50,545 nucleotides of DNA from a virus (taxonomy: Duplodnaviria; Heunggongvirae; Uroviricota; Caudoviricetes): IMG/VR virus record IMGVR_UViG_2617270947_000016; one strand, 5' to 3'. How positions within the stretch are numbered: position 1 is the first letter of the stretch; each line of letters opens with the position of its first letter. Below the pieces are notes generated by a model. It had not been told where the DNA came from, did not search any database, and saw only the letters and a program-made list of their open reading frames with translations. This document shows positions 1 to 50,545 of this stretch, one piece after another. A program made the translations under genes and the position numbers.

Positions 1-221
1 ACCCGCAAACCACACTTCCCTTTAAAACGCGTAACATACATTGCCTGCGTTTAACTTTCTTTGAACTCTTGCAGAAAAATGAGAATTCGTGAGTACGATC
101 ACTCAAAATCGCCTGGCAAAAATAAAATCACCCTATAGATGCACAAAAAACGGGCAAAACTACCTGGTTCGCAAAACTGCGTCTAAAGTTAAACCGGGAC
201 CTCGCGAGCAAGGGTGAGACG

Positions 222-399
222 ATGGCGCTTTACACAATTGGTGAAGTGGCGTTGCTTTGTGATATTAACCCTGTCACGTTACGCGCGTGACGCAACATTT
301 TTAAAAATCGACGAAGATCGTCCAGGAGCGCCGTTTTTCAAGGGTTGGATAGATGATTCGTTTACCATGTCGACGAACTTCGACGAATTTCGCCGATAA
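222..399 (+). pseudogene. Interrupted MerR-family regulator, MlrA-like N-terminus (MALYTIGEVALLCDINPVTLRA then stop; downstream similarity continues in another frame)
   Basis: ATG at 222 encodes a canonical MerR-type HTH N-terminus that I recall as matching MlrA, terminated after 23 codons; ORF 214-399 in a different frame retains weak MlrA-like residues (KGWIDD). Confidence 0.4.
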
Positions 400-448
400 A
401 AAGTGTCCCATACATGCCCCATTGATGCCCCATAAACAATATCAGGAA

Positions 449-477
449 TTGACACTGGTTATCCATACAGATAAAAA
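449..477 (+). promoter_or_regulatory. Sigma70-like promoter for dinI-like gene (-35 TTGACA, 17 bp spacer, -10 TAAAAA)
   Basis: Perfect -35 hexamer at 449-454 with A/T-rich -10 at 472-477, upstream of LexA box and RBS. Confidence 0.45.
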
Positions 478-483
478 TAACAC

Positions 484-499
484 CTGTACATAACTACAG
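484..499 (+). promoter_or_regulatory. LexA (SOS) box CTGT-N8-ACAG
   Basis: CTGTACATAACTACAG matches CTGT-N8-ACAG spacing, 15 bp upstream of dinI-like start. Confidence 0.6.
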
Positions 500-514
500 T
501 TACAGGAGGGTGTT

Positions 515-763
515 ATGCGTGTTGAGATCTGTATCGCTAAAGAAAAAATCACTAAAATGCCAAACGGTGCTGTGGATGCGTTAAAGGAAGAATTAACCCG
601 ACGCATCAGTAAACGTTATGACGATGTAGAGGTGATCGTAAAAGCCACCAGCAACGATGGCCTTTCTGTTACGCGCACCGCCGATAAAGATTCAGCTAAA
701 ACTTTTGTTCAGGAAACTCTGAAAGATACCTGGGAGTCTGCTGACGAGTGGTTTGTTCACTAA
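515..763 (+). CDS. DinI-family DNA damage-inducible protein
   Basis: 82 aa; C-terminal [15 protein letters not shown] resembles E. coli DinI; RBS AGGAGGG; LexA box upstream. Confidence 0.85.
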
Positions 764-830
764 TTAGCACGTAAAATCAGTAACGGCTGGAAATCATTCA
801 ATACTCGCACTATCGAAAGTTAACCAGCCA

Positions 831-869
831 GCCGCAGTATCCTATCATGACAAGTTACTGCGGCTTTTT
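831..869 (+). terminator. Rho-independent terminator after dinI-like gene
   Basis: 9 bp stem GCCGCAGTA/TACTGCGGC followed by TTTTT. Confidence 0.55.
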
Positions 870-880
870 ACTTTTTATAT

Positions 881-1168
881 TTAACAGATCAACATCCAGA
901 TCAGCAGACACGCCACCACCGGCACAGCAAAATCCATCAGGCTTGCCACATCCCACGCGCGCGGATCAAAACCGCCCCACCACGGCATGTTAATCCGCTT
1001 GCCATGCCCAAACATTTCAATCCAGCGATATTCTGCCTGGGTGTGTTCACGCGCAATGAAGAACGCACAACCGGCTATCGCCCCGTAAGCCCAGTTTCCG
1101 GTAAAAAGACCAACCAGTGTCTGCGCAGCCACAGCACAAAGTGCATGAAGGAAAGGTGTTATATCCAT
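881..1168 (-). CDS. Hypothetical small membrane protein (2-3 predicted TM segments)
   Basis: 95 aa hydrophobic ORF with strong RBS AAGGAGGA; last gene of tail-fibre operon. Confidence 0.5.
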   Translation of the reverse strand: MDITPFLHALCAVAAQTLVGLFTGNWAYGAIAGCAFFIAREHTQAEYRWIEMFGHGKRINMPWWGGFDPRAWDVASLMDFAVPVVACLLIWMLIC

Positions 1169-1178
1169 TACTCCTCCT

Positions 1179-1883
1179 TTATCCGATATCGCTTCGGGAA
1201 ACGGATAACAACTTTAATTCTGACTCAAGTTCATCAACTCTTTCAGTCAGCTTCTGGATATGGTGAATCAGTGGAACAACCAGACGTTCGTACATTACAC
1301 CTTCGGCAACAAGGCCATTGCTGGAAATAGCTTCCGGTGCATCATCTTCGTTAGCTGGTCGCCAGTGTACAAACTGAGGGGCAATTTCTCCTACTTCCTC
1401 GGCAATCAATCCGTAGAATCCCCAGTCACGCCTGTCATTTTCGCATTGCGACCTGTACCACACAGGGCGCATCCTGAAAATGAGATCGGCGTGCTCTGAA
1501 TCTATCGTCTCTACTGAATGTTTATAGCGGATAGACGATGTTGACCGCAGCACAGACGAAATTGCAGGGTCAGGATTAAGATAAAGATTTGCCGCCGCTG
1601 TAGTTGTGCCCAATCCCCATAAATAAAACGCTTCACGGCCAGTCAGCGGGTAAAAATCTCCGCCATAACGACCACTTTCCAGATCGTTCACTTCCACTTT
1701 GTTTTTCAGCTTATTATCCACTTCTGTTTTTGTGTATCTGGTACTGATATCCTGCTTTGCACTGTCCATATCAGTCTGAAGCGTTGATACTTTTACGTTA
1801 ATTGAGGAAATATCTTCCTTCGCTTTACTGACATCTCCCTTCAGCGTGGTGATGTCTCCCGGAATTACTGTCGATGTAGCCAT
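1179..1883 (-). CDS. Tail fibre-like protein with C-terminal intramolecular chaperone (peptidase S74-like) domain
   Basis: 234 aa; N-terminal coiled-coil; C-terminal S..R.K...FRMRPVWYR...GLIAEEVGEIAPQFV pattern typical of auto-cleaving fibre chaperone domains. Confidence 0.6.
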   Translation of the reverse strand: MATSTVIPGDITTLKGDVSKAKEDISSINVKVSTLQTDMDSAKQDISTRYTKTEVDNKLKNKVEVNDLESGRYGGDFYPLTGREAFYLWGLGTTTAAANLYLNPDPAISSVLRSTSSIRYKHSVETIDSEHADLIFRMRPVWYRSQCENDRRDWGFYGLIAEEVGEIAPQFVHWRPANEDDAPEAISSNGLVAEGVMYERLVVPLIHHIQKLTERVDELESELKLLSVSRSDIG

Positions 1884-1892
1884 TTTTCTGCC

Positions 1893-2174
1893 TCACATCC
1901 AGCCACGAAGTTGATGTTCAACTACAACCGCGTATTCATCGAATATTGACGATTTTTTTGCATCATTAATGATGCGCACGTTTACAAAATATCCGTCTTC
2001 CTTAACACATACCGGTTCGCCATCTTCAGTCAGTTCTCCGGTTTCTTTGTACACATTACCTATCACGTCAATAAGAATATCATCCTGCATCGACTCGTCA
2101 TCATAATAGCCAATGCTCTCCATAAAGGTCGAAAAGTCGGCCCTGTCTGCAAATTTGAGTGTTAAATCTTTCAT
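1893..2174 (-). CDS. Hypothetical acidic protein in tail-fibre-assembly position
   Basis: 93 aa ORF whose start overlaps the stf stop (ATGA); no lambda Tfa similarity recognised. Confidence 0.45.
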   Translation of the reverse strand: MKDLTLKFADRADFSTFMESIGYYDDESMQDDILIDVIGNVYKETGELTEDGEPVCVKEDGYFVNVRIINDAKKSSIFDEYAVVVEHQLRGWM

Positions 2175-4567
2175 TTAATACTCTCCCCCATTTGCGCATC
2201 AGTTAATTCTTTATTCCAGAGACGAAGATTTCTCAAATGGCCGAATAGATGACGAGTTCCCGATGTGGCTTGACCTCCAATTCGAATAAAGGTCCGTGTT
2301 TTTACGCCCGTCCACTCCGTTTTCATAGTTTTAGTAGCCTCACCGTTAGAAACTACTCGCTTAGTACCATCAGAATAAATATTAAAACCACCAATGAATT
2401 TTCGAACATCAGCTCGACCAGCAAACACACTAGAAACGTAAGTACTTGTCGACGCTTTATAAGTTTGCATATAAAGCTGACCGTAATATTTCTCAGTTGT
2501 GTTAAAAGCGTATGTAATTGACTCAATAGGTGGCACACCAGAAAAATCAAAAATACGCGGTGCTACATTAGGAGGAATATCGCCCCAATTTCTATTAACC
2601 TCGACAAGACACGTAAGCGGTCTATTATAGATATTATTTTCAGTTGGGATCGTCACCATATCACTGGAGCGGGTTGCGGGTGCAGTTGTCGTAATAACAA
2701 AAGATGAAGCACATCCGCCGTTTTCAAATTGTGGTGTTGCAAGGTAAATATAATCTCCCGCTTCAGTTATACCACCTTTTTTCGGCGCATACTGAATCAT
2801 TGCGCCAATTAAGGTTTCACCTTCAACAGCTTCTATAGTTGCCTCATAGAAAATCCCCCCTGTAACCGGATCTTTAGTTGCAGTAGCTGCTATTCTATTG
2901 GCTGCCCCGCCAGTTTTTTCTATTATCAGAGTTCCGAAAGTTAAATAAGCATCTCCTAAAAATGTATAAACCGACCCATCGTATTTTTCAAAACGCAAAC
3001 GACAACGAAGACCATCAGGAGCTTTAACCCTGCATGAAACAGTGCAATACTTATTATCGCCACTAACATCAATCCCCCGGGATGCACTGCATGTATGCAG
3101 ACTAAGTGCAGATGATTGTCCTGTCATATTATCTTTTGTTCGCATTTTGGCATATGAAAAACCAAATTCATCAACACCATTATTAGTTTTATCGATATTG
3201 CTGGTACTCGTCCATTCAGCGGGAGTATTGGATTTAACAAAATAGTTAGTGCGCTGTCCTTCAATCAATAAACCTTCTTTTTCAAATCGTGGCTCATCAA
3301 TTTTAGCAACACTAAATACGCCTGATTTATTGATATATGTGGCAGTTGATGCGCGTTTAAACTTAACAACCTTGTCGCCAGGCATCGTTATTTCATCATC
3401 ACCAATAACAATTTTTTTATATGACGGCGAAAAGCCCGTAATCATATCCAGTGAATCGTTAAACGGTATCCACACATCAGGCAGTGGCTGTAAGACATAT
3501 TTATACGGCTCTGCTGCCTGACTTGCATACTCTCTGGCTGCGTCTTCACTTGCTTTAGCTGCTGTCTGGCTTGCTGCCGATGCTTTCGCCGAGTTCGCCG
3601 CTGCAGTCTCGCTTGTCTTTGCATTGGTTTCACTGGTTTTTACTGCTTTTTGACTGTTGGCTGATGCAGTGGCAGAAGCAGCCGCCGCGCTTGCAGAACC
3701 AGCTGCAGCACTCTCGCTTTGGGCTGCTGCATCCTGACTGTTTTTCGCCGCAGTTTCGCTGGCTTTGGCATTCGTTTCGCTGGTCTTCGCTGCCGTCTGG
3801 CTGGACTTTGCGTTAGTTTCACTCGTCTTCGCAGCTTTCTGGCTGTTAGCCGCAGCAGTTGCTGATCCAGCTGCTGAAGTCGCAGAACCGGCTGCCGCGC
3901 TCTCGCTTTGGGCTGCTGCAACCTGGCTGTTTTTTGCCGCAGTTTCACTGGCTTTGGCATTCGTTTCGCTGGTTTTCGCTGCCGTCTGGCTGGACTTTGC
4001 GTTGGTTTCGCTCGTCTTTGCGGCTGTCTCGCTATTTTTCGCGTTGGTTTCTGATTTTTTGGCTGCTGTCGCGGAGTTTGCCGATGCAGTCTTTGAGGTC
4101 GCTGCCGCCTGTGCACTATTAGCTGCATTCGTTTCTGAGGTTTTCGCCGCGTTCTTCGATGATGCCGCTGCAGTTTCGGATTTCTTTGCCGCCGCTGCGC
4201 TCTGAGAGGCGGCTTCAGCGTTGCGTGCCGCTTCTTCCACCATTTCCTCAAAACGACGCAATGCCTCCGGCATGACATCATCTTCCGTCATGGCACCGAG
4301 AAAATCATTCAGCGTACCTGGTCTGGAGCCTTCATAGACGGTAATGGTCCCAACATGTGAAGGCGGAAAACCTTCAACCAGCAGGGTGACGCTGTACTGA
4401 CCATGCTCAACATCCATGCTGTAACGTCCGGCTTCATCCGGATTTTCAGAGGCCACCGTGTTCACCACCACCGTGCTGCTGGTTCGTCTGGCCTTCAGCA
4501 CAATGGTGCAGTTCTGTACTGGTTTTCCTGTGCCATCTTTAAGCACGCCAGAAATTTTTACTGTCAT
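2171..4567 (-). CDS. stf: Side tail fibre protein (lambda Stf-like N-terminus, Ala/Ser/Thr-rich repeat shaft, non-lambda C-terminal domain)
   Basis: 798 aa; N-terminus MTVKISGVLKDGTGKPVQNCTIVLKARR... closely matches lambda Stf; internal tandem repeats. Confidence 0.85.
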   Translation of the reverse strand: MTVKISGVLKDGTGKPVQNCTIVLKARRTSSTVVVNTVASENPDEAGRYSMDVEHGQYSVTLLVEGFPPSHVGTITVYEGSRPGTLNDFLGAMTEDDVMPEALRRFEEMVEEAARNAEAASQSAAAAKKSETAAASSKNAAKTSETNAANSAQAAATSKTASANSATAAKKSETNAKNSETAAKTSETNAKSSQTAAKTSETNAKASETAAKNSQVAAAQSESAAAGSATSAAGSATAAANSQKAAKTSETNAKSSQTAAKTSETNAKASETAAKNSQDAAAQSESAAAGSASAAAASATASANSQKAVKTSETNAKTSETAAANSAKASAASQTAAKASEDAAREYASQAAEPYKYVLQPLPDVWIPFNDSLDMITGFSPSYKKIVIGDDEITMPGDKVVKFKRASTATYINKSGVFSVAKIDEPRFEKEGLLIEGQRTNYFVKSNTPAEWTSTSNIDKTNNGVDEFGFSYAKMRTKDNMTGQSSALSLHTCSASRGIDVSGDNKYCTVSCRVKAPDGLRCRLRFEKYDGSVYTFLGDAYLTFGTLIIEKTGGAANRIAATATKDPVTGGIFYEATIEAVEGETLIGAMIQYAPKKGGITEAGDYIYLATPQFENGGCASSFVITTTAPATRSSDMVTIPTENNIYNRPLTCLVEVNRNWGDIPPNVAPRIFDFSGVPPIESITYAFNTTEKYYGQLYMQTYKASTSTYVSSVFAGRADVRKFIGGFNIYSDGTKRVVSNGEATKTMKTEWTGVKTRTFIRIGGQATSGTRHLFGHLRNLRLWNKELTDAQMGESIK
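3520..4010. repeat. Intragenic tandem repeat (about 189 bp unit, ~2.3 copies) inside stf
   Basis: Near-identical DNA units beginning ctctcgctttgggctgctgca at 3711 and 3899; protein repeat KTSETNAKSSQTAAKTSETNAKASETAAKNSQ. Confidence 0.8.
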
Positions 4568-4581
4568 ACTTTTCCACCAAT

Positions 4582-4613
4582 AAAAAAAGCCCGCAGCAGT
4601 GACGCCACGGGCT
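4582..4613 (-). terminator. Rho-independent terminator between lom and stf
   Basis: Stem AGCCCG/CGGGCT followed by T-run on minus strand. Confidence 0.5.
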
Positions 4614-4718
4614 TCAGGACAGTGTAACTTTACGTTTCCTCAAACGCAGTTCACCCCATAAGGTGGATGAACCTGCGTATCATAACAATATTTACAGAAG
4701 ATAAATCGGCGTCTGTTG

Positions 4719-5318
4719 TCAGAAACGGTATCCGATACCAACAATAAATGCATCCGTTCGCCAGTCGCCACTACCGGAACCTTCATAAGCAAGGTCAATG
4801 GTCACGGATTCGGTCGGGTTAAACTGCACGCCAGCCCCCCACGCCAGAGACGTGTTGCTGTGGCGACCGTCATCACTTCCGGTCAGCACATCGTGCGTTT
4901 TCCCCTTGTTGTCAGTTACGCGGAGATAATCCCCGGAGAAAGTCGACACACGGCTGTAAGCCATACCCGCCATCACATACGCGCTGAACCATTCATTCAC
5001 GCGTACAGACGGCCCCGCCATCACGCTGAACCAGCGGTTACGCACGGAATCTTCATGCCAGCGGGTATCGCTGTAGTGCGTTTTTTGCTCATCCTCAGCA
5101 TTGGCATAACTGAAGGACGTAATCAGCCCCAGCGCGTCCGTAAACTCATAACGGTATTTCACGTTAATCCCGTTCAGATTATCGCTGCCGGGAGCGTTCG
5201 TACGGGCATGAAGATACCCCGCGCTCAGTGTGGACTGATGTTCAGACGCCCATGCAGGCGCACCGGATACGGACAGACAGATGGCTGCGGACAAAATGGC
5301 TGCACAAACTTTACGCAT
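4719..5318 (-). CDS. lom: Lom outer membrane protein (Ail/Lom family)
   Basis: 199 aa; near-identical to lambda Lom throughout (MRKVCAAILSAAICLSVSGAPAWASEHQSTLSAGYLHA...). Confidence 0.92.
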   Translation of the reverse strand: MRKVCAAILSAAICLSVSGAPAWASEHQSTLSAGYLHARTNAPGSDNLNGINVKYRYEFTDALGLITSFSYANAEDEQKTHYSDTRWHEDSVRNRWFSVMAGPSVRVNEWFSAYVMAGMAYSRVSTFSGDYLRVTDNKGKTHDVLTGSDDGRHSNTSLAWGAGVQFNPTESVTIDLAYEGSGSGDWRTDAFIVGIGYRF

Positions 5319-5342
5319 AATTACCTCTCGCTTTTCTGCAAT

Positions 5343-5366
5343 AAAAAAGGCGCCATTTCTGGCGCC
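5343..5366 (-). terminator. Rho-independent terminator downstream of J
   Basis: GGCGCC-AGAAAT-GGCGCC hairpin followed by TTTTTT on minus strand. Confidence 0.55.
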
Positions 5367-5385
5367 CGTATATGGGTTATAAAAT

Positions 5386-8300
5386 TCAGCTGATACTGAT
5401 GCCTGCGGTGGCTTTCTTCATCACCACAACCAGCAAATCGCTGATACTTGCTGTGGGATACCAGTTATTCACCAGCCATGCTGATACCGAAAACTCCAGC
5501 GTCATGTGACCGTGACCGGCAGGCATATCAATAACGCCACTGTAAATCAGCGTATTATCCAGCGCGGTACGGTTATAAATTTCAGCACCGTTTTTCCGCA
5601 CTATCAGACGGCATGAGGAGTAAATATCAGTATGCTCTCTCTCATGCTTAGCGCCACTGAATGCCACCGCCGGAATAACAATTTGCCGGTCAAACGGCTG
5701 ATCGTCATAAACCCTGACGGTAATGGTCCCTGATGGCCACCGCTCCGGTGCACGGGAGTCACGGGGGAAAGCTTTGCCCACTGTTTTAACGAGATCGCCT
5801 TCAATCTGGTTGGCGGACAGTTTTCCCAGAACCCGACAGTTCTCGTTAATCGTGACGTTGTTGAGCGTCCCGGAGTTCGCATTCACGTTACCGCTGATAT
5901 CGGCATTTTTCGCCGTCAGCCGCCCGTCCGGTGTCAGGGAAAATGCCGGAGGATTACCGCCGCTGGTAATGGTGGGAGCCGTCAGGCGTTTCAGGAACAC
6001 GTCGTTCATGAATATCTGATCGCCCTGACCAACAAACATCGGCTTTGTGTTGCCATTCGCAGGATTAATCATCGCAATCCTGTCTGCCGCCAGCAGCACC
6101 TGACTCTGCATGCCGTCAGGGGTGTTTTCAATACCGGCACCAATACCCGCGATATAAAGGCGTCCGTCCTGCATCTGCTGCAGCTTCACAGCCCACATGC
6201 TGTTCAGGTTATTATTTGTATCAACCTGAACCTTCTGTATCTGCTGGATTGCCGCACTCTGGTCTTTCAGTTTCTTATTGACAGTCTGCGTGATTTCATT
6301 GCTGACATCCGTAATGGACGTCCTGATTTCAGCCAGGTCAGGCGCAAGCTGACCGTTATCAATCTGCGTCCACAGCTCCTGAGCCAGATGTGTTTTCCCT
6401 ATCTCTCCTTTGAAAAAATCCAGGTAACCTTCCGCATCATCGCTCGCCCGACCGACAGCCTCCACGAATGCCGATTTGCCAACAGTATTCACACTGCGGA
6501 TATAAAAATAATAATCATGGCCCGGTTTGATATTGATACTGGCAGCTATCCAGTACAGCGCCGAGCCAAGATAGCGGGCTGCGGTTTCAACCTGCCTGAT
6601 ATCCGCAATCCGCTTTTCCGAGAACCAGAACTCAAACTGTACCGTCGGGTCATAAACGGCAAGATGCGGCGTGGCGGTTATCTGAAAATAGCCCGGCGTC
6701 AGCTCAATAGTGACCGGTGCCGCAGGCGCGTTAATCCTGAAGGTGGTGGTCGCAGGTTCGCCCTGCTGGCCATAACTGTTAATCGCCCTGACCGTCAGGG
6801 TGTATTCCCCCAGCGGCAGGCCGCTGAAACGGTGCTCCGTGTCTGCGGTGATGGCGGTGGTCACCAGTCTGGCATCCGTTCCCTTACCACTGGTCAGGCG
6901 CAGACTGAAGCGCACACCCTTCACCACCCGCGGCGTGTCCCATTTCGCCTGCGCCAGATACTGGCCGTCAGCTGCGCTCACCTCCACCGTCAGGTGCTGC
7001 ACTGCCGGTGGGATGACGCTGTTCAGGGAGCCTGACTGCGGCTCAAAGCGGGCACCGTTATCCACGATGGCTTCTTTTTCCGGTACGTGCTGCACCGCCG
7101 TGATGGCAAAGGTGCCGTCCGTGTTTTCCCGGACGGAGACACAGCGGAACAGGCAACGGCGCAGTGACGGCAGGGAGAGTCCCCACACCCCGTATGTCTC
7201 CACACCATCAGGCAGGGTACTGACCTGTATCCGGTCCGGCGCGGGGTGTGCGGTGATGTCCACACTCACCGGCTTACCGCTGCCGTTAATCAGGTTCACC
7301 GCCGATGTACCTGTCTCCGGCAGGGTAACCTCACGGTCCAGCGTCAGGGTGCGGGTGGCAGCATCAATGGACAGGATACGTCCGCCGGTCATAGTCCCGG
7401 CATAGTCGTTATCACAGATTTCAATAATGTCACCCGGTGTGTGACGCAGCCCCTGTGACCCGAGCGTGAAGTCCACCGTCTGCGTTTCCAGCAGTTCGGT
7501 CTTTATCACCCACAGACCTGCACGGTGAGCCTGACCGCGGCTGGTACAGCCAAACGCATCCATCTTCAGCAGATTGCGTCCGTAGCGCAGTATGGCTTCC
7601 GGGTCTTCCACCAGTTCCGTGGAGGTCTGCCAGCCGTTCTGCGGGTCGGTGTAATTCACCTCCACCGCCGTGTGCCGGTCCTTCAGGGCACTGAAGCTGT
7701 AGCGGAATCCCACGCCGTTATCATCCACCACCACATCGCTGTTGGTGTACGGCCACACCACATCCGACGGGCGGTCCTGAACGAACGTCAGCGTCTGACC
7801 GTTCCATACCGGCATACAGCGCATCGCAGAGCAGAAATCACTGAGAACGTCCCACGCCTTACGCTGTTGTGCCAGGTACGCATTAAAGGTCATCCGCGGC
7901 TCGGTCCCCCCGAAACCATCCGGGACCGTCTGGTCGCAGTACTGCCCGATGGCATACAGCGCCCACTTGTCCACATCCGCCGCCCCCAGACGTTTTCCCA
8001 TGCCGTAGCGCGGGTGAGTCAGCATGTCCCACAGGCACCAGGCCGGGTTGTTGCTGTATGCCGGTTTCAGACTGCCGTCCCAGATACCACTGTACGTGCG
8101 TTTTTCCGGGTCATAGTTTGACGGCACCTGGATGATGCGACCGCGGATATGGTAGTTCACCGTCATCTGCTGGCCGCCGAACTGCTCCGCATCCACCTGC
8201 AGCCCCACAATGGCCGTGTTCGGGTAGCACTGTTTCACATCGATGATTTCGGTGTATGACGACCACAGCGTCTTATTCTGCAGTTGGTCCGTGGTGCTGT

Positions 8301-8859
8301 CCGCCGTCTCCCTGACCATCCGGATGTTAAAGGGCCGGGGAGGCAGATTATCCAGAATCACCGAGGCCAGGAACTGTGAGGTGGTCTTGCCGTTAATGGT
8401 GACGTCCTTTTCCGTCACCCAGTTACCGTTACGCTGTAACTGAATCAGCAGACGGACGGATGCCGGGTTACGGTCACCCTTTGAGGTGGTCTCCACCAGT
8501 GACTGCACCCCGAAGGTAACCCGCAGGCGGTCAATGTTCGCGGACGTAATGGTGCGCGTCACCGGTTTTGCCTTCGTCACTTCCACGCCCAGTCCGGTTT
8601 CAGCTCCGGAGGACTCAAAGCCTTCCGGTGGTGTCTGCTCCTGCTCCCCGGCACGCCAGACCGCGGTCACACCGTGTATCACGGGATTACCGTCCGTGTC
8701 CGTCAGCGGGGTTTTGTTCACCAGGATACTCTGCAGTCCCTTCACCGGGCCTTCTATCGGTCCCTCACCAATCGCATCAATCACGCTCATCATCTGCGTG
8801 GATTTGAGATTATCCTTCGCCTCACGAGGCGTGTGTGCCTTACCGCCACCTTTTCCCAT
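5386..8859 (-). CDS. J: Tail tip / host specificity protein J
   Basis: 1157 aa; N-terminus [22 protein letters not shown] and many internal blocks match lambda J. Confidence 0.95.
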
Positions 8860-8965
8860 ACAGCCTTCCCCTGAATAAATTAACCGCCACTTGCCATTCC
8901 GTACAGAAGTCGGATATCCTTCGCCCGAAAAGCATGAAACACATTTCTGCCATGCTAAAGAGAAA

Positions 8966-8989
8966 CCCCGGTATCAGCAGATACCGGGG
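8966..8989. terminator. Strong hairpin (10 bp stem, 4 nt loop) with U-rich flanks on both strands; possible bidirectional terminator
   Basis: CCCCGGTATC-AGCA-GATACCGGGG; T-rich sequence downstream on both strands. Confidence 0.45.
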
Positions 8990-9064
8990 TTTTCTTTCAT
9001 GCCCACCGATAATCCTGTTGGTTAAAACCGGTAATGGCATAAAAATTCTGAATATCTTCACATT

Positions 9065-9092
9065 TTCACAAACTGACTGTGGCGCGTATAAT
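9065..9092 (+). promoter_or_regulatory. Near-consensus sigma70 promoter (TTCACA-16 bp-TATAAT) antisense to tail operon
   Basis: -35 at 9065-9070 and perfect -10 TATAAT at 9087-9092 in the expanded I-J spacer. Confidence 0.45.
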
Positions 9093-9098
9093 TTCTCT

Positions 9099-9196
9099 GC
9101 GTTAATTTTTTTGTCGTGATATAAGAATAATTCCTTACACTTAATCTTCGTAACTCTCCCGCAGTTCCTGTCCGCGATCACTGCGGGATTTTTTTA
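9099..9196 (+). ncRNA. Candidate ~98 nt small RNA (promoter to intrinsic terminator), unassigned
   Basis: Predicted start just downstream of TATAAT; ends at hairpin TCCCGCAG...CTGCGGGA (9157-9188) followed by TTTTTTT; no ORF with RBS. Confidence 0.35.
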
Positions 9197-9202
9197 TTCT
9201 TT

Positions 9203-9883
9203 TTACCCCTGCCGCCCGATAACCACGACCTTTCCGCCCCCGCCTTCATCACGGGTGCTGATGTCCTGGGATATACGGCGGGAGCCAACCAGCATTTCCC
9301 CGTAAGGCACCGGCATCGGGTTCCCCTGGGCAATCATGTTATCCAGCGAGGAAAAGTACGTGTTCTGTCTGCCGTTATCCGTTGCGCGGTAATCCGGTGT
9401 TTTTGCCTTCGGGGCCAGCATCTGGGCCACACCGCCCAGAATCATGCTGGCTCCAAGTGAAAACAGCATCGTGGTGGCAGAAAAACCACCGGCACTCAGG
9501 GCTGTACCCCATAACGCCATCGAGCCTCCGGCCGTGAAGAAAGAGCCCACGATGGCTGCCGCCCCCAGCACAATCTGCAGTCCACCCTTTCCGGCCCCGG
9601 CCAGTCGCGGCACAATGTGGATGACCGTTCCCTCACCCAGCTGTTCGTGAAGACGGGCATACACCGCCTCCGGTGCCGTGTCATCACCGGCAATACGTAT
9701 CTGGTACCAGCCTTCGTTCATCTGACGGCGAAAGCCCGGCATCTGCATCGACAGGGCGCGAATGGCTTCCGCTGCCGTGTTCACATACAGGCTGAGGCGG
9801 CGGCCAAATCGTTGCAAATCCCCGTGAAGGCAGATGCGTGCCAGTGGCGGTGACGCCAGACAGAATGCGTTCGTCGTTGCCAT
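9203..9883 (-). CDS. I: Tail tip assembly protein I
   Basis: 226 aa; ARICLHGDLQRFGRR..., GQFSSLDNM-type blocks match lambda I; overlaps K by ~100 bp as in lambda. Confidence 0.9.
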   Translation of the reverse strand: MATTNAFCLASPPLARICLHGDLQRFGRRLSLYVNTAAEAIRALSMQMPGFRRQMNEGWYQIRIAGDDTAPEAVYARLHEQLGEGTVIHIVPRLAGAGKGGLQIVLGAAAIVGSFFTAGGSMALWGTALSAGGFSATTMLFSLGASMILGGVAQMLAPKAKTPDYRATDNGRQNTYFSSLDNMIAQGNPMPVPYGEMLVGSRRISQDISTRDEGGGGKVVVIGRQG

Positions 9884-10524
9884 TTTTCGGAATACCTCTC
9901 CCGTTTACTCAGTTGTTCAGGCAGATGGTGAAGCAGCTCACCGTTGCCGCAGTAAATGGCGGCATGGTTCGGTACCGAAGCACCAAAGCAGCACAGCAGA
10001 ATATCGCCCGCCTGTGCAGAGGACAGGGGCACCCGGTAAAAGCCGGTGACCGCCATATTGTCCAGGTAAAGGTTCTGACCGTTGCGCCACCAGTCATCCT
10101 CGCGATGAAAATCCGGCATTTCAGTCCCCGCCAGATGATAAGCATCCCGGAACAGCGTGTAACAGTCCGTCACCCCGTGCTCAAAGCGCCGTCCTGTCAG
10201 ATGTGGCACACAGCGGAATTTGTGAATGTCACCCCGGCAGACCAGCCACCAGGGCAGTGCGCTTTTTATCTGCAGCCGCCGGTCAGCCTCGCTCAGCCAG
10301 GGCAGCCCACCGGGATGACTGTGGACCAGTGCCACAATCTCCCCCTGCATCTCTGCCCGCAGCCAGTCTTCCGGTGCGATACGAAAATACGCCTCCGGCT
10401 CTGCGGAAATATTCACACAAGGGATATACCGCTCCCCCTCCGGCGTGCTTATCACGAAGCCGCACGACTCCGCAGGCGCACACCGCCGGGCATGTGCCAG
10501 AATCGCTGATTCAGTCTGTGTCAT
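9781..10524 (-). CDS. K: Tail tip assembly protein K
   Basis: Internal start MTQTESAILAHARRCAPAESCGF immediately after L stop matches lambda K N-terminus; the longer 334 aa ORF extension overlaps L. Confidence 0.85.
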   Translation of the reverse strand: MTQTESAILAHARRCAPAESCGFVISTPEGERYIPCVNISAEPEAYFRIAPEDWLRAEMQGEIVALVHSHPGGLPWLSEADRRLQIKSALPWWLVCRGDIHKFRCVPHLTGRRFEHGVTDCYTLFRDAYHLAGTEMPDFHREDDWWRNGQNLYLDNMAVTGFYRVPLSSAQAGDILLCCFGASVPNHAAIYCGNGELLHHLPEQLSKRERYSEKWQRRTHSVWRHRHWHASAFTGICNDLAAASACM

Positions 10525-10534
10525 AAACCGGGAT

Positions 10535-11233
10535 TTACTGCGAAAGTTTATTAATGGAAAGGAAACCGCCAAAATTGCCGACATTCCTGCGCAGTTCACA
10601 CCCGCGCATGCACTTGCTGCATCTGTCCTTACGGATATCCGTGGTGGGGTTGTCGAACTCATCCGCCACCGCAGGACCGTTATACCCGCATTCATCTCCC
10701 CGGTAATCCCACATACAGGTGTTCGCCAGCATGATGCGACCGGGAAACAGCGCCCCGTCCGTCTCGGTCGGTGTAGCCAGCACAAACGAGGCCGTCATGG
10801 CTGTCAGCTGCGACATCTGCTCCACCACCCAGCGGTCACTCAGCTCCTGCTCCGGGTCCGCCTCCGGATTGCCCGCAACGAAATTCACCGCATCCAGAAA
10901 ACGGGCATACACCCGGCGGCGGACCACCGTGGCCCCCACCAGACTCTGCAGGTCTTCCGCCATCCCGGTGACCAGACCGAACAGATTGGACACCGTCAGC
11001 GACGGTCTGGCACTGCTGCCCCGGCCGTTCATCTCAAAGCCGCTGCCGTCAATCGGGTATGCCTCATACTTACGCCCCTGCCAGGTGACCGGCTCCCCTT
11101 TTTCATTCAGCTCATTACAGAAAAAATACCGCTCACCACCCTGTACCGTCAGGTCGATTTCCCAGAGTACCACCCGCGGTGACTGCTCTGACTTAACCGA
11201 CTCGTTCAGACTTTCTTCGCGAATATCCTGCAT
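10535..11233 (-). CDS. L: Tail tip protein L
   Basis: 232 aa; MQDIREESLNE...GGFLSINKLSQ matches lambda L end to end. Confidence 0.92.
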   Translation of the reverse strand: MQDIREESLNESVKSEQSPRVVLWEIDLTVQGGERYFFCNELNEKGEPVTWQGRKYEAYPIDGSGFEMNGRGSSARPSLTVSNLFGLVTGMAEDLQSLVGATVVRRRVYARFLDAVNFVAGNPEADPEQELSDRWVVEQMSQLTAMTASFVLATPTETDGALFPGRIMLANTCMWDYRGDECGYNGPAVADEFDNPTTDIRKDRCSKCMRGCELRRNVGNFGGFLSINKLSQ

Positions 11234-11562
11234 CAGTTCACCACCTGCTTAAACTCCGCGCTGAACTCAACGCGCAACATCCCGACCCGCGCAGACCACC
11301 CGGCACAGGTCACCTTTATCTGCCGGTATGCATAGGGTGGCTTCCACAAAAATGCCTTCCAGCCACCGTGCTCTGCCAGGAACGCTTCCAGATGCCGGGC
11401 CTCCTCCCGGGTCACGGAAAGCGTCACCCTGTATGTTTTCAGGTCAGCATTCAGCCCTGCCGCCATACGCTGTGAGTACCCGTCACCAAAACGCACTTCA
11501 CGCACCGATGGCTGCGAGTTCACCTCCATATCCGGCTTCACTTTCCAGCGAAAGGTTTTCAT
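11233..11562 (-). CDS. M: Tail tip protein M
   Basis: 109 aa, same length and position as lambda M. Confidence 0.9.
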   Translation of the reverse strand: MKTFRWKVKPDMEVNSQPSVREVRFGDGYSQRMAAGLNADLKTYRVTLSVTREEARHLEAFLAEHGGWKAFLWKPPYAYRQIKVTCAGWSARVGMLRVEFSAEFKQVVN

Positions 11563-14132
11563 CCACCGCTCCCTGATAACATACCGCCATCACGCAACTG
11601 CAGCCGGAGTTCATCCTGTGCCCCCTTGCGGGCCATCTCATACACCGCTTTCATCAGCTGCGGCCCTGCCCGCCCGTTGGGGCCGTCGTTCTGAATCACC
11701 ACGTGATTGTTCTGATTAAAATTAATGCCTTCCGCCCGCCGCATCTGCGCCGGACTTCCGGCACCGCCGACATAACCACCTTCCGCATAGCCCCGCATCA
11801 GGCGGTACAGATTGCCGACACCAATCCGGCTGGTCGCCTCCTTCGTGAAGACAAACTCCCCGCGATGAACAATCCCCGCAGGTTCATATTTACCCCCCGT
11901 CCCCGTAAATCCCCCGGTCGCGAAATGGAAGTTCGCCGCCGCAGCCTGAATGGCTGTACCGCCTGACGCGGATGCGCCGCCACCAACAGCCCCGCCAATG
12001 GCGCTGCCGATACTCCCGACTATCCCCACCATCGCCTGCTTCAGAAAAATCTCTGTCAGCATGGACAGCACAGAACGGGTGAAACCACGCCAGTTCTGTT
12101 CGCTGCCGGTCAGCATCGCTGCCATATTCTGTGCAATACCGTCAAAGGTCTGCGTGGCCGCGTTTTTAACCTGCGAAAAACTGTCCGTCGCACTTTCCGC
12201 CCACTCGCCCCAGCCGGACTTCATCCCGGCCATCCAGCTTCCACGAAGCTGCTCCTCCGCAGACCAGGTGTTCTTCAGTGCAGATGTGGCCTTCGCCAGC
12301 GCAGCCGGATTATCACCGTACACCTCACGAAGGCGCTGCTCTTCCGACTCCCGCTGCGCCTGACGGTCGGTGAGTCCGCGGGCTTTTGCGCTGATTGCCG
12401 CCTGCTTCGCGCTCTGCTGCTGTTCAAACCGCGCCGCCTGCTGTGCCAGCTCATTCAGCCGTTTCTGGTGTTCTATCTTGTCGCCCAGCTCAGCCAGCTG
12501 GCGTTTGTACTCCAGCGTTTCTTTCTCATGGGCCAGCAGGGATTTTTCCTGCTCAGATAACTGCCGTTTCGTGGCGGCCTCTTTCAGGACCACATACTGA
12601 TTTTCCGCTTCCCATAAATCCCGGCGCTGCTGGCTGATTTTCTCATTCACACCGCTGTGTTTTTCCAGCGTCCTGAGCTCGGTTTCAAGCGCCAGCATGG
12701 CTGCATGCGCCCGGTCTTCCTGGCGCTCACCGGCAGACACCTTCACACCGGACGGCTTTTTCTGCGTCGACTCATAATCCTTTTTTGCCGACGCCATCAG
12801 CGTGTTGTAATCCGCCTGCAGGATTTTCCCGTCTTTCAGGGCCTTATTCAGCTCTTCCTGCCGGGCGGTATATTTCTCCAGTGGCGTCAGCAGGCGCTCA
12901 TACGCCTTCTGCGCCTCTCCGGTATACTTCAGCTGTGACGACTCACGCTCAGCCCTGTCCCTTGCCGCCAGTTCACCGGCTTTTTCCATATCCGACTGCA
13001 GCGTTACCGCTGCCAGACCCAGACGGGCATTTTCCCGGTCATCCCATGCGCCCTGAAGGTTGGCACGAAAAGAGGCGGTTTTTCCCCGGCGCTGGCTCCG
13101 GCTCTGGTACCACTGCCATTTTTTATCCGCCTCATCAAATGCCTTCTGTGCACTGGCGAGCATATCCGCTGAGGACTCAGGACGACCGATATCCAGAATG
13201 GCATCCCACATCGATTTGAATGCCTTCCCTGTTTTATCCGCCCAGGTCTCCAGTGTTCCCATGTTTTCTTTCAGGCGACGGGTCTGCTCATCAAAGCCTT
13301 TCGTGGCGATATCGTTCGCCGCCTGCAATGCCCCGGCCTCGTCTCCGGAACGCTGCAGCTGTGCAACATACGCAATCTGCTCTGCCGTCACGTTACGGAA
13401 CTGGCGCGCCATCGCCATCAGTCCCGACGTCGGGTCAGTGGTCAGCTTCCCGAAGGCTTCAGCGACTTTATCCACCTCCACACCGGATGCAGACGCAAAA
13501 CGCGCGACACTCTGGTTGATGGCATCAAACTGTTCACCACCACGCACACCGGCATTCACCAGGGCTGCCAGTGACTCTCTCGCCTGGTTAAACGTCAGCC
13601 CTGCTGCCTGCCCGGCTCTTGAGAGAGTCAGCATACGATCGGCAGTCAGTCCGGACTGATTACCGGAAAGAACCAGGGTTTTATTAAACGCTGAAAGCGT
13701 GGAATCTCCCTGGTACCAGGCGTACACCAGCGCACCTGTCGCCACCGCCAACGAGGTGACCCCGACCATCGGCAGGGTGATCGCACCGGCAAGCCCCCTG
13801 AACATGGGGATCATCCCGCCGAAGGAGTCCTTCACCTGACCGCCCTGTTGCAGCAGGATCAGCCAGGGATTCTGACCACCGGCAAGCTGCGTGGCGATAT
13901 CCGTAAACTGTGCGGGCAGGGTTCGCATGGCCGCTTTATACTGCCCGACGGAAATCCCGGCTTTTTGTGCAGCCAGCGCCTGGCGGCTCAGGCCCTGTTC
14001 AACAGCACTGGCGGTTTTTCTGGCGTCGGTATCCAGACCTGAAAAATGACGCCTTACCCGGCTCATCTGCTCATCGAAACGGACAGCATCCAGACTCAGG
14101 TCAATAACAAGATCACCAACCGGCTGGGACAT
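11559..14132 (-). CDS. H: Tail tape measure protein H
   Basis: 857 aa; MSQPVGDLVIDLSLDAVRFDEQMSRVRRHF... matches lambda H. Confidence 0.95.
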   Translation of the reverse strand: MSQPVGDLVIDLSLDAVRFDEQMSRVRRHFSGLDTDARKTASAVEQGLSRQALAAQKAGISVGQYKAAMRTLPAQFTDIATQLAGGQNPWLILLQQGGQVKDSFGGMIPMFRGLAGAITLPMVGVTSLAVATGALVYAWYQGDSTLSAFNKTLVLSGNQSGLTADRMLTLSRAGQAAGLTFNQARESLAALVNAGVRGGEQFDAINQSVARFASASGVEVDKVAEAFGKLTTDPTSGLMAMARQFRNVTAEQIAYVAQLQRSGDEAGALQAANDIATKGFDEQTRRLKENMGTLETWADKTGKAFKSMWDAILDIGRPESSADMLASAQKAFDEADKKWQWYQSRSQRRGKTASFRANLQGAWDDRENARLGLAAVTLQSDMEKAGELAARDRAERESSQLKYTGEAQKAYERLLTPLEKYTARQEELNKALKDGKILQADYNTLMASAKKDYESTQKKPSGVKVSAGERQEDRAHAAMLALETELRTLEKHSGVNEKISQQRRDLWEAENQYVVLKEAATKRQLSEQEKSLLAHEKETLEYKRQLAELGDKIEHQKRLNELAQQAARFEQQQSAKQAAISAKARGLTDRQAQRESEEQRLREVYGDNPAALAKATSALKNTWSAEEQLRGSWMAGMKSGWGEWAESATDSFSQVKNAATQTFDGIAQNMAAMLTGSEQNWRGFTRSVLSMLTEIFLKQAMVGIVGSIGSAIGGAVGGGASASGGTAIQAAAANFHFATGGFTGTGGKYEPAGIVHRGEFVFTKEATSRIGVGNLYRLMRGYAEGGYVGGAGSPAQMRRAEGINFNQNNHVVIQNDGPNGRAGPQLMKAVYEMARKGAQDELRLQLRDGGMLSGSGG

Positions 14133-14984
14133 ATCTCACACCTCCCGGAATCCCCGCTGAAGCCATCATTAATGCGGCTTCATCCACCATGACATCCGCC
14201 ACATCCGCAGACGATAAAATATCGCGCCCTCCGTCCCCACCGAACCGGACGCCTCCGGCAAGTCCTGCCGCTTTCTGCATCAGCATTTTGTCCTCATCCG
14301 GCCTCTCCACCTGCTCTTCCTCATGCCGGGGGACAAGCAGACTGAAATCAGAGGGATGCATATCCGGATCGCAAAAAAACAGGCTGAGTACAGCGTACGT
14401 CAGCCCGGAAAAATGCATATCCAGCTGGGTATCCTGAAAATAATGCGTGCGGTAAAAACGGTGCCAGTCGGCATATTCGGTGGATGTCATCCCGGCAAGC
14501 ATGGCGCGCCAGTCGGGTCTCCCCATCTCACGCGCCAGTCTGAGGGCAAAGTTCAGCTCGCCGTCGAAGACTTTCCCGCAGAAAAATCATCATCAGTCAG
14601 CGTGTTATTTTTCGCCACTTCAGTAATATCAGTATCCGGACGAACAGCTTCGATCATCCCGGACAGGCACAACACCACGTCTTCCGCCCGGGCAATGGCA
14701 TCGGCAGGCCAGGTGGTGAGCACTTCCTGCTCTATCTTCATCACGGCCTCATTCATTGACGGTGACTGCGTTTTCTGTGGATGGTTATGCCACAGGGACA
14801 TCGCCACCAGAAACGCGCCGGTTCTGACGAGATCTTCCACGCTTACCTGCAGGTTGCCGCTGGATTCTGCCTGTTCTGCACGCCGTTTCAGGAGGGCAAG
14901 ATGCTCGATACGCTGCAGCGCAGACAATTCGGAAAGCGTGACAGACACACCGTTATATTCAAATTGTTCTGTTTTCAGGAACAT
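14113..14984 (-). CDS. T: G-T tail assembly chaperone fusion (made by programmed -1 frameshift from G into T frame)
   Basis: T-frame ORF 14113-14526 continues in -1 frame from slippery heptamer GGGAAAG near 3' end of G, as in lambda. Confidence 0.75.
14553..14984 (-). CDS. G: Tail assembly chaperone G
   Basis: 143 aa; MFLKTEQFEYNGVSVTLSELSALQRIEHLAL... matches lambda G. Confidence 0.9.
   Translation of the reverse strand: MFLKTEQFEYNGVSVTLSELSALQRIEHLALLKRRAEQAESSGNLQVSVEDLVRTGAFLVAMSLWHNHPQKTQSPSMNEAVMKIEQEVLTTWPADAIARAEDVVLCLSGMIEAVRPDTDITEVAKNNTLTDDDFSAGKSSTAS
14571..14577 (-). promoter_or_regulatory. Programmed -1 ribosomal frameshift slippery site G GGA AAG
   Basis: Heptamer GGGAAAG on minus strand, 16-22 nt upstream of G stop; -1 shift reads into T frame. 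Confidence 0.75.
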
Positions 14985-15002
14985 CGCTTATCTCTCAGCT
15001 CT

Positions 15003-15749
15003 TTAGCCACCCGGCACATTATTAACGGTAATTTCAGCCACCGCAGCAAACTGACCATTACCGGAAATCACAGGGATGCTGACTTTTCCATCCTTAACCC
15101 CCGTCACAGTAATCGTCATATCTTTCACGCTAATGGTGGCTTTTGATGGATCGGCGGAAATCGCCCTGAATGTCTTATCCGTTGCATTTTCCGGTTCCAC
15201 AGTAACGGTCAGGGTGGTTGTTTTCCCTTTTTCAACCGTACCTGTCGGCGTTACCTTAATCGCAGTGACCGGCGTAATTTTGCTGCGTTCTTCCGCTACA
15301 GAAGGTTTACCCACGTTAGTGACTTTCACCGTGCGGGTGATCACTTCTTTCGCCGTCACGGCCTTACCGATACTGCTGCCCCAGCCACGAAACACATCCA
15401 CCGTGCCATTCGGAAAACGGATTTTATAGGCCCGGACATCGCCGCTTTCAAACCAGCCTATAAGCCCTTTCTGACCTTCCTCTCCCGGTTTCCAGGCCAG
15501 CGTAAAACTGGTATCACCTGCAGATTTCTGCCCCTGCCCGGTCGCGGTCCAGTCTGCGTCTTCATCATCCAGGTAGTTATCATCGTAGGATTCTGCCGTC
15601 ATCTCGCCCGGCGTCAGATCCTTCACCTTAGCCAGTCGCTGCCAGTCAGCGTCTGACAACGGGTTTGCATAAGCATCACCCTTGCCGTTGTAAACCCACA
15701 GAGTGGTACCGGCACCTTTTACCGGCTCCAGGGGATTTGGTGTTGCCAT
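15003..15749 (-). CDS. V: Major tail protein V
   Basis: 248 aa; N-terminal and C-terminal Ig-like regions match lambda V. Confidence 0.92.
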
Positions 15750-15756
15750 ATCGTCC

Positions 15757-16152
15757 TCACATCTCGTATGTAATGGAATAAGTCAGATCCGCAGAGCTCC
15801 ATAACGCCATATCGTCATCACGACGATACTCATAGCCCTGCGTAACCATCGTGGTAATCAGTTCTGCCAGTGCCGGGATCGCAGTCATCGCCGGATAAAT
15901 CCGGCTTTCCATCCACGAATCCAGCTCTGAATCCGGTACCTGTGCCGGTAAAAACACCTCAATATGCAGTGTGGCCCGCCAGGTATCTGCATCCAGCTCT
16001 TCACCGGTATACTCTGCATCCGTCAGATAAACCGCGATCGCAGGAAAATCCTCTTCGTCAAAAACAACGGGGCGACCATCAAACAGCGTCGCCCCGTGTT
16101 CATGCTGCTCGAGTGCATCCAGCACTGCGGCACGAATGTCAGTGTGTTTCAT
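15757..16152 (-). CDS. U: Tail terminator protein U
   Basis: 131 aa, lambda U length and position. Confidence 0.9.
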
Positions 16153-16724
16153 CGTTTTATCGCAATCCTCAGTTGTTGTTTCAGCGCGTATGCCAGTTCT
16201 TTAGGCAGGCGTTCACGCCGGATACGGTCAACATTCTCATCAAATGCCTGTTTCAGTGGGGCCGCCATCGGGATTTTCACCACCTGAATGGGAAGGCGAT
16301 TACGCTTTTTCCTTCCCTTGTCGTCATTGCCCTCCTCATATCTGGCCTGGGGAAGACGTTGCATAACATGCCAGCGCCCATTATTTAATCGCTGGATAAA
16401 TGCCCGCTGATAACGATGCTGACCGGCTTTAAGTATGCTGTTCGGACGACGCCCCAGCATTCTGATCCCCAGCTTAATCACAGGGAGATCACCGCGGTTA
16501 ACGATAATTCTGGCATTCGGATTTCTGACCGTCGCCCGTTTCAGTCTGGACCGTTCCTTTACCAGTTTCCGTCTCACCCTGGTTTCCCGGGCAACCTGTG
16601 ACGAAGACTGATTAATCGCCATTGTGGCCACGCGGTTAATGGTCATTGCAGAAGCAGCCGGAATGGCGTTTTTACGAACCCGGCTCAGATTGTCAATCGC
16701 CTGATCAAGCCCTTTTATCGCCAT
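16149..16724 (-). CDS. Z: Tail completion protein Z
   Basis: 191 aa, lambda Z position. Confidence 0.9.
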   Translation of the reverse strand: MAIKGLDQAIDNLSRVRKNAIPAASAMTINRVATMAINQSSSQVARETRVRRKLVKERSRLKRATVRNPNARIIVNRGDLPVIKLGIRMLGRRPNSILKAGQHRYQRAFIQRLNNGRWHVMQRLPQARYEEGNDDKGRKKRNRLPIQVVKIPMAAPLKQAFDENVDRIRRERLPKELAYALKQQLRIAIKR

Positions 16725-16739
16725 AATTTCACCCTGCGT

Positions 16740-17093
16740 TTATCGTCGCCGGTTAACTGCGGGTGGTTGACCACGGTTGAGCCAGAGATAACAGCTGCCC
16801 CCGTCATCCGGAGAAACACGATCCACCCAGAATGTCTCACCATTAATGGTCAGCGTGTCACCACGCCGCACGGCACGAACCGTATCCGTCCGCACAAATA
16901 ATGACGGGCTGCTTCCTTCAATACGGACCCCGCCACCGGCAAACCCCAGCGACTCCGGATCGTCAAAAACCCCCTGAACTTCGCTGCCACACTGTGCCCC
17001 CGAGGTGAACTGCGCACAGAGCCCCATCACTTCAACGATCGTACTGTCTACCCCGGCGAGGGCAGCATCAAAGGCATTCTGAAAATCACGCAT
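16740..17093 (-). CDS. FII: Head-tail joining protein FII
   Basis: 117 aa; C-terminal ...FWVDRVSPDDGGSCYLWL...PPAVNRRR matches lambda FII. Confidence 0.9.
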   Translation of the reverse strand: MRDFQNAFDAALAGVDSTIVEVMGLCAQFTSGAQCGSEVQGVFDDPESLGFAGGGVRIEGSSPSLFVRTDTVRAVRRGDTLTINGETFWVDRVSPDDGGSCYLWLNRGQPPAVNRRR

Positions 17094-17469
17094 ATTCAGC
17101 CGTTCCGTGCTGTATCATGGCCGTTGCCAGTGATGATGGCACCAGAACACGCATACCCCGTAACGCCAGCTCAACGGGACGACCTGTCTCCGGGCAATAC
17201 CCCATTACTTGCAGGCACTTCCGTACCCGGACGGCTTTAACATCATCCGGAGCATCCGTGTTGTTCAACTGCTCACCATCGTCTGTGTGATTTTGATCAG
17301 CCCCGCTCTCATCAGAGTGCATAATGCCCTCCGGGGAAACAGCAAGCTCCTCTTCCCACTCAGACACACGTTGCGCAATATCCGCAGCACTCCCCGACAT
17401 ATCCGCCTCGCGCCCCAGCAGGCCAGCCAGTTGACGAAGACGATTCAGATTTTCTTCTTTTGTTGCCAT
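17086..17469 (-). CDS. FI: DNA packaging protein FI
   Basis: Start chosen at MATKEENLNRL with AGGAGG RBS; the longer ORF start at 17517 runs through a hairpin. Confidence 0.75.
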   Translation of the reverse strand: MATKEENLNRLRQLAGLLGREADMSGSAADIAQRVSEWEEELAVSPEGIMHSDESGADQNHTDDGEQLNNTDAPDDVKAVRVRKCLQVMGYCPETGRPVELALRGMRVLVPSSLATAMIQHGTAEYA

Positions 17470-17483
17470 CTCAGCCTCCTGTG

Positions 17484-17512
17484 AAAAAAGACACGGGGGC
17501 ATTTCGCCCCCG
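17484..17512 (-). terminator. Terminator-like hairpin immediately downstream of major capsid gene
   Basis: 7 bp GC stem (CGGGGGC/GCCCCCG) followed within 4 nt by T6 on minus strand. Confidence 0.4.
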
Positions 17513-17520
17513 CTCACGGA

Positions 17521-18549
17521 TTATTTCACCTGCACCACCACAAACTCATCCGGATCCGGCAGCACCATCAGCGGTGCGGACTGCGTCATGGTGAATTCAC
17601 GGGCCGGATCGCCCACAGTCAGCCAGTGTTTCGGATAACGGGAAGAGGCCACCACACCTTCGGACAACGCCTGCGCATCCTGAATGGCACCATAGCAACG
17701 AATGCCCTCTGCTGCCGTATTCCCCAGGACCAGTGTGCCCACCGGCAGATAACGTTTTTCGGTACCGTCGTCTGCCACATAAGACGTTTTCGCCACCACA
17801 ATGGCCAGATCACCGTAATACCCTTTGAAAGACACCACCGCTCCCAGGTCTTTCACTGCCGTTTCGAGTTGTGAATTTGAGCCGCGACGGGTATCCAGTT
17901 TTTCGCGGAACAGCTTAAAGCCATTCAGCAGACGCCAGACCGTACCGTCCATAATGGCAATATTCACAAGACCGCTGGCCTGATCGCAGTAAAGGTCAAT
18001 ATCATGCGTCGGATCAAACGTATCACGGTCCTGCTCAGACCATTTTTTACCGTCGGCCTGCTCAATGTTATTTCCTTCAGAGCGTCCGAAATCCACCTCG
18101 ACCGTGTCAAACTGTTCCCCTTCCATGGTGTATTTGCCATACAGCACGGCATTCACCGCCTGCATTTCTTCCACCTGGACAATAGCGTGCTCTTCCTGTT
18201 TGAGGTTATCGGTAATGATACGCAGACGACGGTAGGCCGGGTCGTTCAGCTGAGCCGGATCTTCACCAGGAAGGCGCTCAACCGCCTGCTGGTAATTAAA
18301 TTCGTGTTTGGGCTTGACGTAGCCCGGACGTAACACGCGGGTTTCACCACCGCGATGGCGAAGCACTTTTCCTTCAACGATCGGGGAGACATAGGCCGCC
18401 ACCGGCGTTTTTCCGGTAATTTTGTCCAGCATCACCTCTTCGGTGTGGAAATTCACCGTACGGCGGAAAAACAGCTCCAGAAACAGCGCACGGAATTTAA
18501 CTTTTTGTTCGGTATAACCGAGTAACTGGCGGGTCGTAAACAATCCCAT
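17521..18549 (-). CDS. E: Major capsid protein E
   Basis: 342 aa; blocks such as TAVKDLG, PAREFTM-QSAPLM match lambda E. Confidence 0.95.
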   Translation of the reverse strand: MGLFTTRQLLGYTEQKVKFRALFLELFFRRTVNFHTEEVMLDKITGKTPVAAYVSPIVEGKVLRHRGGETRVLRPGYVKPKHEFNYQQAVERLPGEDPAQLNDPAYRRLRIITDNLKQEEHAIVQVEEMQAVNAVLYGKYTMEGEQFDTVEVDFGRSEGNNIEQADGKKWSEQDRDTFDPTHDIDLYCDQASGLVNIAIMDGTVWRLLNGFKLFREKLDTRRGSNSQLETAVKDLGAVVSFKGYYGDLAIVVAKTSYVADDGTEKRYLPVGTLVLGNTAAEGIRCYGAIQDAQALSEGVVASSRYPKHWLTVGDPAREFTMTQSAPLMVLPDPDEFVVVQVK

Positions 18550-18606
18550 AAATCAGTTCCTTTCATTAAGAAATCAGTCAGGCCAACGCGGTGGCCTGAT
18601 AACGTG

Positions 18607-18954
18607 TTACGGCAGCGCCGCGTGACTCAGGGCACTGCCGGTAAAGGCGTTGGCCTTTTTGTGTTCATCCACACTTTCAGGCCAGCGGATTGCCTCCGTC
18701 GCAAAGGTCCCCGACTTGTAATACGTCAGCACCGCCTCTGTGCCTTCAAGCGGCAGTACCAGTATGCCAACCGCACTACCGGCTTTCTGTCCGTCCCAGA
18801 CCACCAGTTTCCCGGTGGCCCCATCCAGCATCAGGGGTGTCAGTGCCGGTGTTGCCGAGGAAATCCCGCTGCTGCCTGTGGCGGTGTGAGCCGGATCATT
18901 ACCGGCAAAAATACGTACTTCCGCACGCTGTTCAGTGATGGTTTTCGTCACCAT
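18607..18954 (-). CDS. D: Head decoration protein D
   Basis: 115 aa; DPAHTAT...TPLMLD...KSGTF matches lambda D. Confidence 0.9.
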   Translation of the reverse strand: MVTKTITEQRAEVRIFAGNDPAHTATGSSGISSATPALTPLMLDGATGKLVVWDGQKAGSAVGILVLPLEGTEAVLTYYKSGTFATEAIRWPESVDEHKKANAFTGSALSHAALP

Positions 18955-18990
18955 ATTGTTAAAACCTCGTATTGATGTTCAGCACTGACT

Positions 18991-20496
18991 TCATGGCATG
19001 GCCATGAGCATTTTCACGTCCGCATCACCGTCTTCTGACGCCTGTGACACGCCCCCCTGGACCGCAGCCGGTGAATGGTTCGCCATGAAATGTTCAAACA
19101 GGGCGGTTGTGGATGCAGAGACCGGTTCTGCCTTACCTGATCCCGCAGCCAGCACAGCCCGGGCGCTCTCCACGGTCATTCCCGGGCAGGCAGCCAGCTG
19201 TTCAGCCTGCGCCTCAGCCCCTTTTGCCTCATCCAGTGCCATGATCTGATCACGGAGTGATGGTCCGGCATTCGTCTGCGGTGAAGCAGCCAGGATCGGG
19301 CGGGCTTTTTCCACCGTCATCTCCGGCATCGCCGCCAGCGTTACTGCCAGTTGTTCACGACCGTTCGCTTCTTCACACGCCATAATGCGATCGGCTTCAC
19401 TCTGCGCGGATGCCACCGGCTGCTGCGGTGCCACCGCGGCCAGAATCGCCCGGGCCTGTTCAACGCTCATGCCCTGTTGCCCAGCCAGCATCGTGGCAAG
19501 CTGTTCACGTCCTTTCGCTTCCTGGCATGTCAGGATCCCCATCACTCGCTGGTTCTCCTGCACGGCGGCTTCCGTTGCAGTTAATTGCGGCATAGTGCCT
19601 CCTCTGACATTACTGTTCAGCGCCGTGGCCATCACACTGATGGCATCCGACGCATTGATTAATTCATCCGCCAGCCCGGCCTCAATGCCGGACTGACCTT
19701 CAAAAACGGCGGCCTCTGTTCCCGTGACCGCATCCACAGACAACCCGGTATACATCGCCACTTTTTCGGCAAACATCCGGTGCGCCGCATCAATCCGCTG
19801 CTGCATATCCTGGCGAACCTCTGCCGGCAACGCTTCAAACTGATTGCCATCCACCTTGTGCGCCCCGGCATAAATCAGCGTGATATCCACCCCGGCCTGC
19901 GCCAGATGACCGGCATAGCTGACATGGCTCATCATCACGCCAATGGAGCCGATACGGGATGTCTGGGTAACCAGCCGTCGGGAGCAGGCCGACGCCAGCA
20001 GCATGGCTGCAGAACAGGCCGTGTCATTGCACAGTGCCCAGACCGGCTTCTGCTGACGGAGGCGGTAAATCATGTCAGCGCAGTCAAACGCGCCGGCGGC
20101 CTGCCCGCCCGGACTGTCAATGTCCAGCAGTATGCCCCGCACCTGGCTATCTGCCATTGCCTGCTGAAGACAGGCGACAATGCCGTCATAGCCAGTCATT
20201 CCGGAAAATGGCCGCATCCCCCCCAGCCGGTGCACCAGCGTGCCGCTCACCGGCAGTACCGCAATACCGTTCACCACCCGGTAAACACGGGCCGGTCGTT
20301 TACCTCCGGCCATGTACTCGTCCGTTTCAGCCAGCATTCCGGGAGCATCAAGCTGTACCTGCTGTTGTGGTACCGAAAGACTTGCTGCCCCCATCTCGCG
20401 CCCGAGCGCGCAAAAGAAAACCCGCGCATAGGCGGGCTCCAGAAGCAGCGGTTCATTGAATGCTGCGGCAATAATGTGTGAAAGATTACGTCTCAC
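18991..20496 (-). CDS. C: Capsid assembly protease C with nested scaffold (Nu3-like) C-terminal region
   Basis: 501 aa; AFNEPLLLEPAYARVFFCAL and S49-type protease core match lambda C; C-terminal motif present three times. Confidence 0.85.
   Translation of the reverse strand: MRRNLSHIIAAAFNEPLLLEPAYARVFFCALGREMGAASLSVPQQQVQLDAPGMLAETDEYMAGGKRPARVYRVVNGIAVLPVSGTLVHRLGGMRPFSGMTGYDGIVACLQQAMADSQVRGILLDIDSPGGQAAGAFDCADMIYRLRQQKPVWALCNDTACSAAMLLASACSRRLVTQTSRIGSIGVMMSHVSYAGHLAQAGVDITLIYAGAHKVDGNQFEALPAEVRQDMQQRIDAAHRMFAEKVAMYTGLSVDAVTGTEAAVFEGQSGIEAGLADELINASDAISVMATALNSNVRGGTMPQLTATEAAVQENQRVMGILTCQEAKGREQLATMLAGQQGMSVEQARAILAAVAPQQPVASAQSEADRIMACEEANGREQLAVTLAAMPEMTVEKARPILAASPQTNAGPSLRDQIMALDEAKGAEAQAEQLAACPGMTVESARAVLAAGSGKAEPVSASTTALFEHFMANHSPAAVQGGVSQASEDGDADVKMLMAMP
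19130..19560. repeat. Three degenerate tandem copies (~120 bp) of the C/Nu3 C-terminal motif
   Basis: Protein motif I-M-x-C-x-E-A-K-G-R-E-Q-L-A...M-T-V-E-x-A-R-x-I-L-A-A repeated three times; single copy in lambda C as recalled. Confidence 0.7.
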
Positions 20497-22078
20497 GTGG
20501 TGTTGTCTCCTCTTCCGGCCTGCGACTCTCCGCTATCTGCTGCTGATACGCCTGCGCTATCCACACCGGACGTGAGAGTCCGGCTTTTTCCCGCTCTGCA
20601 GATTCCCTGACCTGCTGGCGGAAAATGTCCTGATAATCCTCGCCCATCAGCGCCAGCTCTTTCTCATACGTGCTCAGTCCGGCCTCAATGCGCATCACTG
20701 ATTCCTGAACCTCCTTGAGCCCGTCAATGGCCATTCTTCCGGCTCCAATCCACTCAGCCCGTGACCAGGCTGATCGCGCCTGATAAAAATCAAAACGTGC
20801 CCGTGGCGGACGAATAATCCCCCGAAGAAGTGCCTCTTCCAGCCAGCAGGAAAACATCTGCGTGGCCAGTCGGGCCGCAATAAATTTTCGCCGCCCCATA
20901 AAATAGCGCCACGACTCATTGGCGGAGGCGCGGGCACTTGAGTAACTGACCTTCGAGTAATCACGGGACAACTGTTCGTAGGAAACGCCAAGACCGGCGG
21001 CGATATACCGCAGCAGCGCCTGTTCAAGCGCCGAAAATCCATTGTCTGAATCCTGCGCTGTCTGCAGTTTCAGATCATCACCAGGGAAAAGGTGCGGAAT
21101 TTTGACACCGCCCAGCGTCACGTGATTCGTGTCATACCAGCTGGAGAACTTCTCCAGAATATTAATAAGCGGATTATCCTTCTGCCCCTGCGGCGCACCG
21201 GCGATATATTCAAAGGCCTTTTCGGTATCCAGTTCACTTTCAATCGTCGCTGCATACATCGCCTTCACTATGGCCGACTGAAGCTGTGTTGCCTGCAGGG
21301 AATCGAGCATCTTCAGCCGTTCCATGACGCTGTAAAACTGATTGGCCCCACGGGTCTGCCCGTCCTCCACCGGCTCGAAAATATGCAGCATGGCCGGACG
21401 CCCGGTGGGTAGTTCACGCGGGATCCGTTCCCATCGTCCACTCCCGGAGCGAGGAAAATCATCCTCACAGATATGGTACGCAACGGCACGGCCATATCGA
21501 TCAACCTCCACACCGGCCCGCAGAAAACGGTTCCCGATACCGCGTCCTGGCGTGTCCACCCGTTTCGGACTCACGGCTTTAAAACGCGTACGGAATAACT
21601 GCGTGGTTTCCGTATCCCAGACCGGCTGCACAAAGATTTCGCCGTTAAACGCATGAACGCCCACACCTTCACGGATAAATTCCGTGAAGGTGCGTTTTCC
21701 TTCCACGTCGATCTCGCCAAACATCCCTTCGGCGTATTCCGACCAGGCCGCCTCCACCTCATCGACAAAGCTTTTTGCTGCGCTCTCCCGCATCCCCAGC
21801 CAGCGCCAGTTCGGACGGTAGCTGATCAGAAACATATGCCCGACAATGTGATCCTTATGCAGAGCCACCGCATTAGCCGCTATTCCGTTATTGCGCACCA
21901 GATCATCTGCCCGGGCATTCCCCAGACGCAACGCGGGTAGCAGGGCCGCATCGGCACTCTGCGCCGGTGGCAACCACTCAGCCATTTGCCCGCCAAATCC
22001 TGCACCGCCCCCGTTGTAGCTGAGACTCTCACGAAGCGGAACGCCGTTCACATCAATCAGGACAGGCGTTCGTTTCAT
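20486..22078 (-). CDS. B: Portal protein B
   Basis: 530 aa; lambda B order and similarity. Confidence 0.93.
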   Translation of the reverse strand: MKRTPVLIDVNGVPLRESLSYNGGGAGFGGQMAEWLPPAQSADAALLPALRLGNARADDLVRNNGIAANAVALHKDHIVGHMFLISYRPNWRWLGMRESAAKSFVDEVEAAWSEYAEGMFGEIDVEGKRTFTEFIREGVGVHAFNGEIFVQPVWDTETTQLFRTRFKAVSPKRVDTPGRGIGNRFLRAGVEVDRYGRAVAYHICEDDFPRSGSGRWERIPRELPTGRPAMLHIFEPVEDGQTRGANQFYSVMERLKMLDSLQATQLQSAIVKAMYAATIESELDTEKAFEYIAGAPQGQKDNPLINILEKFSSWYDTNHVTLGGVKIPHLFPGDDLKLQTAQDSDNGFSALEQALLRYIAAGLGVSYEQLSRDYSKVSYSSARASANESWRYFMGRRKFIAARLATQMFSCWLEEALLRGIIRPPRARFDFYQARSAWSRAEWIGAGRMAIDGLKEVQESVMRIEAGLSTYEKELALMGEDYQDIFRQQVRESAEREKAGLSRPVWIAQAYQQQIAESRRPEEETTPRET

Positions 22079-22281
22079 AACCTCACTCCCAGCGGACGAC
22101 GGCGACGCCGGGTTGTCCCCAGTACCGACTCCGCATCATTGATCGCCCGGTTAAGCTCATCCAGAGAAGCCGCCGTATATTCAATTCTGCGACCATCTTT
22201 CTGGACAGACACCACCCGTTTACCGGTTAATAAATCAAGGCGCGCCTGACGCAGCGCCTGCAGTTCAGCGACTGTAACCAT
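22075..22281 (-). CDS. W: Head-tail connector protein W
   Basis: 68 aa; LTGKRVVSVQKDGRRIEYTAAS matches lambda W. Confidence 0.9.
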   Translation of the reverse strand: MVTVAELQALRQARLDLLTGKRVVSVQKDGRRIEYTAASLDELNRAINDAESVLGTTRRRRRPLGVRL

Positions 22282-24193
22282 TCACTCCTCCGGACAGCTT
22301 CGCTGCCAGTTCTTTAAGGGTTGGCCGGGTCGTCTCTTCTTCCCGGGATTTTGCCAGTACAGCCAGATCAAGCTGCCAGCGTTGCACGGACACACGTAAT
22401 GCCGCGTAGGCATACACCAGGCAGTCCAGCGCTTCGTTACGCCGCTTTTTGTTATCCCACAGCAGACGCATCTTTCCTTTTTCCCACTTCTCCACAAGCT
22501 CTTCCGCGACCAGTTGCTGCGCCTCTGTCTGCGAAAAAATCTCCGGATCATCAGGAAAACGGATGGCATACGACGTGGCTTCATCCACAGGCGTGGGATC
22601 GGCTTTCATACGGGCATAGAGAATTTCTTTTGCGGTGTCCGTCCCCACTTCACACAGATACACGCCCCGCTGATTGCGGGTTTTCGGCATGGTGATCACC
22701 GGCTTGCCATAGACAGATGCGCCTTTTACCGGCAGCACCCGGAAAACACCGTGTTTTTTTGACCTCTGATAAACGATTTCGCCATCGATCCCCCCGGTGT
22801 CCCAGCAGACACGGGAAATAGTCATTTCGGTTCCGTCTGCATGGCGGTATTTTTTGTTGATCGCCGCATCCACACGTAACAGCGTCTCTTCCTCATCGGG
22901 ACGCCCCATAATGATGATTTTATCCACCAGAAAGGCTTCCTCTCCCGGAGCCCATCCCCAGACATACATCTCAAAACGGTTTCGCTGCGAGTCAATGCCC
23001 GCCGTCAGATAAACCACCCGGGCAGGCACCGCCGCCGTGTAACGCACAACCTTATCCATCAGTACCTGGTGATCGAGTTTTTCGCCCACAGCCTCTTCCC
23101 AGGTCTCGCCCAGCGTGGTGTTCACAAAGGTTTTCAGGCCGTTGGGATCTTTCAGTGCATCCAGCCAGTCATAGACAATCTGTACCCAGGTGGTGAACGG
23201 ACTGTACGCCGTCCAGATATGGAAAGTGATGGAGCGCGGCGGCGGAATTTCATCACCCCGGGCGCTGAAAAACATCAGGCCGTCACGGGTCCACATGCCC
23301 GTGTTTTCACAGATCCACCGCCCGTTACTCTGGTCAAGCTCAGACTGATGGATCACACAGCCATGATGCTCACAAAGGTAGAAAACACTTTCTGGCTTAT
23401 TCTTCTCCCACTTAAGACCGAAAGGCGAGGCATCATCGCCAAATTTCAGATACTGCTCCTCCCCACAGTGCGGACAGGGCACATAAAAACGCATGAAGTG
23501 TGCCGACTCGTTAGCGGCTTTTTCGATCTGGCAGGTGCCTTTGATTTTAGGCGTCGAGCCGCGAATGGATTTGGGCCATACAGAGCCCTCAATACGTTTA
23601 TCCCCAAGCAGGGTTGGCGAACCCTCTTTTTCGACATCCGGTTCGAACGAGGAAAGTTCGTCATAGCAGACCACGTCCACGGATTTTTCACGGTAGTTTT
23701 TAGCGGCAGCCCCGCCCAGGCACCAGAAGCCCACGCCCGATGAAAAACGTTTCAGCGTGAGGGTATTATCACGATGTTTACGCCCAAACCACGGTGCAAG
23801 ATCGAGTAAAACCGGCACATCCCTGATCGTGGGTTCCACATGAGATTTCATAAAATCTTCAGCAGCAGAATCCGTGGGCTGGAAAAGAAGGCTGTTGCGT
23901 GATTTATGCTCAATAAAATAAGCCTCCACTCCCAGCAACATCTTTGTATAACCAACACGGGCAGATTTAATCAGATTAACAGTGCGGATCCGGTCATTCC
24001 CCATGCTGTTCATGATGGCAACCTGAAACGGCAGTGTTTCCCACCGCCCCGGGGTGTAAGATGACTCTTTCGGAAGGTAATAATGTCGATCTGCCCACTG
24101 AACTGTCGTCAGAGGGACAGGAATTTTTAGCGCAAGGAGGCCGGTTGCTATCGCTCCTGCAGAATTAGCCGCCCTCAGTTCGTCTGAAATCAT
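22265..24193 (-). CDS. A: Terminase large subunit A
   Basis: Blocks [33 protein letters not shown] match lambda A; start chosen at MISDELR (RBS AGGTGG), overlapping Nu1 by ~29 nt as in lambda. Confidence 0.93.
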
Positions 24194-24713
24194 CAATCCA
24201 CCTGCGCACATTCTCACCGGCTTCAGAAGCCACATCGGATGCTTTCGCGATTTCAGTTTTCACAGCATCAAGATGTACGGGTGATATATCAGGGTATTTA
24301 CGCTGCAGTGTCTGAGGGACACGGACAAGGATCCCTGATATATTCTGTGCCACTCGCTGAAAGATGTAGGTAAATAACTCCGTCTCGAGGACAAGGCCTT
24401 CCTCACGAGCATTTTTCAGCTCCTGTGCATCGGCCTGTGCCTTCGTCAGTCGGTAACGTTCGTAATCAATGGTGCCGGGCTGAAGGTCTGATTCGCTGGC
24501 AGCCCTCAAATCCTCGATCTCTTTACGGAGTTTTTCGTTTTCAATATCAGCTTCCCTCTGCGCATACCACTGAATGGCAGCAGTTGTATCAAAAACTGAT
24601 TCAGTCCCTTTCCCTCCACCAGAAACTAGTGGTAACCCCTGACTCTGCCAGGCGGTGATGGTCCTGACATCAACGCCAAAAATATCGGCCAGTTTTTTCT
24701 TATTGACGTTCAT
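24165..24713 (-). CDS. nu1: Terminase small subunit Nu1
   Basis: 182 aa; [19 protein letters not shown]...IENEKLR matches lambda Nu1. Confidence 0.92.
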
Positions 24714-24882
24714 ACACTCCCCCGGGAACCAGAAAGGATCTGAAAATGGCGTTTTCTAACAAAAACAGCCTTTGTCAGATCCTTTTATATTTTTAAAATT
24801 CTATTGATAATCAATCAGTTAAAAAGAAGAAGAACGGATCTGATTTTTCCCTAAAAATTTTCATAAATAGCGAAAACCCGCG
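24714..24882 (-). promoter_or_regulatory. cosB-equivalent terminase binding region between cosN and Nu1
   Basis: Position relative to cosN and Nu1 and strong similarity to lambda left-end sequence. Confidence 0.5.
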
Positions 24883-24894
24883 AGGTCGCCGCCC
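24883..24894 (-). other. cosN cohesive-end sequence (minus strand GGGCGGCGACCT)
   Basis: Reverse complement of 24871-24894 reads GGGCGGCGACCTCGCGGGTTTTCG, identical to the lambda left end as recalled. Confidence 0.85.
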
Positions 24895-25100
24895 CGTAAC
24901 CGGTCGGATCGCCGGAAAGGACCCAAGAAATGATAATGATTATCATCTATATAAGGTTTATCACAACATGTGTGTACGCCATCAAACCACGAGAAATAAT
25001 CAATTATGACGCAGGTATCGTATTAATTGATCTGCGTCAAATTAACGTAAAAGCAACTTCAGATAATACAAATCAGCAACACTGAATATGGGGAAACATT

Positions 25101-25286
25101 ATGTCATCAAAGAACAGAACCCGCAGAACAACAACCCGCAACATCCGATTTCCAAACCAGATGATTGAACAAATTAACATCGCTCTTGATCTGAAAGGTT
25201 CAGGAAACTTTTCAGCGTGGGTTATTGAAGCCTGCAGAAGAAGGCTGTCAACAGAGAGTTCGGGTATGAATTACATAATTAAGTAA
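25101..25286 (+). CDS. Hypothetical protein, homologue of the ORF at the right end of the lambda genome
   Basis: 61 aa; KNRTRRTTTRNIRFPNQMIEQINIAL...GSGNFSAWVIEACRRRL resembles the cos-proximal lambda ORF. Confidence 0.5.
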   Translation: MSSKNRTRRTTTRNIRFPNQMIEQINIALDLKGSGNFSAWVIEACRRRLSTESSGMNYIIK

Positions 25287-25909
25287 CATGGTGTTCACAG
25301 AACACGCAGTTACCGGACACATCAGTTTTCCATTCGCTCACCGGCAGTACAGGCTTCCCCTCTGACGGGATAGCCTGAAAAAATAACACAGAAAATTATT
25401 TGTTATAATTAATATAACTTACTCAAAAAAAAGCGACGAGAAAATCAGCATCAACGAACAATAAGCGCCAATACGTGATAACAAATGGCAGCCATATTTA
25501 TCTGCAGTATAAGCAATGGACAGGATAACCACACCAGAAACCGTCAGCATAAAATCCATTTGAACTTCCCCGGACAAAATCGACTCATCTAAAGATTTAC
25601 AGCTCTTTTTATTATCAATATGTTAAAAGTAAAATAAACAGATGTTCAATAACACGAATACAAAAACGTGCTGAAATTCAATGAATCCATTTCTGTGTCA
25701 TCAATTAATAGTGATAAACATCCGGCTTCTTCCACCATCGCACCGGACAGGCGACTATGAGGGGACAACGCCGCGCTCCGTTAACGCGGTAAACCCCGGT
25801 GTGTATCGTTTTTGATTATCCCCGCACACTCGCGCAGAGGAGTCTCCCTGCCGGGCTGCGGTCTCTGTTAATGAGGGAATACAGCGACGATACGGCGCAT
25901 CAACAAAAC

Positions 25910-26383
25910 TTATTTCAGGCACTGAGTGCGGATATAGTCCTGTGCCCCTTCCAGTTGCTTGTGCATCGTCATCAGCCGCTCTCTGAGGGTGAAATAATCC
26001 CGTGTAACGGTGTCTGCCAGTTGGGGGCCGGTTGCATTATCCACGCCGGAGGTGGTGGGGGCTTCACGCACGGAGCCTGGACAGGTGGCGTTGATCCGCA
26101 GGCGCTTACGACCAGCGGCAACATCAGCGCGCAGAGTTTCATTTTCAGCTCTCGCATCGGATAATTCCCTCGAGTATTTTGCATCGAGCGCAGCAACATC
26201 GCGCTGGCGCACCTGCATATCAGTAATGGTTGCGTTCGCCAGCTTCAGTTCACTGGCTTTGTTATCGCGCTGCGCTTTGTAGGTAATCGCGTTATCACGG
26301 TAATGGTCTGTTGCCATCCACAGCGCACCACAGGCCACCAGCAGAATAACGATAAACGCGGAAAGCATTCGGTTTATGTTCAC
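25910..26383 (-). CDS. Rz: Spanin inner-membrane subunit Rz
   Basis: 157 aa; [14 protein letters not shown]...DYFTLRERL matches lambda Rz. Confidence 0.88.
25972..26157 (-). CDS. Rz1: Spanin outer-membrane lipoprotein Rz1, embedded in +1 frame of Rz
   Basis: Lipoprotein signal ...[10 protein letters not shown] and proline-rich [14 protein letters not shown] matches lambda Rz1. Confidence 0.7.
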
Positions 26384-26511
26384 CCCAGCAACCCCGACGA
26401 AGACAACATCATCCAGGCCATGGAAAGAAAAAGAGCAACCAGCATTAGTGAAAATGAAATGCCGACAATTACACAGAGGATCTTCGCCAGCGTTATGAGT
26501 TTGTCTGACAT
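26380..26511 (-). CDS. Hypothetical 43 aa single-TM peptide, translationally coupled to Rz
   Basis: Strong RBS GGGAGG 7 nt upstream of ATG; stop overlaps Rz start (ATGA); hydrophobic core. Confidence 0.4.
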
Positions 26512-26525
26512 GCTTAATCCTCCCT

Positions 26526-26708
26526 TCACGATTTCAACGCAATGACCAGTTTTGCCAGCCCATACAGCATCGGGGACACAGCAACACCGACCGCCACCCA
26601 CTTAATGGCAAAAGCCAGTGCTCTGCTGATGTCATCAGTTACAGGCGCTTTCAGTTCAAGGCCATTTTTCATAGTCAACCTCAACAGAATTCGTTTATAC
26701 TTCGCCAT
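26526..26708 (-). CDS. Hypothetical 60 aa protein with basic N-terminus and C-terminal TM segment
   Basis: RBS AAGGGAGA before ATG at 26708; sits between endolysin terminator and Rz. Confidence 0.4.
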
Positions 26709-26740
26709 GTTCTCCCTTGCCTTACTCAAGGTCAGAAACA

Positions 26741-26775
26741 CAAAACCCCGCTTGGTGCCAACAAACGGGGTTTTT
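26741..26775. terminator. Hairpin with U-tracts on both strands downstream of endolysin
   Basis: CCCCG...CGGGG stem flanked by A-run and T-run. Confidence 0.4.
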
Positions 26776-26864
26776 ACTTTTATTCACTTACGTTTCGCCA
26801 GTTCGCAGGATTTCGTGTTATCCGCCCGCGTGGCCATACCTTATTTTTCAGCAAAATATTCTGC

Positions 26865-27398
26865 TTATCTGTCGATTCCCCAGCACGCCAGCGCGCTCTC
26901 CTGGTCACGACGGGATACCTGACCATAACAGTTATTTGAGCGGATACGGCAGTCTCTGCCACCGTCCTTAATCCACCAGCGAATCGCCTCACACGCTCCC
27001 CTGCGATCACCTGCATTAATTCGTTTATAAAACGTCGACGGAAAACACTTACCGGGGCCAATGTTGTACGGACAGAATGACGCGATCCCCGCTTTCTGGG
27101 GTTCACTCAATGGCACTCTGATGTTTTTCTCCACCCATGCCAGCGCCTTATCACGCTCAATGGCGTTAACCCGGTCGCATTTTTCCTTCGACAACTTCAT
27201 GCCCGGAACGACAGGTTTGCCATCCACCAGGATGGCACCGCGGCAGATGGTCCAGATACCCGCGCCATCACGGTATGCCGTGGTGTGGTTACCTTCCTTT
27301 TCATCCAGAAACTGGTCGAGAATGTCAGGCGCAGGCGCACCAGCGGCAATCAGCGCCAGAACGGCAGCCGACAGGCCGTATTTGATTTTGGTGTTCAT
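26865..27398 (-). CDS. R: SAR endolysin (lysozyme, phage 21 R-like)
   Basis: 177 aa; Gly/Ala-rich N-terminal signal-anchor-release segment; catalytic region with E...D...T spacing resembling R21. Confidence 0.85.
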   Translation of the reverse strand: MNTKIKYGLSAAVLALIAAGAPAPDILDQFLDEKEGNHTTAYRDGAGIWTICRGAILVDGKPVVPGMKLSKEKCDRVNAIERDKALAWVEKNIRVPLSEPQKAGIASFCPYNIGPGKCFPSTFYKRINAGDRRGACEAIRWWIKDGGRDCRIRSNNCYGQVSRRDQESALACWGIDR

Positions 27399-27523
27399 GG
27401 ATATTTATCAGGATTTATCGGTTCCGAATCCCTGGATATGTTAAGTCTTCAGCCCGCCAGTGGTGGGCACTGGCGTAAACTCAACAATGCGAGATGGCTG
27501 CCTCGCAAAGATAAGGAACAGAT

Positions 27524-27799
27524 ATGAGTGAAGAAAATAGCAAAGAGAATACAGCACTTTTTGACAGAATTTTTACTCTTGAGTTACAGGTCGGTTTTCT
27601 TCTCCCAAAGATAATCAAAGCAATGGATGCACTAAGTAAAAATAACGCTGTGTCAGATTACCTGATCGCCGAAATGGAACATCTAATTAAAGAAATACCA
27701 AAGACAGTTGCTCGTGATGATAAAAGATTCCTCAAGGCTGCTGAAGATGCTCTTTCAACAGTGAAGCGCAGCTTAGATGCGCCGCGCGATCAAGAATAG
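27524..27799 (+). CDS. Hypothetical protein on the strand opposite the lysis genes
   Basis: 91 aa ORF in visibly AT-rich DNA; RBS AAGGA; fills gap between R and upstream ORF; terminator downstream. Confidence 0.4.
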   Translation: MSEENSKENTALFDRIFTLELQVGFLLPKIIKAMDALSKNNAVSDYLIAEMEHLIKEIPKTVARDDKRFLKAAEDALSTVKRSLDAPRDQE

Positions 27800-28262
27800 T
27801 TTCTTTCATTTCATCTGCTGCAAGCACCTCATTTTTTGTTGGGGTGCTTTTTTTCAATTCAGCGATATAGCACTCCAGTTTTTCAATGCGTGATTCAATA
27901 TCATCGTTTTCTGACCGCAATGCCGTCGGTGGCGTCTTCAGAGAACCAGTAATTATTCCCGGTAGTTTTCCTCTGTAGGTTATCAACACATCCTGCGCCT
28001 CTAAAATTACGGGGCGCTTTTCCGGCAACGGACCATCCCCTTCACATAACCCGGCAGCAACATCCATGAAAAACTGCTTCGCCTGCTTTTTCGCCTCAGC
28101 TTCGTAAAACTCCAGCGTGGCATCTTCAGTACGGTCAAGACTAATCGCCACATCTGGCAACAACAGTGACGGATACCCACCAATTTCCAGTGCCACAGTA
28201 ACAGTAATCTTATCCGGGTAATTATTTATCCCTTTAACAACCAGTTCGTATTTTTTCTTCAT
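27732..28262 (-). CDS. Hypothetical protein inserted between holin and endolysin
   Basis: 176 aa ORF starting 5 nt after holin stop with RBS GGGGAGAG; no family recognised. Confidence 0.5.
   Translation of the reverse strand: MKKKYELVVKGINNYPDKITVTVALEIGGYPSLLLPDVAISLDRTEDATLEFYEAEAKKQAKQFFMDVAAGLCEGDGPLPEKRPVILEAQDVLITYRGKLPGIITGSLKTPPTALRSENDDIESRIEKLECYIAELKKSTPTKNEVLAADEMKETILDRAAHLSCASLLKEHLQQP
27823..27854 (+). terminator. Candidate intrinsic terminator for the plus-strand ORF
   Basis: AGCACC...GGTGCT stem followed by TTTTTT. Confidence 0.35.
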
Positions 28263-28266
28263 CGCT

Positions 28267-28482
28267 TTACTCTCCCCGCGCCGCCTTACGCCGGTCCTCT
28301 CTGATTTTGAAATACAGGTTAGTCAGATATGTCAGCAGCCCAAACAGCAGACTCCCCAGCACGCCTATTGCCGCCCACTGAGACGGGGAAACCCTGTCCA
28401 GCAACTGCAGGAACCAGTAGCCCGTTCCCACCGCTGACGTGGTGTATGACACACCTGTTGTGATTTTTTCCATCTGGTACAT
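28267..28482 (-). CDS. S: Class II holin (pinholin, phage 21 S-like) with dual-start motif
   Basis: C-terminal [46 protein letters not shown] matches S21-type holins; starts MYQMEK (two Met); ORF-track N-terminal extension not used. Confidence 0.85.
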
Positions 28483-28632
28483 ACCCCGTCTCCCGTTATC
28501 CGGAAGCTGACAACAATAAAAAAAGCCACCAGTTAAGTACTGATGGCTCTGATAACTCATGCAGGCATCTCAGACGACCCACTGACACTACCGGTGAGTT
28601 TAACGATACCTTCCATTTGGCTGGCTCACTTT

Positions 28633-30486
28633 TTATGATGATGCCGGTGCATTTATCTCCAGCACCAGACTTTCTATCTCAACGCCATACGTTGCATTTT
28701 TGGTAATATCCGTCAGCGTCAGTGCATTTAGTCCCACTGTCAGACTGTCTTTTATGACCTGGAATGCCGGGCCAGCCACTCCATTCAGTTTCGGAGTAAC
28801 CGTGGCACTGCCGGCGGTGAACACCAGCTCCAGCGTCTGCCAGTCGTTACTGTAATTCCCGAACTCGCCCAACTTTGTGTTTCCGGCTTTCTTGTGATGC
28901 ATCAGATTCAGTTTGCCGTCTGTGGTCTGGGTGAAGAACGACATCAGGAACGGGTTACCAGTCCCGGTCATCGCCACGACGTCAGGTAACGCTACATCGG
29001 TATACAGATAAATTCCCAGACCGAACTGGTTGTTGGTCAGTGCGCCTGACAGTCGAAACTTACAGCTCAGTCTGCCACCCCGTGTCAGCAGGGAGACTGC
29101 GTCATCCACCGGGCGCGTCAGGGACCAGGCTTTATTGCTCTGCTTGGTGATCTTAAATACACCATCTGACAACTGAATTCCGCCATTCTTAATGCTCCAG
29201 CCCTGCGCAGCAGCATCTCCGGCTGTCGGCAACAGGGAGATTGTGCGTACGGATGCATCTTCAGACGGCCCCGATGGCGTGTCGCCGCCGGGCGAGGGTT
29301 TGATTTCCGGTGCCTTACCACTGATGAAGGCTGAGGTGCGCCCGGCTGCGTTCAGAATAGCGGTTGCCATACGATCCGGAATAATGCTCCTGCGCGCCCA
29401 TGAACTGAAATGTGTCGGGCGGTTTGATGATACCTGGTTTCCATTCGTTCTCGATGCCGCACCGTAATATCCTGATGCCGGAATATCCGGATCTTCTGCC
29501 GGTGCGTTAGTGGCGGTATTGACGCCGTTACCGTCTGTCATGAAGGGCACAAAATAAACGCCCTCACTCTCCCTGTTTTTATACCCTCCGTACACGGTGT
29601 CGTACTGGGTAGCGTATGTATTTTTCCAGTAATACGTCGTGTCACCACAAATCCACGGTACAACTGCAGCACTGCCGCCATGGCACTGCGCGTTAAATCC
29701 GGAAAGGTCAGTACGGAACTGCTTCAGCATGGCCGTGAACAGGTCCGGTTGCTGTGCGTAGGTGGCAGCGCTCATGTCAAATTCGCCCTGCATCCAGCAC
29801 ACCGCCAGCAACACATTTTTCGGGTTCTTCTGTAATGCAGCTTTAGTGCGCGCAATCAGGTCCTGATATAGCGGTTTACCCACACCCCAGCGTGCCGAAT
29901 CCTGGCTGGCCCCCGCGTCCGCACTGAATGTCCCCTCCGCGCCCTGGGTGAATGCCGAACCACCACGACAGCATGGTACCAGCAGGATCCCCGCGTTATT
30001 CGGGATATACGGGAGCAGTTTTTTGGCAATATGTAAGCCCTGGCCGACACAGCCGTACTGCCCTTTGCTCAGGTCTGCCTTCGGATGATTCAGCGTACTC
30101 ATATCCTGCACATCATGCAGACAGTGGTCAGCCGGGATGATGTCGTTATACGTACAACTCTCTCCACCCGGAGTTACCGTGCTGCGGCGCGCCAGCTGTT
30201 TAATGCGCGGATCCGGAGCATCGTAAGAATCCGGTAACGGAAGCCCTTCACCGTAGGCCATGCCGTTGGACTGTCCGGCAAGCACAACCACGTAGAACCA
30301 GTCCGGCTCAGATGAAGGGCCGACCTGTGGATCTCCTTCAATAGCCACCGCCTGCATCAGTGTGTACGGCGTAATGGCAACCGGTCCGCCATATGGCTGC
30401 CAGCCCTCTTTCAGTTTGTGTGTCAGCTTTTCCGCAAGGTCTGACGGCGACGCCGCCCTGACAACATCATAGTGTTTAAATGCCAT
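28633..30486 (-). CDS. nanS: Prophage sialate O-acetylesterase (NanS-p-like; DUF1737 N-terminus plus SGNH/SASA esterase domain)
   Basis: 617 aa; MAFKHYDVVRAAS... N-terminus and VVLAGQSNG esterase motif; located between tRNA cluster and holin as in Stx-type prophages. Confidence 0.8.
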   Translation of the reverse strand: MAFKHYDVVRAASPSDLAEKLTHKLKEGWQPYGGPVAITPYTLMQAVAIEGDPQVGPSSEPDWFYVVVLAGQSNGMAYGEGLPLPDSYDAPDPRIKQLARRSTVTPGGESCTYNDIIPADHCLHDVQDMSTLNHPKADLSKGQYGCVGQGLHIAKKLLPYIPNNAGILLVPCCRGGSAFTQGAEGTFSADAGASQDSARWGVGKPLYQDLIARTKAALQKNPKNVLLAVCWMQGEFDMSAATYAQQPDLFTAMLKQFRTDLSGFNAQCHGGSAAVVPWICGDTTYYWKNTYATQYDTVYGGYKNRESEGVYFVPFMTDGNGVNTATNAPAEDPDIPASGYYGAASRTNGNQVSSNRPTHFSSWARRSIIPDRMATAILNAAGRTSAFISGKAPEIKPSPGGDTPSGPSEDASVRTISLLPTAGDAAAQGWSIKNGGIQLSDGVFKITKQSNKAWSLTRPVDDAVSLLTRGGRLSCKFRLSGALTNNQFGLGIYLYTDVALPDVVAMTGTGNPFLMSFFTQTTDGKLNLMHHKKAGNTKLGEFGNYSNDWQTLELVFTAGSATVTPKLNGVAGPAFQVIKDSLTVGLNALTLTDITKNATYGVEIESLVLEINAPASS

Positions 30487-30680
30487 GAATCCTCCCGGCC
30501 GGGATAATATTGTGAGTAAAATGAGGAGCGGGCTGAAGTCCGGAAGTTACAGGACAATGGCAGAAGAGAGACAATAGCCCGCAATACGAAAAAGGCCGCG
30601 CTATTGCGCAGAGTGATTACTGTCGGATATTATTCGCCAGCTGAAATATTACTTCACGTTTTGTTGTTTATTCCTTGCCG

Positions 30681-30708
30681 CCCGCGTCTCCCTGCGCGGG
30701 ATTTTTTT
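30681..30708 (+). terminator. Hairpin plus T7 tract (plus strand) in the tRNA-nanS spacer
   Basis: CCCGCG-N8-CGCGGG followed by ATTTTTTT. Confidence 0.4.
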
Positions 30709-30720
30709 GTCCATAAGAAA

Positions 30721-30738
30721 GCCCCTCCGGAGAGGGGC
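30721..30738. other. Perfect 7 bp hairpin GCCCCTC-CGGA-GAGGGGC
   Basis: Direct sequence inspection; U-rich tract follows on minus strand. Confidence 0.4.
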
Positions 30739-30935
30739 TGGAGAGTGGCGCTATGTGCCATTGCATGGTGCCGGGTGCCTCCCGGTGAATTCAGTACCAG
30801 CACCTGAATCCGCGATTATCCCATATACCTACTCGCTGATTGCCCCTCCGCACAGGGGGATTCACCATGCCAGTTTCTTTTAACAAACTCCCCGCAAAAC
30901 AGACAACTGTCAACCGTCTGAATTGTGAGACATTT

Positions 30936-30961
30936 AAAAAAAAGGCCCGCAAAAGCGAGCC
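30936..30961 (-). terminator. Rho-independent terminator downstream of tRNA cluster
   Basis: GGCTCGC-TTTT-GCGGGCC hairpin followed by T8 on minus strand. Confidence 0.55.
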
Positions 30962-30975
30962 AGGGAAAATAAGTG

Positions 30976-31052
30976 TGGCGCGTTGTACTGGATTCGAACC
31001 AGTGACCGATTGCTTAGAAGGCAATTGCTCTGTCCGGCTGAGCTAACAACGC
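30976..31052 (-). tRNA. tRNA-Arg (anticodon UCU)
   Basis: 77 nt cloverleaf: acceptor GCGTTGT/ACAACGC, anticodon loop CTTCTAA, T-loop TTCGAAT, 3' CCA. Confidence 0.85.
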
Positions 31053-31065
31053 AGGGTACAGATAA

Positions 31066-31142
31066 TGGACCGCCATCGAGGACTCGAACCCCGCGCAACC
31101 AGCTTCGAAGGCTGGCGCTCTATCCTGATGAGCTAATGGCGG
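31066..31142 (-). tRNA. tRNA-Arg (anticodon UCG)
   Basis: 77 nt: acceptor CCGCCAT/ATGGCGG, anticodon stem CCAGC/GCTGG with loop CTTCGAA, T-loop TTCGAGT, 3' CCA. Confidence 0.75.
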
Positions 31143-31149
31143 TATGTGA

Positions 31150-31225
31150 TGGTGGCCCTTGCTGGATTTGAACCAGCGACCTGGCGATTATGAGTCGCTC
31201 GCTCTCACCACTGAGCTAAAGGGCC
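31150..31225 (-). tRNA. tRNA with CAU anticodon, ileX-like (tRNA-Ile2 / Met)
   Basis: 76 nt: GGCCCTTTAGCTCAGTGGT...CTCATAA...GGTTCAAATCC...CCA; resembles E. coli ileX. Confidence 0.8.
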
Positions 31226-31274
31226 GCGCGCAGAATAATAACGTTACGGAATTAATACTGCAATCTCATCCGTT

Positions 31275-32324
31275 TCAAACGATTAAATCCTGAACTTCCC
31301 TGACTGTCTGCTCAAAACGTCCGGTCTCCAGCTCAACACCAATCGCACGACGCCCCAGTGCCATCGCCGCTTTTACCGTTGAACCCGACCCCATGAAAAA
31401 ATCCGCAACCAGATCACCAGGACGACTACTTGCGCTGATTATCTGCTGCAGCATTTCTGCCGGTTTTTCGCACGGATGTTTCCCTGGATAGTACTGCACC
31501 GGTTTATACGTCCACACATCGGTGTACGGCACCTGCACCGTCACACCGAAATACCGCCGCAAATTTTTATATTCACTCAGCAGTTCCATATACTGCCGGT
31601 TCAGCTCACTGTATGTGCTGACCAGCTGGTGGTGTGGCTTTTCCAGTTCCCCGCGCTGATGTTTCTCTTCTGCCACCCGGGCAAACAGCGACTGTAATTT
31701 CAGATAATCGCTTTCGTTCGGTAGCTGCCACTGACTGGCACTGAACCAGTGCGGCACCATGTTTTTCTTTCCTGTGGCATCTGCAATCTGTTTTGCCGTT
31801 ATCCCCAGGGCAGCGCGCGCATCACGAAAGTAAGCAATCAGCGGGGCCATCACATGCTGTTTCAGTGCCCTGCCCTTCGCCTCATACCCGGCATCTTTCG
31901 GACGATACGGCCCCTGATAATGTTCCGCGAACAGAATGCGCTCTGTGGCGGGGAAATACGCCCGCAGGCTTTCCTTGTTGCATCCGTTCCAGCGTCCGGA
32001 CGGCTTCGCCCAGATAATATGGTTCAGCACACTGAAGCGTTCACGCATCATGATTTCGATATCAGATGCCAGGCGATGACCACAGAACAGGTAAAGACTT
32101 CCGGCAGGTTTCAGCCCCCGCCAGAACTGCGCCAGACACTGGTCCAGCCACTTCAGGTAATCATCGTCGCCCTTCCACTGGTTATCCCAGCCCTCAGGCT
32201 TCACTTTAAAGTACGGCGGGTCCGTGACTATCAGGTCAACAGAATTTTCGGGTAACGACCGGATAAATTCCAGGCAGTCGGCGTTGATTAACTCACAACT
32301 GGATATTTTTACAGTATTAGCCAT
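31275..32324 (-). CDS. DNA methyltransferase, beta-class (DPPY then FxGxG), probable N6-adenine specificity
   Basis: 349 aa; VTDPPYF catalytic motif followed by C-terminal FFMGSGST SAM-binding motif. Confidence 0.8.
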   Translation of the reverse strand: MANTVKISSCELINADCLEFIRSLPENSVDLIVTDPPYFKVKPEGWDNQWKGDDDYLKWLDQCLAQFWRGLKPAGSLYLFCGHRLASDIEIMMRERFSVLNHIIWAKPSGRWNGCNKESLRAYFPATERILFAEHYQGPYRPKDAGYEAKGRALKQHVMAPLIAYFRDARAALGITAKQIADATGKKNMVPHWFSASQWQLPNESDYLKLQSLFARVAEEKHQRGELEKPHHQLVSTYSELNRQYMELLSEYKNLRRYFGVTVQVPYTDVWTYKPVQYYPGKHPCEKPAEMLQQIISASSRPGDLVADFFMGSGSTVKAAMALGRRAIGVELETGRFEQTVREVQDLIV

Positions 32325-32464
32325 AGATCAATAAGCACTTCTCTGATAGGCTCATACCGCTTTTGCGCAAAGCAGATGGGCCTGAGGTTTGCTTGTGACC
32401 CCAACGCATGAGCAGATGGCTGGTGGGTGCCCCTAACACCCACCAGCCGCCCATTTACCACAAA

Positions 32465-32489
32465 TAAAAAAGCCTTCACTGCGGAAGGC
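32465..32489 (-). terminator. Rho-independent terminator at end of wHTH gene
   Basis: GCCTTC-N7-GAAGGC hairpin followed by T6 on minus strand. Confidence 0.5.
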
Positions 32490-32673
32490 GTCTGTAACAA
32501 CCGAACTGATAGTCTGCCAGACCCGCCATAACCAGCTGGGTCAGTATTAACTGGCAGCGTTCGCGTGAAAGGTAAGTATTCTGCGCTATCTCCCCGACTG
32601 TCGCCGGTTCGGTAACGCTTAATTCATTAAACACCACTCTGGCGGTTTCTGTCATATCCTGCTGTTTTAGCAT
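32476..32673 (-). CDS. Small winged-helix protein, PapI/FaeA-like
   Basis: 65 aa; pattern ...TVGEIAQNTYLSRERCQLILTQLVMAGL... resembles PapI/FaeA winged-helix regulators. Confidence 0.4.
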   Translation of the reverse strand: MLKQQDMTETARVVFNELSVTEPATVGEIAQNTYLSRERCQLILTQLVMAGLADYQFGCYRRLPQ

Positions 32674-32791
32674 GCCTTTTCCCTTTTCTGGTTAACGTGA
32701 CATACCAATAACTCTTGTCGAAAAAGCCAGCAAGCTGAAAGACCGATATTAATAACTACCAGCGCGTTTAATGTACCGCACTTCGGGCATC

Positions 32792-32814
32792 AAAAAACCC
32801 GCTCAATGGCGGGG
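32792..32814 (-). terminator. Rho-independent terminator after membrane-protein cassette
   Basis: CCCGC-N6-GCGGG hairpin followed by T6 on minus strand. Confidence 0.5.
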
Positions 32815-32835
32815 TTAATTAATGAGGTAACAACC

Positions 32836-33633
32836 TTAACTTGTTTGATTCTGTACTTCAGTGGCCTTCTTCCCTTCAATACCTGCCTTGAAAGTCTCGA
32901 ATGTTTCAACATTAAACAGCGAAAAAGATTCGATCTGATCGAAGGGCAACACATGCCTAAACTGATAAACTGACAATGGCTCAGAAGTTAATGTGATACC
33001 CTGACTAAGGTAGTAGTCCACATAATTATGCTCAACACAAAAAGTCAGAGTATCTTTATCTCTGTACCCGGACATAAAAGGGATTAGCACCAATGTGTTA
33101 GTATCTAACTGATTGAAACGTGCCTCATCAATCATCCCCACATAGACCTTGCGAGACTTCAGTGTAACCAACAATAACAATCCACGCTCAACTGATTCAA
33201 GAAGGATATTTTCCACGGCACTATGAGCCGCAATTTCTTCAAAAATAGCCTTGCGCTTTTGTGGGTCTTTATGGTTTTTGGTTGCCTCTGATGCCTTCCC
33301 GATACTTACAATAATAGTGAAAGCTATCGACATAGCAGGGAACATGCTCAACCCAAACACTCGCATTTTGAGAAAGTCATGGGCGAAAGTAAAGGGAGCG
33401 TACCAACCAAACAAGTACGCTGGAATGTTCCAAAGTGACATTCCAGCGTACAGAACAACAACCAATAAGGCAGCGATAAGAATACCACTTATGAGAAACT
33501 CACCACCTTTCAGTGCAACATCAAAGTATGCATTCCAACCGATCGCTTTGCTTTGACGGTATCGTGACGGCAAATGGCAGTTGGTATAGTGATAACCACA
33601 AACTAAAACAATAACAATCAGCGCAGCCCACAT
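32836..33633 (-). CDS. Hypothetical integral membrane protein (three N-terminal TM helices, ~150 aa soluble C-terminal domain)
   Basis: 265 aa ORF in visibly AT-rich DNA; start 6 nt after stop of upstream small gene. Confidence 0.6.
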   Translation of the reverse strand: MWAALIVIVLVCGYHYTNCHLPSRYRQSKAIGWNAYFDVALKGGEFLISGILIAALLVVVLYAGMSLWNIPAYLFGWYAPFTFAHDFLKMRVFGLSMFPAMSIAFTIIVSIGKASEATKNHKDPQKRKAIFEEIAAHSAVENILLESVERGLLLLVTLKSRKVYVGMIDEARFNQLDTNTLVLIPFMSGYRDKDTLTFCVEHNYVDYYLSQGITLTSEPLSVYQFRHVLPFDQIESFSLFNVETFETFKAGIEGKKATEVQNQTS

Positions 33634-33639
33634 AGAAGA

Positions 33640-33867
33640 CTAACCCTTCTTCTTAGTACTCAATCCCTTAATATTGGCTGCGAAAGCCTTTTGCACATCA
33701 GCGTTGTTGCGATTCAAAACCATCGAACCATTACTATCAATGAAAAACTTGTCACTTTCATGCTTAGCTTCTTTTCCATCACACATGGAAGCTATATCTG
33801 CAATTTTTTTGATGATCTTCTCAGGTGAGAGGATCGCGCGAGCGGCAAGTGTTAGATATTTCGGCAT
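33640..33867 (-). CDS. Hypothetical small basic protein (75 aa), first gene of two-gene cassette
   Basis: Internal start MPKYLTLAARAIL with strong RBS GGAGGGGAG; the ORF-track N-terminal extension is hydrophobic read-through. Confidence 0.55.
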   Translation of the reverse strand: MPKYLTLAARAILSPEKIIKKIADIASMCDGKEAKHESDKFFIDSNGSMVLNRNNADVQKAFAANIKGLSTKKKG

Positions 33868-34044
33868 GCTCCCCTCCGTTAACAGATAAAACACAAAAAG
33901 CACACAAACAAAGTATGCGCACATCCTAACCTATGTGGCTAACAACCACTTTCTTTTATAAGATGAGTGTATTACCTAAAGGGTAACTCGGCAATAGCAG
34001 AATAGTTTTAGCAAGGTAAAATCGATGGTCTTTCGCTCAACTTA

Positions 34045-34075
34045 CGACAAAAGATAGCCCGCTCAGCAGCAGGCT
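34045..34075 (-). terminator. Terminator-like hairpin downstream of Q-like gene (tR'-position candidate)
   Basis: AGCCTG...CGGGCT stem followed by TCTTTTGT on minus strand. Confidence 0.3.
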
Positions 34076-34139
34076 TTGTTTAGTTTGCCATCGTGTACAA
34101 AATCAGCAAAATATCAGATTTACACGAAATGTACGCGAT

Positions 34140-34835
34140 TTAATTGACTTTTGCAATAACCCGCCGCGAAAAGGTCGCTTTTTGTTGCGATCTTGTTTTC
34201 ATGGTATAAATCAAAGATTCGTTGTCGAGGTTCTTAAAAATGTCGCACATATCACGCCAGTAGTGCGCATAATTGTGGCTCCAGTTGTCTGACTTAACTC
34301 CACACAGTCTGGCAAGTTCCTGTCGCTGGTAGACGTCACACCCAGTAATCCTCCCCCTGACATCCTGCGCCGCCAGCCAGATTAATTTCTTCAGACGCTC
34401 AAGCGTTTTCCCTGTAATTTTTCTGGTGCCAAAATGCACCTGAAACTTATCCCACGCCCATTTCGCAATGACCACCTGATAATCCCAACTCGGATTTTCA
34501 CTGTATACCCACAGTACCCACGCCTTCTGATGCTCTTCAAGAGACAGAACGGCGCGTCGCCATGATGATGTCGAAAACTCAACCGGACTGACTAGGGCAA
34601 TTGATGAACCTTTCGCCAGCGATTGCTTTCCCGGGATCGGTGGATTATCCAGCGTTACCATTTTTCCAGTGACCTTATCGCGGTACCGGATTTTTTTACG
34701 TCTGTAACGCCCTGTATCAAACATGGCATTCTCCTGCCAGGCTTCAAGCTGACCTTTTGTTGCCCCACTCAAATCGGCGGTGGCGATAATGAGTTGCTCA
34801 CGAACAAACTGTAAATACTGGTTATTCATGCGCAC
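34140..34835 (-). CDS. Putative late-gene antiterminator, Q-like (assignment by position)
   Basis: 231 aa ORF directly downstream of rusA and upstream of the late region, the Q position; no lambda Q similarity or zinc finger seen. Confidence 0.4.
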   Translation of the reverse strand: MRMNNQYLQFVREQLIIATADLSGATKGQLEAWQENAMFDTGRYRRKKIRYRDKVTGKMVTLDNPPIPGKQSLAKGSSIALVSPVEFSTSSWRRAVLSLEEHQKAWVLWVYSENPSWDYQVVIAKWAWDKFQVHFGTRKITGKTLERLKKLIWLAAQDVRGRITGCDVYQRQELARLCGVKSDNWSHNYAHYWRDMCDIFKNLDNESLIYTMKTRSQQKATFSRRVIAKVN

Positions 34836-35185
34836 TCCAGCTCTGTGATTTTTATCCCCAACCGACCACCAGGAACAGGCAGTCCGCGCACAATATTGAT
34901 TTCATCAAACTGCTCGTCGTCGATAAGCAACCCCGCATGTGTCAGTGCATCCAGTGGTGCTTTCAGAATATTGTCCAGGTCACGACGGCGCTTATCCGGT
35001 GGCTCTGCAATCACCTTTATCGCCAGCCTTCCGGACAGGCTTAATTTCAGCCGCTGCTGGCGAACAATAAGCGCCACTGCCCGGCGATAACGCTCCCCGG
35101 CTTTTGATACAAAATATGTGCTGCCACGGCGTCGCCAGTAAGTGTTCACCGTCGGCGGGTAAGGTAAAACCAAATCTATGAGCAT
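34826..35185 (-). CDS. rusA: Holliday junction resolvase RusA
   Basis: 119 aa; RRRDLDN...DALT..G...DD motif region matches RusA. Confidence 0.85.
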   Translation of the reverse strand: MLIDLVLPYPPTVNTYWRRRGSTYFVSKAGERYRRAVALIVRQQRLKLSLSGRLAIKVIAEPPDKRRRDLDNILKAPLDALTHAGLLIDDEQFDEINIVRGLPVPGGRLGIKITELECA

Positions 35186-35197
35186 CAGTCACCTCTT

Positions 35198-36217
35198 TTA
35201 CCCAAGCACGCCAGTTGCAAAGGCGTGATCAAGAAAACGAAAAATTAAATCAACCTGAGAACCATGCTTTTCTTCGAACGCCAGAGGATCCGCATGAAGC
35301 TCGTTGTGATGCTCCCGACACAGCGGTAGCGTGAAAATATCGTGAGATTTTGTCCCCATTCCGCCCTGACCATGACCAATCAGGTGATGGGGATCGTCGG
35401 CTGGCTTACCACAACATGCACACGGCTGCGTCTTAACCCAGCGCGTGTACTTTTCATTAACCCAGCGACGACGTTTTGGGCGTAACATAAAAGACTCCGG
35501 AGACTCCGGATCCACTTTCAGCGCCAGCACCTTTTTCGCCTTATCCTGGATGATGCTGGTGGCAGTAACCGAAGGCACAAGGTCACTTTCCCGGGTGACA
35601 GACGGCACAACAGGCTTCGGTAATCTCAGTGCCTTACGGGCTGCACTTTCCGGTAAGGCATCCGCCAGGTCATTACGAATCAGCCACCAGCACAGTTCCG
35701 GCATTGTCACAACGTGACTGTCATCAAAACCAAGATCACGGCGCACAACAGACAACACCCAGCGGGCACAGTTATCCGTTGCCATTGCTTCCAGCCGTTC
35801 CGTGAACTGGTCACGGAGAAGATTGTCACAGTGCCAGCACAGACGGATTGCGCCTGGCGCGTGCCGCATTGTGGTCATGTTCTCGCTGTGCCATCCGGAA
35901 TGAGGCCACTGACAGCCTTTTTCACGAAGTAACCAGCTCTCAAGGCATTCCACGCCACCAGCACGACGGATCACCGCCTCATGGCGGAACACGGCCCGAA
36001 CGGCAGGATCATCCGCCAGCGGTTGTGATGCTGCCGGAACGGCACCGCTGGCGAAAGATGAATAACGTTCCGGCTCAGGCTCCAGCAGGACACGCCCCTG
36101 CATAAACAGGGGCATCAGCTCTGAACCGGGCCTGAACAATACAATCCCCATACGCGGGGCAATTTCAGGGGTCAGCAGTGCTCTCACGGTCACCTCAGCA
36201 AACGATATTGAATGCAT
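35198..36217 (-). CDS. DUF968-like nin-region protein with C-terminal Cys/His (HNH-like) motif
   Basis: 339 aa; C-terminal CACCGKPADDPHHL...CREHHNELH. Confidence 0.55.
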   Translation of the reverse strand: MHSISFAEVTVRALLTPEIAPRMGIVLFRPGSELMPLFMQGRVLLEPEPERYSSFASGAVPAASQPLADDPAVRAVFRHEAVIRRAGGVECLESWLLREKGCQWPHSGWHSENMTTMRHAPGAIRLCWHCDNLLRDQFTERLEAMATDNCARWVLSVVRRDLGFDDSHVVTMPELCWWLIRNDLADALPESAARKALRLPKPVVPSVTRESDLVPSVTATSIIQDKAKKVLALKVDPESPESFMLRPKRRRWVNEKYTRWVKTQPCACCGKPADDPHHLIGHGQGGMGTKSHDIFTLPLCREHHNELHADPLAFEEKHGSQVDLIFRFLDHAFATGVLG

Positions 36218-36238
36218 ACAGAGAAAAAAACTCAGTCA

Positions 36239-36496
36239 TCACGCAGTAAACTCCTTCACCAGTATTTCAAACTGGCTTACCTGTCCTTCCAGTTCCGCCA
36301 CGCAATCCACCAGCTCATCCACCGCCTTTTGTGTGCGGTGTTTTGCCTGCAGCAGATCACGAAGCGCCGGAGTAAGCTGCTTGCGGAGCGTATCTTTTTT
36401 CACGCTCGTTTTTTCCATCTGTTCAGCACAACGAAGCATCTCCTGCGCCTGCCGACGAAGTTGTTCCGGTGAAACAGTGATTGTTCTGTTGTTCAA
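36239..36496 (-). CDS. Hypothetical coiled-coil protein
   Basis: 85 aa ORF between replication helicase and DUF968 gene. Confidence 0.4.
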   Translation of the reverse strand: MNNRTITVSPEQLRRQAQEMLRCAEQMEKTSVKKDTLRKQLTPALRDLLQAKHRTQKAVDELVDCVAELEGQVSQFEILVKEFTA

Positions 36497-37893
36497 AATA
36501 AACGCTCCGTTTTACTGCCCGACATGCGGTTATTGCTGTATCTGCGCGGATTGCCCGGCGTCATGGGTGTGGAAAGAACCCGGGCACTCTCCTGGTCCAC
36601 AGGCAGAAAATGTCCGTTATGAAAACGCCGGTAAATGGTCCCGAGCGTGCCATTACGCTGTTTCGTGATGTTGATTTCTGCTATGCCTCTGGCCTGAGTT
36701 TCCGGGTTGTATACCTCATCCCTGTAAAGCATCAGAATGATGTCGGCATCCGCCTCGATTTCCCCGGAGTTTTTCAGGTCCGAGTTCATTGGGCGTTTAT
36801 TGGGTCTGGATTCCACGCCGCGGGAGAGCTGGCTCAGAGCAATCAGCGGAAAACCGCCGGATTTTGCCAGGCTTTTAAGTCCCTTTGAGATTTCCCCCAC
36901 CGCAAGGTCGTGACGCCCCGTGCTGCGGGTTTTAATCAGGCCGAGGTAATCGACCACCACCAGCGCCGTTTCCGGGTGTTTCATCCGGTGGTGCTTCGTG
37001 GTTGCACATATCTCATCAATGGTCAGGTTTGCCTGGTCCACCATCCAGATATTACGCCCCGTCATTCGTCCCACGCCCTGCGAGAAACGCGCCCAGTCTT
37101 CATCTTCAAAACGGGCAACAGACTTAAGACGGGATACCGGCATTCCACCGGCAGCAGACACCATACGTTCACCAATCTGGATGTTCGCCATCTCCATGGT
37201 GAACAGAAGCACGCCATGCCCCTGCTCAGTCACCTTGTCGATGATGTCCAGCGCAAGTTCGGTTTTCCCCATCGAAGGACGGGCGGCAATGAATACCAGG
37301 TCTCCGGGCTCCATACCGCCCGTTTTTGCGTCCAGTTCATCAATACCGGTCATCAGCGCCCTGGATTTCTCCAGTCCCTGATTGCGGCATTCAACACGGT
37401 CGACCACTTCCGGAAGGACATCATCAATGTGAACCGGCTGAATGACGCCCTTTCCGGTCGACAGTGAGGCCATCATGTTCTGCACATCCTTCAGGGCATC
37501 CTCGGCTGCTTCACAGGTATACGCATCACGTAAATTCTGTAATGCTTCAGTCAGTGTTTTTTCTGCATCGCGCAGTGCGGCATTGCGCCGCAACGCTGCG
37601 ACATAGTGCTCCAGTGAAGACTTCACCCAGGTTTTGCGTCCGGTGTCGGTAATCACCGGGGCAAGTTCCGGCATCTCATTGCACAGCAGTACGGGGTCAA
37701 TGACGCCGGATATGCGAGCCTGTCTGCAAATCCCCGCGTAAATATCCCGGTACTGACGCACAAAAAATACATCCGCCGGAAGTGTGGCCAGAATATCCAT
37801 CACTTCCGGATCGGCCCCACGCAGAAAAAACGCACCGATGACAGCGCCTTCCAGGTCATCGTTACGCCATGCCGGGGTGTTCTGGCTGGTCAT
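36493..37893 (-). CDS. Replicative DNA helicase (DnaB family)
   Basis: 466 aa; Walker A GKT, DnaB-type C-terminal RecA-like domain motifs. Confidence 0.9.
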   Translation of the reverse strand: MTSQNTPAWRNDDLEGAVIGAFFLRGADPEVMDILATLPADVFFVRQYRDIYAGICRQARISGVIDPVLLCNEMPELAPVITDTGRKTWVKSSLEHYVAALRRNAALRDAEKTLTEALQNLRDAYTCEAAEDALKDVQNMMASLSTGKGVIQPVHIDDVLPEVVDRVECRNQGLEKSRALMTGIDELDAKTGGMEPGDLVFIAARPSMGKTELALDIIDKVTEQGHGVLLFTMEMANIQIGERMVSAAGGMPVSRLKSVARFEDEDWARFSQGVGRMTGRNIWMVDQANLTIDEICATTKHHRMKHPETALVVVDYLGLIKTRSTGRHDLAVGEISKGLKSLAKSGGFPLIALSQLSRGVESRPNKRPMNSDLKNSGEIEADADIILMLYRDEVYNPETQARGIAEINITKQRNGTLGTIYRRFHNGHFLPVDQESARVLSTPMTPGNPRRYSNNRMSGSKTERLF

Positions 37894-38777
37894 GCGGCAA
37901 CACCTCCGATACGAGAACGGTAGCTGGGCCAGTTAAACGACAACCAGTTGCGCCCGCCATCGGTGATCCTGTCGGCAATCCGGGGACTGATGAACGCCCA
38001 CAATTCTTCCGGTGAAAGGTTGCTGATCAGGATAGTTGGCAAAATACCCTCATACCGGGCATTGATAATTTCCTGCAAAATGGCCATTTCAGCCGCACTG
38101 CCAAACTGAACGCCGACTTCGTCGACAATCAGCAAATCCAGTGACGCATAATGCTCAATGACGTCATCCGCTGTTTTTTCACTGTCATTCCGCCAGCAGT
38201 TTTTCACAGCCCGGGTAAGGCGCATCACGTCGGTGATCTCCACACTGGCCAGATAGTTACGGATGATGTGTTTTGCCATTGATACCGCCAGATGATTTTT
38301 CCCGGTACCGCAACTGCCGGTCATAACAAGACTGGTACCGTTCTCCAGCATATCTGGCCAGTTCTCCGCATAGCGGCGACAGGCCGCAAGATTTCTGGCT
38401 GCGTCAGGATTAACCTCCAGATAATTATCAAACTCGCAGTCCCGAAAACGCAGAGCAATTCCGGCGTTATCAGTCAGTTCTTCCGCCTTGAGGGACGACA
38501 GTTCCATGGTCAAATCACTGGCCTCAGCGATCAAGCAGTCAGGGCAGCATGAAATTTTTTCTCTGTCCTCGCCATTACGATCGATCCACACCAGTATATG
38601 CGTACGATATTTACCGTGTTTTTCGCAATATCCGCGACCTTCACGCATCAGGCAGGAACGATAAGGCCATGGCTTTTCGCCCTTCTGAGCAAATGCAATC
38701 TCTGCCCGTAACTCATCCATTCGCGCCTGTAGTCTTGTTTGTTTCTCACGTTGGTCAATCGTCATCATCGCTGTCAC
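37890..38777 (-). CDS. Helicase loader / DnaC-IstB-like AAA+ ATPase
   Basis: 295 aa; Walker A GSCGTGKNH and Walker B LLIVDEVG. Confidence 0.8.
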   Translation of the reverse strand: MTAMMTIDQREKQTRLQARMDELRAEIAFAQKGEKPWPYRSCLMREGRGYCEKHGKYRTHILVWIDRNGEDREKISCCPDCLIAEASDLTMELSSLKAEELTDNAGIALRFRDCEFDNYLEVNPDAARNLAACRRYAENWPDMLENGTSLVMTGSCGTGKNHLAVSMAKHIIRNYLASVEITDVMRLTRAVKNCWRNDSEKTADDVIEHYASLDLLIVDEVGVQFGSAAEMAILQEIINARYEGILPTILISNLSPEELWAFISPRIADRITDGGRNWLSFNWPSYRSRIGGVAA

Positions 38778-38778
38778 C

Positions 38779-39771
38779 TCAGAATGTCAATTTGTTACTG
38801 GATTTACCGAATTTGTCAGACATGGCTCCCAGGCCAGCCAGGACATCGACCTGTCGCTGTCGCCCACCTCCGTGAGCGGCTGGCTGTTGCCAGTAATCTT
38901 CGAAGTGACGATCGGGTCCAAAGAACGTCGCAGCCTGCTTCACGAACTGTGTGCCGGTATTTCCTGTAGCACGTACCCAGGCGGCATACCGCTTCACGCC
39001 ATCAAGCATGGTCTCCGGTTTTATTCCCTCCCTGATACGGGCTTTCCAGGCTTTGAAGGCTGCTGACTTGGAATTGCCACCAGCACGTTTGGGATATTCC
39101 TGCCAGGCCTGTTCAAATTCCGGTGAATATTCCTGTCGGGCAGAACGCGCTGGCGCAGACGCGTCAGCGGATGCATCAATAGTGTTTTTAGTCTCCGTTG
39201 TAATCTCTGTAGTAATCTCTGTATTTGTATCAACATTCGGCGTATCCCCTGTTCCGTTATGACGTCGGGGGGTGTTCCGTTTTAACGTAATAGCTGTATC
39301 GCTGATTGCATTATTGCTGTTACTTTCTGGCGAAACAGAAGAAGGTGTGGTGATGGCCGCAATTGCCTGTGGGTTGATCCCGACAAACAAAATATTGCTG
39401 CATTTCACCCCATCGAGCATTTCCACCGTGCGTAAATCCAGAGTAATAAACCCTGCATCGCGCAGACGCTTCAGCGCATCTGCGGTTTCCCTTTTCCCGA
39501 AACCAAACTGCTCAGCAAACGCCTGGTAGCTTCTTTGCAGTTTGTCGCCCTGAAAACGCTTGCGATATCCCAGCAACGCTCCGGTGTGCTCATCCCTGAC
39601 CTCTGTCGGGCGGTACCAGTAAACGATCTCTGAAAGCAGAGCGATAGCCGTCGCATCCGGACGCCCACTGGGTAGTCGAATATATTTCCACCAGTTCGCA
39701 GGTGTAACATTGCCGGAAATATTAATTTGACCAATAGCCATAACTTCCGGTGTGGGGGCGTAACGGCTCAT
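38779..39771 (-). CDS. Replication initiator, O-like / replisome organiser
   Basis: 330 aa; position upstream of DnaC/DnaB-like genes; internal TEITTEIT repeats encoded by iteron-like DNA repeats. Confidence 0.65.
   Translation of the reverse strand: MSRYAPTPEVMAIGQINISGNVTPANWWKYIRLPSGRPDATAIALLSEIVYWYRPTEVRDEHTGALLGYRKRFQGDKLQRSYQAFAEQFGFGKRETADALKRLRDAGFITLDLRTVEMLDGVKCSNILFVGINPQAIAAITTPSSVSPESNSNNAISDTAITLKRNTPRRHNGTGDTPNVDTNTEITTEITTETKNTIDASADASAPARSARQEYSPEFEQAWQEYPKRAGGNSKSAAFKAWKARIREGIKPETMLDGVKRYAAWVRATGNTGTQFVKQAATFFGPDRHFEDYWQQPAAHGGGRQRQVDVLAGLGAMSDKFGKSSNKLTF
39190..39285. repeat. Iteron-like direct repeats inside O-like gene (candidate origin of replication)
   Basis: GTAATCTCTGTA at 39200-39211 and 39212-39223; TGTTCCGTT at 39250 and 39273. 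Confidence 0.35.
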
Positions 39772-40067
39772 ACAACCTCCTTCCGCGGCATGAGAATTGT
39801 GTAGCCACGCGCAGGTTGTAGTCTGGCTTTTGCATCAATAGTAAGCGTTGCAATTTTTCGGATATGAAGATAACCAGCTCTTTCCAGTGCCAGGTTTTCC
39901 CTGAATATCGCTTGCTTAGAACAACAGCAGAAATCAGCAAGCACCTGATGATCAATAACTCTCTCGCCTTCACCGTCTGAAGAACCCGACATCAAAACAC
40001 GCAACATAATCAGGCGCTGAATCGGGTTATCGAAAGCACATCCGCACACAAACTGAAAACAGTTCAC
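39768..40067 (-). CDS. Hypothetical protein with putative winged-helix motif
   Basis: 99 aa ORF overlapping O-like start by 4 nt. Confidence 0.4.
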   Translation of the reverse strand: MNCFQFVCGCAFDNPIQRLIMLRVLMSGSSDGEGERVIDHQVLADFCCCSKQAIFRENLALERAGYLHIRKIATLTIDAKARLQPARGYTILMPRKEVV

Positions 40068-40288
40068 GCCACACCTCCCAGACGCTTAAACATTTTTCCA
40101 GACAGAAATACCGCCAGAGGGTAACTGATGGTGTAGCTACGCCCCTGTAGTTCGCACACGACTTTCTGGCTTTCAGCGTTGACTAGGCAAACCCGCAGAA
40201 CGTGACCGTTGCTGGTGGCGAACCACTGCCCCACACGGGGGCAACGGTTGTATCGGTGATACAGGGAATTAACGATGTGGCGGATCAT
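40064..40288 (-). CDS. Hypothetical protein
   Basis: 74 aa ORF, overlapping start/stop with neighbours. Confidence 0.35.
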   Translation of the reverse strand: MIRHIVNSLYHRYNRCPRVGQWFATSNGHVLRVCLVNAESQKVVCELQGRSYTISYPLAVFLSGKMFKRLGGVA

Positions 40289-40479
40289 GGACGCACCTCC
40301 GCCGTAGTTACGTATTTAACCGGGCTACCTTTCATTGAGATGGTTTCACACATCTCTGCCGCTTTCAGTTCCGCTGTTTTTCTGGATTTATAGCGACGGT
40401 GCCAGACAGATACATCCGTGCGAACTGATACATCGTTTCTGTATTCCGTAGTGGAGATGATGATTTCGTAACTAATCAT
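40285..40479 (-). CDS. Hypothetical protein
   Basis: 64 aa ORF, overlapping start/stop with neighbours. Confidence 0.35.
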   Translation of the reverse strand: MISYEIIISTTEYRNDVSVRTDVSVWHRRYKSRKTAELKAAEMCETISMKGSPVKYVTTAEVRP

Positions 40480-41339
40480 GGGCGAACCTCCTTGTCAGAA
40501 CCATTCAGCCTGGAATCAACAAGTGCAGCGCCAAAAACAGCATCACCAACACGGTCGTACAGTTTGCTAGCCAGCGGAGATTCAACGGCCTTAAGCATTG
40601 GATAAAGCTGGCTTGTCCAGATTTGATGGATTTCACGCAAATGCAGGTATACGCCTCTGGCGTTTCGTGCGACAGCTGACATATCAGACGCATCGGCACC
40701 TGATAAACTCTTCTCCATCAGGTTAAAGGCGTTGATGTATGCCTCTTTGAACCGGGCAGCACGTTTACCAGTGAAGCCCATGGCAAGAAACGCAAAACCG
40801 TCGCGGGTGATTTGGTAACAAGGGAGCTTGCGTGTACCACCGTTCGGTTGATTTACCGAAATCGATGTCTCCGCAAAATTGCGGGCACAAAACTCAGGGG
40901 AACAATCCAGAGTGCGGATCTTTTTCAGCACATCGTCATGACGCTTGGAGAAGAAGTTGGCAACAGCCAAAGAAGTGGTAACGGCCTGGCCGTTGTCAAT
41001 GGTGATTTCAGGTTGAGTGAGGGCTGGGATCGTAGCCATGATGGCAGCCTCCGTTGACAGTGAAAAACTTCCACCACCGGAAACGCCAATTTCACTGGTG
41101 GTGAACTGGACGGGGTTGGCGTAACCGGCGTCAACGGAGACCGGCGCACCTTTCGGTGCCCCCGCCCAGCCCACCATAATCTGGATGTGAGCAAATGCGG
41201 ACGATAAAAAAGACGCTGACGCGTCATACATCGCCGTTGACAATTTCAGGACGCCAATCCCGGCACCCGCTTTATAAGGTGCGGAGACAGTGTAACGTCC
41301 CGAAATTGCAGAATCAATATTTGGTCTTGAAATGATCAT
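40476..41339 (-). CDS. Protein with C-terminal Rha-family (phage regulatory protein) domain
   Basis: 287 aa; ...KRHDDVLKKIRTL...ITRDGFAFLAMGFTGKRAARFKEAYINAFNLME pattern. Confidence 0.55.
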   Translation of the reverse strand: MIISRPNIDSAISGRYTVSAPYKAGAGIGVLKLSTAMYDASASFLSSAFAHIQIMVGWAGAPKGAPVSVDAGYANPVQFTTSEIGVSGGGSFSLSTEAAIMATIPALTQPEITIDNGQAVTTSLAVANFFSKRHDDVLKKIRTLDCSPEFCARNFAETSISVNQPNGGTRKLPCYQITRDGFAFLAMGFTGKRAARFKEAYINAFNLMEKSLSGADASDMSAVARNARGVYLHLREIHQIWTSQLYPMLKAVESPLASKLYDRVGDAVFGAALVDSRLNGSDKEVRP

Positions 41340-41423
41340 ATAGCTGCTGATATCTTTAGAACTGTTCTTGGATGTTTCGGAGCCGTTTTATGCGAAACAG
41401 CTCCCCGTTATTGATGTTGAGTG

Positions 41424-41449
41424 AGCCGGGTTACTCCCGGCTTTTTTTC
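41424..41449 (+). terminator. Intrinsic terminator on plus strand inside the early-right operon (OOP-like antisense RNA terminator candidate)
   Basis: AGCCGGG-TTACT-CCCGGCT followed by TTTTTTT on plus strand. Confidence 0.45.
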
Positions 41450-42155
41450 ACCGCTGCCAACCAATAACCTGAAATAACCCCATTTTCGGGTGATACCAGC
41501 GAGTCCCTCGCGGTTCTGCTTCCTCCATAACCCGATAAAAAGCAGCCATAAACGGTTCCACAGCAACAATTGCGCGACGTGACAACAATCCGTCCGGCGT
41601 CATGAACTCATGGGTGTCTGTAGGAATCTGATAGGCGTTCACCAGATTGCGGCATTTATCATCTGACAAACCGGTTTTTGCTTTCAGTTGGCGATATCCG
41701 GCATAGCCCTCACGAATAGTGCCCTTTTTAATTTGCTCGACTGTTTCAGCAACGTGGCTGACTTTTTCTTCCACCTGAGTGATCCGTTTCTGCTGACGAA
41801 CTGCTTCAAGAGCCATCGCGGCAACCATTTCGATTTCGCTCATTGGCTTACGGATCTGTTCTTCCAGTTCGCGCCAGCGATCTACCAGGCGAGCAGTGAA
41901 TTCAGGACAGAGCTGTGCGACGACAATGATGCTGTCGCGCTTACCTTGTTCTCCTTCAAACAGGTAATGCTCATATTGAACTTTAAAACCTAAGTTATTG
42001 ATTCTTTCGGAAACCTCAATTTGAGGAGACCGGACAACGCCACCTTTGGCTAATGTTTCAATAGTGCGTTTCACATTGTCATGACGTTTACCCACCAGCT
42101 CTGCGATCTCAACGCTGGTCATGGATGCTTTGCCGTTAAAAATTGCGGTGTTCAT
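41448..42155 (-). CDS. Rha-family phage regulatory protein
   Basis: 235 aa; MTSVEIAELVGKRHDNVKRTIETL N-terminal motif. Confidence 0.65.
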   Translation of the reverse strand: MNTAIFNGKASMTSVEIAELVGKRHDNVKRTIETLAKGGVVRSPQIEVSERINNLGFKVQYEHYLFEGEQGKRDSIIVVAQLCPEFTARLVDRWRELEEQIRKPMSEIEMVAAMALEAVRQQKRITQVEEKVSHVAETVEQIKKGTIREGYAGYRQLKAKTGLSDDKCRNLVNAYQIPTDTHEFMTPDGLLSRRAIVAVEPFMAAFYRVMEEAEPRGTRWYHPKMGLFQVIGWQR

Positions 42156-42379
42156 TGTTGGTCTCCTGTGGGCTTGTCATCTTCTGTATTCGCTAGACTT
42201 GGGTGTGTATATGGAATGCTCGGATCCAGATGACAAAGAATGGCAACATCCTCCGGAACACCTCGCGTTTTCCACTTTCCAACACCTTGACTGCCACGAG
42301 GCCTTCCTTTCTTTGGGAACCTGCGACCAATAGCGGCATTGGTTTTAAATTGAATTTTTAATATTTCATAAAGGGTCAT
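42152..42379 (-). CDS. Hypothetical basic protein in Cro position
   Basis: 75 aa ORF divergent from cI; weak RBS; Lys/Arg/Pro-rich. Confidence 0.3.
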   Translation of the reverse strand: MTLYEILKIQFKTNAAIGRRFPKKGRPRGSQGVGKWKTRGVPEDVAILCHLDPSIPYTHPSLANTEDDKPTGDQQ

Positions 42380-42490
42380 TCTTTAGTCTCACACCAGATA
42401 CTTTGTTATCCAACGATGTTAACCACGGGAATCCAAAGTATCAAGAAATTCTGTTACTTTAGTATCAACAGCCATGAGAGGAGAAGAAAA
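42380..42490. promoter_or_regulatory. Right operator/promoter region with GTATCA/TGATAC dyad motifs
   Basis: GATACT at 42397, AGTATC at 42437 and 42461, AAAGTA/TACTTT inverted repeat; between divergent cI and early-right genes. Confidence 0.45.
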
Positions 42491-43147
42491 ATGAAGTCTT
42501 TAGGTGAACGTCTCATCAACGCACGGCAAAAAGCTGGGTTAACACAAGATGCGTTGGCTAAAAAAGCTGGGATCACCAGAGTTGCAATCAGTAAAGCCGA
42601 GCAAGGCCTTACAAAAAGTTTCAACGGTGACACCCTTTTTAAAGTTGCAGCTGCACTGCGGTGTTCACCGCAGTGGCTTCAGAACGGAGATGAAAAAGAT
42701 AAGCATTGGGAAAATAATGTTAAGAGCTGCCCACAGAGAGACACAGCACACTCTTACCCTGTAATTAACTGGGTTCAGGCAGGATTATTCGCAACTTCTG
42801 GTGATGACTACAACATGTATGATCAGGATAATTGGAGGCATTCTGTAAAATACGCTGGTGAGAGGGGGTTCTGGCTGGAAGTGCACGGAGACTCAATGAC
42901 TTCGCCCGTAGGAATAACATTTCCTGAAGGAATGTCGATCCTTGTCAACCCAGATAAAGAAGTTTTTTCAGGGTGTTACGTCATCGCCAGAAAAAAATCC
43001 ACCAATGAAGCAACATTCAAAAAATATATTTCTGACATGGGAAAGGCGTTTCTAAAGCCCCTTAATCCACAATATCCAATCATAGAAATGGACAATGATT
43101 GCGAAATAGTAGGTGTTGTGGTTGATGCCAGGTGGGATATTTTCTGA
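42491..43147 (+). CDS. cI: CI-type repressor (HTH_XRE plus LexA-like S24 peptidase domain)
   Basis: Start at MKSLGERLINARQKAGLTQ with RBS GAGAGGAG; C-terminal WLEVHGDSM...FKK...LKPLNPQYP closely resembles lambda CI. Confidence 0.88.
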   Translation: MKSLGERLINARQKAGLTQDALAKKAGITRVAISKAEQGLTKSFNGDTLFKVAAALRCSPQWLQNGDEKDKHWENNVKSCPQRDTAHSYPVINWVQAGLFATSGDDYNMYDQDNWRHSVKYAGERGFWLEVHGDSMTSPVGITFPEGMSILVNPDKEVFSGCYVIARKKSTNEATFKKYISDMGKAFLKPLNPQYPIIEMDNDCEIVGVVVDARWDIF

Positions 43148-43149
43148 CC

Positions 43150-43250
43150 AGACACAAAACACAAAAAGAAACCAAAGTATCAAAAATCACTTGCCACACC
43201 TTGATACCTTAGTTACCATAAAACAAAGTTCGTAACTGAGGTATCATCTC
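43150..43250. promoter_or_regulatory. Left operator/promoter region sharing GTATCAA/TTGATAC dyads
   Basis: AAAGTATCAA at 43174 and inverted TTGATACCTT at 43201; AGGTATCAT at 43239. Confidence 0.4.
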
Positions 43251-43754
43251 ATGATCAATAAAGCTACAACTCTTGACTGTCTCGAAGAACTGAAAAACCT
43301 CGGCAGCCTCATTACACTAATAGCAAAAGCAACACCTGATGCTACGCTCTCTAGCGATATAGAGTCATGCGCAGGACTGGCATGGGATATGACAAATAGC
43401 ATATCCAGAAAGCTATCGTCAGCAATGCTTTTACAGAACAAAAATTCTGCAATCAACAACCGTCTTCGCACCCAACGCGAAGCCTGCGGCTTAACAACCG
43501 CCGAACTCGCCAGGCTGCTCGATCTCGATGAAGAAATTATCATCCAGTGGGAGAGCGGAGAGTATGAACCAACTATCAGTATGCTTATCCCACTGGCAAA
43601 TATTCTTGGCTGCGATCCGATGTGCCTGTTAACTGGTGAGGTTACTCCTCCGGAGCAACCAAAAAGTGAGGAGCAGCAACACCATGACGCATCTCAACAA
43701 GTTTGCCCCTTATCTCGCGAAGCTCTTCTGCGGAAGAACCAATACCAATGGTGA
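43251..43754 (+). CDS. Hypothetical protein with C-terminal HTH_XRE domain, first gene of early-left operon
   Basis: 167 aa; C-terminal LTTAELARLLDLDEEIIIQWESGEYEPTISMLIPLANILG is an XRE-type HTH. Confidence 0.5.
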   Translation: MINKATTLDCLEELKNLGSLITLIAKATPDATLSSDIESCAGLAWDMTNSISRKLSSAMLLQNKNSAINNRLRTQREACGLTTAELARLLDLDEEIIIQWESGEYEPTISMLIPLANILGCDPMCLLTGEVTPPEQPKSEEQQHHDASQQVCPLSREALLRKNQYQW

Positions 43755-43902
43755 CATAATCGCCGCTTCGCCCTTCAAGGTACATGCGAACATTTTTATC
43801 AATCATTGCGGAAACAGTCTCAATATGAAAACACTTCTGAGACTCACTATATAGCAGAACATATAAGTCAGCTGAGGAAGCCATGAAAAAGTTCGAAAAC
43901 AT
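43642..43902 (-). CDS. Possible antisense-encoded protein
   Basis: 86 aa ORF with GGAGA RBS; overlaps 3' end of the 167 aa gene. Confidence 0.2.
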   Translation of the reverse strand: MFSNFFMASSADLYVLLYSESQKCFHIETVSAMIDKNVRMYLEGRSGDYVTIGIGSSAEELREIRGKLVEMRHGVAAPHFLVAPEE

Positions 43903-44248
43903 AACTGTTCTCCATGTTGATGACTTTGATTATACAAACCCGGAACTTCTCCCGGAGGTTGTAAAGGCAATAGATGTTGCCGATATAGTGATTAGAGAAA
44001 AGAGAATTGTCAAAAACAGGCTCGCATGCACTTCAGGAGCAATGACAGAAACAACCTCACAGCAAGATAATTACGAAGGCATTTGTCTGGAGCCTGATTC
44101 ATTTGCGGTAAATGTTTATCATTTATTGCATGCAACACAGGTATTACATATGTCCAGTAATCACGAAACGAAAACACTCGGCAGCGAAATTCTGAGTTTT
44201 GCATGTGAGTATACAAAAGCTGCTGCCGAAAAAGAATTAGCGCAATAA
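43883..44248 (+). CDS. Hypothetical protein
   Basis: 121 aa; strong RBS GAGGAAG. Confidence 0.5.
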   Translation: MKKFENITVLHVDDFDYTNPELLPEVVKAIDVADIVIREKRIVKNRLACTSGAMTETTSQQDNYEGICLEPDSFAVNVYHLLHATQVLHMSSNHETKTLGSEILSFACEYTKAAAEKELAQ

Positions 44249-44326
44249 CAACAAATATGCCCTGAACGTTTATTGCGGTTTTATCGCCGGGGATTGTTAC
44301 AACCTTAATCCACAGGAGGCTTTATT

Positions 44327-44440
44327 GTGACTTTTATAAAGAATATGGCATCACACAAGACCGCCTGCCTTATTGCACAATACGGTGAAAATTACATGCA
44401 TATTGCCTGCTTATTTCTGCGTAAAGCATACGGGAGATAA
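44327..44440 (+). CDS. Possible small protein (37 aa, GTG start)
   Basis: AGGAGG 7 nt upstream of GTG; stop 2 nt before next ATG. Confidence 0.25.
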   Translation: MTFIKNMASHKTACLIAQYGENYMHIACLFLRKAYGR

Positions 44441-44442
44441 TA

Positions 44443-44637
44443 ATGCATCAGAAAACAGCAGAACACGAACAAACCAGAATATTGCTGACCATCAAAAACG
44501 GGAAAGTAATATTCATTCGCCATGTTCATGACGATGAACTTGTAGGAACTCTTTCAACATTCCTGTTTATTGCAGAAAAGGCAGGATATGACGTTATTGC
44601 ACCAGCAGATGAAGATGAAGATGAAGATGAGGAATAA
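44443..44637 (+). CDS. Hypothetical small acidic protein with C-terminal Asp/Glu tail
   Basis: 64 aa; ends ...APADEDEDEDEE. Confidence 0.45.
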   Translation: MHQKTAEHEQTRILLTIKNGKVIFIRHVHDDELVGTLSTFLFIAEKAGYDVIAPADEDEDEDEE

Positions 44638-44642
44638 ATATC

Positions 44643-45224
44643 ATGCAATACGATGAATTCCAGGCTGAAGCAACAGCCAATGGTATACGAACTGGCAGTA
44701 TGACGATTGATTATCACGACGCCATACGTCGTCTGGATGCCGGAGAATTCGATACTCCTAATGTGCGAGGTTTACGTATCCTTCAGTGTCTGGCGCAAGC
44801 CGACGAAGCAGGATTACTGGGTAAACTTCCGGTTGAGATGAAGGTTGCTCAGTGGCGATGGTTGTATGTGACGACATTCATCAACGAAGAAGAAGACAAG
44901 AACGGCACAATTGATATCCTGAATGAACACGGAACAACTGAACACGCCGTGGTATATAACGGGATGTATGGGTTTATGACGATATATCCCGGCCCCATTC
45001 GATTTGCCTTACAACAGTATATTGAATGGAATTTAATTCAAAAATACGGCGAAGCTGAAGGAATGGGAAGAGCGCTGTTTCTTTATCAGAAAATGCTCAC
45101 TACTTCCCCTGATAAAGGTTTCATTCTTTCAGATATGGGTCGAGAAGGGCTTGAAATCCTTCTGAATGAAATTATTAACGAAATGAATGCTCATGGCATG
45201 CAATCCGAAACAGATATTAAGTAA
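44643..45224 (+). CDS. Hypothetical protein
   Basis: 193 aa ORF beginning 5 nt after preceding stop. Confidence 0.5.
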   Translation: MQYDEFQAEATANGIRTGSMTIDYHDAIRRLDAGEFDTPNVRGLRILQCLAQADEAGLLGKLPVEMKVAQWRWLYVTTFINEEEDKNGTIDILNEHGTTEHAVVYNGMYGFMTIYPGPIRFALQQYIEWNLIQKYGEAEGMGRALFLYQKMLTTSPDKGFILSDMGREGLEILLNEIINEMNAHGMQSETDIK

Positions 45225-45234
45225 AAGGGACCAC

Positions 45235-45483
45235 ATGACCGTTATCGAGTATATCCAGGAAAATCCAGATTGCAGTAGAGAAGATATATCCCTCGCACTT
45301 GGAAGAAGCGCAACTTCTATCAGTAATGAATTATCACGGTTATTGTGGAATGGGTTAATAGTACGAACTGGAGAAAAAAACAAAATGATTCTGTACTGCG
45401 TAAACAATCTGCCGTTTGGATACAGCAATCCCCTAAGTGTTATGTTCAACCAGTTACTTAAACAGGTAAGAAATGGCAACTGA
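45235..45483 (+). CDS. Small winged-helix DNA-binding protein (putative)
   Basis: Start MTVIEYIQENPDCSREDISLALGRSATSISNELSRLLWNGLIVR. Confidence 0.4.
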   Translation: MTVIEYIQENPDCSREDISLALGRSATSISNELSRLLWNGLIVRTGEKNKMILYCVNNLPFGYSNPLSVMFNQLLKQVRNGN

Positions 45484-45790
45484 CTCACAACTAACCATAG
45501 AAACGGCCCTGAATGTCGGCCTGGCGCTCCTTGGTTATTTTTACATCGTGTTCTGCAGCGGACGGTGGCTGTCGCTGTTGTTCCTGAAAAAATGGAATAA
45601 ACGCCGTAAGCAGGATGAACGCCAGAAGGCAATGAATGCGTTTTCCGAAGCCTTCGGAATTGACGGCATGGAACCAGGGGATCCAGCTCGCGCAATCAGC
45701 AGAGGGGGTGTAGTAATCCTTGTATATCGGAGTGAAGAGAAAAATGACGATCACAAAACAACGAGTAGAAAAAATCATATATCGCCATGA
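45473..45790 (+). CDS. Hypothetical membrane protein
   Basis: 105 aa; one N-terminal TM segment then basic region. Confidence 0.4.
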   Translation: MATDSQLTIETALNVGLALLGYFYIVFCSGRWLSLLFLKKWNKRRKQDERQKAMNAFSEAFGIDGMEPGDPARAISRGGVVILVYRSEEKNDDHKTTSRKNHISP

Positions 45791-46058
45791 AATGGGACTG
45801 AACAGCGATGTCACTGCCGAAGAGGTTTATGACCTGGCTGTACTGGCGCTGAATTTATCAAATATCGCAAACCTGAAGCGATACGAGCTTGATATGGATG
45901 GTTGCGACTCGTGCGGTCAGGATTGTGGCGCAGATATGACTGAAAATCCTGATGGTGATTATGTCCTGTTTGATGACGTGGTTAAGTTGTTTGAATTTGA
46001 TACAACCACTCAAAAGTTAGAAATCCCGGCAAAGGAGGCTGCCAGTGAGCAAGATTGA
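45744..46058 (+). CDS. Hypothetical protein with Cys-rich acidic motif
   Basis: Start MTITKQ with RBS GGAGTGAAGAG; DMDGCDSCGQDCGADM. Confidence 0.4.
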   Translation: MTITKQRVEKIIYRHEMGLNSDVTAEEVYDLAVLALNLSNIANLKRYELDMDGCDSCGQDCGADMTENPDGDYVLFDDVVKLFEFDTTTQKLEIPAKEAASEQD

Positions 46059-46230
46059 CTATCAGGCACTGCGCGAGGCGGCGGAACAGGCAACGCAAGA
46101 TGAATGGGTAGCATATATTTTGCCGGGTCATAACGGCATTTATCCTGCGCGCACGTCTGAGGGTAGGCATTGTGCGGATACTTTATTGACTGGCCTGGCG
46201 TCTGTCAGGGGCGGGAGAGCATCAACATGA
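46045..46230 (+). CDS. Ea22-like N-terminal fragment (GTG start)
   Basis: 61 aa; MSKIDYQALREAAEQAT shares N-terminus and 5' DNA with gene at 46730. Confidence 0.4.
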   Translation: MSKIDYQALREAAEQATQDEWVAYILPGHNGIYPARTSEGRHCADTLLTGLASVRGGRAST

Positions 46231-46733
46231 GCATCAGAACCTACGCAGTGAATTGCAATGACGCATGGCTAAACACCGAAGGTGATGACATCTCCGGCTC
46301 ATACGTTAAGTACAAAGACCATCAGGAAGTGGTTGCCGCTCTTGAGGCCAAGTGCGCGGCGCTGGCAGCGGAGAATGCGGGAATAAAGTCTGCAATTCCA
46401 GAATCACGGGATATTGAAGATGACAATGACAATATGGATGACGTATCTCTCGCGGAAGACTTCGGGTTCAATCATGCAATAGAACGGATGAGGAGACAGA
46501 TACCTGAAACGCCAACCACTGATGCTTTCCTGGCTGAAGTCCGGGCGCAGGGGGTGGATGCTGCTATAGAAGCTGCAAAAAATCTGGTGGCCCAAGAATA
46601 TGAGTATAAGGATTTCAAAGCGGCGCAGAGTGATTGCTGTATGTACCCTGGTTCAGACCTGGTAGGGAAGGTTGAAATGACTGAGTGGTTAGTTGACTTT
46701 GCTGCCCAGCTTCGCAAAGGAGGCAACCAGTGA
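46227..46733 (+). CDS. Hypothetical protein
   Basis: Start MSIRTYAVNC with RBS GGGAGAG. Confidence 0.45.
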   Translation: MSIRTYAVNCNDAWLNTEGDDISGSYVKYKDHQEVVAALEAKCAALAAENAGIKSAIPESRDIEDDNDNMDDVSLAEDFGFNHAIERMRRQIPETPTTDAFLAEVRAQGVDAAIEAAKNLVAQEYEYKDFKAAQSDCCMYPGSDLVGKVEMTEWLVDFAAQLRKGGNQ

Positions 46734-47215
46734 GCGAAATTAATTACCAGGCACTGCGTGAGGTGGCGGAACGTGCAATTCCAGCAATGGAACGCCTGTT
46801 AATGTTGCCAGCTGATGATGACTTGTTAAGTGAACAGGAACTTAAAGATTACGGTGTGGATATTGATGCGCTCAACGCCTTCAAATTTCTGACCGGACCA
46901 GAAACCGTGCTGGCACTGCTGGATGAACGGGAAAGAAACCTGCAATACATCAAAAGCCGCGATCAGGAGAACGAGGATATTGCGCTAACGGTAGGGAAGC
47001 TGCGCGTTGAGCTTGAAGCAGAAAAACAGCGGGCAAAAGTTCTATTTATGGAAAATGCTCGGCTTAAGTCAGGCATAGCCGGTCTGATACACCTCGGTAT
47101 TCGATATGCAGATGTTGAGGTCATGAAAATTGCTGGAGATGCCCAGCTTTCTACCCCATGCACTGACAGCATCATAAACAGCATTGCAACAGGCATTCGC
47201 ATCAAAGGAGAGTGA
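46730..47215 (+). CDS. Ead/Ea22-like family protein
   Basis: 161 aa; N-terminus MSEINYQALREVAERA; coiled-coil. Confidence 0.5.
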   Translation: MSEINYQALREVAERAIPAMERLLMLPADDDLLSEQELKDYGVDIDALNAFKFLTGPETVLALLDERERNLQYIKSRDQENEDIALTVGKLRVELEAEKQRAKVLFMENARLKSGIAGLIHLGIRYADVEVMKIAGDAQLSTPCTDSIINSIATGIRIKGE

Positions 47216-47216
47216 T

Positions 47217-47732
47217 ATGGCGTTAACACACCACGAACTCTGTCAGATTGCGTACAAGTTCCTTAAGCGCAACGGGTTCAAGGTTTGCTTTCATGACCGC
47301 TTTGTTGCTGTAACCAGTACCGGAGAACAGCCAGATGCTATGGGATTCAGAAATTCAGCATCATGCCTGATAGAGGCGAAGTGTTCTCGTGCTGACTTGT
47401 TGGCAGATAGAAAAAAGCGTTTCCGTAAAAATCCCTCACTTGGCATGGGCGACTGGCGATTCTTTATTAGTGAGCCGGAAATTATTTCAGTTGAGGATTT
47501 ACCTCCCGGCTGGGGATTACTTCACGTTGTTAACGGAAGAGTACGGAAAGTACATGGATGGCCCAGGGGTAATTGCTGTTGGGGTAATCCTGACGATAAG
47601 CCATTTACTGGGAATAAGCAGGTTGAATGCGATTACATGTTATCTGCATTAAGGCGCATGGAGTTGAGAGGGCACCTTAATGAAATATATGACGGTGTGA
47701 TTGTTAATAAGAAAGAAGGAAACGCGGCATGA
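47217..47732 (+). CDS. Putative PD-(D/E)xK-fold nuclease-like protein
   Basis: Start MALTHHEL with RBS AAAGGAGAG; motif PDAMGF...CLIEAKCS. Confidence 0.35.
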   Translation: MALTHHELCQIAYKFLKRNGFKVCFHDRFVAVTSTGEQPDAMGFRNSASCLIEAKCSRADLLADRKKRFRKNPSLGMGDWRFFISEPEIISVEDLPPGWGLLHVVNGRVRKVHGWPRGNCCWGNPDDKPFTGNKQVECDYMLSALRRMELRGHLNEIYDGVIVNKKEGNAA

Positions 47733-48487
47733 TCACTATTACCAAAGGGCGACTGCTGACAATCAAGCAGTGGCGCGAAACATACGGACCGGGTAGCAAC
47801 GTTGTACTGCCAGCAGAAGAAGCGGAAGAACTGGCACGAATTGCACTGGTATCGCTGGAAGCAGAGCCAGTGGCAAAGATTATAGCTCATTACCCATTAG
47901 GAGTTGACGTAGGCAAACAAAAGTTCGTACAGGCCATTGGAGAGCTTCCTGACTTTGGCGGATATCTATTTGCCGCCCCGCCAGCGCCGGTAGTGCCGGA
48001 AGAAGCAACTCCGGAAAACGTAGAAATGCTCTCTGGCTATGTTTCCACGTACAAATTAACCGATAGCGAGCGCGATATTGCTGCCGAAATATGGAACGCC
48101 TGCCGCACCGCCATGCTTCAGTCCGGAAACTTTCGGGAAAGCAAGAATTCGTCAACCAATAATTTTCGGGAAATCCCGGAAGCGTCAACCAGCTCTCCGG
48201 TAACTCCGGCTCTTCTGCCAGGTGGTTTCACCATTGAGGAGGCGAAGGAATTACATGAAGACCTGGTACGCAGCCACATAAGCAAGGCCTTAAGTGGCGA
48301 AAAGATGAAAAAGAAAGATCGCGATGCTGATTTGCGCTGGATTCATGGCGTTATAGTTCAGGCAGCGTGGCTTGTAAAAGCATCACTGGAGCAGAATGCA
48401 CTATCGGGCAACTCTCCGGTAACTCCGGATGGTTGGATAAGCTGTAGTGAGCGAATGCCGGACGACAGGCAGGAGGTGAATCAATGA
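47729..48487 (+). CDS. Hypothetical protein, possibly DUF551-type C-terminus
   Basis: 252 aa; C-terminal ...DGWISCSERMPDD. Confidence 0.4.
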   Translation: MITITKGRLLTIKQWRETYGPGSNVVLPAEEAEELARIALVSLEAEPVAKIIAHYPLGVDVGKQKFVQAIGELPDFGGYLFAAPPAPVVPEEATPENVEMLSGYVSTYKLTDSERDIAAEIWNACRTAMLQSGNFRESKNSSTNNFREIPEASTSSPVTPALLPGGFTIEEAKELHEDLVRSHISKALSGEKMKKKDRDADLRWIHGVIVQAAWLVKASLEQNALSGNSPVTPDGWISCSERMPDDRQEVNQ

Positions 48488-48571
48488 GCTGGCCTGATGC
48501 AATCGTAACTCTGGGGGTGGTATTCGCAGCAGCGTTTGTTGTGTTCTCGATTTGTCGATGGGGATAACCAC

Positions 48572-48814
48572 ATGTTCGCTTTGATTCAACGCGGTCAGAT
48601 ATACACGGACAGAGCTGGATACCCCGTGGTGATTACTCGCATCACTGAGCACTCAGTGTTCTTTCGACGGATGGACGGACGATCCGGGCGGGTACGCATT
48701 GGTGAGTTAAACTGCCTGTTCGAACATATTGACCACCAGGAGTACCGCAAAATTCTCGCGGACACTGAGCAGGAAAAGCACCTGAAAAAATTACGAGCCA
48801 TAAAAAGGAAGTAA
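48572..48814 (+). CDS. Hypothetical protein
   Basis: 80 aa from internal start MFALIQRGQIY. Confidence 0.4.
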   Translation: MFALIQRGQIYTDRAGYPVVITRITEHSVFFRRMDGRSGRVRIGELNCLFEHIDHQEYRKILADTEQEKHLKKLRAIKRK

Positions 48815-48970
48815 AGAATGAATAAAGCATTTGAACGATGGGTCCACCAGCGTTACGGCAATCGCTATGACCTGACGCGAGATGTTGACGGCTTCTACTG
48901 TCGTGAAGTTGTGAAGCGAATGTTTGAAGTGTGGTGCCACTGCCGTGGATGAAAATTTTATGAGGTTGGC

Positions 48971-49225
48971 ATGCAGACAATCATCTATCAGATAACCCCC
49001 AGCAAATGGTGTACGGAGAGAGTCCTCATTGCATCAACAGGGCTAAAGCCTGGCACCATTGAGCGGGCAAGAAGAAAGTCATGGATGCAGGGAAAAGAAT
49101 ACCGCCATTACGCTGTAGAAGGTGATCCGGGGCACTACAGTGAATGCCTGTACAACATCGAAGAAATTATGCGATGGATCGAAAACCAGAAACAACCAGG
49201 TGCCAAAAATGCAAGTTCCGGTTAA
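48971..49225 (+). CDS. xis: Putative excisionase / small DNA-binding protein
   Basis: 84 aa basic protein immediately upstream of integrase; RBS GAGGTTGG. Confidence 0.5.
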   Translation: MQTIIYQITPSKWCTERVLIASTGLKPGTIERARRKSWMQGKEYRHYAVEGDPGHYSECLYNIEEIMRWIENQKQPGAKNASSG

Positions 49226-49258
49226 CCTGTTAATGCTCCTGGACGTCTGGGAGGTTTA

Positions 49259-50545
49259 ATGAGTAACGCATCATACCCGACAGGCGTTGAAAACCATGGA
49301 GGATCACTCCGTATATGGTTTCACTATAATGGCAAACGTGTCAGAGAAAACCTCGGTGTTCCTGACACAGCCAAAAACCGGAAGATCGCTGGTGAACTTC
49401 GCACTTCCGTTTGTTTTGCAATCAGAATGGGGAGTTTCGACTACGCCGCGCAGTTCCCTAATTCCCCTAACCTGAAACACTTTGGTCTGGGAAAAAGAGA
49501 GATAACCGTTAAGGCACTTTCGGAAAAATGGTTGGACCTTAAGAAAATTGAGATTTGTGCGAATGCACTTAATCGTTACCAGTCAGTAATTAAAAACATG
49601 TTGCCTATGTTGGGTGAGAAAAAACTGGTTTCATCCATAACAAAAGAGGATTTACTTTTCGCAAGGAGAGATTTGTTGACCGGTTACCAAAAGCTTTCTA
49701 ATGGAAAGATTTCTTCCATAAAAGGGCGCTCAGTGGTCACAGTAAACTACTATATGACAACCATAGCTGGAATGTTTCAATTTGCAACAGATAATGGTTA
49801 TACCTCAGGAAACCCATTTAACGGTCTGGCACCCTTAAAAAAGTCCAAGGTAAAACCAGATCCTCTCACCCGTGACGAATTTATTCGTTTTATTGAAGCT
49901 TGCCGTCATCAACAAACAAAAAACCTGTGGATTCTCGCTGTATACACGGGTATTCGTCACGGGGAGCTGGTATCGCTGGCATGGGAAGATATAGATCTTA
50001 AAGCAAGGACTATAACCATCCGTAGGAATTATACAAAACTTGGCGAATTCACTCCACCAAAAACCGATGCTGGCACCGGAAGGACAATTCATCTGGTTCA
50101 ACCAGCTATTGATGCTCTTAAAAGTCAGGCGGAAATGACCATGCTTGGAAAGCAACATTCTGTAGAGGTAAAGCAGAGGGAATATGGGAGAAGTACTGTG
50201 CATAAATGCACTTTTGTTTTTAGTCCTCAGGTAATAAAACAGCGGCAGTTTTCCGGACCGCACTATAAGGTTGACTCCATCAGGGAGTCATGGACAAGTA
50301 TCTTAAAACGCGCAGGTCTGAGACACAGAAAATCGTACCAATCCAGGCATACTTATGCATGCTGGTCACTTGCCGCTGGAGCTAATCCTAGTTTTATCGC
50401 AAGCCAGATGGGCCACACAAACGCACAAATGGTATTCAATGTTTACGGAGCATGGATGAAAGACAACAATCACGAACAGATAGAACTCCTTAACAAAAGA
50501 CTATCTGAAAGTGTCCCATGTATGCCCCATAAGAAAGCTGGGTAA
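49259..50545 (+). CDS. int: Tyrosine-type site-specific integrase
   Basis: 428 aa; catalytic-region residues (R in GIRHGEL, H-x-x-R in SRHTYACW, terminal Y in VYGAW); RBS GGGAGG; stop at window end. Confidence 0.9.
   Translation: MSNASYPTGVENHGGSLRIWFHYNGKRVRENLGVPDTAKNRKIAGELRTSVCFAIRMGSFDYAAQFPNSPNLKHFGLGKREITVKALSEKWLDLKKIEICANALNRYQSVIKNMLPMLGEKKLVSSITKEDLLFARRDLLTGYQKLSNGKISSIKGRSVVTVNYYMTTIAGMFQFATDNGYTSGNPFNGLAPLKKSKVKPDPLTRDEFIRFIEACRHQQTKNLWILAVYTGIRHGELVSLAWEDIDLKARTITIRRNYTKLGEFTPPKTDAGTGRTIHLVQPAIDALKSQAEMTMLGKQHSVEVKQREYGRSTVHKCTFVFSPQVIKQRQFSGPHYKVDSIRESWTSILKRAGLRHRKSYQSRHTYACWSLAAGANPSFIASQMGHTNAQMVFNVYGAWMKDNNHEQIELLNKRLSESVPCMPHKKAG

Follow-up and report, generated by a model that had tools for sequence, protein, structure and literature searches.

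The stretch between positions 43251 and 48814 of the window (the whole 50.5-kb sequence analysed) probably represents the early leftward operon, under CI repression, of a lambdoid Escherichia coli prophage residing beside mlrA (yehV), with a cargo of dispensable accessory genes assembled as a patchwork. The prophage has immunity of the phiP27 type, and its genes are arranged as in O157 Stx1a phages. Its early-left region is already known, and many of the E. coli prophages sequenced to date carry such small accessory genes. The region shares 99.7% identity along its entire length with an annotated RefSeq prophage adjoining mlrA in E. coli O111:H2, and some part of it is matched in 3265 of 5426 complete E. 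coli genomes, with at least 80% of the region matched in only 22. Presence varies gene by gene among 79 IMG/VR loci, which were chosen by the presence of the 193-aa gene described below, and the cargo has been shuffled by recombination. An earlier note, made from the sequence without database searches, had called these ORFs mostly unrecognised. Most products indeed lack a known function, but the genes themselves have annotated relatives, including counterparts in phiP27 and Stx1a phages; every ORF except one of 37 codons falls into an existing PHROG family, and seven give formal Pfam matches (HTH_3, DUF4752, Ead_Ea22 in three ORFs, a 16-residue fragment of DUF551, and DUF4222).

Left operator, promoter and gene packing

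A scan for GATAC-N4-GTATC-like 14-mers, with up to two mismatches tolerated, returned only 21 matches in the whole window, and six such sites lie in two segments of ~75 bp on either side of cI. Three are on the cro-like/cI side (42397-42410, 42429-42442 and 42453-42466), and three form the left operator set on the plus strand (43168-43181, 43203-43216 and 43232-43245), which is overlapped by a sigma-70-like site, TTGCCA-17-TACCAT (43191-43219; -35 at 43191-43196, -10 at 43214-43219). By analogy with lambdoid OL and PL, this element as a whole (43168-43245) is a putative operator and promoter. The arrangement bears out the proposal of a PL-type operon, in that operator-like and promoter-like sites following cI are succeeded by a tight string of ~15 plus-strand ORFs from 43251 to 48952, leading into xis and int. 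Seven ORF junctions overlap by 4-47 nt and a Shine-Dalgarno sequence precedes most ORFs, suggesting that neighbouring ORFs are translationally coupled.

We envisage that inactivation of the LexA-like S24 repressor would allow RNA polymerase to start at the PL-like promoter and, judging from the motifs, to read through ~6 kb into xis and int, with neighbouring ORFs translated in coupled fashion via their overlapping stop and start codons. Terminator-like hairpins on the plus strand are weak and all lie within ORFs. Because no convincing intrinsic terminator is met en route, an N-type antiterminator would be unneeded; Rfam found no nut-like or put-like RNA. In agreement with the earlier note, searches of Pfam, PHROGs and NCBIfam revealed no exo, bet, gam, N, kil or cIII homologue among these ORFs.

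The operon ends with a conserved 44-aa ORF directly upstream of xis (48818-48952, plus strand; phrog_3871, 1.9e-32; identity 93% in phiP27 and 82% in Stx1a phages), the excisionase gene (48971-49225, plus; Pfam DUF1233, 2e-29) and the tyrosine integrase gene (49259-50545, plus). In RefSeq annotation of relatives, the order is xisR, integrase, mlrA.

Promoter-proximal genes and an antisense gene

The first gene of the operon (43251-43754, plus) encodes an XRE-type HTH protein of 167 aa, the counterpart of phiP27 L10, to which its residues 1-132 are 95.5% identical. The HTH assignment made earlier is confirmed by Pfam HTH_3 (2.5e-10); the protein also matches phrog_4739 over its full length and phrog_4836 ('CII-like regulator', 3e-39), and its nearest solved relative is the HTH of the P22 C2 repressor (1e-5). 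Contigs with a 138-aa form outnumber those with the 167-aa form.

The final 113 nt of this gene overlap a minus-strand gene (43642-43902; 86 aa, or 80 aa from the ATG at 43884) that was overlooked in the earlier note. Lying opposite the PL transcript, the antisense gene fills the 128 nt that seemed empty between the HTH gene and the L08 counterpart. Its product matches phrog_6104 over 80 of 80 positions (1.4e-49), and hundreds of contigs are annotated with it as a hypothetical protein of 86 aa; searches of Pfam, PADLOC and the PDB gave no informative match. A homologue of equal length in phage ASU11, which there is almost entirely intergenic, is 76-77% identical, and the two copies differ by 24 synonymous and 21 non-synonymous codon changes, with 16, 12 and 35 differences at the first, second and third codon positions. 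The antisense gene is under purifying selection. Upstream, we read a TATAAT (43934-43929) and a GGAG 7 nt ahead of the ATG at 43902, which are candidate promoter and Shine-Dalgarno elements. The gene probably has its own promoter and, in the manner of a moron, may be active in the lysogen. The phiP27 copy retains only the first 36 residues.

The next plus-strand gene (43883-44248) encodes a 121-aa acidic protein corresponding to phiP27 L08 (95.9% identity), which matches phrog_5451 over 121 of 121 positions (1.7e-83) and has no match in Pfam, NCBIfam or PADLOC. RefSeq relatives are annotated with a 68-aa form starting at 44042.

A three-gene block that is inherited as a unit

Three consecutive plus-strand genes form a fixed block whose members are inherited together. 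The first is a 37-codon ORF (44327-44440; GTG start, AGGAGG 7 nt upstream) that the earlier note passes over. It is present in 78 of the 79 loci (picked by the 193-aa gene) at 68-100% amino acid identity, is unchanged in length in the divergent allele, and is annotated in PhiR49_2 and Stx1a phages, though PHROGs contain no match to it. The second (44443-44637) encodes a 64-aa phiP27 L07-like protein that ends, as described earlier, in an Asp/Glu tail (DEDEDEDEE). This protein belongs to phrog_340 (1.4e-22), weakly matches two 'anti-repressor' PHROGs in their C-terminal parts, and represents a narrow Escherichia family with 26 matches. The third (44643-45224) encodes a 193-aa acidic, phiP27 L06-like protein.

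Could these genes make the operon an island for anti-defence or host takeover, with at least one early ORF inhibiting a host defence? The block would supply the main candidates, with the 64-aa protein perhaps using its acidic tail to mimic DNA or an SSB tail. In favour of this, the ORFs are small, early and driven from PL, and several products are acidic (pI 4.2-5.0 for the 64-, 193-, 104-, 121- and 252-aa proteins); the three genes are inherited jointly and diverge jointly in 78 of 79 loci; P4-like elements, too, carry the 193-aa family in their early operon, which fits a role independent of lambdoid biology; and the fold predicted for the 193-aa protein is a confident one, for which no structural neighbour was found. 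The mimic proposal of the earlier note, however, is weakened by the 64-aa protein itself. Its folded core (positions 1-54) is about neutral, with 7 acidic and 6 basic residues, and the DNA-mimic idea is unsupported because the tail differs in length between close alleles (DEDEE versus DEDEDEDEE) and is missing from divergent ones, such as a 49%-identical phiP27-type allele ending in PPAKEQTL. Moreover, there is no likeness to any solved mimic or other solved structure, and PADLOC matches in the operon are to generic HTH and wHTH proteins only. We regard an anti-defence island as unlikely.

Accessory genes of the central operon

Returning to the preferred reading of a patchwork of dispensable accessory genes, the block is followed by a gene for a 98-aa winged-helix protein (45187-45483, plus). 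The wHTH call made previously stands at the level of PHROGs (phrog_1687, 'MarR family', 1.3e-24) and of Stx1a phage annotation as MarR family, but Pfam MarR_2 scores 22.9 bits, below its 27-bit cut-off. The small membrane protein noted earlier is a 105-aa DUF4752 protein (45473-45790, plus; 7.2e-37) with a single N-terminal hydrophobic segment (Kyte-Doolittle 19-residue maximum 1.67, residues 12-30). Next is a 104-aa acidic protein of pI 4.2 (45744-46058, plus; phrog_3126, 2.5e-63), for which the description "Cys-rich" does not hold, as it has just three Cys residues (CDSCGQDC); it has an N-terminal segment in common with the 252-aa protein discussed below, and its N-terminus also matches phrog_3323.

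Ead_Ea22 (PF13935) is found on three ORFs, as expected from the Ea22-like proteins recognised earlier, but two of these are halves of a single split gene (46045-46733, plus). ORFs of 61 aa (46045-46230) and 168 aa (46227-46733), carrying Ead_Ea22 positions 1-45 and 38-138, respectively, are separated by a 2-bp TG insertion near 46171-46172; an uninterrupted 228-aa gene without the TG, in CP026723, shares 99.1% identity with the split gene. The third ORF is an intact 161-aa Ead/Ea22-family gene (46730-47215, plus; positions 1-139 of 139, 4.2e-31). Beyond the nuclease gene described below lie a gene for a mosaic 252-aa 'EaA-like' protein (47729-48487, plus; phrog_60, 3.2e-42), which has several further partial PHROG matches, ends in the first 16 residues of DUF551 (profile positions 1-16 of 68) and has relatives annotated as EaA or DUF551, and one for an 80-aa DUF4222 protein of the RgdR family (48572-48814, plus; 1.1e-13).

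Ea22 favours lysogeny (PMC7093339; PMC10834534), and RgdR (ECs1581), likewise a small prophage-encoded DUF4222 protein, activates LEE/T3SS expression in EHEC (PMC10877973). Judged from these two families, the likeliest role of the cargo is in tuning host physiology and the choice between lysis and lysogeny. Such a role is extrapolated to the HTH protein, L08, the three genes of the block, the 104-aa protein and the antisense gene, none of which has a functional relative. Counting against it, one Ea22 gene is frameshifted, and the DUF4222 copy reads RGQ where RgdR has RGD, a motif that RgdR activity needs and whose loss abolishes activity in an orthologue (PMC10877973).

The ea22 frameshift, the reduction of DUF551 to a 16-residue fragment and the lost RGD motif would also suit a decaying remnant, in which a cryptic prophage gathers pseudogenes and the cargo is non-functional. 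We consider this improbable: the remaining ORFs are all intact with Shine-Dalgarno sequences, substitutions in the antisense gene are biased to the third position, and the catalytic residues of the nuclease family are invariant across genera. These genes are also carried by phages that have been isolated or can be induced (PhiR49_2, mitomycin C-induced ASU11, phiP27 and Stx1a phages), and elsewhere in the window lie ORFs whose replication (DnaB-like, DnaC-like) and Q domains are complete, with lysis genes annotated in relatives.

A predicted nuclease in an operon without Red genes

The 171-aa protein (47217-47732, plus), intact here, has a predicted PD-(D/E)xK nuclease fold. The PD-x13-EAK motif reported for it is present and invariant across the family, but its spacing is x12. 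A D...E-x-K-x-S-R-x-D motif region is shared with DUF1052/SPO1766 (PDB 3dnx) and with archaeal Hjc-type proteins; DUF1052 has been assigned to the PD-(D/E)xK superfamily and is represented structurally by 3dnx (PMC3424549). These likenesses are distant. Even at E 10, Pfam PF06319 goes unmatched by every member of the nuclease family, the profile scores against the 3dnx sequence with an E of 0.47, and the weak matches of 13 of 30 members to the Hjc resolvase family are far under cut-off. DUF1052 is mostly alphaproteobacterial and chromosomal, whereas the family here resides in enterobacterial prophages.

Homology searches place some ORFs in known regulatory or nuclease families (XRE-type HTH, MarR-like wHTH, RgdR and PD-(D/E)xK), which tells in part against the reading in the earlier note, but none of these is a Red-type recombination family. 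The rightward operon contains RusA, DUF968 and Q, with no recombination family besides RusA found there, and this resolvase is the only recognised recombination gene of the phage. It is highly improbable that the nuclease, acting as an exonuclease or structure-specific nuclease with an unrecognised annealing partner such as the 193-aa protein, is a non-orthologous Red substitute: its fold, catalytic motif and Hjc matches, and a homologue in a Morganella prophage between the recombination accessory genes NinB (Orf) and NinF/NinG (Rap), would suit this, but the protein is small, single-domain and unlike lambda Exo, the two genes are 2 kb apart and not co-inherited (the nuclease is in 19 of 79 loci), Stx1a phages carry the block without the nuclease, Erf, RecT, Redbeta, Sak and Sak4 have no match in PHROGs or Pfam, and a Sak match is indistinguishable from many helix-only matches of equal Z. 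Most likely, the operon cargo does not supply Red-type recombination.

Comparison with known systems

One of the closest known systems is the early-left region of the Stx2e phage phiP27 (NC_003356, ORFs L01-L11), whose repressor L11 is 97.7% identical to the window cI. Counterparts of cI, L10 and L08 are found at 96-98%, the cro-like gene of the window is in the L12 position, and L07, L06, L03, the 44-aa ORF, xis and int have counterparts in conserved order at 49-93% identity. Red genes are not annotated in phiP27 either. In place of the MarR, DUF4752, Ea22, nuclease and EaA genes of the window, phiP27 carries L05 (lipoprotein), L04 and L09.

In gene layout, the Stx1a-converting phages of E. 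coli O157:H7 (e.g., LC567819, intR) share the order cI, HTH, small ORFs, 60-aa, 193-aa, MarR and DUF4752, followed by ea-type genes, DUF4222, the 44-aa ORF, xis and intR, at identities of 80-100% (100% for xis), and are likewise without Red genes. Their HTH regulator is longer (216 aa), they encode neither the PD-(D/E)xK nuclease nor the 104-aa acidic protein, and they carry stx, for which the window has no space by its tRNA cluster.

More broadly, the operon resembles the lambda exo-xis region and the P22 ea genes. In lambda, the position of the HTH gene is occupied by N, and exo lies on the promoter side, where the window operon has none; no homologue of orf60a, orf61, orf63, orf73 or ea8.5 was detected in the operon, and the C-terminal domain of lambda Ea22 is unlike those of the Ea22 proteins here. 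These systems nevertheless also carry, from the recombination region to xis, a set of small early genes that are PL-driven and non-essential, and also include Ead/Ea22-family coiled-coil proteins with variable C-terminal domains, and mosaic domain swapping is common to both.

Left operator, promoter and transcription

The plus-strand genes at 43251-48952, which are followed by xis and int, are best read as an ordinary accessory operon under CI control, belonging to a phage of known type. The cI gene (42491-43147, +) encodes a protein with a LexA-like HTH and an S24 peptidase. Copies of a 14-bp GATAC-N4-GTATC-like sequence lie on both sides of it: three in the interval separating cI from the divergent cro-like gene (42397-42410, 42429-42442, 42453-42466) and three directly 3′ of cI (43168-43181, 43203-43216, 43232-43245). 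Allowing up to two mismatches, the 14-mer matches the whole window at 21 sites against a chance expectation of 13.4, with six falling within ~150 bp. A promoter-like sequence, TTGCCA-17-TACCAT (43191-43219), overlaps the left operator set and is directed away from cI. The arrangement is that of a classic OL/PL, at which repressor would bind and transcription would begin. The earlier note had proposed a PL/OL early-left operon, and the elements of one, namely shared repeated operators, a promoter facing away from cI, and distal xis and int genes, are all present.

The ORFs are closely packed: seven junctions overlap by 4-47 nt, others leave 1-5 nt, and a Shine-Dalgarno sequence precedes most ORFs. 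Plus-strand terminator-like hairpins between PL and int are weak only, and every one lies within an ORF. No antitermination RNA of a nut- or put-like kind was found by Rfam in 41000-50545, and, in agreement with the earlier note, family matches to N, kil, and cIII are absent for the ORFs of 43251-48952 in Pfam, PHROGs, and NCBIfam. The first gene after PL encodes an HTH protein whose N-terminus, unlike that expected of N, is not arginine-rich. Given the weak intra-ORF hairpins, the lack of an Rfam antitermination RNA, and the lack of an N homologue, we infer that leftward transcription extends into xis and int unaided by an N-type system.

Gene content of the operon

The operon opens with an XRE-type HTH protein of 167 aa (43251-43754, +; HTH_3, phrog_4739) and a 121-aa protein equivalent to ORF L08 of the Stx2e phage phiP27 (43883-44248, +; phrog_5451). 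These are followed by a 37-codon ORF kept in 78 of 79 loci (44327-44440, +), a 64-aa protein with an acidic tail (44443-44637, +; phrog_340), and a 193-aa protein (44643-45224, +; phrog_1515). The 98-aa wHTH protein encoded next (45187-45483, +) scores 22.9 bits against Pfam MarR_2, under the 27-bit cut-off, and matches phrog_1687 ('MarR family') at 1.3e-24; on these scores it is best called a MarR-like winged helix, short of formal MarR membership. Downstream lie a DUF4752 protein with one hydrophobic segment (45473-45790, +; from Pfam and hydropathy) and a 104-aa acidic protein (45744-46058, +; phrog_3126), described in the earlier note as Cys-rich, which contains just three Cys. The proteins taken there as Ea22-like do belong to that family, with Pfam Ead_Ea22 (PF13935) scores of 54.0, 46.6, and 108.8 bits against a 27-bit gathering cut-off, but the 61-aa and 168-aa ORFs are one gene (46045-46733, +) split by a TG insertion near 46171. 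Its unbroken 228-aa form is present in CP026723, and a second Ea22-family gene follows (46730-47215, +). The remaining genes encode a PD...ExK protein (47217-47732, +; phrog_9263 and phrog_631), a 252-aa mosaic protein with a DUF551 fragment by Pfam (47729-48487, +; phrog_60), a DUF4222 protein (48572-48814, +; Pfam), and a 44-aa ORF (48818-48952, +; phrog_3871) that precedes xis and int.

Experimental data exist for only two of the operon's families, Ea22 and DUF4222. Ea22 favours lysogeny (PMC7093339; PMC10834534), and the DUF4222 protein RgdR activates LEE/T3SS in a manner that requires its RGD tripeptide (PMC10877973). The DUF4222 copy in the window (domain score 50.9 bits) differs from RgdR in carrying RGQ in place of the required RGD, and is thus not of the RgdR type.

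Anti-defence roles, which the earlier note raised for this region, are plausible in general for early-left genes, but nothing positive supports them here. PADLOC run on the region's ORFs returned generic HTH/wHTH matches only. The NCBIfam matches were likewise confined to generic HTH and wHTH families. PDB sequence searches with the 182-, 193-, 64-, and 80-aa proteins yielded nothing informative, and a full-text literature search by the RefSeq accessions of six ORFs found no paper.

The acidic-tail protein and the three-gene block

The earlier note also suggested that the 64-aa protein could be a DNA mimic. This protein belongs to a narrow family (26 matches, mostly from E. coli) in which the terminal D/E run spans 5-11 residues and differs in length between close alleles, the ending being DEDEDEDEE in the window and DEDEE in its close alleles. 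The phiP27-type allele (49% identity) ends in PPAKEQTL, with the acidic run absent, and the protein core contains 7 acidic against 6 basic residues, as counted from the sequence. Because its length varies among close alleles and the run is missing from the phiP27-type allele, the tail is a lineage-specific low-complexity extension, which argues against its serving as the functional element of a DNA mimic. Ocr- and ArdA-like mimics present a folded, conserved, densely acidic surface; here the charge is confined to a variable tail, and the proposal is not supported, though the protein may inhibit in some other mode.

The 37-codon, 64-aa, and 193-aa genes form a block (44327-45224) whose members occur together in 78/79 loci and diverge jointly, down to 68%, 48%, and 66% identity, respectively. 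Among 5426 complete E. coli genomes, 249 (~5%) carry the block. The cluster containing the 37-codon ORF also holds 119-aa members, which were considered as a longer form of it and rejected, the sequences being unrelated.

An exhaustive profile search with the 193-aa family recovered only 93 cluster representatives, nearly all full-length ones being ~190-220 aa. When a family alignment (A3) was searched against genome contigs, no relative was found; a single distant family member used as query led to three loci. Homologues with 36-40% identity occur in Symbiopectobacterium and Pantoea (Pantoea septica), at 4001-4612 of locus L087 and 4001-4612 of locus L089. Upstream, these loci carry an Ash-family ORF together with several paralogous small acidic ORFs; downstream are a 118-aa ORF and a ~920-aa Zn-ribbon/Toprim/DUF927 primase-helicase. 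The Ash-family ORF on one side and the primase-helicase on the other suggest that the setting of the distant homologues is a P4-like element. Most members of the 193-aa family conserve a C-terminal G-[LMI]-P-x-x-P-[VT]-x-H motif (alignment A6), and this ending is lost from the window allele and its nearest relatives. We consider it improbable that the block represents a new early-expressed module, built around a fold without a known structural relative and used by both lambdoid prophages and P4-like satellites, for an undescribed host-takeover, anti-defence, or helper-satellite function.

A predicted PD-(D/E)xK nuclease

The earlier note recognised no lambda Red genes, and indeed no plus-strand ORF of 43251-48952 matches Exo (YqaJ-type), Bet/RecT-type, or Gam families in Pfam, PHROGs, or NCBIfam, and none is annotated in the near-identical relatives. 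A hidden recombination module could still be sought in the 171-aa PD...ExK protein (47217-47732). Its family, of ~171 aa, extends across Enterobacterales (308 matches), with residues D27, E37, D40, E53, and K55 invariant. The motif noted earlier as PD-x13-EAK is therefore present, but with a D-x12-ExK spacing. The AF2 model has a mean pLDDT of 86, and its core alpha-beta fold, together with the conserved D...(D/E)-x-K, places the protein in the PD-(D/E)xK superfamily as a predicted nuclease. The structure 3dnx represents DUF1052, which is listed in this superfamily (PMC3424549). Among 30 nuclease family members, only 13 matched Hjc, and weakly. PF06319 (DUF1052, now named MmcB-like in Pfam) matched none of the 30, even at E 10, and the relation of the family to DUF1052, as judged from the model, is structural only.

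Homologues of the nuclease occupy different neighbourhoods: in a Morganella prophage the gene is part of the nin region, flanked by NinB and NinF/NinG, and on another contig it lies amid a run of small ORFs without assigned function. These differences point to a floating accessory nuclease and not to a member of a fixed two-gene recombinase. As the nuclease and the 193-aa gene are not inherited together, the operon is unlikely to conceal a recombination module. The predicted nuclease is a widespread enterobacterial prophage protein and a testable target.

RefSeq (PGAP) calls the nuclease gene 'frameshifted' in the two relatives inspected and annotates just 179 nt. We considered and rejected the possibility that it is a pseudogene, as the 171-codon ORF is intact in the window and is unbroken and identical in these relatives (L001, 7961-8476; L003, 22756-23271); the label looks like an annotation artefact. 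Decay of the region, for which the split ea22-like gene might speak, does not explain the operon, because apart from that one frameshift its ORFs are intact, conserved, and common to isolated or induced phages.

The first PL gene and an antisense gene

The 'CII-like' label attached to the first PL gene derives from the name of a PHROG and from the annotation of a single phage; identification as lambda CII is not supported, since Pfam and NCBIfam show generic HTH families only. The protein comes in at least four lengths (138, 167, ~216, and 237-244 aa), a second HTH domain being present in the longest, and the 138-aa form is found on more contigs than the 167-aa form. This HTH regulator occupies the position of lambda N in phages with Shiga toxin genes. 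In the 167-aa form, the gene runs over an antisense gene, which overlaps its last 113 nt.

The antisense gene is an 86-aa ORF (43642-43902, −), overlooked in the earlier note, that matches phrog_6104 end to end. Hundreds of contigs have it called as a hypothetical protein of 86 aa; it lacks annotation in the RefSeq relatives examined. Its homologue in the phage ASU11 is of equal length, 76-77% identical, and almost wholly intergenic. Between the two copies 45 codons differ, 24 of them synonymously, and the nucleotide differences number 16/12/35 at the three codon positions of the minus frame, a pattern that purifying selection on the antisense frame would give. A TATAAT hexamer (43934-43929) and a GGAG upstream of the ATG at 43902 (−) suggest independent expression from a putative promoter of its own, and the gene may be a moron that the lysogen expresses. 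Among nine other minus-strand ORFs of at least 83 aa in this region, seven lack any PHROG match, and two have only short, weak matches of ~20 residues. For the neighbouring L08 equivalent, starts giving 121-aa and 68-aa forms are both candidates, the window and ASU11 copies being too alike to separate them.

Other features of the phage

Within the ORF at 40476-41339, which Pfam assigns to Ash plus Rha, Rfam matches at 41094-41295 (−) comprise C4 antisense RNA (81 bits), isrK (62 bits), and a weak c4-a1b1 target element, all in the N-terminal Ash part. These matches point to a putative P1/P7-type antirepressor module under antisense-RNA control in the rightward operon, and raise the question of whether the Ash 'protein domain' of this ORF is in truth RNA-coding.

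A cluster of three tRNAs (30976-31225, −), comprising Arg-TCT, Arg-TCG, and one with a CAT anticodon (Met by ARAGORN; Ile in a relative), sits between a DNA methylase and a 617-aa ORF. In Stx phages, stx is located at the matching position; here the distance from the tRNAs to the next ORF is only ~490 nt, which leaves no room for stxAB. The nin-like region includes a RusA Holliday-junction resolvase (34826-35185, −) and a DUF968/HNH-like protein (35198-36217, −). RusA is the only recognised recombination gene found in the phage's early regions.

Prophage identity and comparison with known phages

The window corresponds to IMG/VR contig IMGVR_UViG_2619619132_000015. Its stretch 43251-48814 shares 99.7% identity, from end to end, with a prophage of E. 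coli O111:H2 strain 12A, in which the gene string closes with xisR and a tyrosine integrase and the host gene mlrA comes next. In CP026723, a second relative carrying the same prophage, replication genes of the DnaB and DnaC types are accompanied by DUF968, a Q antiterminator, a DNA methylase, three tRNAs, and lysis genes; the IstB/DnaC-like, DnaB, DUF968, RusA, Q, and methylase domains were confirmed in the window. From the integrase-mlrA order in the relatives and these domains, it follows that the window is a lambdoid prophage at the mlrA (yehV) site.

Of 5426 complete E. coli genomes, 3265 contain some part of the stretch and only 22 contain 80% or more, and the presence of single genes varies among the 79 IMG/VR loci. 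The region is thus a mosaic whose mobile accessory modules resemble those described for the exo-xis region of lambda and for Ea22 (PMC10834534). The practical value of the analysis is a list of specific, testable unknowns on clinically relevant prophages, namely the nuclease, the three-gene block with its orphan fold, the antisense gene, and the HTH regulator. Should one of them govern induction or counteract host defences, it would matter for the biology of Stx phages.

Overall, the operon is nothing new, since its gene string is already contained in RefSeq E. coli genomes, in phiP27, and in the Stx1a phages of O157, and the phiP27 sequence already included such ORFs, marked 'unknown'. The window resembles phiP27 in its immunity region and first genes (97.7% identity to L11, the cI gene; 95.5% to L10; 95.9% to L08), after which L07, L06, L03, the 44-aa ORF, xis, and int follow in the window's order at 49-93% identity. 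Stx1a-converting phages of O157:H7 have the same gene order from cI to intR and, like the window, carry no Red genes.
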